In this document: positions 1 through 64,000 of the stretch, in pieces
How positions within the stretch are numbered: position 1 is the first letter of the stretch
Layout of the letters: every line of letters begins with the position of its first letter
Assembly (NCBI GenBank): GCA_017654855.1
Contig: CM030333.1
Coordinates: 3,534,001 to 3,598,000 of the forward strand
Direction: 5' to 3'
Origin: Podospora anserina
Taxonomy: Eukaryota
Length of the DNA stretch: 64,000 bases
The notes under the pieces: model-generated
Told to the model about the DNA's origin: nothing
The model's input: the letters and a program-made list of their open reading frames with translations, nothing else
Databases searched by the model: none
Made by a program: the position numbers and the translations under genes

Positions 1-728
1 GATCGGTGTCAGCCGATTGGCATAAATGTGAATTGATGTAGTTCCAGTTGAGCCGGGAGGTGTGAAGGATCTCAGGTGCCGACTACCTAAGGTGGGTAGC
101 TACACTACTCCATAGCGTTCGCTGTGTGCTTGCTGAAAGATCATGATTGACAACCGGTCTTTGGGCGATCTTGAATCGCTAGTTTGGCACGGAAAAGTTG
201 CCAAACTACGCTGTCACATCAGGGGAGCGTGTGTTGCAAGAGCCGTTCGTTTCTTCTCGTTCCCAATCGAGAACTCGCCTCCGTGCTCAGGTCACCGCTA
301 CCCCTTCATCTCTGGCTCTCTCGTCGCCGAACCCTGAAGATAACGTCCCATGATATCTGCCACGTTCGGCTGAAGGATTTCCTATGGCCATAAGCAGCCA
401 CGGTTCAATAATCCACTCTCATATCCCTGCCTAGCTCAGGCTGCTGTTCTCAGGTACATGACCACAGGTTCCACGGCTGGTCTAAGCTTTGTGCCATCAA
501 GGTAATCTCGCCAGTGAGCTAAACATTCATAAATCGTTATGGCCTAGAATAGCATAAGTTATGAACGAGCAACACCCTGAGTTCAGGAGGGACATCGCAT
601 CAAGGCTTCATGCCACATATATGCCCCCTTCATAACATTGAACAATGAATAAATGTTGCGTGATATAGTTATGGTATATTTCGTTATTTCACTCCTTGAA
701 AACAAGCCATCTCAACATTCCACCAAGG

Positions 729-3458
729 TTACACCTCGATCATGTCCACATCCCCCTCCCCATCCTCCTTCACCGCCTTCAGCGACGGCGCCAGGGCATC
801 CATCTCTCTCAAGGTATACTCCACCAAATAACTCTCATCCACCAGCTCCTCCATCCTCTTGTAATGTCTCTCCGTGTACACCTTTAGCGCATTAAGCACC
901 TCCTTCAAGCTCTTCTGCCCCCTCGCTCCCTTGACGCTCAAGCCCGAGAACTTATCAGCCGGATAGCTCCTCACCAGCGCGGAGAGAATCCGCTGCGCAA
1001 CAGGTGCCGTGCGCGCGTTTGTGTTCCAGTCTCGTAACCTCAGCAACAAAAGGAACAGCTGCTCATCTGACAAGCTAGCAAGAACCTGGTCGACAGCTCT
1101 CAGCCCGGTGAAGCTACCCGCTTCAGGAGTAGGCGAGGTGACAACGTTGGTGAAAAGCTTGAGCAGGCGGCCTGGGTGGTTGAGCTGGAGAGCCAAGACG
1201 ATGGCGTCTCTGTAGGCACCGATATGGATGTAGTTCTCCAACTCCTGCTCCTGCTCAACAAGCCGGGTGGCGGCTTCGGTGGCGGCGGTCTGGGTCTCGG
1301 ATGTGGTGTCCTTCCAGAAGGTAATCTTGGAGTCGGAGCCAGCCGAGACAATCGTGTTGCTTTTCGGGTGCACGGCCAAGGTCCACAGTCTGTCTTCGTG
1401 GTTGTCAAGGGTGCATTCTGTTTCGCCCGTGTTGGTGTCCCAGATCTTGACGAGACTGTCAGCGCCAGCGGAAGCGAAATGGACATTTTTCCTGCTGGGA
1501 TCCTCCTCGACTGTGGGGATGTGCAACCACACCACTTTCAGAACGTTGTGGGAGTGTCCTTCAAAGGTGCGAAGACACGTGTAGTCGGAAAGATTCCACA
1601 GCTTGATAGTCTTGTCACCACTGCCAGTGACGATGACACCCTTTCCAGAGACAGCACCACCTGTCTCGCCTTGGATGGCTGGAGTATGGAGGGGAGCAAA
1701 CTTGACCGCCCATACACCTCTCTTGTGGCCCTTGAGGATACCCTGCACCTCGAGCCTTTCTGTGTCCCAAATCTTGACCGTCTTGTCCTGTGACGCAGAA
1801 GCGAATAACTTTCCAGATGGGTTGATATCCAGGGCGTTGATGTCTTTCTCGTGCGCCAATCTCCTGAGACTAGTTGTCTCTTTGAACGGTTGTGATGGTC
1901 GGGGAATAAGTCGCTTCTGGACAAATCTGTCCTGAGAACCGGAAATCAGGAATGCTGGAGGGTGGTCGAGAGGGTTCTTGAACGCCTCAGAGTCTTCCGG
2001 AGGAGCAACCTTGGGCAAAGACACTGCTCCCACCGACTCCAGGTGACCAGTGAAGGTAGCATAACACTCAAAAGAATTCTTTGCAGGATCAACCCTCCAT
2101 ATTCTGGCTGTGTTATCTTTTGCACCACTGGCCACCCAGTGACCAGACCAATCCACATCCAGTGACATGACGAGATCCTCGTGTCCCTTGAGCAAGGCAA
2201 CGTCGTGCCCGAAATAGGAACCGCCCTCCTCCCCGCTATCTGTTTTGACAGATACTATCCTAATATCCTCCGAGTTCGTCGCAAGCGCCATCATGGACTG
2301 ATCTCGTAGAAGGTAGACCAAGTCGTAGATTTCGTCGTGTGTGCCGGATATCCGTCTAAACGGCTCCCAGAAGAACTCTCCCGCACTCGCACTGATATCT
2401 TCTGCTTTCGGGACCTGATAGAGGGCGAGCGTGTAGTCGGCCTGGGCGCACACAATCAAGGACTTCTCTGGCAAGTAGACGGTAGAAAGAATAGCCTCGC
2501 CCTCCGCCTTGGGGTCTTGTTTCGCAGTGATTTCCTGGTGTGTAGTTGAGTCCCATATCCGCAAGAGACCGCTCTCTCCGGCTGAGTACATCCACTTCCC
2601 TTCATTCAAGAACCCTACAGATTCCACCAACTCGTGCCGCAGCATTGGCGTTCCCTGCCAGCCATTCTCCCCCCAAAGCCACATCGTCATCGTCTTATCT
2701 CTGCTGCCTGTGAGCAAAGCATGCTGCTCGGGCGAGTAGTCGATGCTCTGAACATTAGACTCGTGCGCCTCCCTTTTCCTTTTCGCATCGGAGTATACGG
2801 GAGTCGCGGTGCGTTTGTGAAGATCGAAGATGCGGACCTTGCCGTCTTGTGTGCCCCAGGCCAGCCGAAACTTGGAGTCGACACCGTTGGTGCCGTCATC
2901 CTGGTCGTTCTTTCGCGAGCCCTTCTTGGGCCTTCGGTCGATTGTGGTGTCGGCGGCGGTCGCGGCGATCTCGAAAAAGTGCAGGGCTGAAATGAGAACA
3001 CTCGGTCCGCTGACGGTGTGGGTTACATATCCTCCAACAATATCCCAAATCTTGATGGCGCCATCGGCGGCACCAGTAGCCAACAATGTGCTTGTTCTGT
3101 CGACGGCCAGCACAACCACAGGGGTGGCATGTGGCTTCGAGGTTCGGACGAGTGTCGTTTCGATCGAGTCGAATTCTGGGGAGACTGTGAGGGCGTAGAT
3201 TCGCATCGTCAGCGACCGGGAGCACACAATCAAGTGCGACCCCGAAGGCGTAATGGTCAGGGTCGAAATCGGTTCGCCATCTCCTTCAATCTCGGCCAGA
3301 TTCTTTCCAGTCGTCAATTCGGTGAGCACCGCGTTTTCGCCCAGTGTCGAGGCGAGGATTCTGGCGCCATTTTCGAGCGCAACAGATCCTCCGGTATAGA
3401 TGGGCTGTATAACATTTCCAACCTCGAAGGTGGTCTTTGCTGCTTGTCGTGTGGCCAT
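729..3458 (-). CDS. UTP13: U3 snoRNP/SSU processome WD40 protein Utp13
   Basis: Intronless 909-aa ORF with many WD40 repeats and a C-terminal Utp13 domain (LRDWNTNAR...YTERHYKRMEELVDESYLVEY). Confidence 0.93.
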   Translation of the reverse strand: MATRQAAKTTFEVGNVIQPIYTGGSVALENGARILASTLGENAVLTELTTGKNLAEIEGDGEPISTLTITPSGSHLIVCSRSLTMRIYALTVSPEFDSIETTLVRTSKPHATPVVVLAVDRTSTLLATGAADGAIKIWDIVGGYVTHTVSGPSVLISALHFFEIAATAADTTIDRRPKKGSRKNDQDDGTNGVDSKFRLAWGTQDGKVRIFDLHKRTATPVYSDAKRKREAHESNVQSIDYSPEQHALLTGSRDKTMTMWLWGENGWQGTPMLRHELVESVGFLNEGKWMYSAGESGLLRIWDSTTHQEITAKQDPKAEGEAILSTVYLPEKSLIVCAQADYTLALYQVPKAEDISASAGEFFWEPFRRISGTHDEIYDLVYLLRDQSMMALATNSEDIRIVSVKTDSGEEGGSYFGHDVALLKGHEDLVMSLDVDWSGHWVASGAKDNTARIWRVDPAKNSFECYATFTGHLESVGAVSLPKVAPPEDSEAFKNPLDHPPAFLISGSQDRFVQKRLIPRPSQPFKETTSLRRLAHEKDINALDINPSGKLFASASQDKTVKIWDTERLEVQGILKGHKRGVWAVKFAPLHTPAIQGETGGAVSGKGVIVTGSGDKTIKLWNLSDYTCLRTFEGHSHNVLKVVWLHIPTVEEDPSRKNVHFASAGADSLVKIWDTNTGETECTLDNHEDRLWTLAVHPKSNTIVSAGSDSKITFWKDTTSETQTAATEAATRLVEQEQELENYIHIGAYRDAIVLALQLNHPGRLLKLFTNVVTSPTPEAGSFTGLRAVDQVLASLSDEQLFLLLLRLRDWNTNARTAPVAQRILSALVRSYPADKFSGLSVKGARGQKSLKEVLNALKVYTERHYKRMEELVDESYLVEYTLREMDALAPSLKAVKEDGEGDVDMIEV

Positions 3459-3524
3459 TTTCGCAGCTGTGTGGGTTTTCCTGAGAATGCGAATGCGGTC
3501 GATTGAACGCTGCTTGGTCGCGAC

Positions 3525-3570
3525 CCCAAATTTTTTGCCCAGCCAGTTCCTGTATTTTTTTGCGATAAGA
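3525..3570. promoter_or_regulatory. RRPE-like (AAATTTTTT) and PAC-like (GCGATAAG, 3562-3569) motifs in the divergent UTP13 promoter
   Basis: Near-matches to the yeast ribosome-biogenesis motifs 70-110 nt upstream of the UTP13 ATG. The PAC-like motif has one mismatch to GCGATGAG. Confidence 0.35.
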
Positions 3571-3762
3571 GCTGGTAAAATAAGGTTATCTTAGCGCTCA
3601 TTACCCCGGTCGACCTGTTCTTGGCATCCTGCAAGGAAGCTTTGACGTGCTTGCGTCCCACTCAGCCCAGCCAACGTCCTCTGTTCAACGTGCTCCCATT
3701 TCGACGGGAGATGGGTCAATCAGCTGGTCTGATCAACTCATCGCTTATAACAGTTGCCCACC

Positions 3763-5598
3763 ATGGGTCTTCTGGAGCCCCTAATCTCAATGGCTCTGGT
3801 ATGGTAACTCTGACGCCATGGAGGATTCGATCCAACGGTCTAACCAATCTCACAGGGACGATCTCCTTATGACGAGGTAATCTTCCCAAATACCTCCCAG
3901 CAAAATGAACAAGACAACGAGCATGATGGATATCGTCAACTATACGATGAGCGGGGTCGCCCAATCAACCCGGAAACCCGGCGCATCAACAGAGATGTCG
4001 TTCGGTCGCATAACGAAGTCATGACGGTGATAGGTGTCGCTGAGCCTGACAACGGCCCCGATGATGCTCATGCAATGTCCTCTCATCGGCATAATGTCTA
4101 TGAGGACAGGTGGGGAAACAGACTGCTCAATCTAGGCGGTGTTCTTGATACGGCCTGTGTCTGGGGCGTGAATGGCATGAGACAGCGCATTTTGGTGAGA
4201 ACTTATCCCGCAGATCTGCAAACTCCCGGCTGACTGTAGTCTAGCTATACAAACGGTACAGTCGAGTGCCATTCACAGAGACATTCGCCCTCGCCAGACA
4301 GGATCAATCTCTAGCTGCACACTTCTTGGGCGGCTTGCCAGCATTTGGCCTGAATGCAGTGATCGATCGCATGGTAGCCCCAAAGGTCAAGGAATACCCA
4401 ATGTATGTTCTCACCATGAATAGCTTCATATCATACGCTGGCTAATCATGTATCTAGACTTGGCTATGCCTCCATGTATATCCGTCTCCACCTGGTTGTG
4501 TACACCACGTTCCAACGCTTCGGCATCATTCCGGCAACCGAACTTCTTCCCAACTGGAGATTCTTCATCCCCGGCTCAAGCATATCACCTATTGTCGTCC
4601 CACCGCTGCCAACATCCCTCTGTCCAGTCGGAATTCTCAAATGGATAGGCGGCACCCTCCTCGGCGTTGCCCCCCTCGGTGGATTCTTCGCCTACATGAT
4701 CGTCTACAACCACGTTGCCAAGTTCTTCCGAATGAAGATTATAAACAATCTACCACTCCCCGGTAACCCACGGCCGGCGAAACGCAGAGCGCTCCAGGAT
4801 ATCACTCCCGTCCCGCCGACCTTTACACTCGAGATCCCTCCACCTGTTGATCAACATCCCGTTGTCAGCGGCTCATCATCCACCCCACCACCTGCCACCG
4901 CACCCACGCAACAACAACAACCACAACCCACCACTCGCACCGCAGAGGTTCCCCCCCGAAGACAAAGCATAACAACCACCACCACCCCGGGCGCCGGCAT
5001 CCCCCTTGTAACGGACGACTACGCCTCAGAGGAAGAAGAGCTAGAAGTCAGCGCAACCCTCATCTCCTTCGACGTCGAAGCAGCTGACTCTTCCAACACC
5101 CTCAGCGGTAACTTCAGCAGCAACCCCGCCGAAACAATCAACTCGGCCAACCCAGGCATATGGTCTGCCGAGCTCCGCCCCAATCCATCGGAAAACAACC
5201 GCGCCGCCCAGGCAAGCAGGGAGCGCACCTTTCGGGACAATAAACTGAGACGATTACCTGCTGCGCTGGCGACGGATGTGTTTGCTATTGGGCCGTCAAG
5301 GTTGATCATGAGCCCGGTTGCAGCGTTGTGCTGGACGGCGATGATTAGGCCTTACTTGGCGAGGGCGGGGAGGTGGGGGGAGTTGGAGGGGGTGAATGAG
5401 GTTGGACTTTGGGGGGCGTTTAGCTGGGAGGGGGTTTCGAGCTTGGTGGGGATGGAGTTGGTGTTGTTTAATTTGATGGGGAGCGTTTGGACGGTGGTGA
5501 GTGGGTTGGCGTGGACGGTGAAGATGGATGAGGAGGAGTGGGAGGAGTGTGGGGAGGGGTTGAGGGGGGAGGAACAGGAGGGGGAGGAGGAGAGATGA
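3763..5598 (+). CDS. Conserved-looking fungal hypothetical protein, probably membrane-associated; multi-exon
   Basis: ATG 3763 (MGLLEPLISMAL), a GT..AG intron, then LYDERGRPINPETRRINRDVVRSHNEVM. Further short introns near 4195-4243 and 4403-4457 join it to the 4474-5598 ORF, which has hydrophobic segments. Confidence 0.7.
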
Positions 5599-5718
5599 TG
5601 GGTATTGCTTTTGGAGGGGGAAAATGGGGTGTTATAGATGAGACAATGTGATAACCTAAAGTATGATACAAAAGAAGACCCAACGCCATGGCATTTGAAG
5701 TGTGTTATGAGTTCAGGA

Positions 5719-6261
5719 TCACGCTCTGCCCTTCCCCTTCGCTTTCGCCCTTAGCTTCCTCGTCTTTTCCTTGTCGACGATGTCTTTGACGATGGAGTGC
5801 AAATCTTGGTTTCTTCTAGCCAATAGCAGGACATCGTCTGTGGTGACTGTTGTTCTGTTGGCATGACGGCTGAAGGATTCCAGATCGGTAGCTACGTTTT
5901 CTGTTTTTAAGGTGGTCAGCAGCCGGCTATGTTATGAGATGGGATGAGATGAGATGAGATATTCCCGTAGCTGTATGAGATAGGATGAAAGAGAATGTCT
6001 TTCAGATGAAGCTACTGATCAACCCAAAGCATGAACTTACCGATCTGACTCCATACCATATCCGTCAGCGCACCGATAAACTGCGGCGTGGCATTCCTGT
6101 TCCTTCTCATGGACTCCTCATCGACGATCTTGCCGATGGAGAACCACAGGGCCGTCTTCAGCCGCTAGATTCATTTCTTGTCAGTTCCAAGTCTTACATA
6201 TCACTCAAACATAAAAAAATAAACACACCTCACGGATTTCATCCTCACTTTGATCAGCCAT
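5719..6261 (-). CDS. MHF1: CENP-S/MHF1 histone-fold protein
   Basis: Not in the ORF track. Exons 6261-6229, 6164-6041 and 5900-5719 give MADQSEDEIRERLKTALWFSIGKIVDEE...NATPQFIGALTDMVWSQIENVATDLESFSRHANRTTVTTDDVLLLARRN, the CENP-S signature. Confidence 0.9.
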
Positions 6262-6310
6262 CCTTTCTTTGTTGCGACGGGTTCAAACGTCTTGGCAGAT
6301 GTCGATGAGA

Positions 6311-6353
6311 GACGCGCTCAGACGCGTCGCAGTGTGCAAGGCCACTGACGCGA
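6311..6353. promoter_or_regulatory. Cluster of MCB-like ACGCG elements upstream of MHF1
   Basis: ACGCG at 6312, ACGCGT at 6322 and ACGCGA at 6348, 50-90 nt upstream of a DNA-repair/kinetochore gene. Confidence 0.5.
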
Positions 6354-6885
6354 AGTCAGCAGGTTTGCGGTGGACTTCCAGATTGGCACTAGAATCAAAA
6401 TAGGTTTAGAGTTGTCTTGGGATTATGCAAGCTTGAAAGTGGGGAGAGACGGTGGTGGAAGAGCCGCAACGGTGTCTAGAATGACGGCGTTGTTTGTTTG
6501 TGTTGATTGTCAAGGCTGGCATCACAAGGTAGACTGTTAGCTATCTAGCCGGTAGACTGAGCAGGCCCAGTTTTGATCACCGTAAAAAATACAAGAACAA
6601 AACTAAAGTTTCTGATTCTCAATTCTTCTTGCCGGCCCTGCCGGAAGTACACACCCCTAACTCTACAGCGGGGTCCGCAGCACACCGCAGCACTCCCGCC
6701 TTTACGTCGAGCTCCTTGCCTGCATGGTAGATTTTCGCGCATCCTTTTCGCATCTTCAACCTATACATACTCCCTCAACCCACCACATAACCCCCCCAAT
6801 CTTTGCGCCTTTTCCTTGAACATCAATCCCGTCACCGATTATCTATTCCACACCCCCAAACTCCCACCAAAATAACCTGCCCACC

Positions 6886-7405
6886 ATGGACGACCTCGCC
6901 AACCTCGCCACCACCATCGGCGACCGCTTCACCACCAACCTCAAGTCCACCCTCGACAACATGTCCCCCCAAAAATGGATCCGAGTCATCATCGTAGCCG
7001 GCGCCTGTTCGTCTTCCCTCCCTCCCCTCATTCCCATTCTGTTCACCCACTAACCCCCCACCGCTAGACCTCCTCCTCCGCCCTTACCTGATGAAACTCG
7101 GCGGCCGCGCCCAAATGGCCTCCTACGAAGACGAGCACGCAGCGACAGAAGCCGAGTTCGCCGCCAAGGCCAAGGCCAAAATCTCCCCCAACGAGCTCCG
7201 GGGCAAAGTCCAGATACCCGAGGACACAGACTCTGAAGGTGAAGACGCAGAGGGCGGGTCAACTGCCGCTGACTGGGGCAAAAAGGCGAGGAGGAGACAG
7301 AGGGATATGATCAAGAAGCTGCTGGAGGCTGAAGAAAGAAGATTGCAGGAGAGTAAAGAGGAGGAGGAGGATAAGGACATTGAGGAGTTTCTGATCAAGG
7401 ATTAA
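6886..7405 (+). CDS. PGA2-like (DUF1531) small single-pass membrane protein
   Basis: Exon 1 MDDLANL...KWIRVIIVAGA, intron about 7007-7067, then YLLLRPYLMKLG...WGKKARRRQR...EEDKDIEEFL. Confidence 0.7.
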
Positions 7406-7645
7406 GCGCACATGAGTGGCATGGTTAAGGTGGAAAAGGGTGGTATAGAAACCGGGAACGGGAACAGGAGGGTCGGTTTATCAAAATGGAAGGACTTTTT
7501 GGGTAACGACATAAAGATGGATGGGGGTACATATAACCTAACGTACATAATGATAATAAAGCTTCCAACTGCCATGTTCAACTAGTGCCCTTCCAACTTG
7601 TAACCATGATATAAGATCCTTCTTCACCTGTCATATCCTGAACAT

Positions 7646-9461
7646 TCAAGCAGCAACCTCCGCCAACTCCAACCCCTCCCTCCTCCACTGCCAATAACCC
7701 CCCCTAATCCGATCCCACTTCTCCATCAACCTCCTCAAGCACAAATCCGCCCTCTCCCTCTCCCCCAACTCCTTATAAACCTCGGCCAACAAATCCAACG
7801 CATGACTCGACCTCACCTCCTCCCCTTCCTCCCCCTCGCCCAACCCCTTGACAAACTCCTCGGCAAACTCCCTCACAGAACTCAACCCCCTCCCCCCTTT
7901 AACCAACACCCCCCTCAAGTAATTCCACCCCGACTGATTCTGCGGCGCCAACCTAATCTTCTCCTCCGCATAAGCCACCTCCCGATCAACAATCTCCCCA
8001 GGCACCTTTGGGTCCGCCTCGGTAGCCGCATACTTTTCTCCAGGCGTGCAGTTCTCCGGATCGGAAAACACCAAATAAAACCTATGCGACCAAGCCGAAT
8101 TGTTCCTCACATCCTGCTCAATCAGCTCCTCTGTGCTCCTCAGCTCCTCCGGGTTCCCCCACACCCCCAGCTTGCCCACCATCCAGGAGCGGTAGCTCCA
8201 CACGTGGTAGTTCTTTGTGTCTTCCGCCAATATCTGGGTCAGAAACTCCCTTTCCGAAGTAGCAAACGATGCCAGCGCCGGAGGGTCAGACGCGATGGAG
8301 GGGTGGTAGTGTTCTACCAACAAATTCCGGTGGTGCCAGATCTGGTAGTTTTTCAGGTTCTCCAGCGCGATCTGGTTGAGCCAGGTGATCTCGTCCGGGA
8401 TGGGGAGCTTCATGGCGAAGATGTTGGCCGCGCGGAAGAGCCAGACGGTGTAGTGCGCCGGGTTGAGGTTGATGATGTACTCGGTCAGCTTGAGGGAGCG
8501 TGGGGAGTACTCTTTTGCCGACATGACGGCGCGGAGGTAGGACATTGCTTGAACCAGCTGTTAGTCTCGATTCTCTGGAGTATGGGGCGGTGATAAAAGG
8601 GGCTGGGCTCACCTTCAGCGTAGTCAGGAGAATACGCAATCGCCGCCAGGGCGTTCTCCGGATCCTCCATCACAATCGGCACCACGTCATCCCACTCCGG
8701 ATCCAGCGCCAGCTTCCCCTGCCTCGCCATCCTCTCCGCGCCGTACAACTCCCTGCTTAGCCTCTCCATCTCTCTCCGTCGTTGCTTTTCCTCAGTATAC
8801 TCTGAATCAGTAACCAAAACCTGATCTCCCGTCTGGTAGTCCACAAACCCCCTCTTTTGCCTATCCCTCAGCTCCCTAAACCTCTGCGACTGCAGCTGCA
8901 GACAAGACAACGTCACTCTCTTCTCCTGCCGTATTCCCCACTCCTTGGCGGTATACTCCCCGATATCCCTCCCCCGTGAGTCAACACCTTTATGTTGCTG
9001 CTGCCGTTTCTTATATTTCCTCAGATTAAACCCCCTAGCAGGAAGCGAGTGCTCATTAACCGTCTTCCACAAATCCTTCTGCCCCTTTGCACCCAAAAAC
9101 CGAACCGGCAGCCGGGTGACAAGCCGTGAAGCAAGCCAGACAAGCTGTTCCGCTTGCGTCGTCGATCTCTTTCCCTCGAACGGGTGACAAAGCTCAAAAT
9201 GATATCTCGATAACTCGGCGACGGTGGAAGGTTCCTCCTTTTCTGGTTGTTTGGAAGCGTTGTTGTTGTTGTTGTTGGTACTAGGTGCAGCCGGAGCTGA
9301 TGGTTTGGTGGTGGTGACGGTGGTGGTGGCTGCTTGCAAACAAACAATACTTAGCATTCACAATACCAACCAAAACCCTAAACACAATAGAGCAGAAGAA
9401 GAAAAACAAACATACAACTTCCCGCTTTGGGCTTTTGCGCCGCTTTTCCTTTGGGCGGCAT
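7646..9461 (-). CDS. RAM2: Protein farnesyltransferase/geranylgeranyltransferase-I alpha subunit
   Basis: PPTA repeats (NPAHYTVWLFR, KNYQIWHHR, KNYHVWSYR, RNNSAWSHR, NQSGWNYL). ATG 9461 (MPPKGKAAQK), two introns, long N-terminal extension. Confidence 0.92.
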
Positions 9462-10204
9462 TGTCGCAAAACAAGAAAAGAACCAAAAAAAAAGGGAGCT
9501 GTTACTTCAGGCAGTTGGAGTGTGTTGAAATGGCGGGGCAGCAAGCCAGACGGGAGGTTTCAGGGAGACGCGGGTACACTCAAGCCCAAGCTTGGTTTCC
9601 AAAGCTTCCAGAAGGAATTCGGGCAGGGGTGAGCATGACAACAATCCCAACCCAATGTCAAAGACAACAATTGTAAGAAGAGAACCAACTCAAGTCAACA
9701 ACAAAACACAAATCAAATTCTTTATTTATCTTCCATCATCCCGGCTGCTTGCGGCTTTCTCTTGCCTTGATTCAACAATTACTACGTAAGATGCTCGAAA
9801 ACCGGAGGTAAAATATCCCGAGGTAGTAAATGGTACCGCAACGTAGAAATGTTCTAATAAATCATCCATCCAAATCCTGAACCAAGAAGTGATAGCAGCC
9901 ACAAGTATATTAGTACAGAACCGAGCAAAAGTATCACCATTACACAATAGCCCCCTTCTTTTGAAGCTTCCCCCCCCCCCCCTCTTTTTTTTCCACAGAA
10001 TCATTAACTCCTATCCCCGCCTGCCTGCCTTCCCTCCCTGCTGCCCATGGCCCATGTTGATCACCACCTCAAGAAATCCTCTCTAGTCCAAAATAATAAT
10101 AGAAAGTCGCATTAGAAGCCTTACGCAAGCGAAAAGAAAAAAAAACCGGCCATACGGTGAATGAATCGAATAATACGCCCATACGCATGCATGACAAGCC
10201 CCTT

Positions 10205-11853
10205 CTAGATATCCGGGTTACTTTCCACTCTCCAAAACTTCCACCCTTCCCTCTCCCCAGGCATGCCACCATGCACACCCACCAGCCTCTCCACACCATC
10301 ATTCCCCTGCGCATTGAGGAACTTTTCCTGATCAATCTCCATACCACCCTCCTCATCCTCCACCGTGCCGTTTTTTAGAACCGCAGGCCACAAAACACCC
10401 ACGCCGTCACCACCAAGCGTAGTCTCAAATCTTTGGTAGCCCTCCTCGTCAAGCTGCTCCTCTAACCTAGCGAGTTTCTCTCTAGGAACCCCGGGTTTTA
10501 GGAGAGTAATCGAGCAACCACCACCACCGGCACCGGTTAGTTTCGTCCAGCCTATCCCTTGGTGGTCTACCAGCTCGCGGACACGTTCGAGTCTGGGGTG
10601 TGAGACGCCAAGTGAGACCAGCAAACCGTGGTTGATGTTCATCAGCTCGCCCACACGGCGAAGGCTGTCCTCCTTCTCCGTGGAGAAATCGTCCTCGGCA
10701 ATGAGCTCAGCCGATGTTTGCGTGACCTTGTCAATGGCATCAAGAATGCTGCCAACAAGCTTCGGGTGAGTGTCCTTCAACCTCCCCACCTTGGCCACCT
10801 CATGCGCCGTGGATTTCGGCGTCCTGGTGTCGACCAAAAGGAGTGGCAACTCGGGGAAATCCCAAAGTGGTTTTACATCAGGTGCCTTGCTGTAATCCGT
10901 TCTCTGGAACATGACGGCCTTGCCCTGTGTGGAGACGGTGTTGTCCACACCGGAGGGGTTGCCGTGGATGAACATCTCGTAGACGTACGCCCATCGGTTG
11001 ATGCGCTCAATCTGCATGCGGGCCTCCTCAGGCGGTTGATCCGGATGGGGCCCAGAAAGTGTCCTAAGCTGAAGCAACAGGGCTGCCGAGAGACACACAG
11101 CAATAGTGGCGCTGCTTCCGAGTCCTGCGCCTATTGGAATCGTGGAGCGCAATGTGTACTGGCAGGCGGGGAACGACTGTGATCCAAGGGACAAGAACAT
11201 GTACAAGAAAGAACCGGCCGAGTTCTGGTGAACTTTGCGAACATCCGCCGGCTTATCCGGCGAGACATCGGCGAGGTATGGCTGGATGGCGGCGACGAGC
11301 TCCTGGTCGATTTCGGTGACGAGACTGTAGTAGTACTTCTTTTTCGACGGCTGCTGGAAGATGGCCCAGGGCAGTTCGTCAATCCTCCACGAGTGGTCAA
11401 AGTCGATATCTGGGAACTTGAGTGTGACAGTCTTTCTCGACTTGGAGAGCGATGTTACGAGGAGGTAGGAGCGCAAAGCGATTGAAGCCGCGATCGCCGC
11501 CTGCAAGATGCGCCCACGTCAGTTTCGTCGCATTCAACCAACTCCAAGCGCTTGCTTCTTACCTTGCCGTGCACAACCGCATGTTCACCAAACACAATCA
11601 CCTTTCCCGGCGCCGAAACCATAAAACTAGGCATCATTGGGCTGGACTTTTTGCGTTGCATGCGATCTCTGATATTCCCGTTCCCATTCCCGTTGAGCGT
11701 GAGGTTTCCTGTGCCGTTGGTGATCCCGTTTGTGCCTTCGACGCCGTATTCGCTGGCGTTGCTGCTGCTGGCACTGATGCTAGAACTTTCGGGCTCGGTG
11801 TCCACGTGGTAGCCGTTCTGGCCGTTCCGGCCGTTCGCAATGGCCTGCGTCAT
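10205..11853 (-). CDS. ERG12: Mevalonate kinase
   Basis: SAPGKVIVFGEHAVVHG, GHMP motif PIGAGLGSSA, HGNPSGVDN, KLTGAGGGG. Intron 11562-11501. Confidence 0.96.
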
Positions 11854-13636
11854 GGCTTGTTGTGACTGACCAGAATTCCACCTGTCGTGTAACTACGGCC
11901 TCGGGTGAGACACAAAGGTTTCTCTGCGTGTGAGCCGAGAACAATGTTTAGCTAGTCGGCCGTCAATGGCTTGGAGGTGTGATGCGATCTAGGAACAAAG
12001 GAGTCTCGAGCGGCGCAAGTTGATTGCTTCGCTGGTCAAGTAGATGGGCTCGATTGCCGAGTTTTTCGCAACTGACTTCGGTCCGGTGTCTTTGACTAGA
12101 AATGATCTCCGGCGTATAAGTGCTATTACTCGCCGAGATATAGCTGCACGATAAGGGCGAAGTTGGTTCCTGACGTTTGGCTTTGCTGGACTGACTACCA
12201 ATAAAATAGCGATGATTGAGAGAAAGCGGACGCGAAAGAAAGGGAAAGAGGAGCAGTATAGGCGAGGGTGGGGTCGGTGGCTATTAATCTGGGGAGAAGC
12301 TGGTCACAGTCGGCTTGTTTATTATCTCTCACCTCAACTCTCGACGACAAGATAACAAAAAGAGGAGAAAGGGGTGAGAAAGGTACGAGGTGTGGTGGTA
12401 CAGATCACGGAAGGGGGAGAAGCAGGAAAATATGACGGATGGACATTGGACATTGGACGCGGCACTGCTTAGCCACGATGCACGACGGTTCGCAACAGGG
12501 GGGTTACTGCTTGATGAGCCCATTGGGTAACATTTGGCTTTCTCGAAGCTCCTGATTGGGCACCAGCATGCATTTCCAACGAACCGGGTGACAGTCAGGG
12601 GGGCCACGCTATAATGAAAGCTTTGAGCTCCGTTAAAATTATTACCTGACAGCGGTGTCAACGGTCTCGAACCCAACTCTTTGTCAGCGTGTTTCGAATG
12701 CGCAAAGGCGTGCAATTTCCCCCACGAAAAATCTCGAGTGGTCCCGTGACGCCTGTGCCAGGGCAAGTCGATGATGACAACGTGCCTCTGCTGCGGTCAA
12801 CCAAGATTGCGTCGCCCGCCGCCGTCAGGCCTGGCAATATTCTCGGTTCTGTCCCAATTTAGCGATGGAGGGGGACGCATGATGTGTCTGCGATCCGCTT
12901 ACAAAGGGGCATATCGGAGGTGTGGGGCTATGACATGGAGGTCTCGCGGGACTCGGTGCGGGGAGTGAGCCCGATTGACGGGAGTGGTGACACCGTTAAA
13001 TCGGCTACCCCATGCGGACATCACCCGAACTCGGGGATCGGACGTGTCCGGACATGGTAACACGTCATGCAGTTTGAGATCAATTCACTGCAGATGAGTT
13101 TCGAGGAAACCATTACACTTCAGCAACCTGGCATAATTAGCAATTACCATCATGTAATGGAATGGGTGATCATGGAACGCTGATCACAACCTCCAAAGCC
13201 ATTTGGTTGCTGCTGCTGCATCAGTCTAAGCCTCAGTTACGCAGTGGATTCGATCAGATGGAGCAACATCTTGTCGATGCTAACCCAGCCCAAATTCACA
13301 TAATCACGCCGAAGACAAGGGACCAAACCAGTACAGGTGTTTTTTTGTCTTGATTTGTTTTGTATAGCGTTGGCAGCCGGACGTAATCCATTGTTTTGAA
13401 GAGAACCCCTTTCCTGCCTTTCAACAAGACAAAGACGAGGTAAACTCCCACGTTCGTTCCTAAATCGTATCGCTTATTTCCCGAGACGCCGTATTCATCG
13501 AGTCGCAGACTTGAAGCCTGGACCCAGCACAAAAGTCGAATTTCTCCGTCATGCCAACGCCACCAACCCCGCCCCGGCAGAGCTCAAACTCTAGACCATG
13601 CTTCCATTGTTGTTTTCAGGAGACAGTCGTCAGAAT

Positions 13637-14116
13637 TTAAGCCTGGACCTTCTTGTTTCTCTTGGGAATGTCAGTGATGACGAGGGCTGCGGTGTCGTCT
13701 GGTCAGTTCCATGCTTTCTTCCGGATATAATGCGGCTATTCGTCGAGGAACATACTGGGAGGCAAGCTCTGCTTGAGCTTCTCGGCCTTGTCGGAGTCCT
13801 TGAGAACCAAGGTGTAGAGGTGTCTCTGGCAGCGGACCTTGAACTTGATCTGAGACTTGTTCTTCTTGATCCGCGCGGCTGTATCCATAAAAAGTCGAGT
13901 CAGTTCCCATCTCTTCATTGCCCTTCTTCCTTCATTTCCTAGTTTTCGAGTCGGTAGGTTACGTACAGGAGGCGTCCGACCGGCGGCAGATCTCGATGAA
14001 CTAAAAACACAAAATGTCAGTCAAAAATGCTTTTGTCGGTTTTTTTGATTCGGCCCAAAAAACTGGCCAGGCCGTGATTTACACACCTGCTTGATATCTC
14101 CGATTTCCTGAGGCAT
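13637..14116 (-). CDS. RPL38: 60S ribosomal protein L38
   Basis: Exons 14116-14087, 14000-13967, 13878-13756 and 13686-13637 give [62 protein letters not shown]. Confidence 0.96.
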
Positions 14117-14525
14117 TTTGACGGCTGTGATGAGTCTCCTGTAAACGGTCTACGGAAGTTCAAAGTCGGGGTTGGAGGGGATTTCTCAAAATTATTCAGT
14201 TTGTGTGGGTTTCTCCGAATTGGCTCGCTTTGGGTGGGGCTCCTGCACACTCGACGCCCAAGCCATCGCCAGGGGTCCTCGAGGAGGTCATAGCGCCCTG
14301 ACTGTGGCTGGGTGACGTGTCCCGCTTTGTGGCGCTAGCTGTCGGTGGCCAAGGTAAGAGCGTTGACGACGACAACACCTGTTCTTATCGAAGGACTTAT
14401 TTACTTTTGTTCATTTTTCCTGCTAGTTGCCCTCGAGGTTCCTTGCCGGACTTCTTTATCATTATCCAAAAGCCAGAGTTTTCACAACACTGTTTGTCAA
14501 GGACTGAGCGTCAGTGTAAGCCAAG

Positions 14526-14951
14526 ATGCCAACGCCACTCGATCATGCAATGAGATCACGAGTAAGTGTATGCTTCAAGCTTTGGTAACAGTTCACTAAC
14601 TACATATCATAGAATGCTTTCCTAGGTAACATACTAAGACCCCGGCAAGGAAGATCAGCTTTCATTAACACATGAACAGCTTTCACAGGTCTGGTGACGG
14701 GTGTTGCCGTATGGGCGATCTGGGGAGGAGACATGTTCCCCACATGCCCAGACCCAACTGGTAATCCAGAGGAATGGTCTAAAGAAGACCTCCGGAGATG
14801 GCTCGCCGCTGTATGTTGTGTAGTTGGGAGCACTGTTCTGTCTTCATCGATGCTGACCAGCCAACAGCGAAATCTTCACCCTCAAGACTCAGACACGAGG
14901 GAGCAACTGTTGGAGAGGGTTAAAGCAAACATGAGGATTCCAAGGCAGTGA
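14526..14951 (+). CDS. Small single-pass membrane protein with a C-terminal Ish1/LEM-like helical motif; four exons including a 13-nt micro-exon
   Basis: Exons 14526-14561, 14613-14625, 14680-14810 and 14868-14951 give MPTPLDHAMRSRNAFLAFTGLVTGVAVWAIWGGDMFP..DPTGNPEEWSKEDLRRWLAARNLHPQDSDTREQLLERVKANMR. Confidence 0.8.
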
Positions 14952-15520
14952 ATGGGAGGCATTTCTACTCCTTCATACGTACATAAAGAGAATTGATATT
15001 GCATTGAAAGGGACATGGACTTATCTTGTTGTAGGCAACGGCCACATGCTTTTAATTCTTGGCTAAAGAAGACGCCAATGCTCCAACATATTTCAGCAAA
15101 ACTGCTTCCTGAACCCTCAATTCGCGGCTGTCAGCCTCACAGGCAAGAGAGATCCCCAGTCATCAATTAAGGTACTAACACAAGATATGGGATAAGTGAC
15201 AAAGCAAAGAACAATAGCAACCTGGGTGTGTGAGGTTTCATCCGACCAAAACATGCAATCTGGGATGTTAGCGTTGCAGTAGGGCCATCGGAGATTTATA
15301 GCCAATCAGAGCCCACAATCAGCTATGAGGTAAGCCTAGCTTGGCGGATTACTGACGCTCCTGCAGCAAGGGGCGCATGCGCTACAAGGACAGTTTGTTC
15401 TCTGACGGGAACGACAAGGCAGCAAAGGACTTTGTCCATCTTACAACCCCTCAATCCGTCCCTCGTTAAATCGTCTCCCGAGTCTGCGACAGCTCTCATT
15501 GTCGCAGCCTCTCCGCGACG

Positions 15521-17020
15521 ATGGATATTCTACAGGTATGCACTAAGCGCATTCTTCCCGTTCAATCCTCCCCAGCTAACATGGATCCAACTGTAGCGCC
15601 TCGCGCGGTTCCTCGACCGTCCGCTATTCCCCTGGAAGAAGCTAATTATCGGGTTCTCTGTTGCCCAATTCCTGTTCGAAGGTGTCCTCGGTATTCGCCA
15701 GTATCGTGTCTTGACCAAGACCAAGCCCCCCGCCGTTCTCCAGCATGAAGTCACACAAGAGGTTTTCGACAAGAGCCAGGCCTATGGACGCGCCAAGGCC
15801 AAGTTCTCTCTGATCAACGGTCTCTACGGTCAAATCCAAAACTTCGCATTCTACCACTTCGATATTCTCCCCAAGCTCTGGTCATGGTCTGGCAACCTAC
15901 TCCTTCGCTTCGCACCCACTCGGTTCACCGGCGAAATCTCGCAATCTATCGTGTTCATTCTGGCCTTCATCTTCATCCACCAAGTCGTCTCGCTCCCGTC
16001 CAACATCTACCAGACATTTGTTCTGGAGGAGAAGTTTGGATTCAACAAGCAGACCCCGAAGCTCTTCGTCACGGATATGATCAAGTCCAACCTGTTGGCT
16101 GTGGTTTTGACTCCTCCCATTCTTGCCGGTTTCCTCGCCATCATTAAGAAGACTGGCAGCCAGTTCTTCTATTACCTCTGGATGTTCGGCGCTGGTCTTC
16201 AGGTCTTCATGATTACGATTTACCCCATTGCTATCCTGCCACTGTTCAACAAACTTTCTCCCCTGGAGGAAGGCAAGCTCAAGACCGACGTTGAGGACCT
16301 CGCCAAGAAGCTCAAGTTCCCCCTTCACGAACTCCACGTCATCGATGGCAGCAAGCGCAGCGCTCACAGCAACGCCTATTTTTTTGGTCTCCCCTGGAAG
16401 AAGCACATTGTTATCTACGACACTCTGATTGAGAAGAGCGAGACCGAGGAGGTCGTTGCTGTTCTCGCCCACGAACTTGGTCACTGGAGCTTGGGCCACA
16501 CCACCAAGCTGTTTGGTATTTCTCAGGTATGTCTCTCACCTCGTCACTCCTCGCACCACTGTATTAACCCTCCAACCAGGCTCACTTCTTCTACATCTTT
16601 GCCCTCTTCTCCGTCTTCGTAAACAACAACTCCCTCTACGCCGATTTTGGCTTCCACGCCCAGCACCCCATCATCGTCGGCTTCCTCCTCTTCAGCGACA
16701 TCCTCGGCCCCGCCGACAATGTCATCAAGTTCCTCATGAACATCCTCAGCCGCCGCTTCGAGTTCCAAGCCGACGCCTTTGCCAACAATCTGGGGTACAA
16801 TGCTGAGCTGGCTTCTTCTCTCATTAAGCTGCAGATCCAGAACTTGAGCACCATGGACGCTGATTGGGCTTTTGCCGCCTATCACTTCTCTCATCCTATC
16901 CTTTCGGAGAGGTTGAAGGCGTTGAACTGGCAGCCTACGGAGAAGGTGGTTGTTAAGGAGACGGTTGGGGAGGAGAAGAAGGAGGACACGGCTGTTACCA
17001 CTGGGAGGGATGAGCTTTGA
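15521..17020 (+). CDS. STE24: CaaX prenyl protease 1 (M48 zinc metalloprotease)
   Basis: DGSKRSAHSNAYFFG, HELGH zinc motif, SRRFEFQADAFA, HFSHPILSERL, C-terminal RDEL. Introns 15536-15596 and 16527-16579. Confidence 0.96.
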
Positions 17021-17353
17021 GGGGGTGAATAAGAAAATTAGTAGGAAGAGGTGGACGGTAATCCATTATAGAGGATTGATATTTGTGCGTCATGATTCAT
17101 TGATATTTAAGTAGAAAGAGGATACAGGGAAGAGTGATCTGACGTTTCTGGTTCAGTCTGTTCACGAGTTGTGAGCAGAGATGGCAGCATTCTGTAGCAC
17201 AAAGAGCCAACACTCACCAGCGTTTTTTATATCAACAACCCTAACCCTACGTATACCAACCCCCATATAACACCATGACTTACATCCTACACAACCTCCC
17301 ATTACAAGTAAGTGTTCTGGATAAAGAAGAATTCGAATCAGATAAAAAGAAAC

Positions 17354-17425
17354 CACCCCTCCTGGGAGTCGAACCCAGCGCAACGGAATGAGAATCCGCT
17401 ATGTTAACCGATACACCAGAGGGGT
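17354..17425 (-). tRNA. tRNA-Glu(CTC), intronless, A1-U72 acceptor pair
   Basis: Cloverleaf ACCCCTC TG GTGT ATCGGTTA ACAT A GCGGA TT-CTC-AT TCCGT TGCG CTGGG TTCGACT CCCAG GAGGGGT G, followed by a T-run terminator. Confidence 0.88.
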
Positions 17426-18177
17426 TGTTGCCCGGTCATGGAGCTGTTTGCTGTTTGTTGGAAGGTGCTGACGGAGGAGATGTTTGTAAGGCATGAGGGA
17501 TATGTGGAGGAAAGAGGGAGGGAGATGGGGAGGGATTTGGGTAGGAAGAAGGGCAGGAAGGATGGCAGGTGGGTAGGAAGGTGGGCAGGAAGGAAGCAGA
17601 AGGGCGGATAACATGGAACGGGGTCAGGAAGGTGCAGTCCTACTGTAAGATGTCACTCCTGGGGAAGAAGGGAATGGCAGACACAATTGGCAAGAAGTCT
17701 GTGATATAAAGCGAAAATGGTATAGGCATCCGGAAGCAACTTCAGTTTCGGGGGATCATCACTCGTTGGTAACATCATCTGATCAACGCTCATCCAAGAC
17801 CATGATGATTCGTAACAACAAACTTGTCACAGGCCAAAAAAAGTTTAAGCAAGCACTGACAGGGTGGTAAAGATAGTCCAACTACAAGAGATACTACGGA
17901 TATAGGTACAGCTGCCCAGCGTCTCGAATAAGTTCTCTTATCTAGCCCCAGATACCAGTACATTGTTTGTGTGATTTTACACCAATTTGTTACTTACAGT
18001 ATGTCTTATTTCCTTGCCTCATAATCCAAGATGGTCAACATCTTACAGTCATTTCCACTCGAAAGCTGGTCCGTACCTCCATCGTCAGCCTTGCCCCCTA
18101 TACTTCATCTTGACCCATGTCCATATACGCATTCTACCCTCCTCCGAATCGTCAACATGTTTTGCCAGCACTGCCTC

Positions 18178-19486
18178 CTACCACTCGCGCGTAAGCTGCG
18201 CATCAGTCCCGGCCAGAGCCGCAACCCGATACGCTACCCAAACAATGTCAAAAGCGAGCCGCATCTTCATTTTGGTGTCATAATCTGCAACCTCCGGAAT
18301 TTTGATCACAGTTCCAGTCGATATCGGTGTGAGAAAAAGCTTCCCTAATTGTGGGTGATTCAACTCGACGCCTTGTCTTGGTTTGACTAAGCATTTGCAG
18401 CGGTTAGCAATATCTTCTCTGGTCATGTCTCACAGCAGTGGACTATCTTCGAGAGAGAAATAGCTCGTGTTGATCCAATGAAGCTGGAGCTGGGTTTCCG
18501 ACCCCTCCTTGTCGAATGCTTTGCTGCCAGGATTAAGATATTTGAGGCCGAAGCGGGCGTGCATCCATAGTCTTTTGACAGTGAGACCCAGGCAGATCTG
18601 ATTCCAGCTTTCATTGTCGATAAATTTCTCTTTGACTTCCGATGAGCCAGAAGGGCGAAACAGATCCTTGCTGGAGTTGATGTCGATGGCGGAATCAAAG
18701 AGCAAAGGCCATGCTTGCTCCAAGCACTGGAGAAATTTCTTGGTCTTCCCAAGGTCAAGGTTGACTAGAGGAGAAATGATGTGACCGATCTCAGTGCGGT
18801 ACATCTCTGATACCGTCCCCTTAATTAGACACGGGTTTTCGGTGCTGCTACGGGGCGGATGATCCGTCTCATAGTCCTCGAGAGCTTCTAGTCCTTCAAA
18901 AGCTAGAGGCAGCATTGACTGTTAGTGACTGTATGTTAATACTGTTTCTACTCCACCTCAACCTACACATTCGGATCAAGGGCCTGATTGCCCATAGTCT
19001 GCCACACCATTTAAGTACCTCCTCATCTGACATTGCCTCTTTCGCCAACTTGTTCAGCGTAGCCAGTGGGGTGACGGGCAGCATAGCAGCAAACGCCTCG
19101 TCATCGAGCTCCATCGGCTCGGCGCAAAGGAGAGAGAGCCGGGCTTAAACCTCTTTAACCAGGTTGTATCGCTCATCCAGTTCCTGGACTGAGAAAACAT
19201 CTTCACCTCGTGGAGGATTTGCGGCTGAAAGCAGCCGAAAAAGCCGTTTTACATCGAAGAACGTGGTGTCAGGGGGGGAGAGCGGAGGTTTGAAATCCAC
19301 TTGAGCGCCTTGCATTTCGAATATATCTTCTACTGTGCGTAGGAAAGGGACGTCGACATCAAACAGCTTGATATTTAGCCGGGTGTAGGGTTTGATGACT
19401 TCTTCAATGAACCATTCCTCATCGGCTCAGCAACCCCAGAGCCAGTCGACATCCTCTTCGCTGGTTTGGGGCTCAACAGTCGCCAT
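18178..19486 (-). pseudogene. Degraded fungal HNH-nuclease-like (HNH_2-type) gene
   Basis: From ATG 19486 the frame continues through TGA (19429) and TAA (19147). After an intron of about 50 nt that does not keep frame, it continues through TGA (18432). Remnant motifs: CLIKG..EIGHIISP, SWNQICL...RLWMHARFGLKYL, FDIVWVAYRVAALAG. Confidence 0.6.
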
Positions 19487-21939
19487 GCTGAATTCCTTTT
19501 CTTGAATACCGGGGTTGCGAGTTGATGCTAGGAAGAGGTTTGAAGGTTGAGTAATGGTTGGGAGGTTGTACTTTTGAAGTGATGCAGTTGGGGAAGGTGT
19601 GAGTCAGTCAGTTTGAAAATCAAATCAAGAGGGCAGTCGCCGGAGTCAGGGAAGGAACTGCTTGCTGCAGTCATGGCCATTCGCCAGGAGCAGGTGCCTG
19701 GTGAAAATAAACGGCAGGAGCAGACTGATCTCCGGCCGTGTTGAGCTGCCTTTCAAACCTAATGACTACCGATATTTCTTTGGGCCCGTCGTTATCACCA
19801 CCGTTTTCAATTCAGTACTGCAAGCAACTATTCAGTACTGCAAACAACTATTATGAGACTTTGAACAATGTATCCATGTCGAATCAACTGTCATTTCAGC
19901 TCCTCTAAATATCCCATCGTCTTTCATAGTTCGCCCGACCAATCCCTACAACACCCTCACGAAGCATAAAGAATTACAGAGTTCATCGCACACGGCAATT
20001 TGATGATCAACATATAATATGTCACTCTTCCTGATATGCAAACGTTGTGGTAGGTCTTTTTCGATATCTAATTGGACAAGACAGACGTGTTGGCGATGCA
20101 TACCAATCATCCACATCTTGATCCAATACGACAAACTAACCGATCTGTTCTCCTGCCCTCAAACGGCACAGCAAACCTATCCTATTGTCTTTACATCACC
20201 TGGCAGAAGATTCCCTATTCAGGAACAACATCCAGATCTCACCTTACACGCGAGATGAGCAAGCAGTCCATGTTGTGTTTGTCTGTTGTATCTAACGTAT
20301 TAAGAGGCGATTGACTTGAGCCTTGCGAGAGGAAAAAGAGAAAAAAAGGCAAAAGCTCGCTGGCCAACTCCGTAGAGGTGGCCAGCTACGAAACCCTCGG
20401 TAGGGTTTTCTTCGTAATGGGGGGGCGGTCGAAGGGGGGGTCGAATTCCTTGAAGGCCATCTCGAAAGACAGGGCCTCGCTGAGGAATCGAATTCAGGTG
20501 TCCACGGAGCCTTGTTTCCAAGGGGCATTGTTCGTTGCCTGATCCGGGCTGCCTACGTCTTACCCGCTGAACCATTTGACCATTCCAGTTACCAAATGAG
20601 TGCGTAGGCAGTTGTTGGAAGTTGGTTGCGAGAGGTGGTATGTATACCATAGTCTGGACAGTCCATCCTGTCAGCGAGAGTCGCTCTGCTTACTCTCGCA
20701 GCAACCGCCACCATGTCTACCGAACAGTCTCGCAACTCGTCGCCCTCATGGAGTGCTAGTAATCTCCATCTTGCACCCGTTACTGATTCTGCTTTTCCCA
20801 GCGCAGCTAAAACACCATCAATTTCCGCACTCCCCCCACCGTGCTCTTCCCAACCATTTCCCACCACATTTAACCCTTCTCTTGTATTCCCGATCCCTCC
20901 TCCGGATAATTTACCTCACAACCACAATATTTCTAATCTCCTTCACAGCCGGCCTGCTGACCACCTCCCTCTCCATCGCCCAAAACCTCCTCTCCTAGCC
21001 AGTATCAATCAGCCCCCTCCTTCTCCCCTCCGCTATTTTGTCCATCACCAGCCCCCGAATTATATTCTTATCTAGACTCTTTCTCTTCTCGCTCGCACCG
21101 CTGGGAAGGGACTGTCAAGGTCATTTAACGACTTGGTAATAGCGAAAGCAGTGCAGGGAGTAGCGATGGGAATGGCGGTGGTTGATCCAGGTTAGAATTA
21201 TTGGGTGGCGGCTTTTCCGGCGCAGATATTTACATCCTGTGAGTCCATTGTTGAGTCTTGATAAGACAAAGATGCTGACATTGGCCGATCCTATATTTTG
21301 TCTGAGCTTGATTGTCATCTCACTACAGTTTGACTTGGAGAGACTTGGGCCGGAGATGGAAACCGTTGGCTGGCAGTTCATTCATCACAGCGGCGCAACT
21401 GGGGACATCGATCGAAATGATGGCGGTCATCACACCAGCAGTAGGTGGTGAGCAACACCAGATTACCCCTATTAAAAGCCGGAGCTACGCTCCCCAAAAC
21501 TACACCTAACCAGTAGTTCTCCCCCTTTGAGCACGAAGTCCTCGACATCAACCCGGGAGAAGAAACGGAAAGGCTGGACAGTAACAGCAACGCCAGGGTG
21601 ATGAGCAGCAACTCAATGAACGAGACTATTATTATAAGCTAATAGGAGAGTGTCATGTTGAGGGTCTGATGTATTATAACACTTCACGGACAAAGAGGTT
21701 AGAGGATGGGATTATACGCTTGGTGTAGCACGGGATGGTGTTTTTGCGCTGGTCAACCTCTCCATGCATACAAGATTTACATGGTTCCTGATAGCATGAG
21801 CAATATGCTGTACCTCTCTTACATATCCGCTGTCACTACACAGTACATTCTATCTTAGTGGAGGCTGGAAGGGCGCTGGTGTTCCAAAAAATGATGATGC
21901 CTGCTGGGAGAGTGGGGGACAAGCAAAATATCAAGCTTT

Positions 21940-22013
21940 TGATTTCGTCCAGGCTCGAACTGGAGACCTTCAGTGTGTTAGACTGACGTGATAACCAACT
22001 ACACCACGAAACC
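21940..22013 (-). tRNA. tRNA-Val(AAC), intronless
   Basis: GGTTTCG TG GTGTAGTTGGTTATCAC G TCAGT CT-AAC-AC ACTGA AGGTC TCCAG TTCGAGC CTGGA CGAAATC A, with TTTT shortly downstream. Confidence 0.93.
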
Positions 22014-22511
22014 TCGTACTTTAATGCTGCCAATGTGAGAAAAAAGTGTATACATATGTTAAACTAAACTCGATGTTGGAGGTTACCAAGATACTTCAGT
22101 TTTGAGCCACGGAGCCCCTGAAGCCCCTGAATCCCAATTCCCACAACCTGCCAAACAGTAACACAATAAAGCTAGGCGCAGAACTATTTGCATTGCTGTC
22201 TAGCTTATCCCAGTGGCCTCACTAGGTTTAAGGACATATAAATTTATCGTTGCATCCTAGGGCGTTTTTATTATATGACTAGGTAAATTATCATCCCGCC
22301 TACAGAACCTTTCTGCGGTTGTTTGGTGAAATAATTCCCTTGCCAGCGGTGCCTCAAATCCCGTTATGTCCACCAAGACCCTTTCTACCCAGCGAAGTCG
22401 AGCTGAACGGCACACGAATCCCAGAATTCTGCCCAATCCTGGAAATGATCCAAGCACTCGTGTGCTGCGTGATCAAGCAACAAATGCAAGGCCTTGTATC
22501 CAGCTAGCTGC

Positions 22512-24236
22512 CTAAGCATCCCTGCGAAACGCATACTTCCAAAGCCCTCTAGGAGGCTCCGGAAGACCAGACTGTTCCTCCCACAGCTCATCTCCCCTCA
22601 CCAACCGCTCAACCTTCTCCTTCAACTGATCCTCAAACACCCTGGACCTCTCCTCCTCCCAAAATGGGTCCTCAATCGAGTAAGTGTGTTTGCTTGGTTC
22701 GACCAAGTTGGCGCAAAACCTGGCCAAAACCGTGTCAGAGGAGGAGTTCGGTTGACCCCAGAGTCGAAGGGGTGTGATGATACGATGGTATGCTTTTATA
22801 ATGGCGCCGCCCTGCTCCGCCGTCATGTCAACCCGGTCGTCCGGCGCGCCCCAGTCGCTCACATCGGCCATCACTACGCGGAGCGTCAGCCCGCGCAGGT
22901 TGAGCTTGTCCTTGGCCCAATCGACGGTAACGAGCCAGTCCTTCTGTGCGGACGAGTCGTCCTGAGGCCAGACTTCCCAGTTATACGGTGGGAAGACTAC
23001 TTCGAGAGAGCGGAGCATGTCGAGGCAACCCTGGGGAACGACGTCGCGGAGAAACTCGCTCACTGCGAAGCGATCGAACGGGTACTGGCGAGGCGACAGC
23101 TCCTCGTGGTTTGGCACGTCCGATGGGGAGGAGGAGTCGTAGTCGTGCACGACGAAGCGGTTCTGTGAGAAGAAAACCACCTGGGCGTCGAGGTAGAGGG
23201 TGCGGCAGATGAGAAACAAGTCGGTTGGGGCCGCCCAGCACCGGCAAGAATCCGAAGCGGCGGAATGCTGAAGACGGCAGAAGCAACCAATGGTCCAGCA
23301 TTCGACGAACTGGCATCCGTTGTGTACTTCAGGAGGGCACGATGCGCCGTACTCGCACCCGACGCGGCACAAGGAATATTTCCTGGATGTTCGACCTTGC
23401 CTACTCCATGTGACCTCGTTCCACGGGGTAATGAGGTCAGTATACTCGAGTATGCGGAGACGAAGCTCTTGTGGAAGCTTGAGCAAGTGACTGGCTAATG
23501 GCGCCGTCGAAGAGGACAGGCACGGCTTAGTGAGCGCATCGGGTGCCGTCTGGGTGATGCCACGAGCGTATTTGACGGCGACATCGGCAATCTGTTGAAG
23601 CTGGCTGTTTGTCTTCCGGCAGAGTCGAACGTGGCAGTTGGCCAATGGCGATAGGAGCTTTAGGGGCGCCACTGCCAGTTGAGCTGCCTCGACATCGTCT
23701 TCCTGAACGTCACAAACGAGCTTTATTTCCAGAGCTCGGGGGTTGACATGAGCCGACATGTAGGTAGCCGCGTCCGTCCACTCGGCAAGCATATCCTTCG
23801 TAGATGAGACCGAAAGAGTGGCCGGGGCTTGATGCAGGCCGCCATGGGCGTGGGAGCAGTAGGTCTGGCCATCGTAAGGGTATACACGTAGCAAATGGCA
23901 GCAGTATGAGTGGTTGCCGTCTTCAGGTTGATGGCACGAAGCCTCATTCAGAATGACCCTGAGTGAGGTTAAAGACGCCAAGGACCGGGATGTAAGAGAT
24001 CTCAAAGGCGCAAGGGAGTGAGGGCTGGTGTAGCGGATGATGAACCTGTTCCTCGAGTACAGCAAAGTAGATGCTTCCTGATAGATGATTTTGCAGGAAA
24101 TCAATAAGCCAAAGAATTCTGTTTCCTGGCCGTTCAACCTGAAAAAGTGCGGGTGATAGTCTGCCAAACCAACCCATTCATAGATCTGACGGCGTATGTC
24201 AGGAGACAGTCGCAAAAACGGGGGAGTGCACTCCAT
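22512..24236 (-). CDS. Hypothetical protein with two tandem F-box-like modules
   Basis: Intronless, 574 aa. PFLRLSPDIRRQIY...SCKIIYQEASTLLYSRNRF recurs as LLKLPQELRLRILEY...ICRTLYLDAQVVFFSQNRF. Confidence 0.8.
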   Translation of the reverse strand: MECTPPFLRLSPDIRRQIYEWVGLADYHPHFFRLNGQETEFFGLLISCKIIYQEASTLLYSRNRFIIRYTSPHSLAPLRSLTSRSLASLTSLRVILNEASCHQPEDGNHSYCCHLLRVYPYDGQTYCSHAHGGLHQAPATLSVSSTKDMLAEWTDAATYMSAHVNPRALEIKLVCDVQEDDVEAAQLAVAPLKLLSPLANCHVRLCRKTNSQLQQIADVAVKYARGITQTAPDALTKPCLSSSTAPLASHLLKLPQELRLRILEYTDLITPWNEVTWSRQGRTSRKYSLCRVGCEYGASCPPEVHNGCQFVECWTIGCFCRLQHSAASDSCRCWAAPTDLFLICRTLYLDAQVVFFSQNRFVVHDYDSSSPSDVPNHEELSPRQYPFDRFAVSEFLRDVVPQGCLDMLRSLEVVFPPYNWEVWPQDDSSAQKDWLVTVDWAKDKLNLRGLTLRVVMADVSDWGAPDDRVDMTAEQGGAIIKAYHRIITPLRLWGQPNSSSDTVLARFCANLVEPSKHTYSIEDPFWEEERSRVFEDQLKEKVERLVRGDELWEEQSGLPEPPRGLWKYAFRRDA

Positions 24237-25200
24237 GCTGTGATAATATTGCTGTTGGCTGGTATGCGAAAGCGGTCCGGTGTAGGCTCAGGTAAGGGAC
24301 GGTCAGAATATGAAGAAAGGGAGGTGTTGGGAGGAAAGTGTACCTAGCCTAGCTGGCGCAGGCGGCAAAGAGTTGTCATTGATTTTGGGTTGCCAGGGGT
24401 CTACAGTTGAGCCACTCATGGCAGTGCTAAAGGTGGGGCAAGGTAAGGTAGCGACTACTGAGCCAGTAAGCGACCTCAGGTGCCTCAAGTGTGTACCTAT
24501 GTCTTTCGCCCGTATTGCGGAATCCGGGCATCGTGTTCAGGGTCGGTGTGCCGCGACGTCAACACCAACGTCACGGCGGGATGCGATGGATATGTTTGGT
24601 TTCATCAACGTCTACAAATAGACATATTGGGCTTCAGCGACCGCATCGTGTGTAACATGCGCCCTAGTAACACTGCTTGCTAGATTCAGCCCCAGACCTG
24701 CTCGGCCAACTCAAGCACCGCACAAAGGCAGGACAATGTCTCACATCGTCTGGCTGCCGCTATCAATTCGTAATCTAGGTGCTGTATTAGATACTCTCGT
24801 GACGGGACGGCCTGATGGCCACTTCCATGTCTGCGGCAATGGCCTTACGCCGCCGTCCAACCCGTTCGTTATGAGCTAGTGTTTGAGGTGTCGAGGTCTA
24901 AAAACAACTACCAAGGTCTATCATGAAGATATTCCCAACTCAAGTACCGCGTTCAGCAGTATAAGAACTCAAGAGGCAGACTGCATATCACAGCTTCTAT
25001 CCTCATCACTACTCACTCAACACAGCATCTTCTTTGTCAATCCCTCTCTCATCATCATTCTCGCTAGCCGAGAATCAACGATCTTCGTCAACAGGTTCTC
25101 ATTATCATTTTCCGCTCCCATCGCTAAACGAGAAGCCATCACCCTTACTCTCTAAACACTACTTTTTTCCATCAATAACCCCACCCCCCCTTTCTTCAAT

Positions 25201-25818
25201 ATGGCCAACTCTATGACCAGACACGACAGCGGCAACAACGCCACCTGGACCAAGATCATCGTCTCCAAGACGGACTACCGCGACATCATGTGGACCGACC
25301 TCCTCGAGATCGCCGAAGACCACTGGAAGTGGGTCCAGGCCCAACCCGGCGCCTACACCCGCTGGGAGTCCTGCCTCGTCGCCGCCCTCTTCCTCCCCTC
25401 CACCAAAGGCGGCGTCATCTTCTTGTCTACCATCCCCCGGGGGAGCAAGCACACGGAGATGATGAACGGCGCCCGCGCCGCCCCGGCCTGGTTCCACGCC
25501 ACTACGGGGGGCACCAACCGCAACACCAACCTGCAGCTCCATGCCGAGGATGGCGCCGAGTTCCTCTTCGAGACATCACCGTACGCCAGGGGCATCGTCA
25601 GCAGGAACCTCCAGTACGTCACCCCGGATCGCGACAACGCGCACAGCCGCATGAAGCTGGCCGTCTGGGGTCGCCATAAGACCTCGCCTGCCCAAGGCGA
25701 GAGCATCGCGCTGTGCACGGTTAGCGAGAAGCAGCCCAAGTGCCCGGCTGTGGCGCGGGCGCTGAATATTGCCTACTGCGAACGGTACAAGGTACGGTTT
25801 GAGCAGCAGCACAGATAA
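25201..25818 (+). CDS. Orphan protein, putative Zn-dependent deaminase fold
   Basis: Intronless 205-aa ORF, visibly GC-rich with strong C-ending codon bias and a good start context. HAE motif (LHAEDG) and a C-x8-C pair (LCTVSEKQPKC). The CDS is well supported; the function is inferred. Confidence 0.75.
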   Translation: MANSMTRHDSGNNATWTKIIVSKTDYRDIMWTDLLEIAEDHWKWVQAQPGAYTRWESCLVAALFLPSTKGGVIFLSTIPRGSKHTEMMNGARAAPAWFHATTGGTNRNTNLQLHAEDGAEFLFETSPYARGIVSRNLQYVTPDRDNAHSRMKLAVWGRHKTSPAQGESIALCTVSEKQPKCPAVARALNIAYCERYKVRFEQQHR

Positions 25819-26343
25819 GCAGCTTGTTATCCTCCTACCTTGGCAGTGGTAATGGCTTAACGAAGCAGTGGAGAGAAATGGGTGGCAGTCTTTGGAGTTG
25901 GGCGGTAGCATTTTGTTTTTGCTTTTTTGAATTTGGGATAGACGGGATGATAGTATGGTTCTGGATACGAGTCTGGTAATGGTGGGATTATAATGGCTGG
26001 CACCATACAAGTTGGATTAGCTAGATTAGGTAGCTTACTGGATACTCTTAAATATTTGGATAGATATCTGCACATCAGGCGCGCTCTTAGGCCCTCTTCC
26101 AACTTTCACTGGACTTTTGTGCAACACCACGTTTCTGGATTTAGTGACTGAGTTGAGCCTTCGCTTTTGATACTAGAACGTACCTCTCAGTTCTTATTTT
26201 GCTTCAGGTACAGTACAAGGAATCCGCACACTGTGAACATACTTCTTTATTTCTTAACTTTCATATTATCAAACATTTCGGGAGATTCCTAAAGGCCTTA
26301 GAAACAAGTCACACAAATACTAGTGACAGAGTGAGAGACAGAT

Positions 26344-26451
26344 AAAAGAAAAGAAAAGGGAAAAAGGTGAAGAGAAAGAGAAAAAAAGAGAGAAAAAAAG
26401 AGAGAAAAAAAGAGAGAAAAAAAAAGAGAGAGAGAAAAAAAAGGAAAAGAA
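26344..26451 (+). repeat. Polypurine tract with imperfect (GAGAGAAAAAAA)n units
   Basis: About 108 nt with a single pyrimidine; 26369-26451 is purine-only. Confidence 0.9.
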
Positions 26452-26927
26452 CATCACCCTCAAACAGAAACAATCCATCATCAAAACTCCTCACAAATAG
26501 ACATCTGCCGAAAGGCCTATTTCAAAGTTTGAACCACGCTTCAGAGACCTTTTCATTTCCGGTAAAATCTTTGTGTCTCGCTATATGTGCAATGGGTGCT
26601 ATCATGACTTTTGCCCTACTAGACTCTTTTCCCTACCCACTTGACCACACGACCATGTGCTGAAACAATATCTCGGTGAAGTCAAAACAAGAAGTCTATG
26701 AGATCAAGGATATTGCGACCTGTATTTCAGGACACCCATTCTCAACCTGGTCTGGCGATGGAGTTTGCAAAGTGCATATGCGTGTGGATAGGTATATAGG
26801 TAAGATACCTTACGGAAAGAGCTTTTCTAGCAGGTAAAATTATGCGAGTATGCAAATAGTTTGTAAAAATATACTATGCTTAGTTCCCGCCCACAGCACA
26901 AAAATATCCACCTCCTCTCACTCCCAC

Positions 26928-29726
26928 TTAAACAGGCGGCACCCTCCCCCCCTCACAAACCCCCGTATCCGTATAACAAGCCGTAAACAACCTATCGCTC
27001 GCCTCCCCAATCCAAACCGTATACCTCTTCCCCCCAACCCCCGGCACAACCCAGTTCTGCAGCTCCGTGTCCCACACGCTCAAGTCCTTCCTGGTCAGCT
27101 CAACCGTCACCGTCTCCTCCTCCCCCGGAGCCAAAACCCTCGTCTTCTCAAAGTCCCTCAGCTGCACAACAGGCGTATCATACGGGATCCCCTCAGGATA
27201 CTGAACATAAGCCTGCACCGAAGCCCGTCCCGAGAACGTATCCCCAGTGTTCTTGACCGTAACTGGGACACGGAAAGCAATATCCCAAAGCGCAGGATTA
27301 CCCCCCTCCCCGCCACCGGCTGCGGGACCGGGCTTCTGGGCGGTGCTGTACCCAGCGGGATAGTTATACTTCTTCACCCCGGCGATACCAACAGCGTAGG
27401 CGTTATCCGCGTCGTTCTTGTTGAGCCAGGAGTAGAGGTACCGCCAGATCCTGTTGAACCCTTCCGGCCAGTACGCCTCTGAGGCGGGGGGGATTTCGGT
27501 CGAGTACACCGGCGTTGAGCCTTTGGGGGCACGGGCAGGAGGAACCAGAGACAGTGGAGTGACAGACTCGATGGTGGCATCAAACGAGAAGTTGGTGTAG
27601 CTGAGACCGTGGCCAAAAGCAAAGCGGGGCCTGATCTTCTCCTTGTTGAGCCAGCGGTAGTCAATGTACAGGCCCTCGCTGTACGTGTCCTGGACCTGAC
27701 CAAAGGCAAAGCCACGGAGGTTGGCGATGCTGTCGGGGAAGTCGTTGGCGCGCTTGGTGATGGAGTAGGGAAGGTGACCGCTAGGGGAGACATCGCCAAA
27801 GAGAATGTTGGCCAACGACTCGCCCGCTTCTTGACCGGGAAGGTGCTGAAACAGGACGCCCTTGACGCGAGGGTTGTCGATCCAGGATTCGAGATCGAGA
27901 GGGCCGACGGTTTGAGCTACCACAATAACGTTGTTGTACTTCTCGGCAGTCTTCCTGACCAGCTCGTCACCGTTATGCCACGCAGCCAGCTTGGCACTGT
28001 TGCGATCACCGTTGTTGCCCTCAACAGTGAACGAGTTCTCTCCAGCATCGGAGGTGATGAACACGATGGCAACGTCATCGGGCGACGGTGTAGGGTGGAA
28101 CCAAGGGAAGCCGTCGGTGTTGAAGAACTTGACGTCGGGAACCCGCTTCCTGATAGCCGAGATCGGGTCATCCAAGTAAGGATAATCGGCAACACCAGAA
28201 CCCCAGCCCATGCCAAGTGTTCCTTTGTTGCAGGCGCGGTTCATGCAAGCGTTGGGCCCATCGGGGTTGACCTGGGCAGCAGTACCGAAGACATGGAGAG
28301 ACTGCGAAGTCGTCAGGGGAAGGAAGCTCCCATTGTTCTTGAGAAGGGTGATGGCATCCTGGGCGACCTCTCTGGCGATCAAATAATGATCAGCCTGAAC
28401 ATTGACAAACCAGTTCACCTGACCCTTGGGGGAGAAGAGAGCTGCAGGATAAAGCAGACCGTCACGGTCACGGGTGTTTGACGAGAAGTTAGGCCTTGGG
28501 TGGTCCCTATCCTGACCGAACTTGTACCATGTCGCGACGATTCTGGTGACCATGTCGTTCAGTCTGTCAAGAGGCACAGACCCGTTGAGAACCGATCTGC
28601 TGAGCTCATAGTGCCAGTTGCTGAAACCAAATAGGGGAATGTTGGTGTCACCTGGCATGTTCATGTCGAGACCTGCCAACGCGGAGTCGACTCCGGAGAT
28701 GTGGGACAGCCAGTCAGACATGACGAAGCCCTGGAATCCAAGCTCATCCTTCAAAATACCGTTGATGAGATAGCTGTGCTGAGAGCAAGCAGACCCGTTT
28801 ACAGCATTGTAAGCTGTCATTGCCGACCCAACACCGGCATGGACGGATTCGGCAAAGGGCCACAGGTAGAGCTCGTGCAGAGTCCGATCATCTGTGGGGA
28901 GTCAGCCTTTTAGTCCGTCAAAGAGCAAGAGTCCACTCACCAATATTGGCGCTATATCCAGGCTGGAAGGGGTTGTACATTCTATACATCTCCTGCTCGT
29001 TGCCGATCAGATGCTTGATAGTAGCAATGATGCCTTGTTCCTGAACGCCCTTGATCGTCAGGGCAGCAGCCTTGGCTTGAAGAACTGGGTCAGATCCAAA
29101 GCCCTCCCAGTTGCGGCCACCCAAAGGCTTCCGCCCAAGAGGGCCTACGGAAGGACCCAGATAGACATTTGTGCCCTTGCCGCGATGCTCTTCACCAATA
29201 GCAACACCACGAGCATAGATCAGCTTCTTGTCAAACGTTGCACCAGTGGTGATGCCAGCAGGAAACGCAGTGACGTTGTCAGCTGACGACACACCTAACG
29301 CAGAGTCCTGAAGACACATGCGCGGGAACCCCAATCTTTCTGCGCTTCCAGTATTTCCTACGCATGGACTAGCGTATCATGTGTTAGTCAAAATCAGAAA
29401 AACGTCTCATTAGGGTGGTGGCACTGACCCTATTCACATGTCAGTCAGTCTCTTGTGCTTTTATATAAGCCATGTCTGGTTAATAACTCACCCATAAAGA
29501 TGCCAATGCCTGAGGTGATGTTGGTCTTTTCAGCCAAGGTCATCTGCGAGACCAAGGCTTCGGCCTTGCTGTAAGCCTCTTCCCACGAAGCGACCCATCC
29601 TCCATGAGGCGCTGGATAGTATGGGGCAGCGACGAATCCAGGCGGAACAGGATCTCGAGGCGTCACGACGCTGGCGGCAAGAGAGGTGGAGGCGAAGGCG
29701 CCCAAGACTAATGAGCGGTATGCCAT
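26928..29726 (-). CDS. Secreted GH3 beta-glucosidase
   Basis: Signal peptide, [40 protein letters not shown], catalytic GFVMSDW, C-terminal Fn3-like region (QLRDFEK). Three introns, two of them adjacent (see findings). Confidence 0.96.
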
Positions 29727-31959
29727 GTTGAGTATCTACGCCGGTGAAGCCCTCGCGACGGGATATCGAGCACAGACGGCGCACGTATTCCAAGCTCCGG
29801 GTTCTGGGACCTGAACCTAGGAGGCTTGAACCGAAACGACAGATGCAAGCTTGCGGGGTTGGCAAAGCAGAGCAAGCTGGCCGGCGCGCCTCCCGACCTG
29901 GTGGTTATTAATGCACTTCATGTCTCGGACGACTCCTCTTTGACGTTACCTTCCCCAAGGTCAGTCGTCCAAGATGGGGGTATTGGGCGCCACAAACACA
30001 TGGCACCCAAGGAAACACTCTGTAGCATGGTGGAGGCTGAACCAAATAACGATGGTCAATACAAGCGGGCATAAACCGCTTTGAGATTACGGTGTAACCG
30101 TCTTTCCCTCGATCAGGGAATCGTCGACGCGTTGGAGCGCTCTCATTCGTCCGCGTAGCCATCGCGACCCAGAGATCAGCCTCATAGGAGCAGCCAGCAG
30201 CAGGCATCACATTGATGATCACATCCTTCTCGAGGCCTGCATAATCGGTTCCTGAACATCCCTCTTTGCTGAAATATTGTCTTGGGCACTCATTTTCCAC
30301 CCTCACCGGCATCGTAAGGTAACGTCAGGCAGCATAAAGTATGGGGGAGGTAGCTGAACTGGAGCAAGACTGAGGCGGGGAACCTTGCCCGGCCCGCCGT
30401 CCTGCGGGAGTGACGTCGTCAAAAGGCCCGTTAAAGGCGGGAGAGTCGCATCCCCAGATCAGGTGGTTGCCATCTGCAGGTCCAACAAGGCAGGTTTGGG
30501 GAAGAGCCCCGGCCAGAAACTCCAGGTGGGTGATCAGATCATAAGCATGTGCTTCTTGTTGATATGCTCCCGCGTATATGACCATGTCCAACGGTCCGCG
30601 TATCGTGGGGTACCAAGGTGAGCCAGAGACGATTCAGATTGTTCGGATGGGCGCGATGCAACGTCGAGGCGGATTAATCCGTCGAGCGAGTGAATTCTCC
30701 CGAAGCAGTCGGCTGTGGTAAGCGATGCTTGGCCAGGTAGGTCTGTGGGTCTGAGGGTCCGCATGACTTGGTCTGTTTTCTTTGGAATGTTTTGGCGTGG
30801 TTTGGGGTGAAGATGTGTGAAGATGCTCCCAAGAACACGGGGCGCAGAATGGCAGGTGTTTTCTTCCTGTCCTTTTCTCTGCAAGCGATGTCTTCGGCTG
30901 GGTCTTGGCTCTTGCCGGAAACCTTCCCCCACACGGCCCCCCCTAGAAGATGGAACTATTCCTCACAGGAACTCGTAAAACAAGAGCCAACAACTCTCGC
31001 TGCATCTCCTTCTCTTGTCTTTTGTTTTGGCAGTTGTCTTTTGGAAAGCACCTCGTCGTCTGTTATCGCCTCGCCGGAGTCGCCAACCATCCCATGTAAC
31101 GCAAGACGGACGGTCTGTGCGGCAACAAGGCCTGGGCTCAGCGAGCCGTCGCCGTTTAAGCGCCCTATCGGTTCCTGAATATCTTCAGTGCGCACGGTCG
31201 CCATGACGCTATTCAGGGCATGAAACCACACGGGGAGCATGGCACAGCCCGCATATCGCGTGCAGGTGGACGCGGGTCCGCAGAAATTAATTTGTTCTTC
31301 AACCATTCTTCTTGCCTTCCAGTTCCTTGGCGATTTCCATTCCCGCGGCCAGTCCTCAATGCTAACCTGGGTCGCAGCGTAACACGTTCCCAATCATGGC
31401 TCATCCGTGGTTCACGGCATCTCGCCTGTTTTCCTCCATGATCGCCGTCGAATATTGCTTCATGGAACATGTGTATGGATATTCTGGAGAAAACTATCAG
31501 TACTATCGATTACAAATCCTCTTGTTCTCCGCTTGCCATATCGTGATTTGGTAGGGGGCTCACCTGGATAGGAAGTTCCACGGTTCAAACGGCCATCTCC
31601 CCACCACCGATTCTAGCCTGTAGCCGGCGTTGCCCTCCCTTTTCGGTGAGCACGGCGGGGCAGAGAGACGGATATTGATCACCACCGTTCCTGAACTTAT
31701 CGCTAGTCTTACTCGGCTATCTTGTGCTTATCCTAACCCCCTTGCGTGATGCGAACCCTTGTGGGGGGCAATGAGACATCCCCCCCTTCTCAGGATGTAT
31801 TCCCCCTGCCCGGGAGGGCTGGCATTGTTGTTGTATGAATAGTATATAACAGCAGGGCGCATCGTGGTATTACCCCAGATATTCGTCCCAACCATCCCAG
31901 GCCTCTGTCTCTCTTTTGTATTCTTGGCCCTATCAACCTTCCTTTAGTTTCCAAGCATC

Positions 31960-33077
31960 ATGAAGGCCTCCCTGTTTACCAGCCTATCCGTGGCTGCCCT
32001 TGCCCTTGCGGTGCCCCAGAAGCGGAGTGAGTCAATCATGCATCCACACATACAATTCAGTGAGCTATCCTGACCAACTCCTGATAGGTGTTCCCACCGC
32101 TGCTGAGCTGGCTAGGTTCAAAGTCTTTGCCGAGTATCAGGCTGCTGCGTTTTGCATGACCGAGGGCCAGCCTGCCGGCACCCAGGTCGCCTGTCTTGAG
32201 GGCCAGTGCAACACCCTGACATCGCGCAATGTTACCGTCCACTCATCTTCCTTCACCGGCACCATCTTGGATACTCGAGGCTTTGTCTCTGTTGACCCCG
32301 TAGCCAAGGAGATTGTCTTGACCTTCAGGGGCACCGTTTCCATCAGAAACTGGGTGGCAGAGTACGTCTTATCCACTTGTCTCTGTGTACCAACATCAGA
32401 TCATCTAACACCCAAGCAGCTTCATCTTTGTCCAAGTCCCTTGCGACTACGCCTTTGGCTGCCTCGTCCACACCGGCTTCCTCGCCTCCTGGGCCGAAGT
32501 CAAGAGCCGTGCCATGGCCGCGGTCACCGCCGCCAGACAGGCCCACCCGACCTTCAAGGTCACCGTCACCGGTTACTCCCTCGGCGCCGCCGTCGGCACC
32601 ATCGCCGCTGCCGACATCCGCAGGAGCCTCAAGATCCCCGTTGATCTCATCACCTTTGGCTCTCCCCGCGTGGGAAACAATGCGTTTGCCAAGTTCGTCA
32701 CTGCTGGGGCTGGTAGCGAGTACCGCCTCACCCACGCCAACGACCCGATTGCCCGTCTCCCGCCCATCATCTTCAACTACAGACACACCAGCCCTGAGTA
32801 CTGGTTTGATGAGGGAGCCGATGGTGTTGTGACTCTCGATGAGGTCCAGGTCTGCGAGGGGCATGCCAACATCCAGTGCAATGGTGGGACGGGAGACTTC
32901 AACATGGATGTGCATGGCTGGTATTTCCAGAGGTTCACCGGCTGTGCGCCCACGGAACAGCCTTTCAAGGCCCGTAGCACGCCCATCAGTGATGCGGAGC
33001 TTGCGAAGATTGTGAACGAGTGGGTGAAGGAGGACAAGGTGTTGGCCAAGAACTTGGAGCTGAGTGGTGAGGCGTAA
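31960..33077 (+). CDS. Secreted class 3 lipase/esterase
   Basis: Signal peptide MKASLFTSLSVAALALAV, IVLTFRGTVSIRNW, HTGF, nucleophile elbow TGYSLG, TFGSPRVGN, NDPIARLPP, HGWYF. Introns about 32027-32087 and 32362-32419. Confidence 0.92.
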
Positions 33078-33267
33078 ATATCTGGTGGCGAGGGAGTGCG
33101 TGTATGATACCCTATGATCTTGGATATGAATCATGATAATATTGGAAGATTTGCAGTCTCGGGGAACTGAACCGGGTCCTTGGGTCTGGGTGCCATGTTT
33201 CATGCTGTGTGACGATGGATGGTTTAATGTGGGGTGATCAAATATGTGGTGGTCCGTCTCGGGATAT

Positions 33268-35250
33268 CTATGCCAGCCATATATCTTGAAACTCTGAATC
33301 ATCCTCCATCGCCTCGCCGTCCATTATACTGTAAACGTAAGCTGCTCCAACCATATGATGCACAACATCTCCTCCCTTCTGCGTCACAGGCCTGATAACA
33401 AACGGCACATGCGCACCGGGGAATATCACAACTTGGTCACCGACCTGGACGTCCTGCAGCGTGGTCCCCGGCCTTCCCGTGCTGTCAACAAACGAACGCT
33501 GTCTTTGGACCTTGCAAGCACCGAGATACATGAATAGGTCATTGGGTAGCTCTGTTTGCTCCTCGTCATCTACATCGGACCAAGACTGTTTCTTGCCTGT
33601 CAATATCAAGGTTTCAAACCCGGCGAGAAATACTTCTCCCCAAAGGCCATCGTCCGCTCGGGCCGTCCCGTCCACGTCAGAGTCGAGAACGGGAACCCGC
33701 CAGACGTTCTCGAGAGTCGAGGTTAGGAATTCCGAGTTACCTGCGAGAGAAGCTCGGTACGTCTCGAGCATATCGATGAGTTCAAACAGCCATTTTGTCA
33801 CAACTGCGTACCACTCTGCCGAATACTTCTGGACGGTCATGTCGACCAAGGTCTTCCCAACGTTGGCAACTCGGCCAACTATCCGCCCGGGAAGAGAAAT
33901 GCGCGGCTCCCCATACGCAGCCTGACCGATTTCGGATCTTGCTGACCATTCCTCCCAACTCGTCCCCTTGGTGGCGTGATATAGGTTGTTTATAGGATGC
34001 CGATCCTCGACTTTGACTGCAAGGGCGGTGAGGAACTCAGATGTCTGGTCAATGACCCATGATGGGATCGCAGCAGGGTGATGCTTGACGCTGAACAGTC
34101 TTTGGTAGCTGCTTAAAATGTTTGGGCCGTACTTCATCAGCAAGACCTTGCTCACGTCGAAAGACGCTCTTTCCATGGTGTTGGTGCTTGAGTAATCAAC
34201 CGGGATTTTGCAGCGATCCTCGGGTTGCACCATCCCCAGGATGCCGTATATCATGTCCCTCTCGTCGGTAGCGGCAACCGTGTTGGACTGGAAGGTCACC
34301 TCCAGAGCCTCGAAAAGGGAAAGTCCGGCCTCTCCTACGCCTCGTTCCTGGGCATTGATCAGGCTGGCCTCGTATTTCGTACTCGCCGCCTCGAGATGGC
34401 CAAAGATCCCGATGATGATGTTCACGGCATTGGCCAGGTTAGAATATTTGTCGTCCCCGATGCGCAGTACTCGGTGCGACACCGCCAGCAAGACAGACCA
34501 GATGTCTTTGACGTCTTCCCAGAGCACGAATTCATTCCCACAGAGAACCATCGCCGCCTTGGCGAGCACAACCTCCTGAACGACCCACACGCGATGCCAC
34601 CACGGCCGGTCGAAGAATAATTTCCACAGAGCTTCAAAGTCGAGTCGACCATCTTCATCACCACCACTGTCGGCGAGCTCGACCACCTCCTCTCCCAAGC
34701 GGGCCATTCGCTCCTCGAACTGGAGGTCCTCCCGGTCAGTGATGGTCTCAATATTGATGTACCCTTCATCGGTCGAGTCCCGGTACATAGCCGCCAGTGT
34801 CCTGATTGTCTGGAACGCGCCCCCGTCCGGCTCGGGCCCGAGCCAGATCAGCACATTCTTTGCAAGAGAGTACACCGAGCTCATGAGCCGAACCTGCACG
34901 GCCTTTTCGTCGTTGTCGGACTGGTTGATGCAGATGGCGTCGATCCATATCCGCACCCTCACCTGGGAGGCGTGAAGCTGGGTGAGGGCCGTGAAGAGGT
35001 TTTTGGTGACTTGGAAAACATGACCGTCGAGGATGATGGGCCGGGTGTCATTTGCGTCGCCCCAAACGTAGGAGAGAGCATTGTAGACCGGTGCAGGTTC
35101 GGCATCGAGGAACGCGTGGCTCAAGCTGAGGTTTATGGAGGGTGAGTCGCCTAGATTCTCATGGCTAAGGGGTGGGTTGACAAAGTTGAAAGTGAGAAGG
35201 CGAATCTCGTGTCGGTCGTGGTCAAGGGGCGTATAGGAAAACATGTTCAT
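33268..35250 (-). CDS. HET-domain protein (HET-6-like)
   Basis: EIRLL, YNALSYVWG, IWIDAICINQSDNDEKAVQVRLMSSVYSLA, RPWWHRVWVVQEVVLA, ATDERDMIYGILG, VGAAYVYSIMDGE. Confidence 0.93.
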   Translation of the reverse strand: MNMFSYTPLDHDRHEIRLLTFNFVNPPLSHENLGDSPSINLSLSHAFLDAEPAPVYNALSYVWGDANDTRPIILDGHVFQVTKNLFTALTQLHASQVRVRIWIDAICINQSDNDEKAVQVRLMSSVYSLAKNVLIWLGPEPDGGAFQTIRTLAAMYRDSTDEGYINIETITDREDLQFEERMARLGEEVVELADSGGDEDGRLDFEALWKLFFDRPWWHRVWVVQEVVLAKAAMVLCGNEFVLWEDVKDIWSVLLAVSHRVLRIGDDKYSNLANAVNIIIGIFGHLEAASTKYEASLINAQERGVGEAGLSLFEALEVTFQSNTVAATDERDMIYGILGMVQPEDRCKIPVDYSSTNTMERASFDVSKVLLMKYGPNILSSYQRLFSVKHHPAAIPSWVIDQTSEFLTALAVKVEDRHPINNLYHATKGTSWEEWSARSEIGQAAYGEPRISLPGRIVGRVANVGKTLVDMTVQKYSAEWYAVVTKWLFELIDMLETYRASLAGNSEFLTSTLENVWRVPVLDSDVDGTARADDGLWGEVFLAGFETLILTGKKQSWSDVDDEEQTELPNDLFMYLGACKVQRQRSFVDSTGRPGTTLQDVQVGDQVVIFPGAHVPFVIRPVTQKGGDVVHHMVGAAYVYSIMDGEAMEDDSEFQDIWLA

Positions 35251-35564
35251 TGACAAGTTAGCGAATTGTTCTGAAGGGTATTTCTCATGATTCGCATGAC
35301 ATTACACAAGGCTTCTTTTTGGCTTCAAGAGGGGTTTCATGACGTATACCTGTTGTTTAGGCTATTGTACTACTTGGCATTCATCAGCCATCCCATAGCT
35401 AAACCGGTGCTTGAATGCTTGTCTTGGGGATAGTTCTCACCCACCAATTACAACCGTTCAAAATCACCAACAACACCCCTTTCTGTAGTTGTCAGCACCA
35501 AAAAAGCATCGCAGTACTTCCAATTGGATGGCAGCAGATAGAAAAGGTGAAAAAAGAGCCAAAA

Positions 35565-35683
35565 ACATACAACACCAGGGATTCCCCAGTGGTCACCCAC
35601 CTGAGTACTGGTCTGGCCCTTGGCAGCTTATCTAGGGGAGAGCGGACGGGATCCCGAGTTTTCTGCCAGGTATGGTCGTATGT
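35565..35683 (-). rRNA. Dispersed 5S rRNA gene
   Basis: ACATACGACCATACCTGGCAGAAAACTCGGGATCCCGTCCGCTCTCCCCTAGATAAGC...AGTACTCAGGTGGGTGACCACTGGGGAATCCCTGGTGTTGTATGT, followed by T-runs; AT-rich CATAATAG about 25-30 nt upstream. Confidence 0.96.
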
Positions 35684-35824
35684 GGTAGTTATAGCTAAAA
35701 CTTGCTATTATGAATGGGAGCATGTCCATCAAACTACTTTCCCCTTCTCCCCACTCCCTTCTTGCCTTCCTAGCCAGTTCCCCAGAGCCGATTCTTAACA
35801 TGGGCAGCCAACGTCGAGAAATAC

Positions 35825-37883
35825 CTACGCAATAATCAGCTCCCTCTCTTTAAACTTACAATCCACAAACTTTGTTAATTCGCCCATGCCAACCCGGACG
35901 TATAGATCCCCAAACTCAGCAGAATTTTGCTTAACCAACAGCACATTCAGAGACTGCCTCTGCTCATCCTCTTCGTCCACATTCCGGGACACAACAACCG
36001 CCATAAAAGGGCCAGCAACCCTATCCCCACGATCAAACACCCCCCAACCAAGGACCTCCTCAACATCACCACCCAACAGAGCATAGCACGCAGAATGCTC
36101 CTCAAAATCGATCACATAAGCATGGATATCACAACCCACATTCCCCAACCTCTCACCAGAAGATCTCACCACCTCCACAGTCAGGCCCCTCAATAACAAC
36201 CTCGCCTCTCTAACCATTTGATCATCAGGCATCACTCCAGACGGCACACCCCCTTCAATTTCCACACAACACTCCACCCTGCCCTCCGGAACAAACGGCT
36301 CCCACGCCACCGGTCCTTCCAACGAAGCCCAAGACCAACTAGGTGCTCGCCGCGTCCACTTGGTCGTCTCCCTCAACTTCACTTCCTCCATCGCCCGATT
36401 CCCATCCGCACGCCACATCATATTCACCGCAAGCATGTCACTCCCCGGACCCCCAGCAGCCACCCCTACGCAAAACGAAATACTATTCCTCATATCCCTA
36501 GCCTTGACATTGGCAATCATACCTTCAACAGCAAATAACTTATCCTCGCCAAAGGTGAGCTCACACGCGGTGTAGTTCTAAACAATGGCGCACCACGCCC
36601 AGGCGGGACCGTGGGAAACGGAGGCGCTGCTGCCGAGGCGTTTGTCTTGATGCTGCGGTCACCAGTCAGTTACATGCATCAAGGGAAAGGGGGACGGTTG
36701 TTGATCTCACTGCTGCCAAGACAAGACCATCCTCAGCAACACTATGCCGGATACACTCAAAGAACAGCTGTCCAACAGAAAACAGGACAATTCTCCGGCT
36801 CAGATTTCGTTCCTGGAGGACCCAGCCCCTGCTGTTCCATACGCTCGCAGTGACGACTTTGTCAAAGGATGGGGTATGTGGTCCTACGAAGAATGTTCGG
36901 GGCTTTGTACGTCCCGGTGGTAGGTAAGAGAGCTCAATAACGGGCTGACTTGTGGTGGTGTCTCGAGGGTGAAACAAACCGCCGGTGGACGAGCTAGAAC
37001 CCGTCGCGGCAATGGTAAGGTGGGCGTTCTGATAGATGAGGCCCATTTGGGGTGCCTCTCGCAGCCAGTCGGGGCTATCATTCTGGATGATACAAAGGGC
37101 GTCAATCCAGAGGTAGCGGAGGCCGAGATTCCTCGTTGCGATGACGGCATCGCGGAGGGTCGCTGGCATGGCGGATATGTTTATTCCCGTGGTGGTGTGT
37201 TCAGCCAAGTTCGACTTGAGGGTGCGAAGTTGTGTGGCTGCTGGACCCCAGCAGTAGCTCAACGCCGCGTATCGTCCCAGTGCATTCTGACGATCCGTCA
37301 GTTTGACAAAGGGGGTGTTGTTAGTCCCGACGTCCAACAGCCTGGTGGGAAAGCGGGTTGTGGATGATGTGTCTGCATCCGCCAAGGGCACAGAGTTGCA
37401 CTCTGTATGGCTTCTCAGACAGGTTTCGAGCCATGTCTGGATTTGGCGGAAAGCTCCAGGGGAGTTTGGTGCTGGATGAAGAGCGTGGCCGGCAATATCC
37501 CCAGATAGAGCTGCATCACTTGATGGATCTGCCCAAGCGTGCAAAAAAGCTCGGGCGTTGGAATTAGTTACGAGAACTGTTATTACACAGAGCTCACGTC
37601 TTGTGTGTTCTACCCTGTGGTATTTGTCTGAAGACAGAAGTACCTGGTGTACCCTCCCTTTCTTCAGCTTGATGGTGGGGCACGAGGTTTTGATTAGCTC
37701 GTCAAGTATTAACTTGCAAAGCGGACAGAAACTTGAAGACTGCCCCAGGTCTTGATAGGTTCGGTGGCGGTAGCCGAGCTGTTGACCGGTGGCTGTTGTG
37801 CGTATGGATGAGACTGTAAATGGTGATACACCACGACAGGAATCGCAGAGGCCCGAGGTGCTTTCCGTGTTCAGAGAGCTCAT
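35825..37883 (-). pseudogene. HET-domain gene with one in-frame premature TAG (36580-36578)
   Basis: FPTRLLDV, YAALSYCWG, YLWIDALCIIQ, WNSRGWVLQER. Phase-0 intron 36710-36653, then HQDKR...WAWCAIV*NYTACELTFGEDKLFAVEG, continuing in frame into the 35825-36520 ORF (RAPSWSWAS). Confidence 0.8.
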
Positions 37884-39699
37884 GTTTGCCTGGTAATCTT
37901 GACACGACTCAACAGTAAGGTCAGGTATCAAAGGTGGTGATACTGGTTTAGGCTGGAAGCAAAGGAATAGACGCAAGTCCAACAACCAGACCAATGGTGC
38001 CTTTTCTCGCCGCTTTTTGCTCCAATCAAGTGACGGTTCCCTGTACTCTTTACTTGGTCGCTATCTACAGACAGCTGCGCCGCTCACAAAAAACTTACCC
38101 ACGCCGCATAAAAGAATCAGCAAAATATCTCCACGGAACGTTACCACTATTGTCGATGTTGGTGTTTGGATGCAGCAACGTTGGTTATGGTGGGGCTCGG
38201 CAAGTTTCCCTTCCACATGACGGCACGGCACGATGATTTCCAGCCAGGGTTTCGGGACCCGGCAGCTGGACACGATGGCCCGTGCCAAGAACATTCCAAC
38301 GAGAATCGAGAAGATCATCAAAAATAGATCCATCTTCACCCGGGAGGCCAAAACAATCGAAGATCTTTCAAGTTTCACTTCAGCTGAAGATCATGAAGAT
38401 CGACCTGAAACCACCTGGAATGTGATGAGTTGGAGGCTTTGGAATCGCAGATGCAACCACAACAGTTCGGCATAAACAAACTGAACGAATCGACGGAAAT
38501 CAGAACAGCCACCTCCACATCTCCTCCGCAAACCTCCTTTCCACCACCACGAACCACGACAAGGGTTGTCTTCCGAAGGGCACAAACGGGCACACGGGTA
38601 GGAGCAGATGGCGCAAAACAACGCCTTCTTGCATCCCCATTCCCGTATCTTTCTTTTTGCCGACGGACCCCTCAACGTCAATATTACCGGCCCAATTCCT
38701 CAGAAATGGATGCCTCGGACTTCGGCACTGGAGGCAAGTTTGAGAGGTCGATAAAAAATCCCAAAAATGGAAATGCAAAAATACCGCTCTGACCAACATC
38801 AAAAGATTCAGGTCCCCACTGTCCCATCAACGTGGCTCGGATCAAACCCCAAGCGTTCTAGGCTCTTGGTTGGCGTTCAATAGTGACAGCTTGGACAGGA
38901 GGCCATCATGCCAGTCACTTGTCTGCAGCCCAATCATCTCGGGGCGAAATCGAATGCCCATCCCCATACACAACAACTCCCATCTGATGCTGGCTCTTGG
39001 GGCTTCCCAATGTGGGAGGTAAGGTGTTTGCTGGTCACTGCAGCGAGTGCAGTGTGAGCGTTATTCCGGGCATCCAGTGCGGCTGGAAGCACTGATGGTG
39101 TGGATTGGCGGTGATGGAGTGATTCGAGATGAGCCCAGCCAATCACATCGGCTCCTTTCGGCAAGCAGCCCCTCTTGGCAGCTCTTGGACCCTGGGATTC
39201 AGACGAACAAGCACCCCTGTCCCCAATAATACGAACGTGGGAAGCGAACAGGGGGGGCCGGATAGGATAAGGCAGAGGTCGAGGCTTGGGTGAGATGCGG
39301 GATCCGCATTCGCCAGGGGGTCACAAGGTTCATGCAGGCCTCACTCCCAATCTCCTCTCTCAGCTCGTCGACGGAAGAGAAAAGAAAAACCGATATGAAG
39401 AACGCCGCTGCCGCTCACATCGGCCTGTGGGTCGACTCCTGTTCTTCTTCTTCTCTTTCTTCTCGAACACCCCGTTTGTGCGACAGAAGAGACGTTCAGT
39501 CTTTCTTCTTCTCGGGCATTGTCGTCTGCTGTTGTCCGATCTTACATACGTTCGCTTTCCGCCATATCATTCACTCGCTCACTCGCTCGAATCCGAGACG
39601 AGATCTCACACATCGTACAACCCTCGCTATATAGACTCGACATTTCCGTCATAATACCTAATGTTTTAGACAAGATCGCAACCAGAGAACCGAGACACA

Positions 39700-42600
39700 A
39701 TGAGAACCAGAACCAGCAAGGGCTCTATCCTTGCCGGCCTGCTCCTGGCAGCGGGAGCGGGAACCGGCAGGGCGGATCCGACATGGCCCGCACCTACCGA
39801 TCAGATGGAGGAGATTGTTTTCCAGCTTCAGGGCATGGACGGGAGTTTGTTCAGTGATAACATCACGCCTTGTGATAATGAGGCCGCTGGGCCGGGGAGG
39901 GTGACAGCTAGCGAGTGGCTGCGCGTTGCTTTTCAGTATGTGACTTTTTTCTTTGCGAGGACGGTCTTTGAAAAGGGCAAGAGAAGGGTTTATTGAGATT
40001 GAAGATGGAGGGGGTGGTTTTTGGAGAACTGGAAATGGGATGAGCATCCAACTTGAGAACAAATGCTGATGCAGACGACAGTGACATGGCTACCCACAAC
40101 AGGTTTTTTGACCGGGGCGGTCTTGACGGCTCGTTGCAATTCGAGCTTAGAAGCTCTGAAAACACGGGCCCAGGACACAACACCACACTCCAGTTCTACG
40201 CGACATATTTGTCCAGCCGGTCAAGTCTCGCAGATCTGATCGCGGCCGGAGCGTATGCCGCCGTTCGCGCCTGCGGAGGACCAGTCATTCCACTGAGATT
40301 GGGACGCAAGGATGCGCTGACGGCCGGCTCCTCTGGTGTTCCCCAACCAGAGAACTCAGTTGGCAGTTTCGTATCGCAGTTCGACCGCATGGGCTTCTCC
40401 CAGGCTGAGATGATTCAAGTCGTGGCCTGCGGTCATACGCTCGGAGGAGTTCACAGGACCGAGTTCCCCAACATCATTCCCGCCGGCGTGTCCAATATTC
40501 CCTTTGATACGTCCAAGGCCACCTTTGACAACAGGATTGCCACCGAGTATGTGTCTGGTAACACCACCAACCCCCTCGTAGTTGGTCCAGCAATTGCTAT
40601 CAACCGCCATTCCGATTTCAAGGTCTTCAACAGTGACGGAAACGCCACTATCAACACCATGACATCGCCCAGTGCTTTCCAGAGCATCTGCCAGACTGTT
40701 TTGCAGAAGATGATCGATGTGGTACCGTCCACTGTGACTTTGACTCCACCTATCGCTCCGTACACCGTCAAGCCGCAGGATATGCAGCTCACTCTTCAGT
40801 CCGGTGGCGCCAGCTTCCTCCTTACCGGAAAGATCCGTGTCCGGACTACCGAGATTCCCGGTAGCACCATCACCAACTTGGTTTTGACTTGGAAAGACAG
40901 GAACGGTGGTAACAGCTGTGGCTCTTTGTCATCCTGCTCCACGACCGCTACTCTTCAGGGTATTGCCAACGGTTTCGATGACACCTTTGCCTTCTTCCCG
41001 ATTGAGGCTACCATCCCTACATCGACCGGCATCTCCTCTTTCACAATCACCATCAACCGCAACGATGGCTCGAGCCAGACATTCGACAACAATGGAAACA
41101 CCTACCCCTTGTCGGACGCCGTTGTCTTGCAAAAGACCCAGAGCTGCCTGTTGCAGACATCAGGCCAACTCACTGTTGCGGCCGTTGTTCGCAACGATGT
41201 CGTCGGTGTTCCAGTGAACCTCGATATCGAGTATCAGACGCCCCGTACCGGTAACAGCGGCAACCCAGTCCCTGCCATCAACACAGCTACTGTTCAAATG
41301 ACTGAAGGTGACTGTGTCGGTCCCTACACTTTCTACTCGGCCAGCTACACCATCCCCGGCGGCCGCAGCTACAACGCCAGAATCAGCATCACTGCTGGCG
41401 AGCACACCGATGACTTCAACAAGGCCAGCATCTTTGGCGGTACATGTGGCAGCTTTACAGGCACCCTTGCCTGCGGCAACATTACTGAGCCCGTTAGCAC
41501 TACGAGCTCCTCGGCCACCGCCTCCAGCACCTCGACCTCGGTCTCGAGCAGCGTGGTCACAACCACGACTACCGGCAGCACCGGTGTTCCCACCCCTAGC
41601 ATCAGACCCAGCGTTGGTGGCTACAGCTTTGTTGACTGCTGGACCGAAGGTGCTGGTGGCATCCGCGCTCTTGGCGGTGCGTCTTTTGCCTACGATGAGA
41701 TGACTCTTGAATCCTGCGCCGCCAACTGCACTGGTTTCGATCTCTGGGGTACTGAGTATGGCCGTGAGTGCTACTGCGGAAACAGCCTTCACTCCAGCAG
41801 CTCCGAGGCTCCTGAAGCCGAGTGCAACATGCCCTGCGGTGGTGATCCGAGTGCCTTCTGCGGTGCTGGCAACAGAATCCAGCTCTATTCTACCACGGCC
41901 ACACGCAGCACGTCTGCTACTCCCACGCCAACTGCTACCTTGAGCACCAAGCCTACTGTTGGTGCTTATGTGCGTGTTGGATGCCAGACTGAGGCCTCTG
42001 CCGGTCGCGCCTTGTCGGGGAACAGCTATGCTTCTGATGACATGACTCTTGAGTCTTGTGCTGCTTTCTGCAGCGGCTTCACGTATTTCGGCACTCAGTA
42101 CTCTCGTGAATGTCAGTTCTCCAGACGAGATTAATTTATAGGGATATCACTGACATAACAACAGGCTTCTGCGGAAACACCATCAATGGTAACAGCGCTT
42201 CTGCTCCCGATGCGGATTGCAGCATGACCTGCGCCGGCGACCCCTTCTCCTACTGCGGTGCTGGCAACAGATTGGAGCTCTACATCCTGGAGACTGCGTC
42301 CACCTCAACCACCGGTGCCCCTCCTGTCGAAGGTTAGACAGATCGCCTTTTTCCGAATCTTGGACCGACAATTTCCTAACATCTTATCTAGTTACGACCA
42401 CGGCTACTGCCACTGCCACGTCTACCACTTCTGCTGCCCCCACAGGAACACTTTCCCGCGTGCCTACCGTTTCTCCCTATAGTTACGCCGGCTGCTACAC
42501 CGAGGGCACTGGCTCCCGCGCCCTCACCGGAAAGAGCACTTATGACTCCGAGATGACCCTCGAGTTCTGTGCCAGCTATTGCTCTGGTTACAAGTACATG

Positions 42601-43074
42601 GCCACCCAGTACAGCGCCGAGTGCTTCTGTGGGAACACGCTTCACTCAACTGCCACTGAAGCCGCCCAGGGCGACTGCTCCATGACCTGCGCCGGCAACG
42701 AGTTCCAGTATTGCGGAGGACCCAACAGACTCGAGCTGTACGTCCAGGAGGACATCGAGGCCCCAGCTGCCCCTTCCCAGCCAGAGGCCGTTGGCAACTG
42801 GACCTTCTACCAGTGCAGAACAGAGGGAAGCCCAGGACGTGCCTTGGCTGCCGAGACATACGCCGCTGACACCATGACTCTCGAGTCTTGCGCCGACTTT
42901 TGCGCTGGCTACACTTACTTTGGTACCGAGTACGCTAGGGAGTGCTTCTGCGGTAACTCTTTTGGTGTTGGCTCGATCGAGGCGCCTGCGGCAGAGTGCT
43001 TCATGACTTGCGCGGGTAACGGATCGCAGTTCTGCGGTGCTGGTAATCGTCTGAGTATTTACCAAGCTGCTTAG
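39700..43074 (+). CDS. Secreted heme peroxidase (hybrid-B type) with four C-terminal WSC domains
   Basis: Signal peptide; distal WLRVAFHD formed across intron 39936-40081; GGLDGSLQFE; proximal VACGHTLGGVH; four WSC repeats (MTLESCA..C..GTEYGRECYCGN). Further introns about 42112-42164 and 42333-42391. Confidence 0.92.
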
Positions 43075-46000
43075 AGCAAGTGATCAGGGTGTTTGTTGGG
43101 TTGACGGTTTTTTGTTTTTTTTTGGTTTTTTTGGGGGGTTTCATCGTGTATATATTTGTTTTAGTCTTGCCCGTACATTAGGATATCTTGTGATCTAGGT
43201 GTATACTTCCTGGTACTTTTGAATACCTCAAACATGCAAGTTTGTAAACAGACAGATCACCAACCTCTCCAACATTGACTGATCCAGACATTGGCAGACG
43301 TATATGTTTTTGCTCACTTGACACTCAACAACCAACCTATCCAATCTTCCGGTTTTTGTTCGGTTGACCCAAACCACCCAAAGCAAGGATCGCCATGAAA
43401 CCTTTGTGACATGCCGCATCACATCACATCTCTCAGCCTCACCTTCAATTTGTTGCAGACCGTCTTTTCGAATACTCGATCATCAAACCAGTCTCAGCAA
43501 CTCCAACAAGTTGCTGGCTTACTACTTTTACTAAACCTCCCAAGACCCCCTTGGCAACCACACAAATCCAACCCCAAAACCTGCTTCCAACATGCAAGCC
43601 AAGCGTCCCCTTTACCTACCTAGCGACAAAACACTCTAGGGATTTTCCCGGGAAAACCTAAATTCCCACTCCTCTTCGTGTTCGTCGGGTGTCAGTTGTC
43701 ATCAATCAGTCAGTTGTTTTGCCCCAAAGTTCCAGACCCAGACCCAGACCCAGACCCAGAACCCCTCACGAGTTAGTAGACCGGAGCCCCCTCCGCACCA
43801 ACAACTGCTCCGCCCAGACTTTTTTTCCCCCACAGGGCATTGATTGCTTGGCAGAGACATGACTCTGGGGAAGATGGGGTAAGGGGCCAAAGAGGGAAAG
43901 GGCTCATGTGATGACGGATATGAACAGCTTGTTGGTTGACAGTGACGGTTGGATGGTAGACTACTGTGGTTGATATCACCAAGCGAAGAAACAGAGAATA
44001 AAGAGTTGGATTGGTGAACCACCAGGAATTCGATCGTCACATAGGTAAAATGCAGGTTTGAACAAAGCACCCAAGAACGACTTCTCCTGCCTGCCCCATG
44101 TCAAAGGAGGGGGCTGCACTAGGGAGCCCAGAGAACCAAAAAGCTGGAGGAGAAAAAAGCTGGAGGACAGGCGGAGGTATCCGTACCCAAAGCTCCACCA
44201 AACTTTGCATGACAATGCAAAGTGTGCTAGCTTTGGGCTTGGTTCCCCCCCCCCCTTTCCGTGTCCTTTTCCCCAGCTTTTTCTCTTTGGTTTGGTTTTG
44301 GGCAGCTAGCTAGGTGAATCCATGAATCGTTAATTAGATCGCCAGCAGGCAGAGCGAGTTCGGTTCTCGGTCTTGTCAATTCATCAGCCTCAGTCTGTGT
44401 GTGTTCGTCCGGTATTACACTACCTACCGAAGTGGTGAAAGTACCTTTTAGTAAAGTTCGGTACGTACCTACCCAAAGGGACAGAACAGACAGACAAAAC
44501 CGGCCGGCAGATGCAGAATGTCTGAAAAGGGAATAAATGACTGATAAGCATCTGATTTTCTTGCTTTTGCATACATACAGCAGCATATCGATCGTTTCGG
44601 TTTACACGCCTACAGACGCCGCACACCCTTCGTCTGTGTCAATTGCAGTGACATCCAAATTGATGAGATCTAAATCCCCATCTCATTGTTCACCTCGTGG
44701 TTTCGCGGTTTTTGTTGCAACAACAGGTGTGTTGTTGTGTGTGTTGTTACCAAAAACTCTCTCGCCACTGCGCCATGGCCTAGCCTCCTCCACATCGATG
44801 GGGTCTGCCCAGCAAAGCTGAAGCTGGAGAAAATGGATCCCCCCCCCCTTCCATGGATCAAAACACAAGAGATATCTAGAGAAGGTTTGACGTGTCTTTC
44901 TTTCTCGCGTCCTCCGGGGCCGTGATCCACCACTTCTCCTCCGCCGCCGTTGGCCAATAATTTTCCCAATGGTTTTACTTGAAACTTCCTTGTCACGGAC
45001 ACGTCCACACCTCTTTTTCTTCATCGTCAATGAGAAGATCCTGTGCTTGGAAAGTCAAGCTAAGAAAACTTGACTAGCTTCAACACCACTGAACACACCC
45101 CCCCTCACCCCCCCTCTTCCGCATCTCTCCCACCCAACTCCCGACCCCGACCCCGACCGCCGGGAAACTACGGAGGTGGGTTGGGGTGAAAAATGGAGCC
45201 CTCTTGGCCCCCGGGGATTAAGTGGATTGAGGCAAGCGGTGCGGACATTGCGGAGGAGGAGGCGGAGGGAATGGCGGGCAATTCAGTGGAGAAAGCAAAG
45301 TTGACAAGCGGGGAGAAAGGCTCAGCCTCTTCATCAGGAGAGGTCCACGCAACACTCATCATCAAGATCGCACACAAAATTGACCCAAACCAAAACAAAC
45401 TTGTCGAAAAAACAAGGGGCAACAAGCCCACCTCCATCCGCAAAACCTGTCCAGGTTTTGGATCCAAGGTAAGGTACTGCTCCCCGAGAGAATGAATACC
45501 CATCCGATCGCCGATCTTATCAAATCATAAATCCTGCCGAAGAAATACATGTACCTACTACAGTCACGACTAATAAGAACCAACCAACCCAAAAGAGAGA
45601 GAGAGAGTCCTGCACATCTTTTTTTTTTCTAGAAAGAAAAAAAATCATCAGCATACCTGCTGCAGTAAATAAAATCCCTAGTTTCAATTTTCGGGTCGGG
45701 GTTACGCTCGGTAGACGACGGAAACAAGGCAAGTTAAAACTGAAATACCAACCAAAAATACGGCAAGGCAAGGTAGTAGCCATGGCGTGAAATAGCCTCT
45801 TGGCTCTGTTTCCAGGCGGCGTTTCTGAAATCCCAAAAAGGGTGCGTGTAGAGAGCGAACATGGTGAGGGGAACAAGGTGAGGATGCACCTTGATAAATC
45901 CGTCTCCCGCCTTCGCTTCGACGTCTCTCTCTCGTCATCAGGCGCTAGTACTGAACAGTGTTAGAGGTTGATCAATTTCACGTGTTTTTCTTAGTGTGAA

Positions 46001-48813
46001 CTTGCTTTTTGCTCTTGGAAAGAAAAGACAACGGTCGTTGGTTGCTACATTGGGGGTAGTAGTGCATGGAGATACTTCTGACTTGTATAAAGGTTTGACA
46101 TGTCTAGTTTTCTCTATGACCACTTGATATGTTCAGCAAAGCAGCTGATCAGCATCTCATCAGAGAACCACATCACCAGCCTCTGTAACAGCAGCAAGAA
46201 GCAAACCAATTCTGATTTGTGGGGATGAAAAGCAGGGACTCTCGAAACGGCAAAAGCTCCACCGATTGTGTGGCCCAAACATCGATCCGTAACTTTCTTG
46301 TTCCTGACTCGAAGCCGAGACCAGATGACAGATGACACAGAACTTACAAAAAGGTACCCAAGGGGCACGATCCGAAAAGTAAAAAAATAAAAATAAAAAG
46401 AATACAATGGTTGCAATGGACGGATGGTGACCACTGTGTGTTGTGCATTATCTCCTTTGCCCTTTGCGTGCTCACAGCACAGGAGATAAGGGCCTGCTTT
46501 CGCTCCATCACCACCTTCAAGTCCAGTTGCCGAGAGCACATTTTCGATATTAAAACTTCCCGTCTTTCGAGAAAAAAGAGCGAACCTTGGCCGACATATT
46601 CCCTTTCTTCTCCTGTTATAAATCTTTACCTGATATGTGTAACCCATCCAGCTTTCCTTTTCAACAACAAGACACACACCGAACATTGTATAACGAAACC
46701 CCCCTGCGGAAAAATATCGGGCCAAGAAACATATCACGACACACACCACCGGGGTGGTCGTTGCTCGGCTCGGACCAGCGGAGCCTGTCGTGTGATTGGC
46801 CAGTCTAGCCCGCTCGCGTCTTTCGCCTCTTTGGCCGTGGACGAGAGGAAGTTTTCTACTTTTTGAGAAAAGAGAGACCTGAGAAAGAGAGAGAGAGTCC
46901 TACCGCTTTAATTTGAGCTACGACGACCAAGTACTACTTACATAACGATACGAGGCAAAGTTGTGTCAAAATGTGTCACATTCTCGAGCGGAAATCGCAA
47001 CTTCTTGGCCTTCCCGCTCCGTGTGACAGAATCTCTGACATGTGCCGTGCTCCATCCCCAACGAGAAGAGAAGGTGTTGTCCGCTGTTGAAGATGGGACA
47101 AAAACCCCTGGGAGGAGGATGGGGTGGAAAAAAACAAAAAAAAAATCAGAGATTAGCACGTGCGCAATCGCGGGGCTGAGCGGAGCAGAACGGATCAGCT
47201 CGGGGCGGAGACACACGAACGAAGCAGCAATCTTGGGTTTCTTGTTGTTGCTTCTCTTTCGCGATTGCACCGATCTCCAGCAGCAGCAAGCAGCGGCATG
47301 GGGCAAGCGTTTTTTTGATTTTCCCTTTTTTTTTTTTGGCTCCACCGGTTTAATTCTTATTGGATGCTCCACAACCCCAACGGACGGACGAGAGAGAGAA
47401 AAAGGCGGGGCCGTAAATGACAGCATCTGGAGAGAGAGAGAGAGAGAGAAGAATTGAGGGGTTGGCCAATGGAAGCTGGCCGATTTTGAACCACACGCAC
47501 ACACCACACATGGTTTTGGCGAGGGATCAGGGGTCGGATCAATGGCTCGAATTGAGAAGCTGATGATACGGACGGACGGTGCATGTTCGATGCGGTGTGG
47601 TGGTGGTAAAGCTGGCAGGTGACTGAGCATAAACTTCACGCAAGAGGAGAGGAGAAGGGGGGTCCATTCTGAAATAATCATCTGCTGGGGTTGAGAGCAG
47701 CATGTGGTTTCGTGACGACGACTTTTTGGGAGTGTTTTGTGTGTACTGGCTCGATTCGACATTTTCCCTCGTGATCGCATGTGAGTGGCCCCCCCTTGAA
47801 CAACTATGTAAACCCCTTCCCGATGTGGGGACGCCTTCTTCGATTTTTCAGATTGATCGGTTTCTGTAAGGTACATGTACATGTCAAGCAACCTGAATTT
47901 CAGGTGGTTGCCGCCTGGATGTATGTATATCCACCAAAAAGAGACGCGGTCTCTTAAGGGAAACGAGAGGCTCAATGGCTAATCTGAAGACTTCATCCAC
48001 GACATACATATAAAAAAAACCTGCGGCATTTGCGAGCACACGAGCAAAATGGCAGTCCAGGACGGGAGGACTGCAGTCAATCTATCAAACTGACTTTGGG
48101 CATTCCGTCGTCACCGCTGCCAGACTTTCGCAATGTTTGGTTGCAACCTCGAAGGTACATCGCATTGGCTTGCGAGTTCAAAGCAGGCGATCCGCCCGCC
48201 CCGGTACGTACCCACATGGCCATGGCCAGCCAGGGCCAACCTCTCCACACCTTGTCCGCTTCTTCCTTGTCGAGCCCCCCCAGATTACTCCATCCAACCA
48301 GGGATGAAGGAGAGTTCCAGCAAAAGGTACGTATCGTCGCCAATGTGTACTTGTGACTTCCTGGAGCCATGAGGACCATGATGGCTGGCAAGATATAATC
48401 TAGTGGTAGCCCCGTTCCCTCCTGTTTCCCCCCACCTTGCTTCTCTCTTCGTGACTCGGAATCTTAGACCGACGGGGAAGTCTAGACGCAGTACCAACGA
48501 CGACGACCTCAACTTGTAAAGCATACCTTGACATTGCTTCTACCATTGTTCTCTCCATTGAAGTGCTTCACTGTCGTCATCACCACCACCCCATCCAGGG
48601 TTAAGCTCTTTTCATCTTAGCGACTCGGGTCCATCTTAGAGCTCCAACGACAACCACTTGCCACTTAACAAGCTTCCGCTTCGAACTGGACGCTACCTTA
48701 CTCATCGCCATTGTTTGCAAGCTCAGGGGGTCCTTCTAACCTTCGAACACTGCTCCTCACCACCATACCACACCACCGGAAAACACACACACACACACAC
48801 CCATCACATCACA

Positions 48814-51738
48814 ATGCCCGGATCAGAGTCACCAGCTCGGCAAATATCACCCGAAGCCGAAAACATGCAGCCGAGGTCGCCTCCGTCAGGCTCGGGCTCG
48901 GAGCCCGAGAGCGGTAGCCAGCAAGCCGGCACCGCCGACAGACCAAAAACCACCAAACGCCGTGCCGCGAGAGCCTGCGAATCATGCCGGAGACGCAAGG
49001 TTCGCTGTGATGTTGTCACTCAGAGCCCTTGCACCAACTGTCTGTACGAGAAGGTGGAGTGCCTGGTTCCAGAGTGCAGGAGGAAAAGGTACCTTCAAAA
49101 CAAGAAATCACACTTTTCCTGTCCTTCTCCCGTCGTCTTGATCGTCATCAGTGGCTGACGTATCTCTTCTTCACTTTCTTCTCTCTTACAGAAAGCATCA
49201 CTCAAGAGTCTCAGAATCTCTCGGCTCGAGTGTCGGGTCGAGTACCGAGGCTTCGCTCCTGCGGGCCAAGTGCCTCGGCTCAGCCGCGCCAATGGGCTAC
49301 GCTCAGAACGGCCAAAATCTCGACTTCACTTACACTGGCAACCCTCTTTTGAGGCAGCAGCTGTTTTCCCAGGCCGGGAGTGACGCGATACGAAACCAGC
49401 AGTGTAAGTTTTATGCAAGGTCTGATAGGTGCAAGAATAACGACTCTAATTCGCCCTTGGCTTGGCAGATCTGAATCTCTCCTATCAGAACGGTGCAGCC
49501 GGCTTTGGCTCAAATGCTCCTCTCAGGCCGAGGGTGTCTCCCTCGCTGCTGTACCAAAACACCGGCTTCCCACCGCTTCAGCCTGCCATCGAAGTCAGCC
49601 AGCAACTCAAATCGGTCCTCGAGGCTCAGGCACCACCAATAGCACCGGCGGAGCCGCAGCTGCCGGCTTTCATCAAACCGATTCCCAAGGCTGTCTCCCC
49701 CGAGGATCTCGACTACCTCAATGCCAAGAAGGCTCTCACGCTCCCGCATCCTCAGCTACGAGATGCCCTGCTCAAGGCATACGTCGAATATGTGCACCCG
49801 TACATGCCCGTGATGGACGTCCATCCTTTCCTCAATGCGATCAACGACCAGACGGGCCAATCCGGCAAGATCAGCTTGCTGTTATTTCAGGCCGTCATGT
49901 TTGTGGCGACTGCTTTTGTCGATGAGGACTTGTTGAAGGCCGAGGGTTATCAGGACCGGAGGGAGGCGCGGAAGGCCTTCTTCAGCAAGGCGAGGGTGAG
50001 TTTTTTTTTTTTTTTTACGTCTTTCTGTTGGCTTGGGAGGGGAACGTTGGGTAAGCGGGGGATGCTAACCATCTGCTCCCAGGTTCTGTATGACTGCGAT
50101 ACTGAACTCGACCGCCTGCACCTGGTCCAGGCTCTTCTCATGATGACTTACTGGTACGAATCACCAGACGACCAAAAAGACACCTGGCACTGGATGGGCG
50201 TGGCCATCTCACTGGCCCAGACCATCGGTGTGCATCGCAACCCGGTGGCGACGAATTTCCCGCCAGCAAAGAGGGGATTGTGGAAGCGGATCTGGTGGTC
50301 ATGCTACATGCGGGATCGCATGATCGCCCTCGGGATGCGCAGGCCGACCAGGATCAAGGACGACGACTTTGACGTGCCAATGCTGGAGGAGGGCGACTTT
50401 GAAATCGGCAGACTCCGGGAGGACAACCAACTGCTGGGCCCTGACTGCGCTCTGGTCCGCGACGTCGAGATGCAGAGGGAGCTGGCGTTCATGTGCATCG
50501 AGATGGCGAAGCTGTGTCTTCTTGTCAGCGAGATGCTCAGGGCGCAATACTCGATCCTCAGCCGAGGCGGCATGCGGCCGGACGTCACGACAGCGAGCAC
50601 GATGATGCTCCTGCCCAAGAAGGACCAGAACCCGGACGGCTTTGCCATGACTCAGCAGGTCGACGCCATGCTCAACCAGTGGGCTGTCGGCCTGCCGTCC
50701 TGCTGTCAGCGCCAGCCGGTGCCCCTGACCCCCATCGAAGAAGGGCGCAGGCCTGTTGTCCTGCAGCGCCACCTCTTGCATCTCATCTACTACACCACCG
50801 TCTCGGCCCTCCACAGGCCGCAGTTCCTCCGCCCTCAGAGAGCCGAGCCCGTCATCCCGACAAAAGCCCAGCAGTACTCCCAAGAACGGGTGCGTGACGC
50901 ATCAAGGGAGGTGATCAAAATGGTCACCGAACTCCGCCAGCACGGTCTAGAGCGGTGCCTCCCCACCACCGGCGTCACCGTCCTCCTCCCCGCAATGATC
51001 ATCCAACTCCTCGACTCGACCGCCCTCGACGCAGACGACCAGACCAGAGCCCAAGCCGCCCAGGGCTTCAAGGAGCTCCTCGCCGTCATGAGAAACCTAA
51101 AGGAAATCTACGCCGCGGCATCCTACGCCGTCAACTTTATGACCTGTGTTCTCCAGGGACGGGCCTCGCAGCAGCAGGTGCAGAGACCGCAGCAGGCGTT
51201 TCAGAGCGTGTCCACTGCTACTCCTGGTGGTGGGATGAACATGATGCCTTCTTCCATGCCGGAGCGGCCGTCGACGCCGCCGCCGGATGACTCGCAGTTT
51301 ATCAGCTCGGCTATGCAGGGGGTCAATAACCTTTACAATCACCCCCAGCATCAGACGCCCGGGTTTGCGGGGAGTGGGATGGCGGCTGGTGGTGGTGGGG
51401 AGATGGAGGATACTATCATGATGATGGGTGGGCAGACGCCCCCCGGGACGGATTATGACTCTGGGTCGCCTGGGGCGGAGCATGGGGGTAGTGGTCTTGA
51501 TGGTGGCGGGGAGGAGACGTTGAAGCACCACTTTGGGGGGGCTCAGCAGAGCGCGACTAACGGGGCGGGGAATGAGGTGGTGTATAGTGAGTGGTTGGAG
51601 GAGTATCCGGGTGATATTGGGGGGCCGGATGGGGAGTTTTTGGGGATGGGGATGGATATGGGTGGTTCGGGGTTGGGTGTTGTGGGGGAGGAGGCCAATG
51701 CGAGGTATGAGTGGAACTCTATGAGCATGGGTGGTTGA
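48814..51738 (+). CDS. Zn(II)2Cys6 transcription factor, CTF1-beta/FarB-like
   Basis: RAARACESCRRRKVRCDV..PCTNC...ECLV cluster and a Fungal_trans region (LPAFIKP, YVEYVHPYMP, DTWHWMGVAISLA, LWKRIWWSCYMRDR). Introns about 49089-49191, 49403-49469 and 49996-50082. Confidence 0.9.
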
Positions 51739-53486
51739 AGAAGAATATGTGATGGGGGAGGCGACAGAAGGAGAGAGGGAGAAGAAAAGCATTACGATAT
51801 ACCCTCGGGGGGTGTTGAAATCGCAAGGAAAGGAAAAAGAACGGAAGGGAATGGCATGGAAAGGACATGGGCAAGGGCGTTTTTTGGGATGTGGGTTGAA
51901 ATAGGCATTTGGGATTGATTGGGTTATATAGGAAATTCTTTGGAAAGCGATTTGACGGGTTACATCTTGAAGATAGAGGAGGAGGAAGTTTGGAAAGAAG
52001 TAGAATCGGATGAGAATGACGACGACTAAGACTGGACCAATTGGTTCGGAGAGTTGAGAAAATATTATTAATTTTGATGATGACCCTTTGGTTGCCCGCC
52101 CTGTGTGATGATTGTGAATGGCTTCGAGACATGTGAGAGGACTCCGGAGACAGACTGAGACAGTCCACCACACAACTCCGGCGAAGAGTGGATGTTGATG
52201 ATTCAAAACTCAACATCGTTCCCTTATGAAGAGAGGTTTGGTGGAGATTTTCCCACGTCATTTTTTGTGAGTGTGCGCTTCGGCCTCGTGTCGTTGGAAA
52301 GCGAATGAGTGTGGATCAGTCAGTGGCTTGTGCATCCCCTGCCGTGGGCGTTGCTGGGAAGATGAATGACGGGAATTAGTGCGGTTCGGGAGTGTTGCTA
52401 TCTACTTCAGGGCGAGAGGATGCTGGCGACGTGTTAAGGGTGTCTCATCACCAACCTTGTCGGTCTCATGTCCGTTTGGGCCTAGCCCGGACGCCCCGGC
52501 TGCTACCCGAAATCACATCCCCAGAAGAAGGCGACTTTGGGGAGGTCCAAGATGGAGATCTGGGTGGGTTGTGTTACCAACCGCCAATTAAATGAGGCCG
52601 GGGTTCCTCGAAATACACTGAAACTGCCCTGCTCTGTTACTTTCCACTTTGTCGTCTCTTTCTCTCCCTTCCTTTCGGTGTGTGCGCTCACCGGTCTAAT
52701 CATCAGTCGCTCTTTTTACCTGAACTGTGTTCGTTGTTCTACTGTCGCTCCCTTTGTCTACCCGTATCGCTTTTGCCCAACATCGCATTACTCTACCTGA
52801 ATAACCCAATTGCCAATTGGGTCTCAAGTTCTGCGACCTCAGCCCTGACGTGTTGCGGTTTCATCGAATCTACCCTCTTTATTGGAGGACGCGCTGCCTG
52901 GCTCTGCTCTTGACACCACCCACTCGGATTAGGCTTTGGGCGGAATCGCATACGGCGTCTCGCCTTCTTTTTTGACAAGTCGCCCTAACCCAAGGTTTTG
53001 CGCCTGGCGGACAACGCACTGAGCGGGCTTTCTACAATCTGCACGTGCCCGCCACCAAGATTTCCTGTTTGTTCTGGGCCTTCTAGTTGGATCGGGGCCT
53101 TCTTTTGCTTGTTCTTCCTTGTTCGTGTCGCCCTTTCAGCGAATCATTTGACTGCCTGTGGGCACCTGCAACGGAACGCAAGGCGCAGCACGAAGAGCGA
53201 ATCACAGCGGTCAAGCTTTCCCAAGCTTCCGGAGCTTCAGCAGCCGCCAAAAACGCCCTACCTCTTCCTCCACCCTTTGTAAACTATGGGACGCTCCGAG
53301 CAGAGGAAATCATACAACGTCTCGCCAGGCTCATAGAAGGGCCATTATGTCGCGCGGCGACCTGCCCCGAGATCACCACTGAACGAACATACAAGAAGAA
53401 AACGAAGAAGAAGAAGAAGAAGCTCGACCGACACCACGACAGACCGACGACAACTACACCGACGACGACGAAGAAGAACAACACCA

Positions 53487-53488
<2 letters not shown>

Positions 53489-53521
<33 letters not shown>
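53489..53521 (+). repeat. (CAG)11 microsatellite ending 2 nt before the GAR-gene ATG
   Basis: Direct reading; GAA and GAC runs lie just upstream (53394-53478). Confidence 0.95.
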
Positions 53522-53523
<2 letters not shown>

Positions 53524-56500
53524 ATGGATGACCCACCGCCCATGACGGCTGCTCACCACCACTACGCAGCACCGCGGGGACGCCAGCTCGGCACAATTCC
53601 AGAACACCACGCGACGACCGCCGGCGGACCAGGGACAACCGACGATTTGCTTCTGAACCTGACACCACGAGCTGCCGTCGAAGCTTTCCAGAACCCCTCG
53701 GGTTCCCTCAAAACATCCATCGATGCCGCGACACCCTTCGAACAGGCCTTTGCCATGCGGGCCGCCATTGCCTCGAGCAACATTGCGGATTGGCTCGAAG
53801 ACCTTTCCAGCTGGCCATGGCCCAAGGGAGGAGGTTCTGCCGGATTTGAGATGCCAATGGCAAAGAGGAGGAGAGTTTCCAATGGAATTGACCGGGCGGA
53901 CGAAGACGACCAGATGTACATTGGCAGCCTCGAGGTCTCTCAGGTGGTCCGGTACGAGAAGCGCATTGACGAGATCAACCAGGGTCTGGAGAAGCTCGAC
54001 ATTGAGGAGATCAAGACGCAGGTGCTACACAACCACATCATGCCGCTCTCTAGACCGGGGACCCCGTTGTTGGACTCGGGCCGTTCCGTCTCATCTGCCC
54101 TCTCCACCTTGGCAAGGATGGACGATCTCACGGCGCTGCTCACGGCCACCCTCATGCAAGCGCTGCCGAATATCTCCAAGCTCACCAGGTTGCTGAACAT
54201 CTGGACATTTCGCCTGCTTGTTTTGCGCAGGATTCCCGTCTTTTTGAAGTCGCTTGCTGATGCCGAAGTGGCGCTTCAGTCTGGGTGGCACGCGATTGGT
54301 GTCAAGTCTACGAAGACGGATGCTGCTGATACTGCCAGCTCGAACGGACCCCCCTCGGGCCCTAATGGAGTCACGGTTCTTTCCCAGAAGGAGCACGAAG
54401 TGATGAAGACGGTGCTCGAGCGCAAGGTCGCCAGAACCGGCCGGGACTTGGATGCCATGCTGGACCTGCTTGAAGGGCAGCTGGACACACTTCCTGAGGA
54501 ATGGATTGACCGGGTGGACTCGTTGGAGCATGAGTATGGCGAGTGGACTGTTGCATGCGAGCAGAAGATTAGAGAAGCTGAGCTGGCAGAGCTTGCGCGG
54601 ACGACACCTGAGCCAAAGACTCGGCGGGTCGCTTCTGGAGACAAGAGTCCCATTCCTCCCCCAACGCCAGAGAGCAAGGCGGCCACAGACATTGCTGAGC
54701 CGGTGGTTGTTGAGGGGGAAGGGAACAGCATCTCTGAAGAGTTCAACACTTCTGCCTCATCACGGCGAGAGTATTTCCCTTTGTTCGGTATGCCAGAAGA
54801 ACCAACAAAATCAGAGCCGCGCTCACAAGACGGCATCAACAACGCGCCACAGGACCTCAGCAAGCGACTGGGCCTGCCCATCAAATTTGACCGACCTGAT
54901 TGGCCAGCCATCAAGGTCCACGAACCAGCCGAGGAATACGACACCAACCCCATCCGTTCAAGTCTCGACGGGACCCGGAAATGGTCTCGGTTTGACGGAA
55001 ATGGTCACCTGGTATCTTTTGATGGTCTCGAGGAAGAGAAGAAGAAGGATTCCACTGGCTTGGCTGGTTCCTCTTCTGAGGAGGACCGTGTTTCGGACGC
55101 GCTCGACGGTACGAGCGGACTAGACACGACAGGGACCCCGTCGTACCGCTCCGAGGACGAGTACGAACTGACGGATGGCTCGGATGACTTTGTGCCGCAG
55201 CCGGATCTGCCGGTATTGCCCCGTTCCAGGAGAGCAAGCGATTCCGGAACGGTGGTCCATGAGGCCAGCTTGGCTAGGTTCATGGATTTCTCGAGCGACA
55301 GCCTCGACCAAGGCACCCCTGAGCGCCCTCGGCGGCGCGACGTTGATCTTGCCAGAAGCCCCGCCGAGAGTTACCGATCACCGAGCTCTCCACCAGCTCT
55401 TAACCGCGTGGCTAATAGATCCATGTCGGTTAGCTTCAACGAGGAGCCCATGATCCGACATCTGCCCAGCATCTCGAGCTCCCCCAAGACGCCAAACTAT
55501 AACCAGTCCTCGTTGTATGATGATGAGATTCCAACACAGCCCAATACCCCCGACAAGGCCAACGGCCCAGATGAGAAGCTTCAGCAGCAGATTAGCGACA
55601 TTCTTCAATCGGTCCCAGCTAAGATCCGGTTGACCTCAGTACTGCCGCCGATCAACCTCAACCCACCCGACTTCAAGATGCCTACGGCACGCAAGAAGAT
55701 GTCCAATCCTAACCTCAAACGCAGTGTTTCCAACATGTCCCTGAGATCCAACGGCTCGCGAGCTGGCACCCCTTCTTTCACTCTTGCACCCGCTCTTGGC
55801 CGCACTCCACGGCAACGGCCCAAGCCCGGCAACCCGGAAATCAAACTCTACCACCTGTCCCGTTCTAACGGCGAAGCACCCATCAAGCTCTTCATAAGAT
55901 GTGTCGGCGAGCGCGGAGAGCGCGTCATGGTCCGAGTAGGCGGTGGCTGGGCAGATTTGGGCGAATACCTCAAAGAATATGCCAGCCATCACGGCCGACG
56001 ATCCGCCGTGGCCGAGGCAAGCAAGGTGGAAGTGAAGGACGTTCCCAGATCTGCTACCGCCATGGCCATGCACGCCGACGGCACCCTCGGGTCGACACCT
56101 CCCAGCAGACCAGCATCTTCCCACAGACCGATGTCCTCCCACGCGACCAGGAATGACGACTCACTGGGTCAACTCAAGGTGCGCAAGGTGAGAAGATCCA
56201 GCGCAGCTGTCGGGAGTGAGACGCCACTGGCAACGGTGACGGGGCCAGGCAATCGCAGCAACACGCCTTCGACTGGTGGATCGAGGTCGAGTTCTAGGTT
56301 GAGCTGGCCTCAGGCTGGGGAGAAGGATAAGGAGGAGGAGGTTGTGCTTGGGATGGCGGGGCCGAGGGCGAAGCAGATTGAGATGAGCGAGGAGAGCAAG
56401 CAGTGGGTTGAGAGCGTGAAGCAGAAGGTTAGGCTTGCCAGTGGTGAGAAGATGTTGCCTGCTTATCCCTCTGGGGCGCCGGATTTGGAGAGCAGGTTTG

Positions 56501-56559
56501 GGGAGCTGGGGAAGGTTGGGGCGACGAAGAGGCTGTTTAGGAAGCCGGGTGGGCTTTGA
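53524..56559 (+). CDS. GAS2/GAR-domain (microtubule-binding) protein
   Basis: Intronless, 1011 aa; GAR signature PIKLFIRCVGE.GERVMVRVGGGWADLGEYL. Confidence 0.88.
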   Translation: MDDPPPMTAAHHHYAAPRGRQLGTIPEHHATTAGGPGTTDDLLLNLTPRAAVEAFQNPSGSLKTSIDAATPFEQAFAMRAAIASSNIADWLEDLSSWPWPKGGGSAGFEMPMAKRRRVSNGIDRADEDDQMYIGSLEVSQVVRYEKRIDEINQGLEKLDIEEIKTQVLHNHIMPLSRPGTPLLDSGRSVSSALSTLARMDDLTALLTATLMQALPNISKLTRLLNIWTFRLLVLRRIPVFLKSLADAEVALQSGWHAIGVKSTKTDAADTASSNGPPSGPNGVTVLSQKEHEVMKTVLERKVARTGRDLDAMLDLLEGQLDTLPEEWIDRVDSLEHEYGEWTVACEQKIREAELAELARTTPEPKTRRVASGDKSPIPPPTPESKAATDIAEPVVVEGEGNSISEEFNTSASSRREYFPLFGMPEEPTKSEPRSQDGINNAPQDLSKRLGLPIKFDRPDWPAIKVHEPAEEYDTNPIRSSLDGTRKWSRFDGNGHLVSFDGLEEEKKKDSTGLAGSSSEEDRVSDALDGTSGLDTTGTPSYRSEDEYELTDGSDDFVPQPDLPVLPRSRRASDSGTVVHEASLARFMDFSSDSLDQGTPERPRRRDVDLARSPAESYRSPSSPPALNRVANRSMSVSFNEEPMIRHLPSISSSPKTPNYNQSSLYDDEIPTQPNTPDKANGPDEKLQQQISDILQSVPAKIRLTSVLPPINLNPPDFKMPTARKKMSNPNLKRSVSNMSLRSNGSRAGTPSFTLAPALGRTPRQRPKPGNPEIKLYHLSRSNGEAPIKLFIRCVGERGERVMVRVGGGWADLGEYLKEYASHHGRRSAVAEASKVEVKDVPRSATAMAMHADGTLGSTPPSRPASSHRPMSSHATRNDDSLGQLKVRKVRRSSAAVGSETPLATVTGPGNRSNTPSTGGSRSSSRLSWPQAGEKDKEEEVVLGMAGPRAKQIEMSEESKQWVESVKQKVRLASGEKMLPAYPSGAPDLESRFGELGKVGATKRLFRKPGGL

Positions 56560-57760
56560 AATATCTTTAAAGGATAATGCGAAGGGGGGGAAAGGAAGGC
56601 GTACTAGTATAAGTCGCCGGGTTGCTGGTTTATGGATAACTATTGTCATGGATTGGGGGTTGCATCATATGGTATGATGGAGTGGAGTCAAGAAACGGGC
56701 ACCAGGAAAGGGGGGGGGGGTGGCATCATACGATGATGGACATGGTGTTTTTTATTGAATGATGGATGGATGGATATAAAGGGAGGGAGGGGGTTCACGA
56801 CACGACTACGAAAAACAACAGCATTTGCGGCGGTGGATGGAAGGGGTTTCAGACTCTGGAATGAGCCATGGGCTCTCTCACCCACACACCCACACCCGTG
56901 GAGGAGTTGTTTGTGTCTGCTGATTTATCTCTTTTCCCTTTGTTTTAATTTCCTTGCCTGTCGGGTTTTATCATTCTTGCATTGTTTTGCATAAAGGTCT
57001 ATTTTTTTTCTTTTAGGTTGCTATCAATACCCTGTTTCCTTTTCGGTTTTTTATTTTTGGACATGCATTTGGCTCATGGAGCATTGCTGGTGCTATAGGA
57101 TGGGGTGGGCAGTTGTGATTACACTTTTAGGCCTGTTAGACCTGGGCATTTTTTGAGAAAAGGGAGGATAAGAGATTGTTAGGTTAGGTTAGGTTGACTT
57201 AATTGACAATGAGAGTATTAAAACTACCTTGCGTGATGTGTTGATCTTTGCAATGTAAATGTTTGTGATTACATGTGATGAGAGGAGAACCCAACCCCCC
57301 ACGCGATCATCATATCGCTCTACAAACTCGCGATAGCTGCTGGATTTTATTTACTGGTCCCTTTAACCCAACTCTGGAAGCATCGTTCACTTTTCCCAAA
57401 ACCTTTCTAACTGCTCATGTCAACCAACCATACACTACTTTCGGCAGTGATATTATGCGTCTAGAGGTGAGTGAGGTGAGGTGAGGTGATATTGGGGGCA
57501 CTCTCCCGATAATACGGTCGGATCAGTTTGCGGCTCGTGCAGAAAGCCACCCCCCGCTTGTCAATTGCTGCTTGCCGATATCGTCATCTGCTGCTGACCG
57601 CTCCGCTATCGATAACAGGGTCTAAGCTACTTATGACGGTGCGGGGAAGCGGAGAGACCTGCCAGCAGGATGGAGGGGCCCCCAGTTGTTGTTATATGTG
57701 ATAGCTAATTGTCCCCATATAGAGGGTGCTTGAACTGGCGAGAAGGGTCGCTATATGTAC

Positions 57761-57935
57761 TTCTAGAATCTACCTTTCTCATCCTATCGTTTAAAAAGCA
57801 AGGCTGGTGTGGCTGATGTTGATTGCGCTGGCTGGTTGGCCTGGCTGCTTGTGGAGCGGGCAGGCACTGCGTATGAGCTGCGTCACTGGTCTTGAGCGCA
57901 TTCTCGGAAGCCGATAGGCTCACCATCGAATGTTC
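57761..57935. promoter_or_regulatory. Heat-shock-element-like sites upstream of the Hsp40 gene
   Basis: TTCtaGAA (57761-57768) and GAAtgTTC (57928-57935) inverted nGAAn pairs; each has only two perfect units. Confidence 0.45.
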
Positions 57936-58551
57936 TACAACCTCCTGCCCACATCCTGCCCACGTCGCAGCCACTCCGGCCAGGTGCACACCACAGCTTC
58001 CCTCCCCGCCAAGGCATTTCCTTACTTACTGGCCTTTGTCCTTCCCGGTTTTTCTGTGCCTTCTCTCCTCCCTAAGTTTCTTTGTGATAGCCTCATTGAA
58101 CGTTTGTTTGACCCAGTGAAGGATTTTTGGCTTCTTCCTTGTAACATAATCCATTTCGACCTCGACGGAACTGCTTCGCAAAGAAAGAAAGACCCGTCCG
58201 CTTCTTTGTTGACCACGCGAGATCAACCAACTTCCCCCCCCCCTCGACGAGTGTTACAGCTCATCCATTCTAGCTGCAACTAGCGACCCGTGCAGCGAGC
58301 GAACCAGCAGTCTAGCCTTTTCACCCACTTTCACCCACTCTATTTACTCCATTCAGCTGCAAGCAAGAAAGCATTTCCTGCAACCCAACTCATCAGGAGT
58401 CTCTTCCCTTTTGCGCCAGTACCTATTTCCCCGACCAACCCCCCGTTCCCCCCCAAACCTACATCTCTTTCCCGCAACAACAAACATCACCATCGTCACT
58501 CCATCTTGCCAACCGATATAACCGCACCGACAACCACATAAATCACCAAAA

Positions 58552-59994
58552 ATGGTCAAAGAGACTAAACTCTACGACCTCCTGGGTATATCCCCCACCG
58601 CAAATGCAGACGAGATTAAGAAGGCCTACCGGTGAGCTTCCCTCCTCACACCGCTTCCCTGCTCCTCCCCCCCCACCTTTTGCCACAGTTTCAAGTCGTG
58701 AAGGCAGCTACCCGCACGGATGGGCTCAGAAGTTGCTTCTGACACTCATTGAGAGTGCGGATGTCTGCTTCTGCTGCCGCTGTCGTTCTACCTTCTTTGT
58801 TGTCTCGTGGCGTTTGCTCGTCTGCCTTGACGAAACACGAAACAGTTGTGGCCCATGCCCACGCAGCCGGTCTATACTTTGGTAAATGATATAAGCTGAC
58901 ACCCCCTCGCAGGAAAGCCGCTCTAAAATGGCACCCCGACAAGAACAAGGACAACCCGGACGCTGCCGAGCGCTTCAAGGAGTGTGGCCAGGCCTACGAA
59001 ATCCTCTCTGACCCAGAAAAGCGAAAGCTCTACGACCAGTTCGGCCTCGAGGTGCTTTTGCGGGGTGGTGCCCCGCCTCCGGATGCTGGACCTGGACCAG
59101 GCCCGAACCCATTTGCTGGAGCCGGCGCTGGCGGTATGCCCGAGGGCTTTGCTTCCTTCTTTTCGAACGCAGCTGGCGGCGGCGGCGGCGGTGGCGGCAC
59201 GCGCTTCTCGTACGGCTTCAACTTTAGCGATCCGAACGACCTCTTCCGGAACACCTTCCGCGAGAGCAGTGGTGGCGGCGATCCGTTTGAGGATATTCTG
59301 TTTGGTGCTACGAGGGGTGCTTCTGCTGGCAGGTCACGCGGGCCTAGGGGGTCTTTTGGATCTGAAAGCATGAGGGCCAGGCAGCCGACGCCAGAGGTGA
59401 CCACGGTGGAGAGGCCGCTGCCGCTTTCGTTGGAGGATCTCTTCAATGGCGTGACCAAGAAGATGAAGATTAAGCGCAAGACTTTTGATGAGACTGGGAA
59501 GCGGATAACGACGGATACGGTGCTGGAGGTGCCCATCAAGCCTGGTCTCAAGAAGGGGAGCAAGATTAGGTTTAAGGGTGTCGGTGATCAGGAGGAGGGT
59601 GGGCAGCAGGATTTGGTGTTTATTGTTGAGGAGGTAAGTCGAGCACCGTTTACGAGACTGTCAGAACAAGGATGAATATTTGCTAACATGTCGTGCACAG
59701 AAACCCCATCCGCTTTTTGCGCGTGAGGGCGACGACATCGTTCACACGATCGACCTGGATCTCAAGGAAGCCTTGACGGGCTGGAAGCGGCAAGTGACGA
59801 CGATTGAGGGCAAGAACCTCAACATTGACAAGGCCGGCCCGACGCAACCCGGCAGCTCGGATACCTACCCCGGACTGGGTATGCCAATCTCGAAGAAGCC
59901 CGGCCAGCGCGGCAACTTTATCGTTAGATATAACGTCAAGTTTCCCATGACGTTGACGCCAACGCAAAAGGCAAAGTTGAAGGAGATTTTGTGA
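58552..59994 (+). CDS. SIS1: Class II Hsp40/DnaJ co-chaperone (Sis1/Psi1 type)
   Basis: [12 protein letters not shown]...[18 protein letters not shown]-rich region and C-terminal domain. Introns 58632-58912 and about 59634-59700. Confidence 0.95.
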
Positions 59995-61664
59995 TTTTGA
60001 CACACAAAAAGCAAATCTCTGAGACTGGCTCTTTGGGGATTCACACCACATCTCGGTCAACAGCACATATGATCATTACATCATGATATGGGGCGTTTGG
60101 GTGATTTTTTTTTCGAGTCAAGTGTGTCTTGTTTTATGTCTTGTGTGTTTTTATTTTTTCATGGCTTTCACACGAGCAAACCAATTTGGCATTTGTATGT
60201 ACAGGAAGGCTGGTTGGTTGGTGGTGGTGTTGTTGGTGGGGGTGGTGGTCAAGGAGAGAGCAAATTGATATCATGGGGAGGTTTTAGGTTGGGCGTGGTG
60301 GATACATACATTGAATCAGTGTGGATAAGGAGAAGAAGAAGGGGAGGAGGATAATAGGTACATATTCTTTGCTCGTGGTGGAGAGGGGAATAATACAGTG
60401 TTATCAAGTCTGTCCTTGCTAGATATGCTGCTGTTGGGTGTGTAGGATGGGTGCGGCGTTTTTGGAATTTAAAACGTTGTGCCAGGCCGGCAAAGCGGCG
60501 GTGTTTAACCTGCAGAGGCGTTAATATATTTTGCAGTGTTCCAAGAGTTTCAGGATCTGGTAACCGGTGATCCCGGTGAGATAGACTCCAATGGGCCGGT
60601 GGTTTGTTTACACGTGTAAGTTGACGTGATATTGGTCATTGGGGTTGGCATTGGGTGATGGATTAGGTAAAGAGCCGGGGAGGCATGAGGTGAGCGAGAT
60701 AGTGGGATCTGGGAAGGGGAATTGGGATTGGGAACCCTGAATATTCTGAATATCTTCCGCGATTTGCTCAAGAGGCATCCACGTACCGGAGGATGTGAGA
60801 TGTGTGTGGTGTGGGTGGTGGGGGGGTGGGTTGGTCTTGGTGAGGGGCTTGGTGAGATCCGAGCAGGACCCTTCCAAGAACCTCCCTCCTCACCTGTGAA
60901 GCTCTCAGTTCTTGTGGTAGAATTTTATTTGAAAAGACATAGCAATTGAGTTCAGCATCATCAATCATGGCTTTCTTTTCTTATGACAGCTATTTACAAT
61001 CCCCATCAACCACCAGATCGGAATTTACACCCCCAGGGTGAAGATACCCCCAAATTTAGCGCACCCATGATATCTTGGCCGAGAGAAAAGGTCCCCTGTT
61101 TCGGCCCAATTTTTCAGGGATGAACCGGTCTGGGCAAGGGCCACTATGACGACATGATCGACAGAGGGGTAGGGTGGTTCAACCGTAACGGCCCGCGAAT
61201 TGAACTCTGCCCCTCGTTTGTTGGTTTCAATTGAATTGGTTTTGATTCCGCTTCCAAAATGCGAGAGGGGAAGACCGCGTGCTGCTATTCCAAGAGGGGG
61301 GCCAAGGATCGGGTGGAAAGGGGTCCAACTGAGCGGAATACCTAGATTCTGGGAAATAAAAAGAACACGTGCTTTCCCCCTCGGGAGGTTTTCCGCCTCT
61401 TCTTCTTCATCTTTCTCGAAAGTCAAATTGGAAAGTAGAGGGAGATAAGCTTCTTCCAGCCAGCCAAGTGTACCTGCCATCTACGTCTTTTAACTTGTTG
61501 CCCGTCCTGTGGATTATTAGACTCTCTGTCTGATAAGCTCTCGGCCGAATCTTTCCCGATCAAACAACAACCCCAATCACTCTCAGACGAACCCTCTCTG
61601 TCCACTCTGAATAACCTCACTTTTTTCCCCCGCTCCAACCACTACCACCCAAACAACCATCAAA

Positions 61665-62471
61665 ATGTCTTCCCAAAAGGTATTTCTTTCCCCCGCCCCA
61701 CCCCCCATTCTCACGGTAGCTAAACCCCCCTCCCCCCAGATAACAACCATCCTCCTCGACTGCGACAACACCCTAGTCCTATCCGAAGACCTAGCCTTCG
61801 AAGGCTGCGCCGACCTAATCAACGAAATCGCCACCACCAAATCCGTCCCCCTCCCCCAGCCCTTCACCGGCCCCTCCCTCATCACAGAATTCGTCGGCCA
61901 AAACTTCCGCGGCATGATGGTCTCCCTCCAGAAGCGCTACAACTTCTCCATGACCGACGCCGAACTCGACGACTACGTCCGTCGCGAGGAAGACGTCGTC
62001 ATCGCCAAGCTAAAGGAGAAACTCGTCCCCTGCGTCGGGGTTGATGCGGTGTTGGAGAAGCTCGCAAAGGAGGGGAAATACAAGCTTGCTGTTGTTAGCT
62101 CGAGTGCCTTGAGGAGAGTAAAGGCGAGTGTGGAAAAGGTTGGGCAGGATAAGTACTTTGGGAAGGATGTTTATAGTGCGGCGACGAGCCTGCCGGTGCC
62201 GACGAGCAAGCCTGATCCGGCGATTTATCTGCATGCGATCAAGGTCATGGGGAAGAGGGCGGAGGAGTGTATTGCTGTTGAGGACAGCAAGTCGGGGACG
62301 TTGAGCGGGACGAGGGCGGGAATTAAGGTGGTGGGGTATGTTGGGCCTTATCCGGAGGAGGAGAAGGAGCACATGACACAGGTGTTGACTGAGGCGGGGG
62401 CGGTGGTGGTGATGAGGGATTGGAGTGAGTTTGAGGGGGTGTTGGAGAGGATTCAGAAGGGCGAGCTTTAG
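61665..62471 (+). CDS. HAD-superfamily phosphatase (CbbY/beta-PGM-like)
   Basis: DCDNTL motif I, VVSSS, SKPDPAIY, AVEDSKSG. In-frame intron 61680-61739. Confidence 0.92.
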   Translation: MSSQKVFLSPAPPPILTVAKPPSPQITTILLDCDNTLVLSEDLAFEGCADLINEIATTKSVPLPQPFTGPSLITEFVGQNFRGMMVSLQKRYNFSMTDAELDDYVRREEDVVIAKLKEKLVPCVGVDAVLEKLAKEGKYKLAVVSSSALRRVKASVEKVGQDKYFGKDVYSAATSLPVPTSKPDPAIYLHAIKVMGKRAEECIAVEDSKSGTLSGTRAGIKVVGYVGPYPEEEKEHMTQVLTEAGAVVVMRDWSEFEGVLERIQKGEL

Positions 62472-62571
62472 AGTGGACGACATGTGGGGTAGAAAGATAG
62501 AGGGGTGGGTTAGAGGATAGATAATGCAGGTCTAGAGAGATACAGGGAGCTTTAGCTGATGATAAATTTGT

Positions 62572-64000
62572 TCACTTTCGCCAGTCCATCAAGTAACTGT
62601 TTACGCTTTGGAGGGTGGCTCTGCCGGGGTTGGCGTCGGGGACTGTGTTCATGATGTGCCCTAGTTTGACCCGGATGGCAGTCTTGGTGAAGGACTCCCT
62701 TTGGTCACTTGCTGACCAAATGTTTCCCTCGGCGTCAAAACACCAGCAGTAGAGAGCTAGAGCGACGCCTACCGAGAGATCTTTTCCTGACCCGCAGAGT
62801 ATAACGAACCTCTTCTCAGGCACTGTGCCTTCCACGTCTGGTTTTGTCTCGCACAGAAAACGAGATGCAAACTCACAGATCCTTGGCAGAGCATCTCTCA
62901 ACAGCCTACTGGCAGCCTTGCTCTTCCCCAACCCAACCTCGATATGAGAAGGTGACTTGACCCAAGAATCCTGAGGGGTTGTCTTGGGCAGCAAGCTGAC
63001 TACACACGTCCCCGGGGTCGCAAGTTGAGCGTCAACCGCTTCGAGGGTGCCTACATAGATCCCCGGAGCAACTCTTCTCACTTGCCCGGCGGAATCACCG
63101 GCGGGCCCTTCCTCGGCCACGAGCCTCTCGATAAGCTCGGGGAGGTCACTCTCTGGTGTGGAGACTAACTCATCCTTGTGCTTCCACCAAATCTGCGCCG
63201 TCAGACCCAGCGCCCAGTTCTCCGTGTCGTCTCCTGCTCCCTGGATGTACCCGCCCTCACCTAGCTCTGTTCCAGTGACTCTTCGGGAGCTGGTGCAGCA
63301 GACTACTGGGTGGAAGTCCTCGGAGAATGCAAGATCGAGAGCGTCGTCTTGGGTTATCCAGAACGGGCGGAGCGGTTTCTTCAGCTGGGCCCTGAGAGGT
63401 GCGAGGTCGATTTTGAGTGAGCGAAAAGACTCGACAAAGTCCGGGAGCCGGGCTGAGATTTGACTGGCTTCCGAATCCGAGACTGCGTTTGGTGGGACGT
63501 GGAGGGTGTGTGAGGAGGGGATGTCTGGGAAGAGGGCCCGGTTGAGGACTGCACACCAGGTTGGGATTGTTTTGCTTAGAGCGTCTGGGTGTCCTGATCA
63601 GGGTGTTGTCAGACTTTGTTTCAGCGAGTGGATGGATGCAAAGGATGGAAACAAAACTCACGTTTGCCTCGCCGGGTAGAGTCAACAATGATGCACCTGC
63701 AGGTAGGTAGCCGTCGGATTAGTTCATGATCCCCCCAAACCGACGAGTTCAGTTGGCTGGTAAACGTGGACGGGTAGCCGCATGATAATAATTAAAAAAA
63801 AAATACATGATAGACATTCATACCCATTATGTTCCCCAGCTACACCCAGCAAATGCAGATTTATCCTCCTCGTGCTAAACTTCCACTGGCCGGTGTGCCC
63901 ATCTGTGCTTTTGAAGTAAGCAGAGGCTGTCTTCCTGGCCGGATCGATATACCAGCTCCCGCAGCGCTCATTCGCGACCAACGGCAGCTGCAACGCGTCA
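62572..64000 (-). CDS. RIT1: Initiator tRNA A64 phosphoribosyl transferase; 5' end outside the window
   Basis: PLVANERCGSWYI, SAYFKSTDGHTGQWKFSTRRINLHL, IIVDSTRRGK, YIQGAGDDTENWA, CGSGKDLSVGVAL, NPGRATLQSVNSYL. Confidence 0.93.

Follow-up and report, generated by a model that had tools for sequence, protein, structure and literature searches.

The question raised by this locus of Podospora anserina is what kind of protein is encoded by a short open reading frame in the window (here, the whole 64,000-nucleotide stretch of DNA that was analysed). An initial annotation had described it as a stand-alone orphan with the topology of a Zn-dependent nucleic-acid deaminase, sitting among conflict-type genes. 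The reading frame itself is real and intact:

25201..25818, + strand: single-exon coding sequence running from ATG to TAA and encoding 205 aa (protein P0001; from the open-reading-frame list and its translation)

This copy has neither an intron nor a signal peptide, as had been stated, and an in-frame second Met at codon 5 coincides with the start of the domain that is kept across the protein family described below. The gene is a well-conserved single locus throughout the P. anserina species complex. Nine near-identical orthologues or alleles (92–100% identity), among which five named sister species are represented, all retain every motif residue, and the annotated orthologues are 201–205 aa long. 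No second copy was found when the protein was searched against the window using tblastn (best other match, E 0.12). The gene is indeed more GC-rich than its flanks (0.64 vs. 0.36–0.50), but this excess is ordinary by itself because the neighbouring genes are GC-rich too. The feature that stands out is GC3, at 0.879 in the gene frame vs. 0.55–0.69 in seven neighbours, a codon composition that suggests abundant expression with strongly optimised codons. Contigs from four runs cover the open reading frame without gaps or joints (X4, 24990–26079; X11, 25028–26022; X1, 25046–26089):

24990..26089, + strand: single-contig cover, from assemblies for which RNA is a guess and not a recorded type

If the runs are RNA, which is a guess for every candidate run, the cover would give a weak hint of an unspliced mRNA of ~1.0–1.1 kb with a 5'UTR of ~155–210 nt and a 3'UTR of ~200–270 nt. 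We note that 24300–24770 and 26130–26650 had no cover in the same four runs, an observation to which we give no evidential weight. With regard to the surroundings, the proposed conflict-type neighbourhood is weak. The genes that adjoin the open reading frame encode a DUF7730 protein and a GH3 glycosidase, and two HET-domain genes lie 7.5–12 kb away amid ordinary housekeeping genes. No partner or immunity gene for the deaminase candidate was evident.

The description as an orphan did not hold. Of the 78 phmmer matches obtained at E ≤ 1e-3, one was spurious and 26 reached E ≤ 1e-10; the resulting family comprises about 74 cluster representatives, with an alignment of 79 sequences. Every family member that bears an organism name comes from Pezizomycotina. 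A profile search of a word-indexed protein collection added zero further members, and two metagenome scans (queries A1 and P0016) found no relatives. About a third to half of the family is predicted to be secreted and the rest cytoplasmic. The secreted relatives are often fused to a common Cys-rich C-terminal module, which also carries other heads (one of them an ordinary subtilase), and they frequently have just 2–3 Cys within the domain. The tails of the cytoplasmic relatives are rich in S/G/R and contain RGG- or RS-like runs, together with WW-like and NES-like motifs; the domain has a pI of 8.95. Judged from its sequences, the family is a previously unannotated filamentous-fungal clade that standard deaminase searches have missed. 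No description of it, or of fungal secreted deaminases, was found in the literature, where the supplements of PMC3239186 and preprints may hold related fungal sequences.

The structure of the protein was predicted with AF2 from the 79-sequence alignment (pLDDT 94.7, pTM 0.92; pLDDT 92.9–94.7 in all five models). The secondary-structure elements listed in the initial annotation are all present in the sequence and all agree with the DSSP assignment of this model, which adds an N-terminal hairpin, a helical insert and helix 4:

25216..25266, + strand: N-terminal beta-hairpin, residues 6–22 (DSSP strands 6–8 and 15–22)
25291..25428, + strand: helix 1 (31–45), strand 1 (58–65) and strand 2 (71–76), from DSSP of the AF2 model
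25441..25503, + strand: 21-residue helical insert ahead of helix 2, with helices 81–88 and 95–101 (DSSP)
25651..25674, + strand: strand 3, residues 151–158, MKLAVWGR (DSSP of the AF2 model)
25768..25815, + strand: strand 4 (190–192, IAY) and terminal helix 4 (195–203), from DSSP of the AF2 model

In the model, the elements follow each other as helix 1 (TDLLEIAEDHWKWV), strand 1 (SCLVAALF), strand 2 (GVIFLS), helix 2 (from HAE), strand 3, helix 3 (from C181), strand 4, and helix 4, which is the alpha/beta core order of the cytidine-deaminase-like superfamily (CL0109). Conserved positions of the first strands include C58, the first residue of strand 1 (46/79), V60 (69/79), A61 (72/79), and S76 (68/79), and strand 3 carries G157 in 77/79 members and an aromatic residue at position 156 (43 W, 29 Y). 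The N-terminal hairpin, with Trp16 conserved in 70/79, is specific to the family and not part of the canonical deaminase core, and most structural alignments begin near residue 28. The helical insert holds a near-invariant A94-P95-x-W97 (A94 76/79, P95 64/79, W97 76/79) and probably caps the active-site pocket. The modelled protein ends after helix 4 and the canonical strand 5 is absent; conservation in the family consensus drops past residue ~192. One small domain makes up the protein, and no nucleic-acid-binding domain is present.

The positions expected to carry the catalytic chemistry are among the most conserved, and the conservation of the His, the Glu and both Cys that the initial annotation had put forward as a check was borne out:

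25540..25551, + strand: H114-A115-E116-D117, proposed Zn ligand (His) and proton-shuttling Glu, at the start of helix 2 (115–124)
25714..25743, + strand: C172-x8-C181, proposed second and third Zn ligands, with C172 in a loop inserted after strand 3

Of the 79 aligned sequences, 70 have H at position 114, five have D, three C and one R; the positions that follow are A115 (71/79), E116 (77/79), and D117 (76/79). The Asp-bearing members include P0005 and P0006, the closest relatives outside Sordariales. C172 (74/79) and C181 (73/79) are similarly retained, and the alignment rows that lack either one are mostly gaps. C181 opens helix 3 (181–187) in the AF2 model. This places an [H/C/D]xE motif at the N-terminus of helix 2 and two Cys at the N-terminus of helix 3, the latter in a variant form with a long spacer. 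The spacer between the two Cys (n = 73) is 8–9 residues in 33 members and 6–20 in 64, and because it is exactly 2 in nine (two of which have an exact PCxxC), we read the long spacer as an insertion into CxxC. A 'PC' ahead of the first Cys (17/79) is, like the exchange of His for Cys, typical of the superfamily. The motif is present jointly in the secreted and cytoplasmic halves of the family and, as a pattern across the alignment, exceeds chance.

Structural comparison against 48,161 chains gave deaminases as 26 of the best 29 matches, with small-molecule or nucleoside deaminases of the CDA/BSD type at the top (PDB 3oj6, 3b8f, 3dmo, 1af2, 6l08), while ATIC (rank 12), FdhD (ranks 30–32), and LpxI (rank 35) appeared in the same list. 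The Foldseek check that had been suggested went the other way, with no match at E ≤ 0.001 in 350,542 PDB chains (best E 0.29) and no deaminase among the matches listed. Sequence and profile searches did not link the family to known deaminases either. Pfam gave nothing for P0001 at E ≤ 1. At E ≤ 0.01 none of the 79 members was recognised by a deaminase model of the CL0109 clan, and no consistent family emerged at E ≤ 10. The counts were 0/79 at E ≤ 10 for PF14440 (among the families listed) and for PF14441, and 0/79 for PF14431 and the other clan models. NCBIfam and PADLOC returned nothing relevant in the eight members tested, and phmmer and the family profile recovered only chance or low-complexity rows from the PDB sequences. 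All hhalign comparisons of the family gave probabilities of 0.07–0.2%. The partners were TadA and Cdd of E. coli, an alignment of 30 PF00383 sequences (0.1–0.2%), and two bacterial, PF14431-positive sequences of the YwqJ type (0.07–0.13%), for which the alignment covered the motif regions. Within these insignificant local matches, C172/C181 fell on PCGHC of E. coli Cdd, and in the YwqJ-type matches the block of strand 3, loop and Cys fell on 'G..FPAC..C' and LHAED on LHAE. The protein is thus unlike the housekeeping Tad2, Fcy1 and Cdd1 enzymes, as had been claimed (PF00383 touches 1/79 members, E 0.17; hhalign probability ≤0.2%). The nearest named clusters by language model were YwqJ-deaminase (0.87–0.88), MsddA-like (0.85), Toxin-deaminase (0.78), and OTT_1508 (0.77), scores that all lie below 0.9 and serve as leads only. 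As for the bacterial occurrence of the toxin models, PF14440 was absent from E. coli K-12, one Klebsiella genome and 401 sampled Pseudomonadota genomes, and PF14431 was above cut-off in 1/401 of the latter.

Two candidate links to earlier fungal work were rejected. Ame1, a fungal A-to-I editing factor, is described in the available portion of its source as a DUF726 alpha/beta hydrolase. The 'adenosine deaminases' induced in Podospora incompatibility are Pfam-annotated in the accessible part of that report (PMC3689799), and the present gene does not belong among them because it has no Pfam match.

Taken together, the modelled fold and the conserved motif suggest that the protein is probably a cytoplasmic, single-domain, Zn-dependent hydrolytic deaminase that represents a divergent new branch of the cytidine-deaminase-like superfamily; this degree of confidence extends to the class of enzyme only. 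By analogy with the superfamily, Zn would be held by H114, C172, and C181 between the N-terminal ends of helix 2 and helix 3, and E116 would activate the Zn-bound water. The activated water would then attack a cytosine-, adenine- or guanine-type ring at the carbon that bears the amino group, with release of ammonia, in a pocket that may be shaped by the helical insert (A94-P-x-W97), D117, E124, and Y139. The enzyme would be a trimmed and decorated version of the fold. Against this assignment stand the null Foldseek result, the failure of every sequence method to link the family to known deaminases, the replacement of His by Asp (5/79) or Arg (1/79), and the fact that the Cys pair in secreted members could form a disulfide.

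With regard to the substrate, a polynucleotide (RNA or DNA) is the reading that we favour, tentatively. The RGG/RS-like, WW-like and NES-like tails of the cytoplasmic relatives, the secreted relatives as heads on a module shared with other heads, and the basic pI of the domain may all point in this direction. A role in nucleic-acid modification, as a toxin or in defence is proposed with equal reserve. Several points argue against a role in conflict or on nucleic acids: the enzymes at the top of the structural list have small molecules or nucleosides as substrates, and the protein has neither a nucleic-acid-binding domain nor an evident partner or immunity gene. The high GC3 and the 92–100% identity in sister species likewise speak against an arms-race gene, and neither is a specific sign of a conflict gene.

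A serious rival keeps the same fold and chemistry, sits within the same enzyme class and competes on the substrate only. Here the substrate would be a free base, nucleoside, nucleotide or nucleoside-type small molecule, and the enzyme would serve salvage, nitrogen scavenging or detoxification (compare blasticidin-S deaminase and cytidine deaminase), with the secreted relatives acting on extracellular compounds. We regard this as possible, on the unlikely side. It would fit a single small domain without a nucleic-acid-binding module and one well-conserved locus across the species complex, and the abundant expression that a GC3 of 0.88 suggests is hard to square with an unregulated mutator. The subtilase head on the common module also allows that the module may simply carry secreted enzymes. 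However, there is no sequence similarity to CDA or BSD, and the fungal protein lacks both strand 5 and the C-terminal elements that the canonical fold has. In CDA and BSD, these parts build the oligomer and the pocket. Moreover, the clusters closest by language model are polynucleotide deaminases of the toxin type and not CDA, the tails of the cytoplasmic relatives are atypical for metabolic enzymes, and CDA and BSD may have the top Z scores simply because they are minimal cores.

It is improbable, in our view, that the protein has a deaminase-like fold but acts as a different Zn-dependent hydrolase, or lacks catalysis and serves in binding or regulation; the Cys pair of the secreted branch would then be a disulfide. 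The CDA clan does include ATIC, FdhD, and LpxI, which are named as non-deaminases in the parts of the literature available and which all occur in our structural list. The loss of His to Asp or Arg in 6/79, the unusually long Cys spacer and the low Cys count of many secreted domains would also suit this explanation. Nonetheless, E116 (77/79), H114 and both Cys are kept jointly in both halves of the family, the pattern that defines catalytic deaminases, and nine members have an exact CxxC. Lastly, an artefact of fold assignment, in which a misleading AF2 model and its matches meet a coincidental HxE...C...C in an unrelated fungal family, is very improbable: the null Foldseek result and the insignificance of every profile-profile test would agree with it, but five AF2 models from the 79-sequence alignment reach pLDDT 92.9–94.7, the predominance of deaminases among the best structural matches is beyond chance, an independent sequence-feature search likewise points to deaminase families, and the motif residues lie at the two helix N-termini that, according to the available text of PMC3239186, hold the Zn in the superfamily.

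Returning to a Zn-dependent deaminase as the preferred class, a far-reaching scenario can be drawn, which we consider doubtful as a whole. The clade would be a Pezizomycotina-wide, unrecognised group of deaminases whose secreted members are enzymatic 'warheads' joined to the Cys-rich module by way of an acidic linker plus a dibasic processing site, a head-variable fungal counterpart of bacterial polymorphic toxins. The Podospora copy would be an active DNA or RNA base deaminase for the control of non-self or selfish elements, and its compact core of ~190 residues, which lacks strand 5, would offer a new scaffold for base editors.

Two large surveys for deaminases selected their candidates by Pfam or InterPro deaminase profiles (bioRxiv 10.1101/2023.06.29.547047 and 10.1101/2023.05.21.541555). 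As far as the accessible portions of these two sources indicate, the family was never screened, because the profiles used there detect 0/79 of its members. If active, it would add a compact, structurally trimmed deaminase scaffold, and it would be testable as a source of those mutagenic or editing activities of filamentous fungi that lack an explanation. It would also provide the first secreted deaminases from fungi; a 2018 survey calls those of animals and slime moulds unique among eukaryotes (PMC5889660, available text). Should the substrate be a small molecule, this would still be a new enzyme clade, of more ordinary interest.

Compared with known systems, the fungal protein has no detectable sequence similarity to CDA or BSD and differs from them in the N-terminal hairpin, the 21-residue helical insert, the loop that stretches CxxC to C-x8-C, and a helix after strand 4 in place of strand 5. 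Its nearest named language-model neighbours are bacterial polymorphic-toxin deaminases (YwqJ, XOO_2897, MsddA-like, SsdA/DYW-like, and DddA/SCP1.201). Unlike these toxins, in which the deaminase domain is C-terminal, the fungal domain is N-terminal, no immunity gene is evident, and the window copy is predicted to be cytoplasmic; the toxin models PF14440, PF14431, and PF14441 recognise none of the 79 fungal members. The XOO_2897 clade shows a likeness of architecture only, in the helix (195–203) that follows strand 190–192 and in C58 at strand 1 (46/79). The OTT_1508 clade consists of fast-evolving fungal deaminases that have been proposed to act in defence against non-self or selfish elements (Iyer et al. 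2011, PMC3239186), and the available text gives as its features a GxxK before CxxC and an N-terminal alpha+beta domain. In contrast, our family has a G-x4-L-C consensus with no conserved Lys or GxxK before the Cys, only a short hairpin before helix 1 with no separate alpha+beta domain, and no strand 5, and the Podospora orthologues are not strongly divergent. The SNADs and the secreted AADs of dictyostelids have signal peptides, and some have a Cys-rich C-terminal domain, as described in the accessible part of Krishnan et al. 2018 (PMC5889660). The fungal clade differs from these AID/APOBEC-like proteins, with no AID/APOBEC feature found in it, and the window copy is not secreted; the secreted half of the family nonetheless parallels them in combining a signal peptide with a Cys-rich C-terminus.

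The window is of fungal DNA. Its frame at 25201-25818 (+) opens with ATG, encodes 205 residues and closes with TAA, and its product, P0001, carries the HAE and Cys motifs where the initial annotation had put them (H114-A-E116 at 25540-25548, C172 at 25714-25716 and C181 at 25741-25743). GC reached 0.636 overall and 0.879 at third positions (GC3), compared with GC3 of 0.55-0.69 for seven genes elsewhere in the window and GC of 0.50 and 0.40 in the two flanks, so that the frame is clearly coding and its codon bias unusual. The bias is also unusually strong for a small gene of patchy distribution, and it may reflect high expression. Contigs from four public runs, one from each of four studies, were aligned to the region, with the RNA nature of the runs being a guess. 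Three runs gave contigs that span the frame with neither gap nor joint (24990-26079, 25028-26022 and 25046-26089) and the fourth covered it in two pieces; with the run type guessed, this is a weak hint of an intronless mRNA of ~1.0-1.1 kb. The sole mismatch between the four assemblies and the window over ~1 kb was at 25887, in the presumed 3'UTR (A in the window, G in all four), and may be polymorphic between strains or reflect an A-to-I change at the RNA level. Downstream, a purine-rich, GAAA-type low-complexity tract occupies 26300-26500, of which 26338-26451 was skipped as repeat in contig mapping. No second copy of P0001 was found in the 64-kb window by tblastn.

The gene had also been described as an orphan among conflict-type genes, and neither point held. 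The window is not a conflict island: the direct neighbours are a DUF7730 gene, divergent from our gene across a common intergenic region of ~965 bp, and a GH3 gene, and the only conflict-type genes found were two HET-domain genes.

Genes near 25201-25818
22512-24236, minus strand: DUF7730/2EXR-type gene, 574 aa (DUF7730 E 1.3e-8, 2EXR weak), upstream
26928-28901, minus strand: GH3 glycosidase, downstream
33268-35301, minus strand: HET-domain (heterokaryon incompatibility) gene
36666-38060, minus strand: HET-domain (heterokaryon incompatibility) gene

The HET-domain genes lie in tandem orientation on either side of a frame (35825-36577) that has no Pfam match. Elsewhere the window contains genes for Utp13, GHMP kinase, Ste24-type peptidase, peroxidase-WSC, fungal transcription factor, DnaJ, HAD and Rit1, along with long frames without a Pfam match at E<=0.001-0.01 (4420-5598, 7610-9357, 31964-33323, 46114-47978 and 51097-52209).

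As for relatives, phmmer with P0001 against 1.84 billion cluster representatives returned 78 matches at E<=1e-3 (26 at <=1e-10, 6 at <=1e-30). Left out were three fragments (41-114 aa) and a sheep homeobox protein of 2,210 aa that matched via low-complexity sequence. In the family alignment (A2, 79 rows), the 73 remaining matches were joined by P0001 and the five proteins closely related to it. The nearest protein was "hypothetical protein QC764_209325" of Podospora pseudoanserina (96% identity). Its 90% cluster, which takes in P. bellae-mahoneyi, P. comata, P. pseudocomata and P. pseudopauciseta, comprises nine sequences of 201-205 aa at 92-100% identity to P0001, with every motif residue invariant. 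Organism names were present for 9 of the 29 family clusters looked up; pooled with the names from the search for the nearest proteins, they are Podospora, Cercophora, Triangularia, Diaporthe, Corynascus, Chaetomium, Dichotomopilus, Parachaetomium, Chaenotheca and Trypethelium/Viridothelium; the three lineages checked (Sordariomycetes, Coniocybomycetes and Dothideomycetes) are all Pezizomycotina.

Column counts in the family alignment (79 rows, P0001 numbering)
A94: 76/79
W97: 76/79
H114: 70 H, 5 D, 3 C, 1 R
A115: 71/79
E116: 77/79
D117: 76/79
E124: 71/79
G157: 77/79
C172: 74/79, other rows gaps
C181: 73/79
L188: 74/79

C172 is preceded by L in 48 rows and by P in 17. In the 73 rows that keep both Cys, spacers run up to 20 residues: 33 rows have 8 or 9 and nine have 2, two of the nine reading PCxxC, which indicates that C-x8-C is an insertion into the classical CxxC. 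Asp replaces His (xDAED) in P0005 (Diaporthe ilicicola), P0006, P0022, P0054 and P0061. P0005 and P0006, which also have the short CxxC form, are the nearest relatives outside Sordariales, a caveat on the motif; either Asp acts as a Zn ligand in xDAED members or these are inactive variants.

AlphaFold2 with A2 gave a model of P0001 with pLDDT 94.7 and pTM 0.92 (five models, 92.9-94.7).

Elements of the AlphaFold2 model of P0001 (residues)
6-8 and 15-22: hairpin
31-45: helix
58-65 and 71-76: strands
81-88 and 95-101: helices
115-124: helix, opening at HAE
151-158: strand
between 151-158 and 181-187: loop of 22 residues, C172 inside
181-187: helix, opening at C181
190-192: strand
195-203: helix, then protein end

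The predicted order of elements is that of the deaminase core, to which a hairpin at the N-terminus and two inserts are added and from which strand 5 is absent. Foldseek against PDB gave no match for the model (best E 0.29). In a separate list of structural matches, the entries below the top ones were dCMP deaminases, ADAT2/3, the cytosine deaminase of yeast, a cytidine-deaminase toxin of T6S, RibD and DddB.

Signal-peptide-like N-termini were detected in 23 of the 79 members by a crude hydrophobicity test, and four borderline ones were added by eye. In a quick maximum-likelihood search (76 rows, midpoint-rooted; three rows with <130 domain residues dropped), all 27 signal-peptide rows fell in one half of 37 rows and none in the other half of 39 rows, which includes P0001 (SH-aLRT 88 for the split). 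In many secreted members the sequence goes on through an acidic linker and dibasic sites (KR/RR) into a ~350-aa Cys-rich C-terminal module (SCxxQNEDPDQGIxxYCVC ... PEFxxGDxxLxEAIxxxC), seen in P0046, P0031, P0029, P0062, P0066, P0067, P0078, P0056 and P0057 (alignment A5) and in P0089-P0121. Searching with this module recovered 35 proteins from lichen fungi, Penicillium, Hypoxylon, Lachnellula and Rhinocladiella, only eight of them with a deaminase-like head and one with a subtilase head; the remaining ones scanned had heads without a Pfam match. The module is shared by variable heads. Signal-free relatives often bear S/G/R-rich disordered tails (e.g., P0008, P0009, P0012, P0015, P0017, P0026, P0028, P0053 and P0070) with a recurrent NES-like L..LM..L.[IV] and WW-like motifs near the C-terminus, and UniRef names one cluster "WW domain-containing protein". 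P0001 itself has no tail.

We consider that P0001 probably represents a new clade of Zn-dependent hydrolytic deaminases. A polynucleotide substrate is suggested by the toxin-like clusters nearest in language-model features, by the modularity of the secreted heads and by tails in relatives that resemble RNA-binding ones, and in absolute terms this reading is tentative. A small molecule or nucleoside, to which the top structural matches, the absence of a binding domain, the high codon bias and the good conservation point, is in the same terms somewhat less likely as the substrate. The superfamily holds Zn on that side of the core where helix 2 lies, at a structurally similar location in cytidine deaminases and JAB domains (PMC3239186, in the passages available), and H114 and C181 are placed there in the predicted model. 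Use of the fold by P0001 for a non-deaminase purpose appears improbable, and an artefactual fold assignment highly improbable.

The literature passages searched hold no description of the P0001 family or locus, and those of PMC3482391 do not describe the family. According to the passages available, two large screens picked deaminase candidates by Pfam or InterPro profiles (bioRxiv 10.1101/2023.06.29.547047, 10.1101/2023.05.21.541555), profiles that miss this family, and a 2018 survey took secreted deaminases of eukaryotes to be restricted to animals and slime moulds (PMC5889660).

Compared with known deaminases, none of the 79 members had a Pfam deaminase link at E<=0.01, and at E<=10 a single member touched PF00383 (E 0.17). 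NCBIfam and PADLOC gave nothing for the eight members tested, nor did PDB searched by sequence and by profile. Hhalign probabilities were 0.07-0.2% for TadA, for Cdd, for an alignment of 30 PF00383 sequences and for two sequences of YwqJ type, with local stretches in motif regions only; the placements were coherent and insignificant (C172/C181 on PCGHC of Cdd, the strand 3-loop-Cys block on YwqJ-type G..FPAC..C, and LHAED on LHAE). By language-model features, the nearest named clusters were bacterial toxin deaminases (YwqJ 0.87-0.88, MsddA-like 0.85, Toxin-deaminase 0.78 and OTT_1508 0.77); all scores are below the 0.9 level and serve as leads only. The architecture of P0001 matches what has been published on the bacterial XOO_2897 clade, a likeness by description only (PMC3239186, in the passages available), but PF14440 of that clade has no match in the P0001 family, and 401 sampled genomes yielded no PF14440 member. 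A helical insert is common to our family and the fungal OTT_1508 clade, whereas the HMM of that clade does not match our family, which also lacks its GxxK motif and N-terminal domain. With XOO_2897 compared by description and HMM, the P0001 family is therefore assigned to a new clade within the superfamily, outside any named clade.

Follow-up and report, generated by a model that had tools for sequence, protein, structure and literature searches.

Organization of the beta-glucosidase gene

The minus-strand gene at positions 29726 to 26928 of the window (the whole 64,000-nucleotide stretch of DNA analyzed here) is, from its predicted product, a GH3 beta-glucosidase gene of a Sordariales fungus coding for 875 residues, and the hydrophobic N-terminus suggests that the enzyme is presumably secreted. 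With the G at position 29429 kept, the coding sequence is 2628 nt long (875 codons) with no internal stops, and its predicted product is collinear with homologs P0004 and P0005. The stop-to-stop open reading frames are consistent with a gene in four pieces (Table 1), and because the coding part of exon 1 spans 235 nt, the intron that follows it is in phase 1. Domains above cut-offs are PF00933, PF01915, and PF14310, the GH3 N-terminal, GH3 C-terminal, and Fn3-like domains, respectively; 42 PDB GH3 chains with distinct sequences are matched (lowest E value 7.5e-50), and there are 3876 homologs at E <= 1e-50. These domains, together with the collinearity with characterized enzymes, place the product in the GH3 beta-glucosidase family, with a predicted rather than assayed activity. 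The closest named relative is Apiosordaria backusii (Sordariales), with 94% identity across the large exon.

In the 3 of the 42 PDB matches that were viewed as alignments, the alignment begins at the P/C of the motif P-C-V-G-N-T-G, which is encoded at the start of exon 3. Because these GH3 enzymes align from this P/C on, the codons of P-C-V-G-N-T-G are coding, and an acceptor further downstream would therefore remove conserved residues. The neighboring open reading frames, one with a DUF7730 domain (22512-24287, minus strand) and two with HET domains (33268-35301 and 36666-38060, minus strand), suggest no link to the gene, and an AG-rich tandem repeat is located at 26370-26439, ~490 nt past the stop codon.

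Table 1. Parts of the GH3 beta-glucosidase gene, in window coordinates and in order of transcription; X1, X2, and X3 are the public runs described in the text.
Feature	Position	Strand	Details
Exon 1, coding part	29492..29726	-	235 nt, from the ATG at 29726 to the G at 29492 (base 1 of the split Gly codon); ends TTT ATG G; covered by spliced contigs
Intron A	29430..29491	-	62 nt; GTGAGT donor and AATAG acceptor; missing from X1, X2, and X3 contigs
One-nucleotide exon G (probable)	29429	-	Second position of the Gly codon (GGT) in M-G-P-C-V-G-N-T-G; position assigned from conservation
Intron B	29369..29428	-	60 nt; GTCAGT donor and GCTAG acceptor; missing from X1, X2, and X3 contigs
Exon 3	28941..29368	-	428 nt; begins with the T at 29368 (Gly codon base 3), then the P-C-V-G-N-T codons; covers the motif P-C-V-G-N-T-G and a portion of the GH3 N-terminal domain
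Intron C	28892..28940	-	49 nt; ordinary, with GT..AG ends and CTGAC as branch motif; joint 28891-28941 in X1, X2, and X3
Exon 4 to stop codon	26928..28891	-	Remainder of the GH3 N-terminal domain, GH3 C-terminal domain, and Fn3-like domain

Anatomy of the first junction

A sequence-only reading of this DNA had proposed that exons 1 and 3 are separated by two complete introns with a single G between them, and this layout (intron A, G29429, and intron B) is correct to the base on the minus strand. Both flanking introns carry a full canonical set of donor, branch motif, and acceptor and are of normal length (62 and 60 nt, with the other intron of the gene at 49 nt). In intron A, CTGAC occurs twice as a branch motif, in overlapping copies (29448-29440) that are 15 and 11 nt from the intron end; in intron B, a CTAAC motif (29387-29383) is likewise 15 nt from the end. 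The donor of intron B, GTCAGT following G-G, is not optimal. When the interior of the window's intervening sequence is shuffled 5000 times, 2.4% of the shuffles contain an AG-G-GT with at least 40 nt on either side, and only 0.08% do so with a CTRAY branch motif on both sides; since shuffles give the arrangement this rarely, it exceeds chance in the window.

Spliced contigs and possible splice paths

A run search returned 24 runs under one organism label, with the stretch present in 20 of them. Fourteen runs are flagged as RNA by guess (0.83-0.88 of sampled words) and six are unflagged (0.96), and none is recorded as RNA. Contigs of X1, X2, and X3, which come from three studies and are RNA-flagged by guess, and of the unflagged X15 were compared over positions 26800-29900. 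One contig each of X1, X2, and X3 joins 29367 to 29490 with 122 nt skipped, the cut sliding by at most two places, and the same contigs join 28891 to 28941, where the 49 nt skipped have GT..AG ends on the minus strand. The X15 contig (DNA) follows the window collinearly. Relative to the window, letters are neither inserted nor deleted in any of the four runs (X1, X2, X3, and X15), and T>C differences at 27522, 29284, and 29296 are common to all four. The joined contigs derive from this locus, because they match the window flanks and share these three T>C differences with the DNA contig. Contigs without precisely the intervening sequences of the gene are as expected of cDNA, with the RNA nature of the runs being guessed.

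The mature form thus keeps one base: of the 123 nt that separate 29492 from 29368, these contigs, whose RNA status is guessed, lack 122. The junction predicted by the sequence-only reading is found, with the X1, X2, and X3 contigs (RNA by guess) giving M-G-P-C-V-G-N-T-G, and the outcome that it had named as contrary, a single intron ending at 29358 with a 134-nt skip, is replaced in the contigs by the 122-nt skip. Skips of 119 or 134 nt are absent from contigs of the four runs, and so is the form that skips the G, although contigs drop rare variants.

An artifact is extremely improbable as the source of these observations, whether through misassembly of the window by one base or through joined contigs that in truth stem from DNA of intron-less copies. 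The guessed RNA status of X1 to X3 leaves some room for it, and X15 may be close to the source of the window, but no letter is inserted or deleted in four runs, the same architecture recurs in independent metagenome contigs (see below), and the joined contigs match the window flanks and carry the three T>C differences of the DNA contig. A DNA copy without exactly both introns would, moreover, itself copy a spliced mRNA.

All one-step and two-step removals with GT/GC..AG or AT..AC ends were enumerated, both nested and tandem. No one-step canonical removal in this enumeration gives the joined form. The single cuts that do reproduce it, GT..TA (29491-29370), TG..AG (29490-29369), and GA..GT (29489-29368), are all non-canonical. 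The sole canonical two-step path removes 29491-29430 and 29428-29369, in either order, and leaves G29429. The Gly codon is then made up of 29492, one G, and 29368; the mature RNA would fit any of three G's, and conservation points to 29429 as the one retained.

Three single introns with canonical ends were tried and do not yield the joined form of the contigs. A 123-nt intron (29491-29369), equivalent to the direct join of 29492 to 29368 with the G left out, leads by in silico translation to a stop, as the sequence-only reading had claimed, which falls at codon 82; the off switch that this reading had suggested would correspond to this premature stop. A 119-nt intron from the donor at 29487 to the acceptor at 29369 gives M-G-D-P-C. 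A 134-nt intron from the donor at 29491 to the acceptor at 29358 (the TAG at 29360-29358) gives an in-frame M-G-N-T-G in translation, again as claimed, and loses the Cys that aligns to solved GH3 structures.

The enumeration also bears on a stwintron, in which one of the splice signals of an external intron (donor, branch site, or acceptor) would be split by an internal intron. A Pezizomycotina gene with two U2 introns one nucleotide apart invites this comparison, as in the one-nucleotide intron shift described in PMC5587772, but the probability of a stwintron here is negligible: the nested search finds only the tandem pair with both introns intact, no splice signal is interrupted, either order of removal works, and one base is retained. 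The earlier description of the arrangement as related to but distinct from stwintrons holds, in that both introns are complete and removable in either order. The junction also differs from a recursive splice site or zero-length exon, with a G standing between AG and GT and 122 rather than 123 nt removed.

Conservation in orthologous loci

A profile of the large exon recovered 80 metagenome loci, in 71 of which both junction peptides were matched; 6 lack a match to either peptide and 3 matched exon 3 only. Two of the latter, L004 and L020, are on cut contigs and still show a branch motif, followed by an acceptor that lies one base ahead of the Pro codon. Another 26 loci, in which the exon 1 match ends before the Met, were left out; these are mostly paralog-like (39-51% identical over the large exon), and three of them (L059, L080, and L075) have one intron, at another position. 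The 45 loci analyzed are those in which the exon 1 match extends to the final Met.

The intron state at the site varies among these 45 loci, with no intron in 22 and an intervening sequence in 23. Four loci have one phase-1 intron of 45-56 nt with the form G/GT..AG/GN (slashes mark the cuts), and two have an intron at another position. The remaining 17 loci (14 distinct sequences) have the one-nucleotide-exon architecture, with YAG/G/GTNNGT in mid-sequence and 100-201 nt in total. They follow the pattern G/GT...YAG/G/GTNNGT...YAG/N and continue with a Pro or Arg codon (G-P or G-R), with intron A ranging from 50 to 124 nt and intron B from 48 to 92 nt.

In an anchored profile of 15 distinct sequences, including the window, the AG, the G, and the GT are each present in 15/15, as are a G at donor position +5 and a T at +6; donor positions +3 and +4 are variable, and a CTRAC-like motif is located ~11 nt upstream. 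Because the sequences share descent, 15/15 does not amount to 15 independent trials. The intron interiors have median pairwise identities of 0.54 and 0.51, versus 0.52 for shuffled partners. At the level of sequence comparison, invariant signals set against randomized interiors are the mark of selection acting at the internal splice sites, and it is this contrast that carries the argument. Lack of conservation of the internal acceptor and donor in orthologs, which had been named in advance as evidence against a one-nucleotide exon, is not what is seen: AG/G/GT is present in all 15 distinct sequences.

Shuffles of each sequence give AG-G-GT with parts of at least 40 nt by chance in 1.2-13% of cases, and with CTRAY in both parts in <= 0.22%. 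A strict branch test, with CTRAY required 6-40 nt before the acceptor in both introns, is passed by 11/15 distinct sequences and failed by 4. Three of these (L017/L018, L022, and L030/L070) have CTGAA just before the intron B acceptor, and the fourth (L036) has CTGAA 26 nt and TTGAC 13 nt before it.

These data weigh on a further alternative, that a single 122-nt intron with non-canonical ends (GT..TA, TG..AG, or GA..GT) is removed in one step and the internal AG-G-GT is irrelevant. All three cuts give the joined form exactly, the joint slides by two places, and no intermediate is observed, although contigs cannot show intermediates or lariats. None of these pairs of ends is normal for the U2 spliceosome, however, and a single intron leaves unexplained both the AG/G/GTNNGT and branch motifs in 15/15 sequences, amid randomized interiors, and a length of 100-201 nt, about twice that of the single-intron orthologs (45-56 nt). 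A single non-canonical intron is thus quite unlikely.

Junctions in public protein models

The 120 best database homologs are Sordariomycete GH3 enzymes, and their models disagree exactly at the junction. When assigned to classes by pattern, with the proviso that some differences may be real, 25 are collinear (M-G-P/R-C), 8 are without P-C-V (Apiosordaria backusii and Neurospora hispaniola among them), 34 have extra residues, 23 are otherwise different, and 30 are without the N-terminus. The expectation that gene finders would miss such an exon is borne out by the inconsistency of public models at precisely this place. The disagreement suggests that many deposited sequences of this beta-glucosidase group are probably wrong at the junction, within the conserved Cys-containing motif, although some of the differences may be genuine.

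Taken at face value, such models favor a functional mRNA made with one canonical intron, either the 119-nt intron giving M-G-D-P-C or the 134-nt intron giving M-G-N-T-G, with the 122-nt form not being the main product. Both options are canonical and in frame, and the ortholog models use solutions of this kind (8/120 without P-C-V and 34/120 with extra residues), that of A. backusii reading M-G-N-T-G. It is the 122-nt skip, however, that is present in X1, X2, and X3, with no 119- or 134-nt skip in the four runs, and M-G-N-T-G loses the Cys aligned to solved GH3 structures. In addition, the open reading frames of P0004, P0027, P0062, and P0081 (876-885 residues, on contigs of 3.0-4.0 kb) read straight through the junction, with M-G-P-C in P0004 and P0027, M-G-R-C in P0081, and a junction classed as collinear in P0062; the contigs are barely longer than the open reading frames and look like transcripts. 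One canonical intron as the source of the functional mRNA is therefore very unlikely, and the 119- and 134-nt forms may be minor isoforms, of a kind that contigs drop when rare.

Phylogenetic distribution and history of the introns

A quick, unrooted maximum-likelihood tree was built from 55 rows. State-labeled loci entered it if they had a stop-free match of 250 residues or longer, a requirement that excluded 13 of them; 2 of the 26 named proteins were also dropped for want of a long match. All 15 placed rows with the one-nucleotide exon are within one Sordariomycete clade (SH-aLRT 97), and 14 of the 15 are in a clade with Sordariales and Coniochaeta (SH-aLRT 98). The remaining row, L036, is beside Ceratocystis; among named sequences, it matches Lomentospora prolificans (Microascales, Hypocreomycetidae) best. 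The one-nucleotide-exon loci therefore span Sordariales-, Coniochaetales-, and Microascales-like branches. L003 has a single 45-nt intron and is positioned next to Echria macrotheca (SH-aLRT 99), inside the Sordariales/Coniochaeta clade; from this placement it looks like a secondary loss of intron B, a reversion to a single intron.

Dothideomycete-like loci have one phase-1 intron or none, and fall near Glonium and near Clohesyomyces and Westerdykella, the last two of which we take to be Dothideomycetes. Intron A interrupts the Gly codon in phase 1, a position that recurs in single-intron orthologs at Dothideomycete-like loci, and intron B is in phase 2 of the same codon. Because of this shared position of intron A, intron B looks like the added one. 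On the quick unrooted tree, we infer that the intron A position would be the older and that intron B was probably added one base downstream of it early in Sordariomycete history.

A more ambitious joint reading is that this is the oldest and most widely kept one-nucleotide exon, that it arose by gain of intron B, was fixed before the Sordariomycetidae/Hypocreomycetidae split, and has since been held by selection, and that it serves as a splicing-level switch; we regard this combination as tentative and on the whole unlikely. If it were true, skipping of the G, with its stop at codon 82, would yield a null or NMD-targeted transcript of a secreted enzyme of the cellulase system.

Proposed splicing of the junction

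The explanation that takes together the anatomy of the site, the 122-nt joined form that no single canonical intron explains, and the deep conservation of AG-G-GT is that G29429 is, very probably, a one-nucleotide exon between complete U2-type introns of 62 and 60 nt in a GH3 beta-glucosidase gene. Introns A and B would be removed one after the other, by intron definition, with the A acceptor and the B donor, one base apart, being presumably too close for simultaneous engagement. Because introns A and B are each complete, either removal order is possible, and either would leave an ordinary intron, comparable to what happens in recursive splicing except that one base is retained.

Relation to known systems

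In open-access full texts and bioRxiv, no GH3 or beta-glucosidase gene was found described as having a one-nucleotide exon, and nothing in the same sources brings a stwintron together with a glucosidase.

Nelson and Syed (2026) describe an AG-G-GT one-nucleotide exon in the CYP621A P450 genes of Fusarium, which they call the second one-nucleotide exon known and the first in a fungus (PMC12940212). The GH3 gene resembles CYP621A in its AG-G-GT, in a G that forms the second position of a Gly codon within a conserved motif, and in short canonical flanking introns whose total is about twice a normal intron. The kind of support is also similar, with public transcript reads in that study and ortholog alignment, and with automatic models going wrong at the site (PMC12940212). 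In contrast to the portrayal of CYP621A there, as P450 genes in one genus, the exon described here is in a GH3 gene, has a Sordariales-, Coniochaetales-, and Microascales-like range, and is accompanied by single-intron and intron-less orthologs and one apparent secondary reversion.

The other precedent is a constitutive single-nucleotide exon between two spliceosomal introns of APC11 in Arabidopsis (Guo and Liu 2015; PMC4674806). Its authors argue for intron definition with sequential removal, and validated the exon with protoplast reporter constructs, in which the identity of the nucleotide was immaterial for splicing. A sequential intron-definition model is proposed for both one-nucleotide exons, but whereas the plant case is presented as reporter-validated (PMC4674806), the GH3 case draws on spliced contigs and conservation.

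PMC12940212 counts one other nuclear one-nucleotide exon in print, so that the GH3 gene would be the third, and its exon would, from the ortholog comparison, be by far the most broadly conserved of the three genes. One ortholog group would also offer a comparative series, from no intron through one intron to two introns one base apart, and on to reversion. With such a series, tractable filamentous fungi could be used to test how small an exon can be and in which order introns are removed, and to address one-nucleotide intron shifts.

Stwintrons, including the alternative [D1,2]/[A2,3] forms and the one-nucleotide intron shift, are treated by Fekete et al. (2017; PMC5587772). As in the examples given there, the GH3 introns are U2 introns of Pezizomycotina that are in contact, would be spliced consecutively, and have positions one nucleotide apart. 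In those examples, however, a splice signal of the external intron is split by the internal intron and no base is retained, whereas both GH3 introns are complete and one base is kept; and where the stwintron shift is illustrated by discordant intron positions in different species, the GH3 gene occupies both positions at once (PMC5587772).

Recursive splicing at zero-length exons, as in Schizosaccharomyces pombe SPNCRNA.445 (bioRxiv 10.1101/226894), resembles the proposed route of removal. In both, an acceptor followed by a donor is located in mid-sequence and conserved in relatives, and removal is, or for the GH3 gene would be, piecewise. SPNCRNA.445 is there a non-coding RNA with AG/GT at the site and nothing retained, whereas the GH3 gene has AG/G/GT and retains one coding base (bioRxiv 10.1101/226894).

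Protein models and intron arrangements at the one-nucleotide exon

The public protein models of the 120 best homologues (P0001 to P0120) conflict at the junction corresponding to the one-nucleotide exon (G29429 in the window). When classified by pattern, 25 of the 120 are collinear and 8 are without P-C-V, while extra residues are present in 34, the N-terminus is missing from 30, and the remaining 23 show other patterns. This disagreement suggests that mis-annotation is widespread in this beta-glucosidase group at sites where the one-nucleotide exon is present.

Locus L003, a metagenome orthologue, has one 45-nt phase-1 intron at this junction (L003:3481-3531), of the form G|GT..AG|GA; in the quick maximum-likelihood tree it adjoins Echria macrotheca and is surrounded by one-nucleotide-exon loci. 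Here intron B appears to have been lost secondarily and the G retained.

Two related loci, L019 (positions 1840-1960) and L021, have the Gly codon without an intron and carry one immediately 3' of the C-V-G codons, another nearby position in the same motif. At L002 the intervening sequence is 207 nt, and intron A, at 124 nt, is about twice as long as in other loci and holds additional GT/AG combinations; several alternative micro-exon solutions are possible on paper at this locus.

Probable strain differences and gene surroundings

At 27522, 29284, and 29296, all four runs, both spliced and DNA-like, depart from the window by a T>C change, which is most simply a strain difference. Neighboring features are listed in the table; the AG-rich repeat translates as low-complexity open reading frames (ORFs) rich in K/E/R.

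Features surrounding the GH3 beta-glucosidase gene in the window
Feature	Coordinates	Strand	Remarks
DUF7730 ORF	22512-24287		
AG-rich tandem repeat	26370-26439		Period 12-14, ~4-5 copies; ~490 nt downstream of GH3 stop codon
HET (heterokaryon incompatibility) domain ORF	33268-35301	minus	Upstream of GH3 gene
HET domain ORF	36666-38060	minus	Upstream of GH3 gene
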